A stretch of DNA of 15,143 nucleotides from an uncultured Nitrososphaerota archaeon (lineage in GTDB: Archaea; Thermoproteota; Nitrososphaeria; Nitrososphaerales; Gagatemarchaeaceae), in the NCBI GenBank assembly GCA_963718895.1, contig CAVRAG010000011.1, positions 1-15,143 on the forward strand, in the 5' to 3' direction. Within the stretch, counting starts at the first letter, position 1; every line of letters starts with the position of its first letter. The translations under genes were made by a program, and so were the position numbers. Shown one piece after another: positions 1 to 15,143 of the stretch. The notes below the pieces were generated by a model. The model was not told where the DNA came from. It ran no database searches and saw nothing but the letters and a program-made list of their open reading frames with translations.

Positions 1-246
1 TAACCGGCTGCGAAGAGTGCCGCCCATGTCGATAGCTAATAAACGGCGGTCATCTCTGCTTCCCTCCTCAATCTCCAGCAGCCGCAGCCAGAGGCTGGCC
101 TTCACAACGAAATCTTCAGCGTCTATCCAGTCGTCTTCTGTCACGATGAGTAGCTTCAGGGGCAGTGGTAGTCGACTCCTGGCGCTGAATTCTTTCAGCC
201 CCTTGATGCAAAGCCTCTTCTGAGTTTTTGAATCGAGCACCATCAT
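1..246 (-). CDS. Small hypothetical protein, open to the left edge (MMVLDSKTQKRLCIKGLKEFSARSRLPLPLKLLIVTEDDWIDAEDFVVKASLWLRLLEIEEG...)
   Basis: Hand translation of the minus strand from ATG 246 has no stop before position 1; absent from the ORF track because it has no stop codon. Divergent from the 343..1091 gene. From memory it resembles small helical proteins of archaeal integrative elements (unverified). Confidence 0.6.
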   Translation of the reverse strand, partial: MMVLDSKTQKRLCIKGLKEFSARSRLPLPLKLLIVTEDDWIDAEDFVVKASLWLRLLEIEEGSRDDRRLLAIDMGGTLRSRL

Positions 247-280
247 AGTCCCTCATTGGCTCTTGAGAAGAGCAGGACCT

Positions 281-321
281 ATTTAAGCGCTTATGACTCG
301 CCTCGTCATAGAAGCTTATAT
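281..321. promoter_or_regulatory. Divergent promoter region with palindromes
   Basis: TTATAT at 316-321 lies ~25 nt before ATG 343/346, and TTAAAT is on the minus strand at 281-286. Perfect palindrome TAAGCGCTTA (284-293) and inverted repeat TATGAC-N7-GTCATA (292-310). Confidence 0.5.
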
Positions 322-342
322 CGTTCTCTCTTCCACAGTCCC

Positions 343-1091
343 ATGATGCCGATATCAACGCTACTCGTCGATGGGAAAGAGTACCTCTACTTCTATTACA
401 ACGACCCGATGACCAATCGGAAGAAGAGCGTCTACTGCGGCCGCAGGGAAGCCCTGAAGCCGTACAGAAGGCGGAACGGTTCCAGTCGCGATATGAGAGA
501 GCCCAGAAGCAGAAGGACAGGTTCGCCGGGGTCTTAGGCCGACTATCGGCGCTGTCGGGAGAGATTGCAGGATACAGTACAGAGGAGCGGGAGTTTATCG
601 TCACGTGCCTTACCCAGACCTATCCTGACCTTTCCTGGGTCGAGAGCGACCAGATGGCGCTCTTCGGGAAGGTGAACGGGAACAAGCCGCTGGAGAGCCG
701 CCTGGCTCCTATCTACAGCAACCTGAAGGCGAGTTTGACGCGCGTTCATGACGTCACGGGGGAGCTGAGGACGCTGATCGAGTACATCGATTCTGACTGG
801 TATTATCGCGTCCAATACAGGAAGTCCGACGAGGGGAACGAAAAGCCCGAGCGGGACCCGTCTTGGAAGTATCACCTGAACGACGATCCCGAGAGCATGG
901 TGGTCGAGATTCTACGAGGGTGGCTGGATGCTTACGATCACGCGCAGAAACGACTGGATGCACTTGAGGAATTCTCTCGGGAGAGAAAACTTCAGGCGGT
1001 CATCGAGGCGTTGGCGCTCGTCGGGGTACGAAAGGCCATGAAGTATTCAAGGAAGATTATCGAAGAAGCGCTTGGTCTTGTAACTGGATGA
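343..1091 (+). CDS. Hypothetical protein of ~249 aa with an N-terminal 'GKEYLYFYY...KKSVYCG' beta-hairpin, putative DNA-binding; one frameshift
   Basis: Adding one G to the GGG run at 446-448 joins track ORF 256..537 (from ATG 343) to an open frame (GSPEAVQKAERFQSRYERAQKQK...) that continues without a stop into ORF 654..1091. Confidence 0.65.
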
Positions 1092-1175
1092 GCAATTAGC
1101 ATGAAACCATGATTCTTCATAAAGAAATATAATTCTGTGCTAACTGGCGGTCCGAATAGACCCGTGCTATCTGCA

Positions 1176-1215
1176 ACGTTCATATATACGAACATACGTT
1201 CATCTACGTGAATGT
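1176..1215 (+). promoter_or_regulatory. Tandem palindromic operator over the TATA box and start codon of the MNT-HEPN operon
   Basis: Two 20-nt units, acGTTCatatatacGAACat and acGTTCatctacgtGAATgt, each GTTC-N8-GAA(C/T). The first spacer is the TATA-like ATATATAC (1182-1189); the second arm overlaps ATG 1212. Confidence 0.7.
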
Positions 1216-1766
1216 TGAATCAGGACTTCGCCTTCATAGACAGGTTTTCTGTGGCGATACTGAGGCTTCTAAGGGTCTGATCCAATGAAGCGCTTCTACC
1301 AGAGGGAGGTGGCAAGGACTGCTGGGTGAGCGTGGGTAAGACCAACCAGGTACTGAAGGCGCTGGAAGAGAATGAACTTGTCACGAAGGAGCACGTGGGG
1401 AAGGTGGACCTCTACAAGTACAACCTGGCCGACGCTGCGGCACGTTCCCTGAAGGTGTTCTTCAACACGTCGGAGTTGAGGGTGCTGACCAAGAGCCTCG
1501 GAACACTCGATGGAACATCAAAGGTGGTTCTGTTCGGAAGCTGCGCCGAGGGAACTGACACGAAGGATAGCGATATCGACATCATCATCTTGACCCAGGA
1601 CAAGCGAGAAGCTACGGCAGCGGTTCAGCGGGCCGGACGTTCATCAAGCAGAAAGCTTTCACCGATTATTCTTGATCCACTGGAATTCAGCAGGTTGAAG
1701 AAGGACGACCTACCACTCTATGAGCAGGTCTCAAAGGGGATGACGCTTTGGCAGCGAGAGGAGTGA
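1212..1766 (+). CDS. wHTH-fused minimal nucleotidyltransferase (MntA-type antitoxin); two compensating indels in the 5' part
   Basis: GS-X10-DXD motif (FGSCAEGTDTKDSDID). The N-terminal HTH 'ILRLL(G)SDPMKRFYQREVARTAGVSVGKTNQVLKALEE' is restored by removing 1 nt near 1271-1275 and adding one G at 1324-1326. The ORF track shows only 1326..1766. Confidence 0.85.
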
Positions 1767-2227
1767 GCGCGGCACTCAAACGCCTTCTGGAACAGAGGAG
1801 ACTCCTGAAGGCAAGCTTGGGCGAGGAAGCAATCACGAAGGAGCTGGATGGGGCGACATACGACCTCCAACGTTCCAAGACCTCCCTCTCGGAGTCGGAT
1901 TACAAGTGGGCCACCATCAAGGGTTACTACTCCATGTTTCATGCGGCGAGGGCTCTTCTCTATTCGGCCGGCTACCGCGAACGAAGCCACGCCGCGTTGC
2001 TCACTGCGCTGAGGGAGTTGTACGTGAAACCGGGAACGCTGGCAGAGGACTTCTTGGATGATTTTGAGAACGCCATGAGCCTGAGAGAAGAAGCAGACTA
2101 TGCGATGAACTTCTCCGAAGACGGGTCAAGGAGGGTCGTGGGTGACGCTGGACGCTTCTTGCAAGCTGCGAAAGAATCGCTGAAATCGATGAGACAAACC
2201 AGAGACTCAGAAAGCCGAGCGGGATGA
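1763..2227 (+). CDS. HEPN domain protein (UPF0332/COG1895-like, R-X4-Y type)
   Basis: Motifs YYSMFHAARALL, SHAALL and REEADY. GTG 1763 overlaps the MNT stop (GTGA), suggesting translational coupling. Confidence 0.88.
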   Translation: MSAALKRLLEQRRLLKASLGEEAITKELDGATYDLQRSKTSLSESDYKWATIKGYYSMFHAARALLYSAGYRERSHAALLTALRELYVKPGTLAEDFLDDFENAMSLREEADYAMNFSEDGSRRVVGDAGRFLQAAKESLKSMRQTRDSESRAG

Positions 2228-2251
2228 CCGGAACCAATCGAGAAGGACGAA

Positions 2252-2347
2252 GGTCTGAGCTTCTCTGAGGATGGAGCTAAGGAGACGGTACAGGGTGCCC
2301 GCACATTCCTGACGAGAGCGAAGGTCGTTCTAAAGCTGGAAACCTGA
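2252..2347 (+). pseudogene. Orphan C-terminal helix of a second, paralogous HEPN gene
   Basis: GLSFSEDGAKETVQGARTFLTRAKVVLKLET* aligns without gaps to the HEPN end AMNFSEDGSRRVVGDAGRFLQAAKESLKSM. It is in the same frame, after the TGA at 2225-2227. Confidence 0.8.
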
Positions 2348-2402
2348 TCTCTTGCCGCTCTCGCCCTAAGGATATTACGGATCCTGTTAGCTATCGTTCC
2401 CT

Positions 2403-2600
2403 ATGAGCGTGAACGGGACATATCAGTTTGGGATTACCAACTCCTGGGGAGTGAGTAGCGTATCCCAGACCTACGACAACGTCGCCCACATTCCTCCGCC
2501 GCCGGACGAGGAGTACTTCCTGATGACCTTCTTTGGCTTGCTCGTGGTCGGGGTCTACTTCTTGGCGAAGATTTCGAGAAGGAAAAGACAATTGCATTAG
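2403..2600 (+). pseudogene. Probable 3' fragment of a C-terminally anchored surface protein
   Basis: Beta-strand-like segment (NGTYQFGITNSWG), Pro-rich linker, one TM helix and a basic tail. One extra T near 2397 extends it upstream (PKDITDPVSYRFP), but no signal peptide or 5' part is present. Confidence 0.45.
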
Positions 2601-2727
2601 GAATCAGAAAGGCTCACGGCTGTGTCTGACCAGAGGAATAGGTGGGGATGGCGCAAGTTGCAAATCCTTAGACCGAATGGATCGTTCGGATGGTTCTGAT
2701 AACCCTTCGGACTATTGAAATATCCGG

Positions 2728-3255
2728 ATGACTGACGGGCCATGCCCGCAATTGAAACTATGGATGATTGGGCTTGCCTGTGCGATTGGGCTAGCCCTTG
2801 GATTATATTTCCTAGGCGCCGGGATCTTCGACCTCTGTCATAGCATCGGGCCCATCCGGCCCAGCGCGTGTGCCTCTGGTCCTCTTTCGACGGAACAGGA
2901 TTCCTCCTTCGTAGTGATAGGAATCTCGCTCGCACTGGTCTCCCTGATAGTCCTGGTCTCAGTTGCCATAAGAGTGAGTCTCAGGGCGAGCGTCTGGGTG
3001 GTCTGGTTCGTCAGGTCAGTCTTCGTAATCGGAACATCCTTGGGAATCCTGATTTTCTTCGGCTCCTTCTCTGGTATTTGCGACCCATTTGGACCCTTTG
3101 GAACGACCGGAACGCTCTGCACCTCCTTCGACCCGTATGAAGCAATCGGGCCTTTACTCGCACTAATCTCTCTGGTCGGTTTAATCTATTCATTGAAGAC
3201 AACGAACCAACGAAGAGACGGAACAAAACTAAACAGTTCGGCCAAAAGCATTTAG
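2728..3255 (+). CDS. 4-TM membrane protein with two Cys-loop hairpins (C-x10-C, C-x12-C)
   Basis: Four hydrophobic segments. Loops CHSIGPIRPSAC and CDPFGPFGTTGTLC each lie between a TM pair. Confidence 0.75.
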   Translation: MTDGPCPQLKLWMIGLACAIGLALGLYFLGAGIFDLCHSIGPIRPSACASGPLSTEQDSSFVVIGISLALVSLIVLVSVAIRVSLRASVWVVWFVRSVFVIGTSLGILIFFGSFSGICDPFGPFGTTGTLCTSFDPYEAIGPLLALISLVGLIYSLKTTNQRRDGTKLNSSAKSI

Positions 3256-3291
3256 GATGAGAAGATTCGCATTGTTACGAAGGTCGAAACG

Positions 3292-3723
3292 ATGAACTTC
3301 TCGCGGCTCAGCCTGATACTCGTCGCGTTCGGAGCAGTCTCGTTCGTCCTGTGGGAGGAAGACGTCGCCATTCCGCTGAAACTGGCTCTGGTCTATTTCG
3401 GAGGGCTGGGAGTCTTTGGAGGCGGCCTCTTTGCCGTCATTGGCGCTCTTCAGAGGCGGAGGACTCCGAACGCGCGCTCCAACCTCCTCGTGGATGCTGG
3501 ATGGACGACGGTGTCGTTCGGACTGATAGCATCCATCGGGTCTTACCTCGTGCTGACCCAGACCAGGTGCTTTAGCCCGTTCCTGAGGGCCGGGAATTGC
3601 AATCTGGCCGGCTATTACGCGCCCATGTACGCAGGGCTCGCTTTAGCGGCGGCCGGTCTTGGCGTCGTCGTCTTCGGGAGACTTTTCAAGACGGTAGCCT
3701 CTTTGCGAAAACTCAGGCAGTGA
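3292..3723 (+). CDS. 4-TM membrane protein with a C-x9-C loop
   Basis: Four hydrophobic segments with a basic loop after TM2. CFSPFLRAGNC lies between TM3 and TM4. Confidence 0.75.
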   Translation: MNFSRLSLILVAFGAVSFVLWEEDVAIPLKLALVYFGGLGVFGGGLFAVIGALQRRRTPNARSNLLVDAGWTTVSFGLIASIGSYLVLTQTRCFSPFLRAGNCNLAGYYAPMYAGLALAAAGLGVVVFGRLFKTVASLRKLRQ

Positions 3724-3816
3724 CTTCCTTCGGTTTGGTCGTGAACAGCCTCTTCTCCTCGTCGCTGAGGAAGTGTAGAAAGGGCTCCCGTCTCCCTGAG
3801 TCCTCAACTCCAGGCC
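3713..3816 (-). pseudogene. Orphan 3' tail of a VirB4-like ATPase gene, copy 1
   Basis: Reads GLELRTQGDGSPFY(N/H)FLSDEEKRLFTTKPKEVTA* with one base added near 3774. Hand alignment gives about 54/77 identical nt with 6414-6489. Confidence 0.65.
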
Positions 3817-3859
3817 CCCGCTATTCGTCCCTCTTGCCACCAGTTGGGTCGCAATTCTC

Positions 3860-4432
3860 TCAGGAAGGCGTGTCCTGCATCTTCTTCCTGCTCATTTCCT
3901 CCAGCGCATTCAGGAGAATGTTGCCTACCGGCGTGAGCTCGTAGAGCTTCACGTTACCATAGGCGGTCTTCTCCTGCACCAGCCCGTACTTCAATAGGAC
4001 TTGGACGTGGTAGTCTATCGTGGTCCAGTCGAGCTCAAGGTCTCTGGCGAGCTGGAACCTGTCCTTCGGCGTGAGCAGCGATTTCAGGATCGTCGTCCTC
4101 GTCTCTCCACCCTTCATCTGCAGCAGGAGCTTGAACAAGCCCTGATCCAGACCTCGTCGCGACCAATTCGACTTTGCCCTCCCCCTCCATATCCACGCGC
4201 CGACTACGGCAGCCCAGCTTATCGGTACCAGCGCAATCGAGTGCGCCTGGAGTACCACCAGAGGAAGGCTGACGGGTGACGGCGAAATCGGAGTAGCTCC
4301 CGTTGAATTCGCGTTGTTCGGCGGGCCCGCCACCGGATGACCAAGCAATTGCAAGCCCAACAGCAAGGTGTTCAAGATTGCGAAGGCGAGAACCAGGTAG
4401 AGGACGATGCTGTACTTGCTCTGTCCCATCAT
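3860..4432 (-). CDS. Membrane-anchored winged-helix (ArsR-like) transcription regulator
   Basis: Two N-terminal TM helices around a Pro/Ser/Asn-rich loop, then GGETRTTILKSL...QLARDLELDWTTIDYHVQVLLKYGLV...YGNVKLYELT. Start is ATG 4432 or 4429, or GTG 4474. Confidence 0.8.
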   Translation of the reverse strand: MMGQSKYSIVLYLVLAFAILNTLLLGLQLLGHPVAGPPNNANSTGATPISPSPVSLPLVVLQAHSIALVPISWAAVVGAWIWRGRAKSNWSRRGLDQGLFKLLLQMKGGETRTTILKSLLTPKDRFQLARDLELDWTTIDYHVQVLLKYGLVQEKTAYGNVKLYELTPVGNILLNALEEMSRKKMQDTPS

Positions 4433-4477
4433 CGGTTGGTCTCGTCTCTTTTCCCGCCTAGTGATAAGAATCACGCC

Positions 4478-4741
4478 TCACTTGGGACGATTGAATCTTC
4501 CAAGAAATATCAGGCCTGAGCCGATGACGGCCAAAGAAACACCCAACCATAGAGGAAAGGAGTTCGATCCGAGATAGAATGGCAGTTGTAGATAGTATTC
4601 ACAGCCCTGAACGGGTACAGCCCCGGTAAGGTGCTCACAATCGTATACCAGCATATAAGTCTGCAAACCAAAAACGACGACAGAGACCGCGCCTACAGCT
4701 AACAATATGATACCTGAGAATTTGAGTCGGCTCTTCGTCAT
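4478..4741 (-). CDS. 2-TM hairpin protein with a C-x11-C loop (87 aa)
   Basis: TM - CEHLTGAVPVQGC - TM with basic termini. Its ATG is 1 nt after the upstream stop codon. Confidence 0.75.
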   Translation of the reverse strand: MTKSRLKFSGIILLAVGAVSVVVFGLQTYMLVYDCEHLTGAVPVQGCEYYLQLPFYLGSNSFPLWLGVSLAVIGSGLIFLGRFNRPK

Positions 4742-4742
4742 T

Positions 4743-5087
4743 TCAAGGCCGCTCTGCGAGGTTTTGCAAAGCCTTTGGCTGGTTGCTCGTCTTCGTAGGT
4801 TCGGATGGTCGTCGCACTATGTCAAGAAAGAATACAAGTGCGAAAGCAATTCCCGCCCAGAATAGGTAGTCCAGTGAGATGAGGCTCACATCATAAGAAA
4901 ATCCGCATCCGTTGAACGGGTTAGGAGTCCTACAGGGAGAGATTGGTGCGCTGTAGGTCAAAGGAAATCCATTGGAGGAGCCTTCGGGGGTCAGAGTTGC
5001 AAACGCGCTAAGGCCGAGAAACACCAAGCCCACAAGGCAGGCGGTGATAATCAACCGGGGCCTAACATCCATGTCTATCCCAACCAA
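4743..5087 (-). CDS. 2-TM hairpin protein with a GFPL motif and C-x8-C loop
   Basis: TM - GFPLTY...CRTPNPFNGC...DYLFW - TM. Start is TTG 5087 or ATG 5072. Confidence 0.75.
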   Translation of the reverse strand: MVGIDMDVRPRLIITACLVGLVFLGLSAFATLTPEGSSNGFPLTYSAPISPCRTPNPFNGCGFSYDVSLISLDYLFWAGIAFALVFFLDIVRRPSEPTKTSNQPKALQNLAERP

Positions 5088-5110
5088 CTTGACAAGAATC
5101 CGCGTTCATG

Positions 5111-5118
5111 TTATATAA
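5111..5118. promoter_or_regulatory. Palindromic TATA box TTATATAA between divergent genes
   Basis: Self-complementary octamer, 24 nt from TTG 5087 (-) and upstream of GTG 5155 / ATG 5170 (+). Confidence 0.55.
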
Positions 5119-5154
5119 TTTGTCCAGAGTCGTCAGGAATAACCCCATTAGACG

Positions 5155-5742
5155 GTGGAACCGCCCCAAATGCAGCTGACGAAATTGAAGAAGAACGCAG
5201 GAGTTGCTACGGCCGTTGTCGCGTTGATTGCCTTGATCGTAATTGGCGGGGCTACGGCAGCCTTTGTGTTGACAATGCAACCAAGTCCAGCCTCATCCGC
5301 GACCTCTAGCTCGACAACCATTCCTTCCCTCGATAGCACTCAGTCAACTGGAAGCGTCACTTCGAGTACATCGTGCAATCAACCACCTTATCTCGTCAAG
5401 CTTGCCTCCCAGGTCGAGCAAACACAGAACTTCACCCAGCAATCGCGCGGCCTGAGCTACGTGCTGGCATATGGCGACAATCAGAGCGCCGAAACGGGAA
5501 CAGTGAACGGCAAACCAACCTACTCTCTACCCGAGACAAGTTTGGCGTTCTACTCCTACGGCACAACTTCAACTGCGGTTTGCTCCTACAATGTTGGGAC
5601 TGAGGGCGTTGTCGGAGCCCTCTGGGTCCAAGTCCCAATCAACGCCGACGGTTCCTATGACCTCGCTAACATGTCCATCTACTTCACGCCCGGAGTCTTC
5701 TCCAACAGCACGTCAATCACTCAATCGACCAGCAGCGTCTAG
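5155..5742 (+). CDS. N-terminally anchored Ser/Thr-rich surface (glyco)protein
   Basis: Basic KLKKNAG followed by a long hydrophobic helix, a Ser/Thr linker, and a domain with two Cys and N-x-S/T sequons (NFT, NQS, NMS, NST). Start may be ATG 5170. Confidence 0.8.
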   Translation: MEPPQMQLTKLKKNAGVATAVVALIALIVIGGATAAFVLTMQPSPASSATSSSTTIPSLDSTQSTGSVTSSTSCNQPPYLVKLASQVEQTQNFTQQSRGLSYVLAYGDNQSAETGTVNGKPTYSLPETSLAFYSYGTTSTAVCSYNVGTEGVVGALWVQVPINADGSYDLANMSIYFTPGVFSNSTSITQSTSSV

Positions 5743-5804
5743 TCGATAACTTCAGATTTCGAAAGAAATCGCATGAATACGTGGATTACGTAATTTTGTG
5801 GATC

Positions 5805-5861
5805 TTTCTTCGACTTACTGAACAATCTTCTCTCTTCGCGTGAAAGCCTTACTAACCAGGG
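5805..5861 (-). pseudogene. More diverged orphan VirB4-like tail, copy 3
   Basis: PWLVRLSREERRLFSKSKK versus PFY.FLSDEEKRLFTTKPK. Same strand and same relative position (convergent to a + strand cargo gene) as the other copies. Confidence 0.45.
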
Positions 5862-5884
5862 CCTCGGCAAATGCAAAGAGGAAC

Positions 5885-6294
5885 TTGAAGCCACATTCGT
5901 TGATTGCTCTCTTGATTGCTCTGGGGTATCCGTCCTCGCTGGTTTCGAGTTCATCTTTTTCGGAAATGAGATTCTGGGTCCCTTCCTGGTTCTCACCAGC
6001 GCGATTGTCACGCTGGCCGCCATTAGGCCGCATTGGAAAACGCCGTCGACCTCACTCGGGCTTGCCGTTTTTCTGGGCGGGACATTTGCATCTCTCTATC
6101 TAATCTTCGGTAGGTGCGCTCCTGAGGGCGGACTTCTTCCAAGCGGGGTGTGCTACATTTACACTTCGAACAATCTGTGGTTTGCCACCGACTCCGTCGT
6201 CGCACCCCTGTTGGGCATTGTCGTTCTTGTCGCAGGTCAGATCAAGATGAGTCGGAGACAATCCTACTCGCAAAAATTCAGTTCGCTAACTTGA
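5885..6294 (+). CDS. Hidden 4-TM membrane protein (~136 aa) with a C-x11-C loop; one frameshift
   Basis: TTG 5885 gives MKPHSLIALLIALG; adding one G at 5923-5926 continues VSVLAGFEFIFFGNEILGPFLVLTSAIVTLAAIRPHWKTPSTSLGLAVFLGGTFASLYLIFGRCAPEGGLLPSGVCYIYTSNNLWFATDSVVAPLLGIVVLVAGQIKMSRRQSYSQKFSSLT*. Not in the ORF track. Confidence 0.72.
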
Positions 6295-6418
6295 TGAAAC
6301 GGCGAATCCCAGAGTTAGCGAGGCCAGTTCCTTCAATATCCTTTGCATAATCCTTATTGGGGCGAAGGCGTCATGGAAACCTCTTTCTGAACAGGCCCCT
6401 AAGAAATCCTATCAAAAC

Positions 6419-6574
6419 TCAAGCGGTGACTCCCTTCGGCTTCGTGGTGAAAGTTTCCTCTCCGCGTCACTCGAAAAATTATAGAATGGAAGCGTCCTCT
6501 TGGGTCACTAGAATTCCCTGTCCTATCTTCGCATTTACGACGAACTTCCACTCTCCATCGCCGAGTTCGTTCAC
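6419..6574 (-). pseudogene. Orphan 3' tail of a VirB4-like ATPase gene, copy 2 (longest), abutting the integrase stop
   Basis: NELGDGEWKFVVNAKIGQGILVTQEDA/PFYNFSSDAERKL/FTTKPKGVTA* with indels near 6490 and 6450-6452. It fits the L..GE..F...A..G(E/Q)G.L...S..E..L.TT.P pattern I recall for VirB4-like ATPase C-termini. Confidence 0.7.
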
Positions 6575-7881
6575 GTTGGAAGTTTAACCACAACCTCCGA
6601 GTCCGGTAGCTGCGCGACATACTCCCATCCTTGGCTGACGTGCGACTTCAACTCGCTGGCCGGGATTATCTTCTGCCTGTTCCCGTTGTTGGTCATGACC
6701 CCGAGCAACCTCCGACGCAACAGGTCCTGGAAGTCTTCGTTGGTCATCTTGTTTAGGTCCAGCTTCTCGAGTTCCTCTTCCTTGGCGCCTGCCGCAAGAA
6801 GCAGCTGCTCCCTGAGCACGTTCTTCAGGTTCTCTTGGGATATTCCCTTCTGCTTCTCAGTGGACAGAAGAGGCTCGCACTTCCTGTAAGCGTCTCGCAT
6901 CTTCTCTATAGCGTCCTGGGTTATCCCCTTGTTCACGGTGTACGTCGCTTCGATATCTCCCACGTGGCCCATCCAGAATTCCCTCCAATCTCTTATGATC
7001 AGGCCGTCTCCCTCGGCCATCATCATCCTAACGTCGAAGTATCTGCGCAGGACGTAGGGCCGCCAATCGAACCCCGCCTTCCTGATCGGTTTCCTGATGA
7101 TGTCTCCAATGTTTATCGAGGTGATATGCTTGCGCCCCACATCTTCAGGCCTGACGTACTTTCCCTTCCTCTCGTGGAACGTGATCACCGGCGATTCTGG
7201 TAGGAGGTCTTCTCCCTTTCGCAATCTCCACTCTAGATATTCTTGTAAATATTGACAGCCCTCCTGCGCCAAAAATGTGAAGTACTGATGACCGGCCTTG
7301 CTGAGGGTCTTCCTTGCGATCACCATGGTCGGCATCTTCGTTACGATTACCTTGCCGTTCTCGACCTTGACCTCGGGGAGGTCTTTCATCTTCAGGCCGT
7401 CGTCACCCGTGTAGTTACCGAGGACCTCGATACGGCACCCGCCAAAAGCGACCAGCGAGCAGGCGACCTTCGCCCTCAACTCCGCGGCGTTGAGTATCTT
7501 CTTCAGCTCTTCTTGCGTCGGCGGCCTTTCGTTCTCCACCTTCGTGGGCTGTGACCGCGGTATCTTGATTGCCCTCGTGATCTGGGTATCGTTCCAGGCC
7601 AGCCAGCTCTTCAACGGCTTCACGATGTTGGAGATGTAATTCCCGCTCCTCCCCTCCTTCTCAAGCGTTCCAATCACATCCAAGAGGAAGTCCGTGGCTT
7701 GCTTCTGGCTCATCTTAGCGATCTTTTGCGGTGTCGTCTCGAACCTCGCGCAGACGAATCCTATCCTGCGGAACCATTCCTGGGCGGTGACGAGGCTCCC
7801 TCTCGTCACGTTGTCGTACCATCTCCGGAAGTCCTTGTCATCGAGCATCTGCTTGTACTTCGAGCGTCCTAGGTCCTTCAT
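6571..7881 (-). CDS. Tyrosine recombinase / site-specific integrase (436 aa, intact)
   Basis: Catalytic set: R in GGCRIEV, YVLRRYF (Y at the first position of HxxR), WMGH and Tyr in EATY. N-terminal core-binding-like region and a ~90-aa C-terminal extension. Adjacent to a tRNA. Confidence 0.93.
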   Translation of the reverse strand: MKDLGRSKYKQMLDDKDFRRWYDNVTRGSLVTAQEWFRRIGFVCARFETTPQKIAKMSQKQATDFLLDVIGTLEKEGRSGNYISNIVKPLKSWLAWNDTQITRAIKIPRSQPTKVENERPPTQEELKKILNAAELRAKVACSLVAFGGCRIEVLGNYTGDDGLKMKDLPEVKVENGKVIVTKMPTMVIARKTLSKAGHQYFTFLAQEGCQYLQEYLEWRLRKGEDLLPESPVITFHERKGKYVRPEDVGRKHITSINIGDIIRKPIRKAGFDWRPYVLRRYFDVRMMMAEGDGLIIRDWREFWMGHVGDIEATYTVNKGITQDAIEKMRDAYRKCEPLLSTEKQKGISQENLKNVLREQLLLAAGAKEEELEKLDLNKMTNEDFQDLLRRRLLGVMTNNGNRQKIIPASELKSHVSQGWEYVAQLPDSEVVVKLPT

Positions 7882-7890
7882 CGCGCCCTA

Positions 7891-7919
7891 GTTACGCTAG
7901 ATTCGCGTATAAACGTAAC
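7891..7919 (-). promoter_or_regulatory. Integrase promoter: TATA box inside an inverted repeat
   Basis: TTTATA on the minus strand at 7913-7908, 27-32 nt before ATG 7881, bracketed by GTTACG (7891-7896) and CGTAAC (7914-7919). Confidence 0.6.
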
Positions 7920-7937
7920 GGTTGTGAACTAAGTTGA

Positions 7938-8034
7938 TGGTGGGGCCGGTGAGATTTGAACTCACGGTCGCCTGCACTTTGGCCCGCTACCGGGCCCCCA
8001 AGCAGGAATCTTGACCATACTAGACTACGGCCCT
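7938..8034 (-). tRNA. tRNA-Pro(GGG) with encoded CCA and a 19-nt intron
   Basis: Hand-folded cloverleaf: acceptor GGGCCG/CGGCCC, D stem GTCT/AGAT, anticodon stem CCTGC/GCAGG, loop TT-GGG-G|T (anticodon at 7999-7997), T arm GTGAG-TTCAAAT-CTCAC, ACCA end. Confidence 0.95.
7977..7995 (-). other. Canonical 37/38 tRNA intron forming a bulge-helix-bulge
   Basis: Intron GCCCGGTAGCGGGCCAAAG. TTGG (32-35) pairs with CCAA, bulges are GG|G and AG|T, and the outer helix is CCCG/CGGG with a GTAG loop. Confidence 0.92.
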
Positions 8035-8246
8035 AGTATGCGGGGCCTTTACGACACGGGTTCTTGTTCTTTTCTGATGAGATTGACACCATAGATCGCC
8101 GCCGGCTTGGGCCTGGGGTGCGGTGGAGGATTGAGTAGAGGCATCGTCGACAGAGATGGTATCGGAACGCCCAGTGCACCAAGGAACGAATCCGTCGTTT
8201 ACAGGCACAGGTTTTAGTAACCCTGAGCGCATCCACTCCGATCACC

Positions 8247-8597
8247 TTGCCTGATGACTACGTTGGCATCGGAAAAGGCGAGAGGGTGCTCGTCAGCCAA
8301 CCCAAAGTTGTTCCTGACAGGCTCCTCGAGAATCTCTCGACAGCTTTCAAGTCCAACGGAGATGTCGAAGAGGCCTTCTTTGGCCAGATTGACCTCGCCT
8401 CAAGACCTGACGGCTCCCACCTACTAGTTCAGGTGAAGTTTCGAGAGAGTTCCAAAGGAGGTCTGGCTTCTCTCGATTCAAGCATCAGAAGGGCTATCGA
8501 AGGTTCGCCCGGATTAGAATCGCCCGTGGATTTCGCGGTGGTGACTGACGGGCCATACCCTGGGACTAGGAGTTTCTACAAGCGCGAAGGCTTCTGA
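8247..8597 (+). CDS. Stand-alone SseB C-terminal-domain-like protein
   Basis: Pattern 'GERVLVSQPKVVPDRLLENLSTAF...VEEAFFGQI...HLLVQV' recalls SseB_C; 116 aa. Recognised by eye only. Confidence 0.6.
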   Translation: MPDDYVGIGKGERVLVSQPKVVPDRLLENLSTAFKSNGDVEEAFFGQIDLASRPDGSHLLVQVKFRESSKGGLASLDSSIRRAIEGSPGLESPVDFAVVTDGPYPGTRSFYKREGF

Positions 8598-8650
8598 CCA
8601 GAGACAGCGTCGCTCACACTCCTTAAATCGAGCGGACCGAATTCCGGCCC

Positions 8651-9646
8651 GTGGTCTATTTCATTCTGTCCGACGACCTCACGGGAGCAGCCGGGGTCGC
8701 GTCGATGGTGGACCGCTCAGCCGCCGTCGCTGTGAATCTGGACAGGTTTGACCGGAAGCTCGCCGGGGAGTTCGCCTGCATCGTCCTGAACCTGGAGATT
8801 CGGGAGAAGACCGGCGCGGAGGCAGCCCGGAGGCTTTCGCGGGCTATCGACGCCGTCGGCGAGAACCCGGTGGCGGTCAGGATGGACAGCGCGCTGCGGG
8901 GTCGCTTGCAGATGCTCGTGGGGACGATGCTCGAGAGGGGGAACGTACTGGTCACAGACACCATTCCCGAGTATGAGAGGCGCACGGTGTCAGGCAAGAC
9001 GTTCATCGGCCCTCAGCAGGGAGACATCGGCTCTCTGCTCTCTCCGCTGCGAGGCAAGTGGAAGGACCGGAGCATCACCATCGCCGATTCCGAGACCTAT
9101 GAAGACCTCGACGCCCTGGCCCAACGTTGCATCGCGGATGGTCTGATTCCCGTCGATCCGGGTCCGCTCGTGGCGAGGGTGGCCCGGGGCAGGCTCGGGC
9201 TTGGCGCGCCTGCCCTTCGCAGGGCTGGCAGGGAGGTCTCGAAAGTGGCCTTCGTGGTGGGCACCAGGGATCCCAGGAGCCTTGAGCAGGTCCGCCACAT
9301 GCGCAGCCTCGGGTTCCCGGTGCAGAAGCCCTGCGTCAAGAGTGCCGATGGGGTGGACGTCTTCTCGTTCTCCATTGGGAAGGAAGGACCTCTCGTGACG
9401 CGGGCTTTCCTGAATCATCTGACACACTACGACGCGCTGGTCCTCAGCGGCGGCGCCACGGCCAACTTCGTCCTCGAGCGATCCGGATTCAGCTATCTGG
9501 TGAGCGAGGGAGAGGTGCAACCGCTCGTCTCATCGAGCAGGGTGAAGGGGGGCCTGTTCGACGGGAAGACGGCGGTTCTGAAAGGAGGGTTTATCGGCGA
9601 CGAAGACGCGTACAAGACGATCTTGGACTGGTTGAGAAGAGAATGA
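8651..9646 (+). CDS. Four-carbon acid sugar kinase family protein (DUF1537; DtnK/OtnK-like)
   Basis: DDLTGA, DSALRG, IADSET, SGGATA and LKGGFIG motifs. ATGA overlap with pdxA. TTAAAT at 8623-8628 upstream. Confidence 0.85.
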   Translation: MVYFILSDDLTGAAGVASMVDRSAAVAVNLDRFDRKLAGEFACIVLNLEIREKTGAEAARRLSRAIDAVGENPVAVRMDSALRGRLQMLVGTMLERGNVLVTDTIPEYERRTVSGKTFIGPQQGDIGSLLSPLRGKWKDRSITIADSETYEDLDALAQRCIADGLIPVDPGPLVARVARGRLGLGAPALRRAGREVSKVAFVVGTRDPRSLEQVRHMRSLGFPVQKPCVKSADGVDVFSFSIGKEGPLVTRAFLNHLTHYDALVLSGGATANFVLERSGFSYLVSEGEVQPLVSSSRVKGGLFDGKTAVLKGGFIGDEDAYKTILDWLRRE

Positions 9647-10590
9647 TCGGGGTAACACTCGGCGACCCGGCGGGCATTGGCCCCGAGATAGTCGCAAAGT
9701 CCCTACCGAGCCTCAAGAGAGAGCAGCTGGTCCTGATAGGCAATCACGAGAACTTCCTGCGCGTCCTGTCCGACCTCCGCCTCGACGAGAAGAAGATCCG
9801 CGGCTACTCGTTCGTCGACATCCCAGGGGAGGGGGTGACCTACGGCCGCGTCCAGAAGGCGGCGGGGCAGATCGCCGTCCGGAGCATCGAGAAGGCGGTA
9901 GAGATGGCGATCAAAGGCGAGGTCGAGTCGATATCGACCGCCCCCATAAACAAGGAGGCGATAATGATGGCAGGATCGAAGTACGTAGACCACACGGCTA
10001 TGCTCTCCGGCCTCACTGGCTCGAGGGAGAACTTCACGGTCTTCGAGACGGGCGCGCTGCGCATCTTCTTCATGACCAAGCACGTCTCCCTCTCGAAGGC
10101 TCTCGTACAGATCACGAGGAAGCGCGTGCGCTCCTCGATCTTCGAAGCGAACGAGTCCCTCGCCATGCTCGGCGTGAAACGAAGGAGGATCGCCGTGGCT
10201 GCGCTGAACCCGCACGGGGGCGACGGAGGGCTCTTCGGGAGGGAGGAGATCGAGACGATAGCGCCGGCCATCAGGGACGCACAGAAGGAGCTGGACGTCT
10301 CCGGACCCTACCCAGCAGACTCCGTCTTCCACAGAGCCTCCGAGGGGGCGTTCGACATCGTCGTCGCGCTCTATCACGACCAGGGCCACATAGCGGCCAA
10401 GATGCTCGACTTTCACCGGACGGTGAGCCTTAACCTCGGCCTGCCGTTCCTGAGGACCTCGGCCGACCATGGGACGGCGTTCGACATCGCGGGGAAGGGT
10501 CTGGCCAACCCGGTGAGCATGGTCGAGGCCGTCAAGAAGGCCGCCAAGTATGGAAGGAGCTACCGGGCGAGGCGCGCCGAGCTCAGATGA
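9643..10590 (+). CDS. pdxA: 4-hydroxythreonine-4-phosphate / D-threonate-4-phosphate dehydrogenase (PdxA2-type context)
   Basis: GDPAGIGPE, TAPINKE, DHT, LNPHGGDGGLFG, YHDQGH and RTSADHGTAFDIAGKG. Confidence 0.95.
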   Translation: MIGVTLGDPAGIGPEIVAKSLPSLKREQLVLIGNHENFLRVLSDLRLDEKKIRGYSFVDIPGEGVTYGRVQKAAGQIAVRSIEKAVEMAIKGEVESISTAPINKEAIMMAGSKYVDHTAMLSGLTGSRENFTVFETGALRIFFMTKHVSLSKALVQITRKRVRSSIFEANESLAMLGVKRRRIAVAALNPHGGDGGLFGREEIETIAPAIRDAQKELDVSGPYPADSVFHRASEGAFDIVVALYHDQGHIAAKMLDFHRTVSLNLGLPFLRTSADHGTAFDIAGKGLANPVSMVEAVKKAAKYGRSYRARRAELR

Positions 10591-11359
10591 CTATCCCGAC
10601 GGTCTTCAGCAGGCCTGCGTAGTTTCCGTCTGACCTGTCCCTCTTGTACTCCTTCAGCGCCTCGAGGACCGCTTCCTGCCTCCTGATTCCCACGAGCCGC
10701 TTGACGAACGGGGCGCACCTCCCGCCGATGAGCAGGTACTGAGACGCCGTCGTGACGTTCTTCGGCGCTCTCCTCTGGCTCGCGGACTCGAAGTCGATGA
10801 TGTAGGGGATGTCGCCCGCCATGATCACGTGCTTTCTCAGGTCGCTGAGCTGGCCGTGGTCCAGGTCGATGAGGTCAAGCTTCCTGCACTGGTTCAGCAG
10901 CAGGTGCAGTATCTCGCGGGCCCGACCTCTCTTCCCCACCCCGCTTATCGATCTTAGGTGTTCCTCAAGGTCCTCGCCTTCGACCAGCTGCATGACCATG
11001 AAGTCCCTCGTCGCTGCGAAGGCCTGCGCGCCGACTCCGACCCTGTTCGCGATCTCGGTGAGCCTGAACTCCTCGAGCATGCTCTCCCTGTTGGCGTCGG
11101 TGCGCCTTATCTTCAGGGCATGGACCCTCCCATCGATTATCCCTCTGACGACCACGCTCACGGTGCCGATGCCGACGAGACCGAGCCTGCCTATCTTCGT
11201 CCTTCCCTCGAAGACGACCTCCTCGACTCCCAGCACTCCGAGCTGATCTATCCTGGACCGCGCCGCCTTCAGGTCCAGGCTGGGATAGGTGAGGACGTTG
11301 AGGTAAGGAGTCCTCGCGAACTCGTCCAGCCTAATCCGTTCCGATGCTGTCTGCGACAA
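10583..11359 (-). CDS. Archaeal RIO-like Ser/Thr kinase (COG2112-like)
   Basis: GIGTVSVV, ALKIRR, E...ANRVGVG, DHGQLS and IIDFESAS. Lies directly downstream of cca. Confidence 0.85.
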   Translation of the reverse strand: MSQTASERIRLDEFARTPYLNVLTYPSLDLKAARSRIDQLGVLGVEEVVFEGRTKIGRLGLVGIGTVSVVVRGIIDGRVHALKIRRTDANRESMLEEFRLTEIANRVGVGAQAFAATRDFMVMQLVEGEDLEEHLRSISGVGKRGRAREILHLLLNQCRKLDLIDLDHGQLSDLRKHVIMAGDIPYIIDFESASQRRAPKNVTTASQYLLIGGRCAPFVKRLVGIRRQEAVLEALKEYKRDRSDGNYAGLLKTVGIVI

Positions 11360-12666
11360 ATTCCTTTACTCCCTCGTCCAGCCATCCCTCCTCCGCCATC
11401 TCGCGGAGGATAGCCCTACCGGTCACGACTCTACCGCTCTTCCGGATGGCGGCGGCCACCTCGTGCGAGGCCCCCACCCTGTCAATCTCCGACGAGCGGA
11501 GCCCGGCGAGCAGGCTCTCCAGCTCGGTCTGCTTCCGTTCCTGGAGCAGGTGCACCTTCCCGTCCTCTCCGACCCAGACGAGCTCCGACCTAGCCCTGTT
11601 CTTCGAGATGAACCTCTTGACCTCCGCCGGCATCTCGACGCCCGGCCCGACACGCTCCTCCAGATCTGAGAGGCGTTCAGTCCCCGGGAGCAGTATTATG
11701 GCGCTCCTGTCAGAGTTGTTTGAGGCGGCTGAGGCCCTGATCGATCCTGAAGCCACGTTCCTCGGCGTACCTCACCAGCTGCTTCGTGCTCCTCTTGAGC
11801 TCTCCCCAGAGCGTGTCCTCGCTGAGGGGCCTGTGGTCGAAGCGGACCACATAGAGCCTCCCGACGAGGGCCCTCCTGACGCTTCTCCTGATGCCCGTGA
11901 AGTATGCGAGGTCCGGCCCCTCGAGGAAGGCTCTTGAGGCGAGGGTCATCTTCGCCACCGTCTCCCTGGAGATCGCCCTGGCGAGCTCTCGATCCATGTC
12001 GATTGGGTCCTTCAGGCTCAGGAGCGTCTCTCCGGCTGGTTTCAGGTCAGCGAAGAAGCGGAGGACCCCCTCGAAGCCGCCGTGATTGTGGACGAGCACC
12101 TCGGCCGCGTACCCGCTGAAGCCCTCGTTCTCAATCTCGGCTCCGTAGACCCCGACCGTCTTCATGAAGAGCTTCAGGAGCCTGACCTGCGTCCTCCTCT
12201 CCTCGTCCAGGTTTCTCTTCACGAACTCGACGTGGTACGGAGACCTGTCCGCGGCGCTCCTCCACTCTCCCGGCCTGACGTCGTAGCAGGGCACGATGTT
12301 CACCTTGACTCCGTCGACGGTCGCCTCCGTGTACGGGTGCTGGGCGTACTTCTTCCCGTGTCGGTACCCGCGGGCCGCTTCCCTGCCTACCTTGAGTCCG
12401 ACCGCCTCGAATCTCTCGCCGTCCGAATCTTCGGCGAATCTCAGGAAGACGTCGATGTCGGCTTCACCGCCCACGCGAGGAGACAGCCACGTCCCCTTCG
12501 CGAACGAACCACCCAGGATCACATCCTTGATCTCCCCGAAGGGAAGCGAAGCGGCCTCCACCTTCTTGAGGACCTTCTTGGCCACGCGATTGAGCCTGAC
12601 CTCTTCCTGAGGGCTCGGGATGACCCTCCTCCCCGCTTTCAAGAGGACGCTCTGGAGCTTTGTCAC
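11331..12666 (-). CDS. cca: Archaeal class I CCA-adding enzyme; one frameshift near 11742
   Basis: GGSFAKGTWL...DIDVF, YAQHPY, SAADRSPYH and GFSGY. Track ORFs 11710..12666 and 11331..11756 join as ...EERGFRI/IRASAASNN... Confidence 0.93.
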
Positions 12667-13225
12667 CCTAGAGCGTACTCCTTCACATCGGTGTATGTGG
12701 GACCGGCAGACGAGAGCACGCTCGATTTTAGCTTCAGGCTGGTTATCCTCGTCCCCCCGAGGTCACGACGGGAGTTCGACTGGAGGAGCGAGGTCAGAGC
12801 CCCGCTGTTGAGAGGGCTCCTCACTCTGGCCAGCGTAATGTGAGGGTGAAAGTCGTGGTCCTCCGGTTTCCCGACCCCTTCGAGGGCGGCGATGAAGGCC
12901 GAGGCGACACTGTTGATTGCCTGTTCGTTTTCGCGGGCGACACCGGCCCAGACGACCCTCGGCCGCCTCGGGTCAGGGAATGCACCGATCCCTCTCACGA
13001 GAACGTCGAAGCTGGACAACCTCAGTCCGCTGAGCCTTCTGTCTACCTCCTTAACTGTGTCCTCCGAGACCTCTCCCAGGAACTTCACCGTGAAGTGGAG
13101 GTTGTCCCTTCCGACGACGTTCAGATCTGCCGCGTGTCCTCTTGAGCTCCTCCTCGACGATCAGCAGCTTCTCGACGACTTCCTGCGAGACCTCAAATGC
13201 GAGAAATGCGCGCGTTCGTCTTCAC
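12663..13225 (-). CDS. thpR: RNA 2',3'-cyclic phosphodiesterase (2H family, 2'-5' RNA ligase); indels near 13130 and 13215
   Basis: The N-terminus RAFLAFEVSQEVVEKL is in an adjacent frame. Two HxT motifs (HFTVKF, HITLAR), plus GAFP...PRVVWAGV and GPTY. Confidence 0.9.
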
Positions 13226-13250
13226 CGCTGCTGCTTGCTCTCCCGGCGCG

Positions 13251-13284
13251 TTATTAAGCAGAATCCATTGAAAGACGCTTATTA
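13251..13284. promoter_or_regulatory. Divergent TATA-like boxes for the thpR-cca-kinase and P-loop kinase-DUF54 units
   Basis: TTAATAA (-) at 13257-13251, 26-32 nt from GTG 13225, and TTATTA (+) at 13279-13284 upstream of ATG 13317, in a GC-rich background. Confidence 0.5.
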
Positions 13285-13316
13285 CCACCCCTCCGACGGC
13301 GCTGAGGCATACCAAG

Positions 13317-13874
13317 ATGTTGATCATAGCCATCACAGGGATGCCAGGGGCTGGCAAGTCCACGGTGGCGCAGGCGCTGGGCGGGATCGGGCTGAGGAGG
13401 ATCGCGATGGGGGACATGATTCGGGAAGAGACCGGCCGGAGGGGTCTCCCGCTCGACGACAAGAACATGGGGATGGTGATGAAGGAGCTGAGGGGCACCT
13501 ACGGCGCCGGAGCGGTCGCCGAGCTCTGCCTCCGCAGCATCCAGTCGAAGGAAGGCGAGGCGGCGGTCGTGGTAGACGGGATAAGGTCGGTCGCGGAGAT
13601 AGAGATCTTCAGGAACGCAGGAGAGGTGAAACTGCTGGCCGTCCTCGCCTCCCCGAAGAGGAGGTTCGAGCTTCTCACCGCCAGAGGGCGGACCGACGCC
13701 CCTCCGGACCTCGAGAGCTTCAGAGCCAGGGACGAGAGGGAGCTGTCCATCGGGATAGGGAACGCGATATCTCTGGCCGACGAAGCGATCGTGAACGAGC
13801 ACATCACTCCCGACGAGCTGACCGACGTGGCGCTCAGTATCGCGGCCGGATGGATGAAGCCGCTTGGAAGATAG
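13317..13874 (+). CDS. UPF0200 / dephospho-CoA-kinase-like P-loop kinase
   Basis: GMPGAGKS Walker A, MGDMIRE, VVDGIRS, RGRTD and RDERELSIGIG. Confidence 0.88.
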   Translation: MLIIAITGMPGAGKSTVAQALGGIGLRRIAMGDMIREETGRRGLPLDDKNMGMVMKELRGTYGAGAVAELCLRSIQSKEGEAAVVVDGIRSVAEIEIFRNAGEVKLLAVLASPKRRFELLTARGRTDAPPDLESFRARDERELSIGIGNAISLADEAIVNEHITPDELTDVALSIAAGWMKPLGR

Positions 13875-14262
13875 CCCGGCGGTCGTCATCGTCCTCCACG
13901 CGGCGGTCTCACCCAGCGAGGATCCCGCGAAGGTCCTGGCGGCGGCGCAGAACGTCCTAGGGGAGTGCGCACACAGCGTCGAAGAGGGGGAGGCAGGGGT
14001 CACTCTCCGCTCGGCTGACCTGAACTGCCTCCGGAAGGTCCACGACCAGCTGAGGGACAGGCACGTGAGGGCTGCCGCGAACAGGCTCCTCCTGCGGATG
14101 CGAGACGGCCGAAGGGTGACGGTCCTCCTCAACAGACAGGCTGCGACGGCGGGTGTCGTGGCGCTGTGCACCAGCGCCACCGAGTCGCCGCTGGGCCCTC
14201 TCGTCCTGGAGATTGAGAGCGACAACCCTGAACGAGTGATCGACTGGCTGACCGTCTACTGA
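13864..14262 (+). CDS. DUF54 / UPF0201 putative RNA-binding protein
   Basis: PSEDPAKV, LNRQAA..G, ESPLGP and C-terminal IDWL. Usual neighbour of UPF0200. Confidence 0.85.
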   Translation: MEDSPAVVIVLHAAVSPSEDPAKVLAAAQNVLGECAHSVEEGEAGVTLRSADLNCLRKVHDQLRDRHVRAAANRLLLRMRDGRRVTVLLNRQAATAGVVALCTSATESPLGPLVLEIESDNPERVIDWLTVY

Positions 14263-15143
14263 ACGGCGGGGACCTCGACGACCAGCCCGTCGCTCGCGGC
14301 CACCGTCTCCGGGAAGATCTTCTGGGCCTCCCGCAGGAGTGCGTCGGCCCTCCTGTATCTCGCGCTGAAGTGCGTCAGGACGAGCCTCTTCGCGCCAGCG
14401 TCCCTCGCGAGCTCGGCGGCCTCAGAGGCTGTGCTGTGCTTCCTCTCGACGGCCTTGTCCGCGTCCTTCGCAGCGAACGTCGACTCGAAGATCAAGAGCT
14501 CCGCTCCGGAGAAGAACCTGACGAGGCGTCGTGTTGGCCTGGTGTCCCCCGAATATCCTATCGACCTTCCGGGCCTCGCTGGGCCGAGGACCTGGCTCGG
14601 ATGGAACCTGACTCCTCCGACTACGACCGTCCTCCCCCGCTGCAGGCTCGACCACTTCTTGCCCTCGGGGATTCCGAGGGAGTCGGCCTTGGCCCGATTG
14701 AAGACGCCGGGCCGGGGAAGCTCCTCGAAGAGGAACGACCAGGCCTCGATGGAATGGTTCGCCCTCGCGGCCCTGACCCGGAAGTCCTTGCCCCTGTAGA
14801 CTACCCCCGACCTGACGGGGACGAAGGCGACATCGAAGGTCAGTCCGATGTGGAGGACCTTCATCGTTATCTCCAGCCATCCGAGGAGCTCCTGAGGCGC
14901 CACGACCGTGACGGTCCGTAGCCCTGGGACATCCCCATCGTCTGAAGCAGCCCGATGAGGCCGTTGACGTGGTCTCCGTGCAGGTGGGTGATCGTTCTGA
15001 GCATCTCCCTGTTCAGCCCGAGGCGGAACTTGACGAACCTTCCCTGTGCCCCCTCGCCGCAGTCCATCGAGGATGACCTGCCCTTCCCTCCTGATTGCAA
15101 CCGAGGGCAGGCTCCTGTTCTCCGTCGGCGTGGCGGAGCTGGT
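14256..15143 (-). CDS. rnz: Ribonuclease Z, 5' end just outside the window; indels near 15068 and 14912-14925
   Basis: TSSATPTENR, DCGEG, THLHGDH, flexible arm (GIPEGKKW...LQRG), YSGDTRP, HST and LTHFSARY. Confidence 0.93.
   Translation of the reverse strand, partial: TSSATPTENRSLPSVAIRREGQVILDGLRRGGTGKVRQVPPRAEQGDAQNDHPPARRPRQRPHRAASDDGDVPGLRTVTVVAPQELLGWLEITMKVLHIGLTFDVAFVPVRSGVVYRGKDFRVRAARANHSIEAWSFLFEELPRPGVFNRAKADSLGIPEGKKWSSLQRGRTVVVGGVRFHPSQVLGPARPGRSIGYSGDTRPTRRLVRFFSGAELLIFESTFAAKDADKAVERKHSTASEAAELARDAGAKRLVLTHFSARYRRADALLREAQKIFPETVAASDGLVVEVPAVQ

What the first reader, a model, noticed from the sequence alone, without database searches (positions are those of the whole stretch)
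2728..7881. Candidate new system: integrase-anchored stack of VirB4-like tails with variable Cys-loop membrane cargo
Seen: downstream of the integrase the same layout recurs three times, a minus-strand orphan gene tail (6419-6574, 5805-5861, 3713-3816) facing a + strand membrane or surface gene (ending 6294, 5742, 3723). Five cargo proteins share one Cys-loop hairpin architecture. Established: VirB4-like ATPases are core to conjugative transfer modules, and conjugative elements often carry small, poorly conserved membrane exclusion proteins near transfer genes. Inference: successive related elements integrated or recombined at this tRNA-Pro island, lost their transfer machinery, and left the ATPase 3' end plus adjacent variable genes. 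The result would be an accumulating library, possibly of exclusion, immunity or receptor-decoy specificities.
Basis: partly seen in the sequence, partly recalled or inferred. Interest (0 to 1): 0.85.

Follow-up and report, generated by a model that had tools for sequence, protein, structure and literature searches.

The report
Eroded conjugative-element cargo region, archaeal island
This stretch is the worn-down cargo region of a conjugative element in a soil archaeon's tRNA-Pro island, where short leftover ends of a VirB4 transfer ATPase gene mark old recombination joints; it does not look like a new dedicated system.

Summary
The core observation holds. Tails A (6419-6574) and C (3713-3820) are true 3' stumps of a VirB4-family ATPase gene. 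One intact 649-aa copy lies on another contig beside a VirD4-like gene. Tail B is not confirmed.

A matching stump of a second gene, a 666-aa surface protein, lies at 2334-2600. In intact elements of this Nitrososphaerales genus, virB4 and that gene converge on a variable cargo hot spot. One intact element has a homologue of window protein 3292-3723 directly facing intact virB4.

Orphan 3' stumps of these two genes are common across the genus. A VirD4-like control gave no short tails. Stumps also occur inside the hot spots of intact elements.

A strain-variant contig and another species share tRNA-Pro, integrase and tail A. Both diverge from the window exactly at the virB4 stop codon.

Hot-spot cargo elsewhere is mixed: MFS and ABC-2 transporters, regulators, a dehydrogenase, AbiJ. 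An exclusion or decoy library is therefore unsupported. The tails show no sign of being recombination sites.

Best reading: recombination scars plus decay of an integrative conjugative element hot spot. This is an ordinary kind of feature with a moderately interesting genus-wide pattern.

The parts
7938..8034 (-). tRNA-Pro(GGG), 97 nt (longer than the 71-position tRNA model, so probably intron-bearing). Its 3' end is the attachment site of the island.
   Evidence: ARAGORN. Rfam RF00005, 49.5 bits. In G021 (L045) a ~17-20 nt copy of the tRNA 3' end precedes the orthologous integrase, behind a full tRNA-Pro 6.2 kb away.
6571..7881 (-). Intact 436-aa tyrosine integrase.
   Evidence: ORF. phrog_1 integrase E 2.7e-8. 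NCBIfam XerA N-terminal part 2.1e-8. No Pfam hit. Orthologues of 89-94% identity in G021, G001 and G013; 93% on C9, where it is split into 371 and 58 aa.
6419..6574 (-). Tail A: eroded 3' stump of virB4, about 50 codons, with two in-frame stops and frame changes. It abuts the integrase stop codon.
   Evidence: E 3.5e-8. The same integrase-stump joint occurs on C9 and in G021. Homology to the window ends at 6419/6418, the virB4 stop.
6148..6294 (+). 48-aa ORF with one hydrophobic segment; unverified as a gene.
   Evidence: ORF; hydropathy. No copy in 23 genus genomes.
5739..6033 (-). 'Tail B' region: possible, very diverged VirB4-like stump (LSREERRLFSKSKKD). Not confirmed.
   Evidence: Profile E 1.8. 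Targeted tblastn E 0.005-0.017 in a 720-nt database, 12 queries. Unique to this contig.
5155..5742 (+). 195-aa protein with an N-terminal hydrophobic anchor and a Ser/Thr-rich stretch; probable surface protein.
   Evidence: no Pfam hit. Partial 72% DNA match at G007:C1:1672535, not near a VirB4 match. Its 50-nt upstream region is shared with a 625-aa surface-protein gene on C5.
4743..5087 (-). 114-aa two-TM protein with a Cys pair (C52, C61) in the loop.
   Evidence: no Pfam hit.
4478..4741 (-). 87-aa two-TM protein with a Cys pair (C35, C47) in the loop.
   Evidence: no Pfam hit. 78% DNA match in G020:C22. G020 gave no VirB4 match.
3860..4474 (-). 204-aa membrane-anchored protein with a probable winged-helix domain; a multi-copy family in the genus.
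   Evidence: Weak Pfam hits below cut-offs: HVO_A0261_N 4.2e-4, HTH_5 7e-3. 77% copy on C5 in the same position. Many partial copies in the genus. Homologues lie in or beside the hot spots of G002:C1 and G001:C57.
3713..3820 (-). Tail C: 3' stump of virB4, 25-36 codons, from a different allele than tail A (77% nt identity over 77 nt). Its stop overlaps the 3' end of 3292-3723 by 11 nt.
   Evidence: E 2.2e-7.
3292..3723 (+). 143-aa four-helix membrane protein with conserved C93/C103 in the loop between helices 3 and 4.
   Evidence: Low-confidence model with four helices (pLDDT 53.8). dN/dS 0.37-0.87 over 15 pairs. 9 copies in 6 of 23 genus genomes, 5 of them abutting a VirB4 3' end.
2728..3255 (+). 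175-aa four-TM protein with two Cys-pair loops (C37/C48, C118/C131).
   Evidence: Cys pairs kept in 3 of 3 aligned copies; dN/dS 0.30-0.37. 5 matches in 3 of 23 genomes.
2334..2600 (+). 3' stump (about 84 codons, two stops; ORF 2403-2600) of the 666-aa surface-protein gene that converges on virB4 in intact elements. It is the other border of the hot spot.
   Evidence: 82% identity over 62 aa to G000:C8:1181763-1183763. tblastn residues 579-660 and 580-663.
1326..2227 (+). Nucleotidyltransferase-HEPN gene pair.
   Evidence: Pfam Polbeta/NTP_transf_2 about 1e-9 and HEPN 1.4e-13. L045:19920-20000 is 91% identical to window 1719-1800.

Best explanation
Window 2334-7937 is the decayed cargo hot spot of an integrative conjugative element (ICE) family. 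It sits in a tRNA-Pro island of an uncultured Nitrososphaerales archaeon.

In intact family members, virB4 and a 666-aa surface-protein gene converge on a variable region that holds accessory genes. Recombination between related elements brings new cargo into that region. Each event can leave behind the short 3' end of the displaced virB4 or 666-aa gene copy. These stumps come from different alleles.

Later deletions removed the transfer genes. What remains is the integrase fused to stump A, a second stump C, the 666-aa gene stump, and the cargo genes between them.

The stumps are passive scars. They survive because they lie next to retained cargo genes and are slowly nibbled from their 5' side.

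Shown: the identity of the stumps, the hot-spot architecture, its variability, and the genus-wide excess of stumps. Inferred: the order of events, and that selection on cargo keeps the stumps.

The small Cys-pair membrane proteins are accessory cargo of unknown function.
For: (1) Parent gene.
- It is VirB4 family.
- It lies with a VirD4/TraG-like gene on C8.

(2) Hot-spot architecture.
- Five intact elements (C8, G001:C73, G001:C57, G017:C7, G002:C1) have virB4 and the 666-aa gene convergent.
- Between them lies 1.0-6.0 kb of unrelated content.

(3) Tail excess, with control.
- The VirB4 search of 41 genomes gave 62 rows.
- I group these into about 34 separate orphan fragments confined to the last 165 codons, against about 3 orphan 5'/internal fragments.
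- The 666-aa gene gave about 16 short 3' tails among 35 rows.
- The VirD4-like control gave 28 rows and no isolated tail under about 115 codons.

(4) Stumps inside intact hot spots.
- G001:C73 has a VirB4 tail back-to-back with a 666 tail. G001:C57 has an orphan tail 2.3 kb after intact virB4.
- The G001:C73 orphan tail differs from the resident virB4 3' end at 7 of 78 nt, so it comes from another allele.

(5) Erosion.
- The module 666-stump/P1/P2/VirB4-stump recurs in C5, G007 and G013.
- VirB4 stump lengths differ (about 24, 60 and 26 codons). In G013 the stump is fused to VirB4 residue ~93.

(6) Boundary.
- C9 and G021 share tRNA-integrase-tail A and diverge from the window at the virB4 stop codon.
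- SXT/R391 hot-spot borders also fall right after stop codons (PMC2791158, passages read).

(7) No embedded DNA site.
- Synonymous identity in the last 26 codons of 6 intact virB4 genes is 0.53, against 0.61 overall.
- Tails fold no better than shuffles (z 0.17 to -1.25).
- Tails resemble the tRNA att no better than shuffles do.
Against: - The short-stump distribution (mostly 24-65 codons) is tighter than random deletion alone predicts. Several breakpoints cluster at codons 621-627, though this is also near the detection limit.
- One ~180-220 bp back-to-back junction of the two stumps recurs in three places with unrelated flanks. This hints that stumps take part in further exchange and are not merely inert.
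- No intact element with this integrase type next to a complete transfer module was found, so the ancestral layout is inferred.
- attR of the island is not on the contig.
- Tail B is unresolved.
- All genomes are metagenome-assembled. G000 is 80.5% complete with 5.4% contamination.
Confidence: 0.68

Rival explanations
1. First reader's model. Whole related elements integrated one after another at tRNA-Pro. Each lost its transfer genes and left a VirB4 3' end plus adjacent genes. The result is a growing library of exclusion, immunity or decoy proteins.
For: - Tandem use of this tRNA-Pro site is real. G021 has a full tRNA-Pro, a 6.2-kb element, a repeat of the tRNA 3' end, and then the orthologous integrase and tail.
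- Four cargo proteins share a TM-CysCys-TM design.
- The P2 family is linked to VirB4 3' ends in 5 of 9 copies.
Against: - No tRNA 3' repeat and no integrase fragment lies between the tails or anywhere left of the integrase in the window.
- Stumps occur inside intact elements' hot spots.
- C5 carries the same two-stump layout away from any tRNA.
- Hot-spot cargo is functionally mixed.
- The Cys-loop proteins show no similarity to each other or to any family.
Confidence: 0.12
2. Site-specific cassette system. The VirB4 tail is a recombination site, analogous to attC or to a gene-3'-end attP. The adjacent integrase uses it to capture circular cargo cassettes.
For: - The integrase abuts tail A in three loci.
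- Arrays of [666 stump-cargo-VirB4 stump] units exist in G001:C12 and G001:C73.
- Breakpoints cluster at codons 621-627.
- Thaumarchaeal elements are known to integrate into 3'-distal parts of protein genes (PMC6563490, section 8 read).
Against: - The three integrase-tail joints are one inherited junction.
- Most of the ~34 orphan tails have no integrase match adjacent to them (coordinates compared; only the G000:C11, G000:C9 and G021:C3 tails do).
- Tail lengths vary from 18 to about 160 codons.
- There is no excess synonymous conservation, no significant hairpin and no likeness to the tRNA att.
- Tails A and C share no exact run longer than 8 nt.
Confidence: 0.07
3. Artefact. The stack is an assembly chimera at repeated tails, or the tail matches are chance.
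For: - The window is a whole 15-kb contig of a MAG with 5.4% contamination.
- Contigs C9 and C6 duplicate parts of it.
Against: - Tails A and C are only 77% identical over 77 nt, too divergent to mislead an assembler.
- The two-stump layout is syntenic on C5 at 77-81% identity.
- The P1-P2 module with both stumps is in a single-contig 2.25-Mb genome, G007.
- Profile E-values are 3.5e-8 and 2.2e-7.
Confidence: 0.03

Closest known systems
Variable-DNA hot spots of SXT/R391 integrative conjugative elements (Wozniak et al. 2009, PMC2791158; search listing and passages read)
   Same: - A conserved transfer backbone is punctuated by intergenic hot spots with unrelated cargo.
- Borders are precise and can fall immediately after a stop codon (traA in hot spot 2).
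- Mosaicism is ascribed to recombination among family members.
- Traces of earlier insertions lie beside borders.
   Different: - The host here is an archaeon and the backbone is unrelated.
- The hot spot lies between two convergent genes.
- Short 3' stumps of both flanking genes persist as orphan copies inside hot spots and in decayed islands. The passages I read do not describe this for SXT/R391.
Thaumarchaeal integrative-conjugative and cryptic integrated elements (Krupovic et al. 2019, PMC6563490; passages and section 8 read)
   Same: - The paper's elements come from Thaumarchaeota, the phylum to which tool-shown labels assign this genus.
- VirB4/TrbE plus VirD4/TraG signature pair, tyrosine integrases, tRNA genes as main targets, and arrays from re-use of one site.
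   Different: - That survey covered 21 genomes; no 3' stump or hot-spot pattern appears in the passages I saw.
- This genus (about 59% G+C, peat and soil MAGs) was not named there, as far as I read. Supplements were closed.
Decayed ICE derivatives and accretion at one att site (cis-mobilizable elements and IMEs; review PMC5704250, search listing only; content otherwise recalled)
   Same: An element that keeps an integrase or att sites but has lost its conjugation module, lying in tandem with others at a tRNA gene.
   Different: No second att site was found here, so mobility of the remnant is unknown. The internal stump structure is not part of that concept.
Orphan 3' modules downstream of polymorphic toxin genes (Rhs, CdiA) and displaced tRNA 3' fragments in tandem islands (recalled, no call)
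   Same: Repeated short 3' pieces of one gene in direct orientation, each tied to a different downstream module, as scars of serial recombination.
   Different: Here the repeated piece is the invariant end of an ATPase gene. It encodes no variable domain, and nothing suggests switching of the expressed protein.

Membership tests
VirB4/TrbE conjugation ATPase (parent gene of the tails) | Sequence homology to the VirB4 ATPase over the P-loop domain | tested here: met
   NCBIfam VirB4_plasma 5.8e-32, CD1110 7.2e-24, TraC 1.8e-20 and VirB4_CagE 5.4e-12, all below the equivalog cut-offs. PDB 4ag5 VirB4 C-terminal domain 9.2e-13. Pfam gave only a weak P-loop_TraG hit, 1.3e-3.
VirB4/TrbE conjugation ATPase (parent gene of the tails) | Partnered with a VirD4/TraG-type coupling ATPase in one gene cluster | tested here: met
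   An 808-aa protein 5.3 kb upstream on C8: Pfam TraG-D_C 3.7e-7, T4SS-DNA_transf 1.3e-6; NCBIfam CD1115 2e-10. Same synteny in G001 and G017.
VirB4/TrbE conjugation ATPase (parent gene of the tails) | Window tails align to the C-terminus of that protein | tested here: met
   Tails A and C are met. Tail B is inconclusive.
Integrative conjugative element (the window region itself) | Integrase next to an att site in a tRNA gene | tested here: met
   att core inferred from the G021 repeat. attR was not found on the contig.
Integrative conjugative element (the window region itself) | Complete conjugation module (VirB4, VirD4 and partners) | tested here: not met
   Only stumps of virB4 and of the 666-aa gene are present. 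No VirD4 match lies on C11. The window holds a remnant, not an ICE.
Integrative conjugative element (the window region itself) | Excision and transfer | not testable with these tools
   No culture. Metagenome contigs gave only small shares.
Integron-like cassette array | Recombination sites with conserved, structured inverted repeats at each cassette end | tested here: not met
   Single-strand folds of the tails are no better than shuffles: z 0.17, 0.91, 0.53 and 0.41 in the window; -1.09 and -1.25 for the intact gene end; -1.77 for the G001:C73 junction. No synonymous constraint.
Integron-like cassette array | IntI-type integrase divergent from the array | tested here: inconclusive
   The only family-level hit is the N-terminal part of the XerA/integron-integrase model, 34 bits against a cut-off of 220. 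The gene is co-directional with the tails, not divergent.
Entry-exclusion or surface-exclusion proteins of conjugative elements | Homology to a described exclusion family, or constant linkage to the transfer genes | tested here: not met
   No Pfam hit for the Cys-loop proteins. No informative Atlas neighbour for P2, best score 0.86 with unnamed clusters. Four of five intact elements lack P1/P2 homologues in the hot spot.

The most novel reading that the evidence does not exclude
The orphan 3' stumps are not only scars. They may work as portable homology arms. Each cargo module bounded by a 666-gene stump and a virB4 stump could then be swapped or stacked by homologous recombination between conjugative elements and their chromosomal remnants.

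This would be a cassette-like array without a dedicated recombination site. Decayed islands such as this one would be a reservoir from which active elements pick up cargo.

The ~180-220 bp back-to-back stump junction, found in three places with unrelated cargo on both sides, would be the module separator.
Probability: 0.3. Interest if true: 0.6.

Novelty: new member of a known kind. Interest (0 to 1): 0.3.

Why it matters
It shows how conjugative elements of soil Thaumarchaeota gain, shuffle and leave behind accessory genes. These elements have been little studied.

The stumps of the two hot-spot-flanking genes are easy markers. They can be used to find element-derived cargo in MAGs, and to date and trace recombination between elements.

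The finding does not reveal a new defence or exclusion system. The small Cys-pair membrane proteins stay uncharacterised and are narrowly distributed.

Tried and rejected
- Tails as copies of the tRNA att site: rejected. No tRNA fragment lies left of the integrase. Local alignment of the tails to the tRNA is no better than shuffles (fraction reaching the observed score 0.10 and 0.25).
- Tails as structured or sequence-constrained DNA sites: rejected on present data.
- A 9-bp inverted repeat in the intact gene end (AACTTCCT / AGGAAGTT) is coding-derived and is broken in several copies.
- Common ancestry of the four Cys-loop proteins: no support from all-against-all BLASTP.
- Function of P2: Pfam gave nothing useful and the ESM Atlas gave only unnamed bacterial clusters at 0.86 or less. 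The AlphaFold2 model from 6 sequences had pLDDT 53.8, so no fold search was run.
- Wider search for P2 relatives: the genome-contig scan returned only the three loci already known.
- Expression and strain variants: no RNA holder was listed. Three DNA runs (peat or soil metagenome labels) held 0.05-0.12 of the words. Laid contigs were short pieces. The one joint (3685 to 6429) had only 23 letters on its shorter side and 37 foreign letters between the two sides. None of this is used as evidence.
- Supplementary files of the papers were not opened. Table S2 and data file 1 of PMC6563490 might list related elements.
- In one search my ORF-extension routine ran through the stop of the G007 P2 gene. 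Stop-containing codons were skipped in dN/dS, and the true end was fixed.
- My grouping of rows into separate fragments was done by eye from the tables.

Full report
WHAT THE WINDOW IS

The window is a whole contig, C11 (15,143 nt), of a 3.13-Mb, 11-contig metagenome-assembled genome. The genome is 80.5% complete with 5.4% contamination.

G+C falls from about 0.63 to about 0.53 left of roughly 8500. A 97-nt tRNA-Pro(GGG) lies at 7938-8034(-).

To its right are ordinary host genes:
- PdxA
- a sugar-kinase-like protein
- the CCA-adding enzyme
- a LigT-type phosphoesterase
- an RNase Z-like MBL protein

To its left is an island that begins with an intact 436-aa tyrosine integrase at 6571-7881(-).

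Close relatives of the element's VirB4 carry source labels such as 'Nitrososphaerales archaeon'. One of them, P0038, has a 140,904-nt contig that matches same-genus genome G002:C1. The host is therefore an uncultured Nitrososphaerales (Thaumarchaeota) genus.

CHECKING THE TAILS

Tail A (6419-6574) and tail C (3713-3820) both end in FTTKPK.VTA*.

A six-frame motif scan of the genome found one long ORF with that ending, at C8:1178833-1180782, 649 aa.

That protein is VirB4 family:
- NCBIfam VirB4_plasma 5.8e-32
- CD1110 7.2e-24
- TraC 1.8e-20
- PDB 4ag5 9.2e-13

It lies in a cluster with a VirD4/TraG-like 808-aa protein.

I built a profile from the last 110 residues of 77 homologues. Among all six-frame pieces of the window it finds tail A (E 3.5e-8) and tail C (E 2.2e-7). 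Tail A is broken by two stops and frame changes.

Tail B scores at chance (E 1.8). It gets only weak support in a targeted test (E 0.005-0.017, 12 queries, 720-nt database). It has no copy elsewhere. I treat it as unresolved.

THE SECOND STUMP AND THE HOT SPOT

The small ORF 2403-2600, extendable to 2334, is the 3' end of a 666-aa protein gene. That gene lies convergent to virB4 on C8. It has no family hit. It has an N-terminal hydrophobic start and a C-terminal hydrophobic anchor.

Five intact elements have the same layout, with virB4 facing the 666-aa gene:

| Element | Gap between the two genes | Content of the gap |
|---|---|---|
| C8 | about 1.0 kb | 273-aa Ser/Thr-rich ORF |
| G001:C73 | 6.0 kb | TetR regulator, zinc dehydrogenase and others |
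| G001:C57 | 4.3 kb | MFS transporter, HTH_10 regulator, MBL-fold protein, AbiJ-like protein |
| G017:C7 | 4.65 kb | not examined |
| G002:C1 | 2.3 kb | P2 homologue (69%) whose 3' end meets intact virB4, plus a homologue of window 3860-4474 |

An intact VirB4 gene is followed by a convergent Cys-loop gene in 1 of the 5 intact elements examined.

STUMPS ARE A GENUS-WIDE PATTERN

In G000 itself there is one intact virB4 and eight orphan 3' fragments. Seven of them, 24-64 codons long, keep the stop codon. The eighth (C4:237045, residues 589-618) does not reach the gene end.

A search of 41 genomes (G000, 22 of the same genus, 18 others) gave 62 rows. I group them as follows:
- 11 intact or near-intact genes
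- 1 pseudogene in pieces
- about 34 separate orphan fragments confined to the last 165 codons, most under 65
- 2 tails cut by contig ends
- about 3 orphan 5' or internal fragments

The 666-aa gene shows the same bias, with about 16 short 3' tails among 35 rows.

The VirD4-like gene does not border the hot spot, so it served as a control. It gave 28 rows spread along the protein and no isolated tail shorter than about 115 codons.

The excess is therefore specific to the two genes that flank the variable region.

HOW THE STUMPS ARISE

Stumps also occur inside intact elements.
- In G001:C73, a VirB4 tail (residues 623-649) lies back-to-back with a 666 tail (632-663) in the middle of the hot spot. 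It splits the cargo into two modules.
- That orphan tail differs from the resident virB4 end at 7 of 78 nt, so it came from another allele.
- G001:C57 has an orphan tail 2.3 kb after intact virB4.

The same ~180-220 bp back-to-back junction, homologous through the joint, is present in G001:C12 and G007:C1. Nothing else is shared on either side.

Recombination between related elements therefore stacks cargo and leaves stumps. Possible routes are tandem copies followed by deletion, single-crossover insertion of a circle, or homology-anchored illegitimate joining. I cannot tell which.

EROSION

Erosion then shortens the stumps. The module 666-stump/P1/P2/VirB4-stump occurs in C11, C5, G007 and G013 with different stump lengths:

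| Locus | VirB4 stump (codons) | 666 stump (codons) |
|---|---|---|
| C11 | about 25-36 | about 84 |
| C5 | 24 | 35 |
| G007 | 60 | 20 |
| G013 | 26, fused to VirB4 residue ~93 | 34-37 |

THE INTEGRASE-TAIL A JOINT AND VARIATION BETWEEN STRAINS

Contig C9 of the same bin matches window 6419-13952 at 96.6% identity. The host genes are nearly identical. The integrase is 93% identical at protein level and frameshifted. The tail is about 71-77% identical.

Left of the virB4 stop, C9 carries an MFS transporter and then a 666 stump. That is a single module, where the window has a stack.

In G021 the layout runs as follows:
- a full tRNA-Pro
- a 6.2-kb element
- a ~17-20 nt repeat of the tRNA 3' end
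- the orthologous integrase (91% identity)
- the tail

Homology to the window stops at 6418. After that come 9.6 kb of different genes. From their sequences these look like membrane proteins, a P-type ATPase and a regulator; no family search was run on them. Then comes the same nucleotidyltransferase-HEPN pair as window 1326-2227.

The three integrase-stump joints are homologous, so they represent one ancestral deletion.

No tRNA repeat or integrase fragment separates the window's tails. Serial whole-element integration is therefore not the source of this stack.

ARE THE TAILS FUNCTIONAL SITES?

I found no evidence that they are.
- Among six intact virB4 genes, synonymous identity in the last 26 codons (0.53) is not above the gene average (0.61).
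- The tails do not fold better than shuffled sequence.
- They do not resemble the tRNA att site.
- Their lengths vary widely.
- Most are not next to an integrase.

Against a purely passive view, breakpoints cluster at codons 621-627, though this is close to the detection limit. The shared junction element also has different cargo on both sides. I carry this forward as the novel reading, at probability 0.3.

THE CARGO PROTEINS

Four proteins carry a hairpin in which a Cys pair sits in the loop between hydrophobic helices:
- P1, 2728-3255 (two hairpins)
- P2, 3292-3723
- 4478-4741
- 4743-5087

They share no sequence similarity with each other.

P1 and P2 are real genes. The Cys pairs are invariant in all aligned copies. 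dN/dS is 0.30-0.37 for P1 over 3 pairs, and 0.37-0.87 for P2 over 15 pairs.

The P2 family has 9 copies in 6 of 23 genus genomes. Five of them abut a VirB4 3' end. The four most divergent copies (40-61% identity) do not. The family was not found outside this group by a pattern scan of 185,579 species genomes.

P1 has 5 matches in 3 of 23 genomes, 3 of them in the module.

Homologues of 4478-4741 (G020) and of 5155-5742 (G007:1.67 Mb) are not near VirB4 matches.

Nothing points to exclusion or decoy function. The other contents of the same hot spot are ordinary accessory genes.

COMPARISON WITH WHAT IS KNOWN

Thaumarchaeal ICEs with VirB4 and VirD4, tyrosine integrases, tRNA targets and re-use of sites are described in PMC6563490.

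Hot spots with precise borders right after stop codons, and mosaicism through recombination, are described for SXT/R391 in PMC2791158.

The window is a decayed member of this known kind. The genus-wide survival of 3' stumps of both hot-spot-flanking genes, and the conserved back-to-back junction, are features I did not see described in the passages I read. No dedicated literature search for 'orphan virB4 3' fragments' was made beyond.

VERDICT

- This is an ordinary element remnant with a moderately interesting evolutionary pattern. Interest 0.3.

Noticed in passing
window 6571-6832 (integrase 3' end): The last ~58 codons of the integrase are far better conserved among paralogues (68-75% aa on C7 and C4) than the rest (27-45%). 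DNA homology to C7 starts exactly at the stop codon. This is either a conserved C-terminal domain or a recombination mosaic.
   Followed up: partly
G000 contigs C9 (4810-12349) and C6 (8119-12125) versus window 6419-13952 and 11134-15143: The same chromosomal locus is assembled two or three times in one bin (96.6% and 99.5% identity). This implies co-assembled strains. The C9 integrase is frameshifted into 371 and 58 aa.
   Followed up: partly
window 2729-2747 and 8542-8560: A 19-nt direct repeat (18 of 19 identical) brackets the finding region plus the integrase, the tRNA and the low-G+C gene 8247-8597. By my rough estimate the chance expectation is about 0.01-0.04. Its meaning is unknown.
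   Followed up: no
window 1326-2227: A nucleotidyltransferase-HEPN gene pair with overlapping genes, probably toxin-antitoxin-like. It is shared at 91% DNA identity with the G021 island.
   Followed up: partly
P0055, P0086; G001:C52:3923-5854: Some VirB4 homologues are much longer and carry intein or homing-endonuclease Pfam domains (PF14890, PF14528). One 47%-identical genus copy sits in a 1444-aa open frame. These may be intein-containing VirB4 genes.
   Followed up: no
L048 (G013:C98) 8036-8256: A virB4 remnant with an internal deletion joins residue ~93 directly to residue ~614-624, next to a P2 homologue.
   Followed up: partly
L010 (G000:C8) 8201-8701 versus L027 7346-8803: An orphan VirB4 tail faces an 84-aa orphan 3' end of the MFS transporter gene that faces intact virB4 in G001:C57. 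Both convergent genes are reduced to stumps around their shared 3' junction.
   Followed up: partly
L027 (G001:C57) 10636-11598: An AbiJ-like abortive-infection gene (AbiJ_NTD3 1.1e-44, Abi_C 1.3e-15) is carried as cargo in an intact element's hot spot.
   Followed up: no
G000:C5:11273-11464, G000:C9:4813-4953: Two different orphan tails carry TAG at the same codon, the position of Q622 in the intact gene.
   Followed up: no

Follow-up and report, generated by a model that had tools for sequence, protein, structure and literature searches.

Small membrane proteins with predicted outside cysteine loops in an integrative element of an uncultured Nitrososphaerota archaeon

Our results show that transmembrane hairpins with a cysteine pair in the connecting loop exceed chance in the genome of a peat/soil Nitrososphaerota archaeon, where they are confined to island regions. 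The window analysed is a stretch of 15,143 nucleotides from this genome, in which six such loops occur in five small membrane proteins (A, B, D, E and G; Table 1). Positions 2403..6294 hold the cargo of a cryptic integrative element, plasmid-like in character, which lies at the 3' end of a tRNA-Pro gene. Taken jointly, this architecture and context, i.e., unrelated families of outside-loop hairpins carried as cargo of an integrative element, are very probably described correctly. The full reading, in which the loops would be disulfide-stapled surface epitopes, each for one partner and of the immunity or exclusion type, is tentative, and we give it somewhat less than an even chance.

Much of the gene content of archaeal mobile elements that still lacks an explanation consists of small membrane proteins. 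For one subset, the results provide a simple, checkable rule, namely an invariant outside Cys pair on a hairpin whose two ends lie inside. In the host genome this subset is island-confined and under purifying selection, and the module recurs in several unrelated families and in fusions.

Table 1. Features of the island and its border; positions are counted from the first nucleotide of the window.
Feature	Position	Strand	Remarks
o1	1..246	-	left island end; runs off contig
o256 and o654	256..537 and 654..1091		left island end (1..1091); jointly match one 247-aa gene of sister element
MNT nucleotidyltransferase and HEPN, toxin-antitoxin-type pair	1326..1766 and 1748..2227	+	Pfam, PADLOC
H, 65-aa single-pass protein	2403..2600	+	N-out, PPPP, TM, RRKR tail
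A, 175 aa, 4-TM	2728..3255	+	two predicted outside Cys loops, 2836..2871 (C37-x10-C48) and 3079..3120 (C118-x12-C131)
B, 143 aa, 4-TM	3292..3723	+	Cys loop 3568..3600 (C93-x9-C103)
C, TM hairpin and MarR/ArsR-type wHTH	3860..4474	-	likely start internal Met near 4429-4432
D, 87 aa, 2-TM hairpin	4478..4741	-	Cys loop 4601..4639 (C35-x11-C47)
E, 2-TM hairpin	4743..5087	-	likely start ATG 5072; Cys loop 4905..4934 (C52-x8-C61)
F, N-terminally anchored, Ser/Thr-rich, 2 Cys	5155..5742	+	likely start ATG 5170
G, 4-TM	5840..6294	+	frameshifted within 5918..5925; Cys loop 6115..6153 (C-x11-C)
Tyrosine-recombinase integrase, 436 aa	6571..7881	-	phrog_1 E 2.7e-8; NCBIfam XerA 2.1e-8, below cut-off
tRNA-Pro(GGG) with intron	7938..8034	-	ARAGORN; integration target and island border

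Architecture of the Cys-loop proteins

The six loops, each with Pro and Gly, are all present in the sequence as the first-pass annotation had quoted them. Kyte-Doolittle scans placed a hydrophobic helix on both sides of every loop (the third helix of B was weak, 1.38 vs a threshold of 1.6), and Lys and Arg are concentrated at the helix ends opposite the loops, in agreement with the basic far ends described earlier. For instance, the N-tail, outside loop and C-tail of D contain 3, 0 and 3 of these residues, respectively, while A has 1, 2 and 4 in its inside segments and 1 and 0 in its outside loops. From hydropathy and these positive-inside charge counts only, the Cys loops are predicted to face outside, as had been proposed, with both protein ends inside the cell. 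The AF2 model of A was of low confidence (pLDDT 53.9, and <50 in the loops). The host encodes two VKOR genes and a DsbA-like gene, which makes outside disulfides in the Cys loops plausible.

Pilins of the VirB2/TraA/CedA1 type are helical hairpins with a basic connecting loop in the cytoplasm and termini outside. This identity was rejected, because the charges are opposite in our proteins, which have basic termini and a loop without Lys or Arg.

The first-pass annotation had located G at 5885..6294, but these 410 nt mix two frames, and the TTG lies in another frame than the loop. The loop frame extends over 5794..6294 and offers no ATG, GTG or TTG ahead of the loop. Alignment to the homologue P0032 covers 5843..5917 in one frame but 5926..6255 in another, and G is therefore assigned a frameshift at a run of G.

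The five proteins proved as dissimilar as had been stated. Profile comparison by hhalign yielded probabilities of 0.3–28%, and five families that lack detectable homology are at odds with the single scaffold that had been suggested. That no named family was known also held, as A, B, D, E, F, G and H gave nothing over threshold in Pfam, NCBIfam, PHROG or PADLOC. At E 0.1, NCBIfam and PADLOC returned for A, B and D–H only rows of 13–17 bits, against cut-offs of at least 37, and the profiles A1–A3 had no meaningful match among PDB sequences.

The integrative element and its genomic setting

The low-GC island covers 1..~7937 of the window, and its GC content of 0.49–0.57 (vs 0.59–0.67) steps from ~0.53 to ~0.63 past the tRNA-Pro gene, which the tyrosine integrase adjoins at a distance of 57 nt from the integrase start. 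The integrase had no match in a Pfam search at E 0.01; its paralogues occupy 7 other loci, 5 of which lie beside tRNA genes. A search of 1..8300 for flanking direct repeats (att) gave none, as the element continues beyond the contig end. On C7, an exact 18-bp repeat of a tRNA-Thr region, ~20 kb apart, delimits the sister element, which encodes a TraG/VirD4/HerA-like ATPase; no capsid genes were found in it. Paralogues of the left-end ORFs (1..1091), which had no family match in Pfam, PHROG or NCBIfam searches, were located by tblastn next to the integrase of this sister element. The MNT/HEPN pair matched Polbeta (7.4e-10), NTP_transf_2 (1.1e-9) and HEPN (1.4e-13) in Pfam, and PDC-M05A (8.6e-14) and M05B (2.1e-4) in PADLOC. 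Gene H lies upstream of A at three loci, and H-A-B is again the gene order on G000:C5 and in G007.

In greedy ORF calls, the motif C-x6-14-C occurs in 9 of the 1391 TM-hairpin loops genome-wide (3.1 Mb; 80% complete, 5.4% contamination, haplotype duplicates present). Among hairpin loops low in Lys and Arg, it was present in 8 of 27 in island regions versus 0 of 656 elsewhere, counts that derive from crude greedy ORF calls and from island borders some of which were set after seeing the matches; the motif is not equally common off-island, in line with the first-pass annotation. When the groups were defined independently, 3/10 wHTH paralogues and 2/8 integrases had a motif ORF within 3 kb, compared to 1.9% of random sites.

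An alternative explanation might be that the hairpins are structural envelope or vesicle proteins, with F as the spike. The element would then be a vesicle-transmitted plasmid or a pleomorphic, pleolipovirus-like provirus. Spindle-shaped and pleomorphic viruses of archaea typically have small two-helix structural proteins, and the island combines many small membrane proteins, an integrase and the N-anchored, Ser/Thr-rich F (no family match in Pfam, PHROG or NCBIfam searches) with an absence of capsid genes. However, PHROG gave no structural match in the window or the sister elements, and the IMG/VR viral contigs contained no relative of the queries A1, A3 and integrase, while a lone A2 match was spurious. 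Moreover, the ATPase of the sister element is plasmid-like, and Cys-loop genes also occur singly in varied non-element contexts. We therefore consider this explanation rather improbable. Provirus identity as such was rejected, given the lack of viral hallmarks, of PHROG structural matches and of a valid IMG/VR relative.

The element resembles the cryptic integrated elements of Thaumarchaeota (Krupovic et al., 2019; PMC6563490), which in the parts of that report covered here have a tRNA-adjacent tyrosine integrase, no viral hallmark genes and mostly uncharacterised cargo that includes toxin-antitoxin genes. Our island likewise has a tyrosine integrase beside a tRNA gene, no viral hallmarks and mostly uncharacterised cargo with a toxin-antitoxin-type pair, and the sister element is of ~20 kb or less. 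It differs in that its host belongs to another, uncultured lineage, the contig end truncates the element, and Cys-loop hairpins are not described in those parts of the report. A second parallel are the archaeal 'dark matter islands' (Makarova et al., 2014; PMC4158269), portrayed in the covered text as small, fast-evolving and narrowly spread genes, enriched in membrane or secreted proteins and often on integrated elements, for which a role in conflict and communication was proposed. Clustered, narrowly spread small genes with many membrane proteins are also found here, whereas the covered text of that survey contains no recurrent Cys-pair hairpin architecture and uses the word 'cysteine' 0 times.

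Conservation and modularity of the loops

Relatives are few (4–18 per family). The first-pass annotation expected the Cys pairs to be kept in homologues, and this was confirmed for A (16/16 for three Cys, 15/16 for the fourth), D (8/8), E (7/7), G (5/5) and B (4/4). Overall dN/dS was 0.3–0.45, and these are therefore real genes under purifying selection. In the A, D and E families, the lowest dN/dS was found in the outside loops (0.15–0.30; A 0.16–0.30, D 0.15). Entropy was 0.37–0.50 for the second loop of A and the loops of D and E, versus 0.62–0.98 for helices; it was 0.83 for the first loop of A. In B, the loops were not better conserved (dN/dS 0.40–0.61 in outside loops vs 0.23–0.56 in helices).

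These results bear on the earlier view that a single scaffold displays disulfide-constrained peptides of hypervariable sequence. The five proteins do have wholly different loops, and some variability is real: G family members differ in the sequence and length (9–11) of the segment between the Cys while the flanks are kept, and the loop is x3 in one B paralogue and x8 in one A homologue. In A, D and E, however, the loops are as conserved as the helices or more so, and the five families lack homology to one another. The data thus do not support hypervariable display; the differences between the loops arise solely from comparing unrelated families. We find this view barely credible.

In sequence comparison, the hairpins behave as modules that can be single, tandem or part of a fusion with a large Cys-rich ectodomain. 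Stand-alone 2-TM relatives of the second G hairpin exist, and the E relative P0027 is a tandem hairpin. One E-like hairpin is fused to a Cys-rich ectodomain of ~530 aa, and another forms the end of a 281-aa multi-TM protein. In a 154-aa protein, hairpin 2 can be aligned to hairpin 1 of A such that both Cys coincide, although this match is weak. The distribution is sporadic: A was found in 5 of 61 relatives' genomes, and E and D in 4 and 5, respectively, of 301 genomes of the order. At the 6 metagenome loci examined (of 10), A occurs without B, C, D and E. Clusters of other Cys-loop hairpins were observed in other genera.

Possible functions and the membrane-tethered regulator

We propose that the Cys pair would form a disulfide through host machinery of the VKOR/DsbA type, which would staple a rigid, protease-resistant epitope at the membrane surface. 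Every hairpin might then be an autonomous module whose conserved loop binds one specific partner. Possibly, the hairpins are 'gatekeeper' proteins that the element supplies to protect its host, and at the outer face the targets of such immunity or exclusion could be an incoming membrane-acting toxin, virus or transfer apparatus. The wHTH protein C probably regulates or senses in the same membrane neighbourhood.

Phage superinfection-exclusion membrane proteins are likewise small and element-borne, and act on an incoming partner. In the entry- or surface-exclusion systems of conjugative plasmids and ICEs (EexC-TraG, Sfx), the covered parts of PMC11493245 describe proteins of a resident element that recognise a specific incoming partner. 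As far as that source is covered, the likeness is that of small membrane proteins on a mobile element; the differences are that our proteins have no sequence relation to them, no transfer apparatus is seen in the window, and A is borne by two co-resident islands. Exclusion proteins are not known to have a disulfide loop such as the one predicted for the hairpins. The co-resident islands, which have near-identical A loops in G000 (C11, C5) and likewise in G007, argue against A excluding elements of its own kind. In acquired interbacterial defence, orphan immunity gene arrays lie beside recombinases (bioRxiv 10.1101/471110, as far as covered). Similarly, our island is mobile and carries an array of unrelated small genes beside a recombinase, with a protective role that is proposed here. 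In contrast, the acquired-defence proteins of that account are bacterial, mostly soluble and directed against T6SS toxins, whereas ours are membrane hairpins with no toxin system known. By analogy, small membrane immunity and entry-exclusion proteins of bacterial plasmids might be the closest analogues. No toxin, receptor or transfer gene linked to any Cys-loop family is known, and we regard a protective function as possible but doubtful.

The regulator C suggests another explanation. Its hairpin has a Pro-rich outside loop without Cys, and the whole protein lacks Cys. Matches to wHTH families were weak in Pfam, NCBIfam and PADLOC (in NCBIfam an ArsR/CmtR similarity with E 0.003–0.009, below cut-off). 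In the AF2 model, helices at 18–45 and 71–96 precede a wHTH at 123–201 (pLDDT ~80), for which Foldseek retrieved MarR/ArsR folds, including AspA (4rs8_A, TMt 0.84). Cys-loop hairpins often adjoin such a membrane-tethered wHTH regulator. E, D and C form one gene row with E first, gaps of 1–45 nt and a TATA-like box upstream; E and F are divergent and have a TATA-like palindrome in common. A and B adjoin C in the window and on C5, and A only in G007. A D homologue adjoins a C-like gene (32% identical) in G020, a 187-aa Cys-loop protein follows a C paralogue on C4, and C, with 11 matches in the genome, belongs to an expanded family. The hairpins might hence be outside-sensing partners that would bind C within the membrane and so govern its release or activity, in the manner of a one-component-like transmembrane switch. 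Yet A occurs without C at L009 (G007) and at the 6 metagenome loci, D occurs without C at L044 and L045, and a motif ORF is found within 3 kb of only 3 of the 10 C paralogues. Such signalling modules seem unlikely.

Metal handling of the Mer/Cop type, with Cys pairs that bind a thiophilic metal and C as an ArsR/SmtB-type metal sensor, would fit small 2–4 TM proteins with Cys pairs beside a wHTH of ArsR/CmtR similarity, and SmtB, CadC and CzrA are among the many Foldseek matches of C. MerT, MerF and MerE, however, have a vicinal Cys pair in the first helix and a linked metal reductase or Cys-bearing regulator. A Mer-type transporter was rejected, since the Cys are 8–12 apart in outside loops, C has no Cys, and no reductase was found; a Pfam search of the island for reductase, ATPase, chaperone and lysin genes retrieved none. 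Metal handling is very improbable.

Only slightly less improbable are membrane-damaging effectors, whether holin-like, type-I-toxin-like or abortive-infection proteins. Class II holins have two TM helices with both ends inside, in a lysis cassette with an adjoining endolysin. The outline of D and E, with basic tails, fits this description, and an HEPN/MNT module lies nearby. Nevertheless, a conserved outside disulfide loop is not a known feature of such toxins, and purifying selection is strongest in the loop, not in the helices. Moreover, five to six different hairpins lie in a row without a lysin or antitoxin partner, and neither PADLOC nor PHROG gave a match.

Returning to the surface-epitope reading, a broader and rather unlikely extension is that of a mobile, mix-and-match archaeal module, a 'disulfide-noose transmembrane hairpin'. 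It would serve either in orphan immunity or exclusion arrays beside recombinases, the archaeal counterpart of bacterial acquired-defence arrays, or as interchangeable outside sensors for the wHTH family. Specificity would then reside in the short stapled loop, within a surface recognition system of non-cultured Nitrososphaerota that has not been described before. Should the loops turn out to be specific binding epitopes, they would be the first candidates for surface determinants of immunity, exclusion or sensing in Nitrososphaerota of soil and peat, a group with hardly known mobile elements and viruses. If not, there are still five protein families to annotate as new, along with an expanded family of regulators tethered to the membrane.

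Claudins, connexins and tetraspanins are eukaryotic four-TM families with Cys-bearing extracellular loops. Although A has no Pfam or PDB sequence match, its loops are far shorter and nothing suggests common descent, it shares with them four helices, both ends inside, and two outside loops with paired Cys.

The integrated element and its host

The window is the entire contig C11 (15,143 bp) of its host genome. The host, G000, is a metagenome-assembled archaeal genome of 3.13 Mb on 11 contigs (80.5% complete, 5.4% contamination), and its nearest complete relative found, OY969807.1, belongs to the same genus. Fragments nearly identical to the window make up small shares of peat and soil metagenomes. 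GC content is 0.49–0.57 at 1–8,000, versus 0.59–0.67 at 8,250–15,143, where Pfam recognises ordinary host genes (PdxA, CCA-adding enzyme, LigT, a kinase and an RNase Z-like protein). This step, together with the integrase gene beside tRNA-Pro, shows that the hairpin genes sit within an integrated element as island cargo. No att repeat was found within 1..8300; the left end of the element runs off the contig.

Features of the window discussed in the text
Feature	Position	Strand	Description
o1	1..246		ORF at island left end
o256	256..537		ORF at island left end
o654	654..1091		ORF at island left end
MNT-HEPN pair	1326..2227		overlapping genes
H	2403..2600	+	65 aa, single pass
A	2728..3255	+	Cys-loop hairpin protein
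B	3292..3723	+	Cys-loop hairpin protein
C	3860..4474	-	membrane-tethered wHTH regulator
D	4478..4741	-	Cys-loop hairpin protein
E	4743..5087	-	Cys-loop hairpin protein
F	5155..5742	+	N-anchored Ser/Thr-rich protein
G	5840..6294	+	Cys-loop hairpin protein
Tyrosine integrase	6571..7881	-	436 aa; phrog_1, E 2.7e-8
tRNA-Pro(GGG)	7938..8034		57 nt from integrase
CCA-adding enzyme	11331..12666		two ORFs in window

Seven further loci in G000 carry paralogues of the integrase, and five of these adjoin tRNA genes. A sister element (L022, G000:C7:463384-483290) lies at tRNA-Thr, with an 18-bp exact att-like repeat of the tRNA-Thr region ~20 kb away. Its integrase is adjoined by paralogues of o1, o256 and o654. 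Its cargo includes many small membrane proteins alongside a TraG/VirD4/HerA-like ATPase of 793 aa that has a wHTH at its C terminus, an ABC transporter of the FtsX type and a PIN-RHH pair. As far as the available text of PMC6563490 goes, the elements resemble the 'cryptic integrated elements' of Thaumarchaeota. The island type, and the presence of many small membrane proteins on such islands, are already known.

G000 also contains haplotype-like duplicates, with contig C9 matching 6419..13952 at 96.6% and C6 matching 11134..15143 at 99.5%. C9 shares the tRNA-Pro, and its integrase is 93% identical, yet its left cargo differs (an MFS transporter, PadR and others), so the population holds alternative cargos at one site. 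The MNT-HEPN pair of the window matches the PADLOC candidate defence families PDC-M05A/B. On contig C8, ARAGORN reports a tRNA-Asp with a 554-nt 'intron' beside another integrase paralogue (region of G000:C8:612717-644024), which could be a true large intron or an integration-site artefact. Another island of unknown small ORFs on C8 carries a group II intron reverse transcriptase/maturase with an HNH domain (L023:2320-4074).

Within the window, C, D and E form one row in the order E-D-C, and F and G diverge from E, with the integrase beyond. A TATA-like palindrome lies in 5088..5169 between the divergent E and F, ~35–45 nt upstream of the likely ATGs (5072, 5170). Contigs from four peat and soil DNA runs give fragmentary cover of the window, and no RNA dataset containing 2403..6294 was listed. 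In one low-depth peat-run contig, 37 other letters link 3685 to 6429 and C-D-E-F-G are bypassed; the junction is weak because its shorter side spans just 23 letters. Should it be real, C to G would form a separate cassette.

Topology and conservation of the Cys loops

The observation that A, B, D, E and G are Cys-loop hairpin proteins is solid. All six loops quoted in the first-pass annotation are present in the sequence as given, and hydropathy places a helix on both sides of every loop (the third helix of B is weak, 1.38). Counts of Lys and Arg show that these residues gather at the helix ends opposite the loops. The positive-inside rule therefore places the loops outside, as originally proposed, and both ends of each hairpin inside. 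An AF2 model of A built from 16 sequences has four helices, with low confidence (pLDDT 53.9, loops <50).

For G, the loop reported earlier stands, but the ORF assigned to it (5885..6294, 410 nt) mixes two frames. The frame of the loop has no start codon upstream, and the alignment of the homologue P0032 changes frame between 5843..5917 and 5926..6255, which indicates a frameshift within 5918..5925, at a G run. Other genes of the contig are split as well: the CCA-adding enzyme is a single 444-aa ORF on the variant contig C9, and o256 and o654 together match a single 247-aa gene on C7. An assembly indel, and not decay, may thus explain the shift in G. Taken together, the three splits (11331..12666, 256..1091, 5918..5925) suggest either indel errors in the contig or haplotype decay.

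In agreement with the earlier remark that no named family was known, A, B, D, E, F, G and H had no above-threshold match in Pfam, PHROG, NCBIfam or PADLOC, and a PDB sequence search with profiles A1–A3 gave no match. ESM Atlas offered leads only, to unnamed bacterial clusters for A (≤0.88) and to unnamed, mostly archaeal clusters for E (0.91–0.93). A search among billions of proteins returned 18 relatives of A, all at least 59% identical, 7 of D and 6 of E, and a 1.84-billion representative set contained 4 of G. Occurrence is sporadic. Among 61 related genomes, strong matches to A were limited to 2, a count that rises to 5 at E 0.01; E and D occurred in 4 and 5, respectively, of 301 sampled genomes of the order.

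Conservation of the Cys pairs holds across these homologues: in D (8/8), E (7/7), G (5/5), B (4/4, paralogues only) and A (16/16 for three Cys, 15/16 for the fourth). Loop length is less strict, with C-x3-C in one B paralogue and C-x8-C in one A relative. Pairwise dN/dS is 0.3–0.45 overall, which indicates real genes under purifying selection.

The loops had been described as hypervariable, and this proved wrong. Column entropy was 0.37 in the second Cys loop of A against 0.62–0.98 in its helices, 0.50 against 0.72–0.76 in D, and 0.49 against 0.89–0.95 in E; the most variable segments were the cytoplasmic tails. Likewise, dN/dS of the outside loops was 0.16–0.30 in A and 0.15 in D, compared with 0.20–0.35 in the A and D helices and 0.5–1.0 in the inside segments. 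B and G are partial exceptions: B loops are no better conserved than B helices (dN/dS 0.40–0.61 versus 0.23–0.56), and members of the G family share fixed flanks but differ, both in sequence and in length, between the two Cys. In profile-profile comparisons the five families are unrelated (hhalign probabilities 0.3–28%), and it is solely for this reason that their loops look hypervariable when set side by side. That the proteins serve hypervariable display is hardly credible. A superfamily of the five was considered and dropped on the same hhalign values, the sole exception being a weak match in which hairpin 2 of a 154-aa island protein aligns to hairpin 1 of A with both Cys in register (33% identity, E 1e-4, hhalign 45%).

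Island association and modularity

The possibility that the motif is equally common in membrane proteins outside the islands is not borne out. A crude, greedy ORF set of G000 (4,167 ORFs, 502 with at least 2 TM helices) contains 1,391 hairpin loops, and 9 of these have C-x6-14-C, one of them rich in K/R and probably cytoplasmic. Among low-K/R loops, the motif occurred in 8 of 27 in island regions, two of which were delimited after hits had been seen, and in 0 of 656 elsewhere. For groups set independently of the motif, a motif ORF lay within 3 kb of 3/10 C paralogues and 2/8 integrases, versus 1.9% of random sites, although the island on C5 is paralogous to that of the window, so that these counts are not independent events. 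B and G of the window escaped the motif scans, and the greedy scans also missed the C5 copy of A, which all-ORF scans regained. Away from any recognised island, a 191-aa 4-TM protein with an outside C-x14-C loop (C1:38336-38911) lies 1.2 kb from a VKOR homologue (C1:40114-40518).

Several observations show the hairpin behaving as a modular unit. The short relatives of G consist of a 2-TM hairpin alone, and the E relative P0027 carries an additional hairpin at its N terminus, again with a Cys loop. In G106, a genome of another genus, a 662-aa protein is anchored at its N terminus by an E-like hairpin and carries a Cys-rich ectodomain of ~530 aa (L019:8737-10725), and in G127, of another family, a 281-aa multi-TM protein terminates in an E-like hairpin (L020:1791-2636); neither fusion has a family match. 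The 662-aa protein also has a third TM helix, and its island lies beside tRNA-Ser. Other genomes of the host's own family hold clusters of further, different Cys-loop hairpins. Moreover, A occurred without the other genes at all 6 metagenome loci examined (of 10), so the genes are not an obligate set.

Possible roles of the hairpin proteins

G000 encodes two VKOR homologues and a DsbA-like thioredoxin-fold protein, while DsbB was not found in this genome; the former make outside disulfides in the hairpin loops plausible. Possibly, each Cys pair is oxidised and would staple the short Pro/Gly loop so that it becomes a rigid epitope on the membrane surface, through which each family would bind one partner. 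Metal handling by the Cys pairs is highly improbable, and a function as membrane toxins seems very unlikely; metal-binding, holin and pilin readings were weighed and set aside.

The reading that we favour, although we consider it possible but doubtful, is a protective role: the hairpins would be immunity- or exclusion-type proteins given by the element to its host. This role would be analogous to that of the small membrane entry-exclusion and immunity proteins of bacterial plasmids (available part of PMC11493245), and the hairpin array would resemble recombinase-linked orphan immunity gene arrays (10.1101/471110, in the portion available). It also fits the general view, in the accessible text of PMC4158269, of archaeal 'dark matter' membrane proteins as acting in conflict and communication. 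Both G000 and G007, however, contain two A-bearing islands whose loops are nearly the same, which argues against self-exclusion by A.

In the literature searched, which covered openly accessible main text including PMC6563490 and PMC4158269, there was no described Cys-loop hairpin family on archaeal elements; within that scope the recurrent disulfide-loop hairpin, its island restriction, its modular spread and its link to an expanded family of tethered regulators are undescribed.

As an alternative to protection, the hairpins might belong to the envelope or vesicles of an element that is either pleomorphic and virus-like or borne in vesicles. Neither capsid nor packaging genes were found in the C7 sister element, and viral contigs scanned with A1, A3 and the integrase gave no match; we regard this alternative as quite improbable. 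The single A2 hit among viral contigs (L036) was rejected as a non-membrane ORF overlapping an opposite-strand gene.

Another alternative is that the hairpins are outside-sensing partners of the tethered regulator C, a partnership that we regard as fairly unlikely. In C, a MarR/ArsR-type winged helix comes after a TM hairpin whose outside loop is rich in Pro and free of Cys (AF2 pLDDT ~80; Foldseek). C-like genes are frequent neighbours of the hairpin genes: they adjoin A and B in the window and on C5, A only in G007, D in the window and in G020, and a 187-aa Cys-loop protein on C4. Complex prediction of C(15-115) with D gave no answer (score 0.00) and counts neither for nor against. The C family is itself expanded, with 11 matches in G000, often beside small N-anchored, Cys-containing secreted proteins.

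Follow-up and report, generated by a model that had tools for sequence, protein, structure and literature searches.

VirB4-like gene ends as probable scars of stacked integrative-conjugative elements in a tRNA-Pro island of a Nitrososphaerota archaeon

The window, that is, the whole stretch of 15,143 nt analyzed here, contains a diverged repeat whose two copies, A and B, are supported as the decayed 3' ends of two different VirB4-type conjugation ATPase genes. We favor, with moderate confidence, the explanation that both repeats are non-functional scars, the VirB4-like gene ends having come from different integrative-conjugative elements (ICEs) that were stacked and then eroded. At tRNA-Pro(GGG), the leftmost 8 kb of the window form a GC-poor island, in which the GC content is 0.50-0.59 over positions 1-8400, compared with 0.60-0.68 beyond. 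The genome is a MAG (80.5% complete, 5.4% contamination).

Identity of the repeat and its parent gene

When positions 3701-3815 were searched against the whole window with blastn, the sole non-self match was 6414-6489, which aligned with 3708-3783 at 76.6% identity (77 columns, 16 mismatches, 2 gaps, E 3.9e-10). The repeat scored 37 by Smith-Waterman, while 1901 random windows of the same contig averaged 8.4 and did not exceed 16. The repeat described in the initial annotation is real, although the ungapped identity given there (54/77, ~70%) was slightly too low compared with the gapped alignment. When both copies were read in the frame of the full-length paralogue, the last 11 codons contained 6 differences, five synonymous changes at third positions and one second-position change (GAA/GGA), in agreement with the earlier count of 5 synonymous differences out of 6. 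Over the last 24 codons there were 21 differences (2, 6 and 13 at the first, second and third codon positions, respectively) and two single-base gaps, and over the last 28 codons third positions held 15 of 24 differences (p 0.003). The homology ends 5 nt past the TGA, as had been proposed, with copy A running GTTTTCGCAAAG and copy B running GTTTTGATAGGA beyond this point, and the T-Q-x-D said to be common to both copies is found as RTQGDG in A and VTQEDA in B. Copy B is longer than had been claimed and reaches ~6574, where the integrase gene upstream of it stops, and the 51-residue peptide earlier derived from it is not an open frame, as two frame corrections are needed in B. A single nucleotide is deleted from copy A, which has a stop ahead of it.

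It is almost certainly not the case that the conserved 75 nt represent a structured RNA or a terminator for convergent cargo genes. Such an element would fit with the 7-8 bp inverted repeat (AACTTCCT ... AGGAAGTT, 39 nt apart) present in most copies and with the convergent membrane-protein gene that ends within stub A, but the variation tracks codon positions. A structured RNA is largely refuted by the lack of compensatory support in 19 copies (RNAalifold, -6.7 kcal/mol, covariation term -0.07, compensatory change in 1 of 17 pairs) and by an Rfam search that matched no family beyond tRNA.

The parent gene was found in the same genome. The open part of copy B (34 aa) was used without alteration in a six-frame search of this genome and matched an open frame of 688 codons on contig C8 at its extreme C-terminus, the location that the initial annotation had named as support for its VirB4-like claim. 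The sole full copy of the gene in this genome (C8:1178839-1180782) encodes a 647-aa protein that ends in FYNFLSDEERRLFTTKPKEVTA before the stop codon and contains the motifs GQSGFGKST and IVVDEGW. We take GQSGFGKST to be the Walker A motif and VVDEGW to be the Walker B motif of a P-loop NTPase. This protein matched the solved VirB4 C-terminal domain (PDB 4ag5_A, E 9.1e-13, residues 467-624 versus 226-373) and the NCBIfam models VirB4_plasma (6.1e-32), CD1110 (7.1e-24), TraC (1.8e-20, residues 453-645) and VirB4_CagE (5.3e-12), and Pfam gave only P-loop_TraG (E 0.0013). The NCBIfam scores of 45-110 bits are all far under the curated cutoffs of 325-643, and therefore the protein is called VirB4-like and not a certified family member. 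The gene for a VirD4/TraG-like coupling protein of 808 aa is located 5.3 kb upstream (TraG-D_C, 3.7e-7; T4SS-DNA_transf, 1.3e-6; CD1115 VirD4-like, 2e-10). The VirB4-like assignment, first made from the C-terminal pattern, is backed by the 4ag5 match, by the NCBIfam VirB4/TraC models and by the VirD4/TraG-like gene nearby. Both copies in the window are minus-strand 3' stubs of a VirB4-like gene, retaining the last 25-50 codons; they carry frameshifts, and neither contains a complete ORF or an ATPase domain (Table 1).

Copies A and B are 77% identical to each other, and A and B are 84% and 74% identical, respectively, to the C8 gene. Copy A groups with the lineage of C5b and L028, with flanks alike at 81-82%, and copy B aligns to the single long stub of L028 at 77%. 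Because of the divergence between A and B, this lineage grouping and the third-position bias, the copies appear to come from two different, once-functional genes and not from a recent duplication, as had been suggested.

Organization of the island

Table 1. Features of the tRNA-Pro(GGG) island in the window.
Feature	Position	Strand	Remarks
tRNA-Pro(GGG)	7938..8034	-	97 nt; ARAGORN; Rfam tRNA 49.5 bits
Tyrosine recombinase, integrase-like, 436 aa, intact	6571..7881	-	begins 57 nt past the tRNA
Stub B: VirB4-like codons ~598-647 + stop (TGA 6419-6421)	6419..6574	-	2-nt and 1-nt deletions
Cargo linked to stub B	3860..6418		ORF list
ORF, secreted-looking (stub-B cargo)	5155-5742	+	
ORFs, small membrane proteins (stub-B cargo)	4743-5087, 4478-4741	-	
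Membrane-anchored winged-helix protein (stub-B cargo)	3860-4474	-	many paralogues (tblastn)
Stub A: VirB4-like codons ~616/621-647 + stop (TGA 3713-3715)	3713..3810	-	1-nt deletion in Asn codon
Two membrane-protein genes (3292-3723, 2728-3255; stub-A cargo)	2728..3723	+	convergent with stub A
3' stub of second backbone gene, ~78 codons, two in-frame stops	2361..2600	+	aligned with C8 protein C-terminus
Nucleotidyltransferase (MNT)/HEPN gene pair, distal island	1326..2227	+	Pfam NTP_transf_2/Polbeta, HEPN

Counted from the tRNA, the order is integrase, stub B, cargo, stub A, cargo and the 3' stub of a second backbone gene. The tRNA-Pro(GGG), whose length suggests an intron, is probably the integration target of the island, on its attL side. 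The integrase had no Pfam hit at E<=0.01; however, its N-terminal core-binding domain matched the archaeal XerA model NF040815 (E 2.1e-8, residues 49-156) and PDB 4a8e (E 3.3e-4), and its residues 51-436 are homologous to a paralogue on C8 that carries PF00589 (27% identity, E 4e-31). With a dN/dS of 0.05 between the integrase of the window and the G038 copy, the gene appears to be under strong purifying selection.

The first codon of stub B, GTG, overlaps the stop of the integrase gene (GTGA), and this joint of the window, which belongs to contig C11, was also found in C9 and G038. C9 represents the same locus as C11 in an alternative assembly; the two are 99.6-100% identical rightwards of 7912 and 76-89% identical leftwards. 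Third codon positions account for 56-63% of the differences among the three integrase-linked stubs (p 7e-5 to 2e-3), which are 70-80% identical overall versus 45% identity at synonymous sites of the adjoining integrase. This pattern among stubs with one common joint is not predicted by pure neutral decay after a single truncation.

The coding-like divergence of the three linked stubs would also be expected if the stub were a small gene for a VirB4-tail peptide of ~50 residues, translationally coupled to the integrase, that might, for instance, hamper incoming conjugation machinery. In each case a start codon overlaps the stop of the integrase gene (GTGA in C11, ATGA in C9 and G038), the C11 start opens the VirB4 frame for 32 codons, and 64 short predicted ORFs (38-100 aa) in public data match the VirB4 tail. 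Such a gene is highly improbable, however, because the VirB4 frame is broken in all three linked stubs, each differently, because the start codon in C9 and G038 enters another frame past codon 4, and because, by our reading, frameshifts or stops disrupt 7 of 8 stubs of this genome. Furthermore, the database ORFs begin at many points with unrelated N-termini, and many lie on short contigs (0.5-3 kb).

The cargo linked to stub B, for which Pfam gave weak wHTH matches only, is unrelated to the DNA past the stub in C9 and G038. Stub A has homologous flanks in C5 (both sides) and in L028 (downstream side). The nearer of the two membrane-protein genes overlaps stub A by 11 nt, and the two membrane proteins are 69-79% identical to those encoded past the stubs in C5 and L028. 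The second backbone stub derives from a gene for a 666-aa secreted protein, which is convergent to VirB4 in the intact C8 element, and in C11, C5 and L028 this stub and stub A bracket the same two membrane genes. Further copies of the second-backbone block lie 1-5 kb past the 3' end of VirB4 in C8, C4, C9, C5, L014, L015, L016, L020, L025, L028 and L030. The MNT and HEPN genes are 94.5% and 88% identical to a pair adjoining another VirB4 remnant in L027.

The last 90 nt of the L028 stub, together with the genes downstream of it, are 82% identical to stub A and its flank, and 92% identical to C5b versus 77% to C5a. L028 resembles an unoccupied site of the C11/C5 arrangement, as would be expected if cargo modules insert specifically into the VirB4 3' end and carry a gene end of their own, in the manner of prophage e14 at icd, with the short downstream copy being the displaced original. 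It is consistent with such insertion that the upstream copy is long or complete and the downstream copy has 24-28 codons in 5 of 5 tandem cases (C11, C5, L014, L015, L029), and that protein-gene 3'-distal targets are given for 14 of 68 thaumarchaeal integrated elements in the available part of PMC6563490. We nevertheless consider insertion of this kind very unlikely. After insertion into an L028-like site the upstream copy should have stayed L028-like ahead of the crossover, but it is C5a that is the more distant one. The inserted segments have neither an integrase nor a common gene set, the same asymmetry would be expected if the tRNA-proximal element were simply younger, and the similar 3' stub left by the second backbone gene across the cargo is not predicted.

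Probable stacking at tRNA-Pro and retention of the stubs

In G038, stacking at tRNA-Pro is seen directly, as the tRNA is separated by 6.2 kb of cargo from a second tRNA 3' fragment (22 nt), after which come the same integrase and stub. In L014, the tRNA-Pro-like sequence GTTC(A/G)AATCTCACCGG is located 24-25 nt past the VirB4 stop of both the full gene and its stub, and a decayed copy is in the same place in C9; this att-core pattern was found past 3 of 24 VirB4 copies (L014 twice, C9). In L025, a 24-nt tRNA-Pro 3' end was read by eye at +26 past the stop, and L014:4178-4224 matches the tRNA end and the integrase-side arm of the window at 83%. In the window itself, the tRNA 3' 28-mer occurs once at <=3 mismatches, direct att-core repeats around the units were not found, and no att core motif (tRNA-Pro 3' fragment) was present past stub A or stub B; we therefore infer site-specific stacking from the relatives.

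If the stubs are scars, as we favor, ICE-derived elements would have integrated one by one at or beside the tRNA-Pro att site and their conjugation backbones would later have been lost by deletion, whereas the variable cargo between the two convergent backbone genes would have survived, bracketed by the 3' ends of both. The near-universal retention of only the last <=65 codons is not predicted by random deletion alone, and we assume that progressive erosion is limited by the adjoining convergent cargo genes. In addition, homologous recombination with the VirB4 3' end of arriving elements may occasionally overwrite a resident stub and swap the DNA downstream, which would explain both the third-position differences and the unrelated DNA past the stop among stubs with a common joint.

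Alternatively, the stubs might be kept as working DNA, in which the terminal 75-200 nt of VirB4, situated at ~25 nt from the core of the att site, form an attachment-site arm or homology handle and the tRNA-Pro/integrase/stub unit is a landing pad for cargo. Integrase-only and integrase-less derivatives would then have to keep the VirB4 end for excision, integration or mobilization. We consider this unlikely. In its favor, the core lies 24-26 nt past the stop in L014 (twice), L025 and C9, and a 3.3-kb integrase-less unit of L014 has a core at each boundary, one end bearing the integrase-side arm and the opposite end a stub. The integrase and stub are also kept together in three loci with the low integrase dN/dS, the C9 and C11 versions are 85% identical in host backgrounds of 99.6-100% identity with the switch at the tRNA end, the sequence past the stub stop differs in all three loci (C11, C9, G038), and the stub is better conserved than synonymous sites. 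In contrast, the 5' limits of the stubs spread from ~codon 569 to 624 with no single end point, indels occur in the stubs, and stub B is without the 8-bp inverted repeat present in most copies. Moreover, the conservation of the integrase-linked stubs is codon-periodic, unlike that of protein-binding DNA, a 90%-identical integrase of L038 is located at tRNA-Pro without a stub, other elements at tRNA-Pro cores (C3, block X of G038) also have no stub, and neither stub of the window has a core behind it. It is rather doubtful that the tRNA-Pro/integrase/VirB4-stub unit is a long-lived capture platform, in which a resident integrase under strong purifying selection and the VirB4-derived sequence beside the att core, as an att arm or homology handle, would allow cargo of visiting conjugative elements to be recombined in and swapped repeatedly while the stub is refreshed from working VirB4. 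If true, this would amount to integron-like gene collecting in an archaeon, and would explain why stubs outnumber complete VirB4 genes.

Comparison with known systems and occurrence in relatives

The VirB4 stub pair is a known kind of feature, an ordinary genomic fossil. In the accretion of ICEs and CIMEs in Streptococcus thermophilus, CIMEs are cis-mobilizable elements bounded by att sites; integrase-less, att-flanked derivatives are found in tandem with ICEs at a single site, and backbones are lost and cargo kept, much as in the scars proposed here. The two-core unit of L014 fits this picture, whereas the present case is archaeal, any mobilization is putative, and the window is without recognizable flanking cores. 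The icd 3' end is duplicated by the E. coli prophages e14 and 21, with e14 supplying a working replacement end for the host gene, and our repeat is likewise a diverged direct repeat of the last codons of a protein gene with mainly synonymous differences. Unlike e14 at icd, neither copy in the window is part of an intact gene, and the comparison of C5 with L028 is against this model. As in arrays of partial tRNAs or att remnants at integration hot spots, stacked and progressively decayed repeats would record successive integrations; here, however, what is repeated is the coding end of the last gene of the element itself and not the host target.

Integrative-conjugative elements of Thaumarchaeota have been described by Krupovic et al. 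2019 (PMC6563490). In the available part of that paper, they share with the present case a VirB4/TrbE and VirD4/TraG gene pair, integration by a tyrosine recombinase that targets the 3'-distal part of tRNA genes, arrays formed by repeated use of one site, and variable cargo, whereas our window holds relics only. VirB4 3' stubs are not presented as a recurring scar in that part of the paper, and our host, a soil archaeon related to Ca. Gagatemarchaeum, is outside the genomes named there. For annotation, decayed integrative-conjugative elements at tRNA-Pro can be taken to form a mosaic over the left 8 kb of the contig, and the VirB4 tail may be a simple marker for such relics in non-ammonia-oxidizing Nitrososphaerota of peat and soil.

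VirB4 stubs appear to be unusually common in this archaeal family. The excess of stubs, the bracketing of cargo and the coding-like divergence bear on how archaea may retain cargo with the transfer machinery discarded, and the wider stub pattern merits a population-level look. Detection at the protein level may favor the well-conserved C-terminus over N-terminal pieces in the stub count. This genome contains at least nine VirB4 stubs, A and B included, and the 63 loci in 61 related genomes comprised 30 short C-terminal stubs, 19 complete or nearly complete genes, 6 longer C-terminal remnants, 6 N-terminal pieces, 1 internal piece and 1 internally deleted relic.

Identity of the repeated sequence

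The diverged repeat reported in the initial annotation proved to be real. When positions 3701-3815 were compared with the window by blastn, the sole non-self match paired 3708-3783 with 6414-6489 (77 columns, 76.6% identity, E 3.9e-10). The pair has a local alignment score of 37, whereas 1901 random contig windows reached at most 16. As had been described, both minus-strand copies (copy A, at 3708-3801, and copy B, around 6414-6506) share an upstream T-Q-x-D, and their homology ends 5 nt past the TGA, after GTTTT in each. The reported synonymous signature was likewise recovered: in the frame of the full-length relative, 5 of the 6 differing sites in the last 11 codons are synonymous third-position changes, and over the last 24 codons there are 21 differences, distributed 2/6/13 by codon position, plus two single-base gaps. 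The extent of copy B and the quoted peptide needed correction. Copy B is longer, reaching to ~6574, the stop codon of the upstream gene, and the peptide is no open frame because copy B requires two frame corrections. Copy A carries a 1-nt deletion. An alternative in which the repeat is a structured RNA, revealed by covariation, was rejected, as RNAalifold on 19 copies detected no covariation and Rfam found tRNA only.

The assignment of the sequence to a VirB4-like ATPase, which had been based on a C-terminal pattern, was supported by the parent gene. An open frame of 688 codons on C8, a contig of the same genome, matched at its end the unaltered 34-aa open piece of copy B (E 4.7e-8). The protein of this frame, 647 residues long, contains Walker A and B motifs and terminates in FYNFLSDEERRLFTTKPKEVTA. 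It matched the solved VirB4 domain 4ag5 (E 9.1e-13). Matches to four VirB4/TraC models of NCBIfam had E-values from 6.1e-32 to 5.3e-12, with all scores far under the curated cut-offs, and the TraC match extended to residue 645; Pfam alone barely detects the protein. An 808-aa VirD4/TraG-like protein is encoded 5.3 kb upstream, and close relatives are found in MAGs labelled Ca. Gagatemarchaeum stordalenia and other Nitrososphaerota. Thaumarchaeal integrative-conjugative elements are described as carrying exactly this VirB4/VirD4-type ATPase pair (PMC6563490). Because of these matches, the neighboring gene, the relatives and the published elements, the VirB4-like identity is supported. The initial observation was correct, and its interpretation is supported.

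Abundance of VirB4 stubs

Searched by tblastn with the 647-aa protein, the genome proved to contain one complete gene, and strong partial matches were confined to residues 584-647, in nine places (two each on C11, the contig that forms the window, C5, C4 and C8, and one on C9); the two C8 matches are overlapping pieces of one stub, and four weaker matches to other parts of the protein (E from 0.002 up to 9.1) were excluded. Seven of the eight stubs in this genome are broken, and therefore a current peptide gene is unlikely. In the family survey, 25 of 61 genomes had a VirB4-like match, the 76 rows of which represented 63 loci. The gene is complete or nearly so at 19 of these loci, and at 30 others a short C-terminal stub remains that begins no earlier than residue 569. 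The rest consist of C-terminal remnants of greater length (6), N-terminal pieces (6), a single internal piece, and one internally deleted relic in which residues 43-91 are joined to 619-647. These counts come with the reservations that some pieces lie at contig ends, that related genomes are non-independent samples, and that the well-conserved VirB4 tail may be easier to detect than the rest of the protein. The internally deleted relic is located at G042:C98:18035-18255, and its deletion ends where the short stubs do. With the 60-aa C8 tail as the query, 64 short ORFs (38-100 aa) in public protein sets matched the VirB4 tail; their N-termini were varied and unrelated, and many were on very short contigs.

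The best reading of these results is that the stubs are what decayed integrative-conjugative elements have left behind where they integrated at a tRNA, which is a known kind of remnant, and such scars are very common in this archaeal lineage. Splitting of VirB4 by integration, comparable to that by SSV-type integrases, was rejected, since no remnant covering residues 1 to ~595 was found among the 63 loci.

Organization of the island

The GC content of the window is 0.50-0.59 up to ~8400 and 0.60-0.68 past it, and the tRNA-Pro-linked island occupies the left ~8 kb.

Features of the tRNA-Pro-linked island, in minus-strand order
Feature	Position	Strand	Description
tRNA-Pro(GGG)	8034-7938	-	first in this order
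Integrase-like gene, 436 aa	7881-6571	-	XerA-like N-terminal domain
Stub B	6574-6419	-	VirB4-like 3' end
Cargo	2.6 kb, after stub B		small membrane/secreted proteins and a membrane-anchored winged-helix protein
Stub A	3810-3713	-	VirB4-like 3' end
Two membrane-protein genes	after stub A		convergent
Last 78 codons of second backbone gene	2361-2600	+	two stops; 666-aa protein, convergent to VirB4 in the intact C8 element
MNT/HEPN pair	1326-2227	+	Pfam

Among the 26 window ORFs searched with Pfam, the integrase had no match at E<=0.01 and the between-stub cargo had only weak wHTH matches. The N-terminal domain of the integrase matches archaeal XerA, and the protein is homologous throughout to paralogues with PF00589. 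The length of the tRNA-Pro gene, 97 nt, implies an intron, and the copy in another genome (L035 of G032) appears to have a further insertion in the 5' half.

The remnant of the second backbone gene is a second recurrent scar. It derives from a secreted protein whose tail is hydrophobic, and conservation extends to ~80% of its residues; many loci have it 1-5 kb downstream of a VirB4 end. At the far end of the cargo past stub A lies this 3' stub of the convergent backbone gene, an arrangement also seen in C5 and in L028, a locus of a relative, and this two-sided bracket fits backbone loss with survival of the cargo between the two convergent genes. The MNT/HEPN pair, which is 88-94% identical to a pair that neighbors another VirB4 remnant, in a second MAG (L027:4479-5336), is a travelling companion of VirB4 relics. 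A 19-nt direct repeat (2729-2747 and 8542-8560, 18/19 identical), the copies of which are 5.8 kb apart and span most of the island and the tRNA, resembled a possible island boundary; the genome has just one further copy, at the allelic site in C9.

Allelic islands and divergence of the stubs

C9 is an alternative assembly of the C11 locus. Over 7912-13952 the two contigs are 99.6-100% identical; across the integrase and stub their identity is 76-89%, and right after the stub stop they are unrelated. Because the host DNA is identical and two different islands are present at tRNA-Pro, the bin must contain two or more strains with differences at this locus. Together with C6, these contigs form an assembly bubble (window 6419-13952 for C9 and 11134-15143 for C6). 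The reading of the CCA-adding enzyme gene at 11331-12666 (-) is split between two frames: of the 444-aa G032 orthologue, residues 1-308 correspond to 12666-11743 and residues 309-444 to 11741-11334. The break near 11742, at which C9 is identical, is a frameshift or an assembly error.

The integrase/stub joint is common to C11, C9 and the related genome G038, and in each of them the integrase stop overlaps a GTG or ATG. In the VirB4 frame, 27/43, 23/41 and 22/38 of the differences among these three stubs are at third positions (p 7e-5 to 2e-3), and the stubs are 70-80% identical, whereas synonymous sites of the adjacent integrase are only ~45% identical. The GTGA/ATGA overlap prompted the consideration of a small coupled ORF, which was rejected as a current gene, since all three copies are broken, each differently. 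The stubs may recombine, or undergo gene conversion, with VirB4 ends that visiting elements bring in; this would explain why the differences are codon-periodic, why the joint is conserved and why the DNA past the stop is unrelated. The integrase (pS 0.55, dS 0.98, dN/dS 0.05) and its counterpart at L034:6821-8131 are under strong purifying selection at dS ~1, although the surrounding element has been reduced to a stub; the integrase may be domesticated or still active. At L038, an integrase with 90% identity is located at tRNA-Pro without any stub. That a stub and a conserved resident integrase constitute a cargo-capture platform is improbable.

Att cores and stacking of elements

VirB4 is the final gene ahead of the att core, a tRNA-Pro 3' fragment, in some relatives. 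At L014, a tRNA-Pro-like GTTC(A/G)AATCTCACCGG is located 24-25 nt past the stop, both after the complete gene and after the downstream stub, and the sequence past the first of these cores also matches the integrase-side arm of the window. A decayed copy is found at the same position after the VirB4 stop in C9. By pattern, such a core follows the VirB4 stop in 3/24 copies; an additional case, a 24-nt tRNA-Pro 3' end at +26 in L025, was read by eye. In the window, an att core was found after neither stub A nor stub B, and a second copy of the tRNA 3' end was not found. Stacking is visible in G038, in which tRNA-Pro is followed by 6.2 kb of cargo and then by a second tRNA 3' fragment, ahead of the same integrase and stub.

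A model of insertion at the end of VirB4, in the manner of e14 in icd, where the insert brings its own copy of the gene end and displaces the resident one, predicts a resident-like upstream copy. This model is disfavored, because in comparison with L028 the upstream C5 copy is 77% and the downstream part 92% identical; the two C5 copies thus come from different lineages. A cargo of an MFS protein and a regulator, with its flanking VirB4 sequences, has the same end points in L015, L029 and L031, a recurrence that reads as one relic inherited or copied, and not as a cassette with precise ends. In addition, tRNA-Pro 3' fragments are found without a VirB4 stub (C3:56650-56991, C3:61363-61705 and L034:6640-6830), so that a different element family also uses this att site; two of these fragments share the upstream motif AACGAAAGTGT(A/G)CTGGTCGAATCTCACCG.
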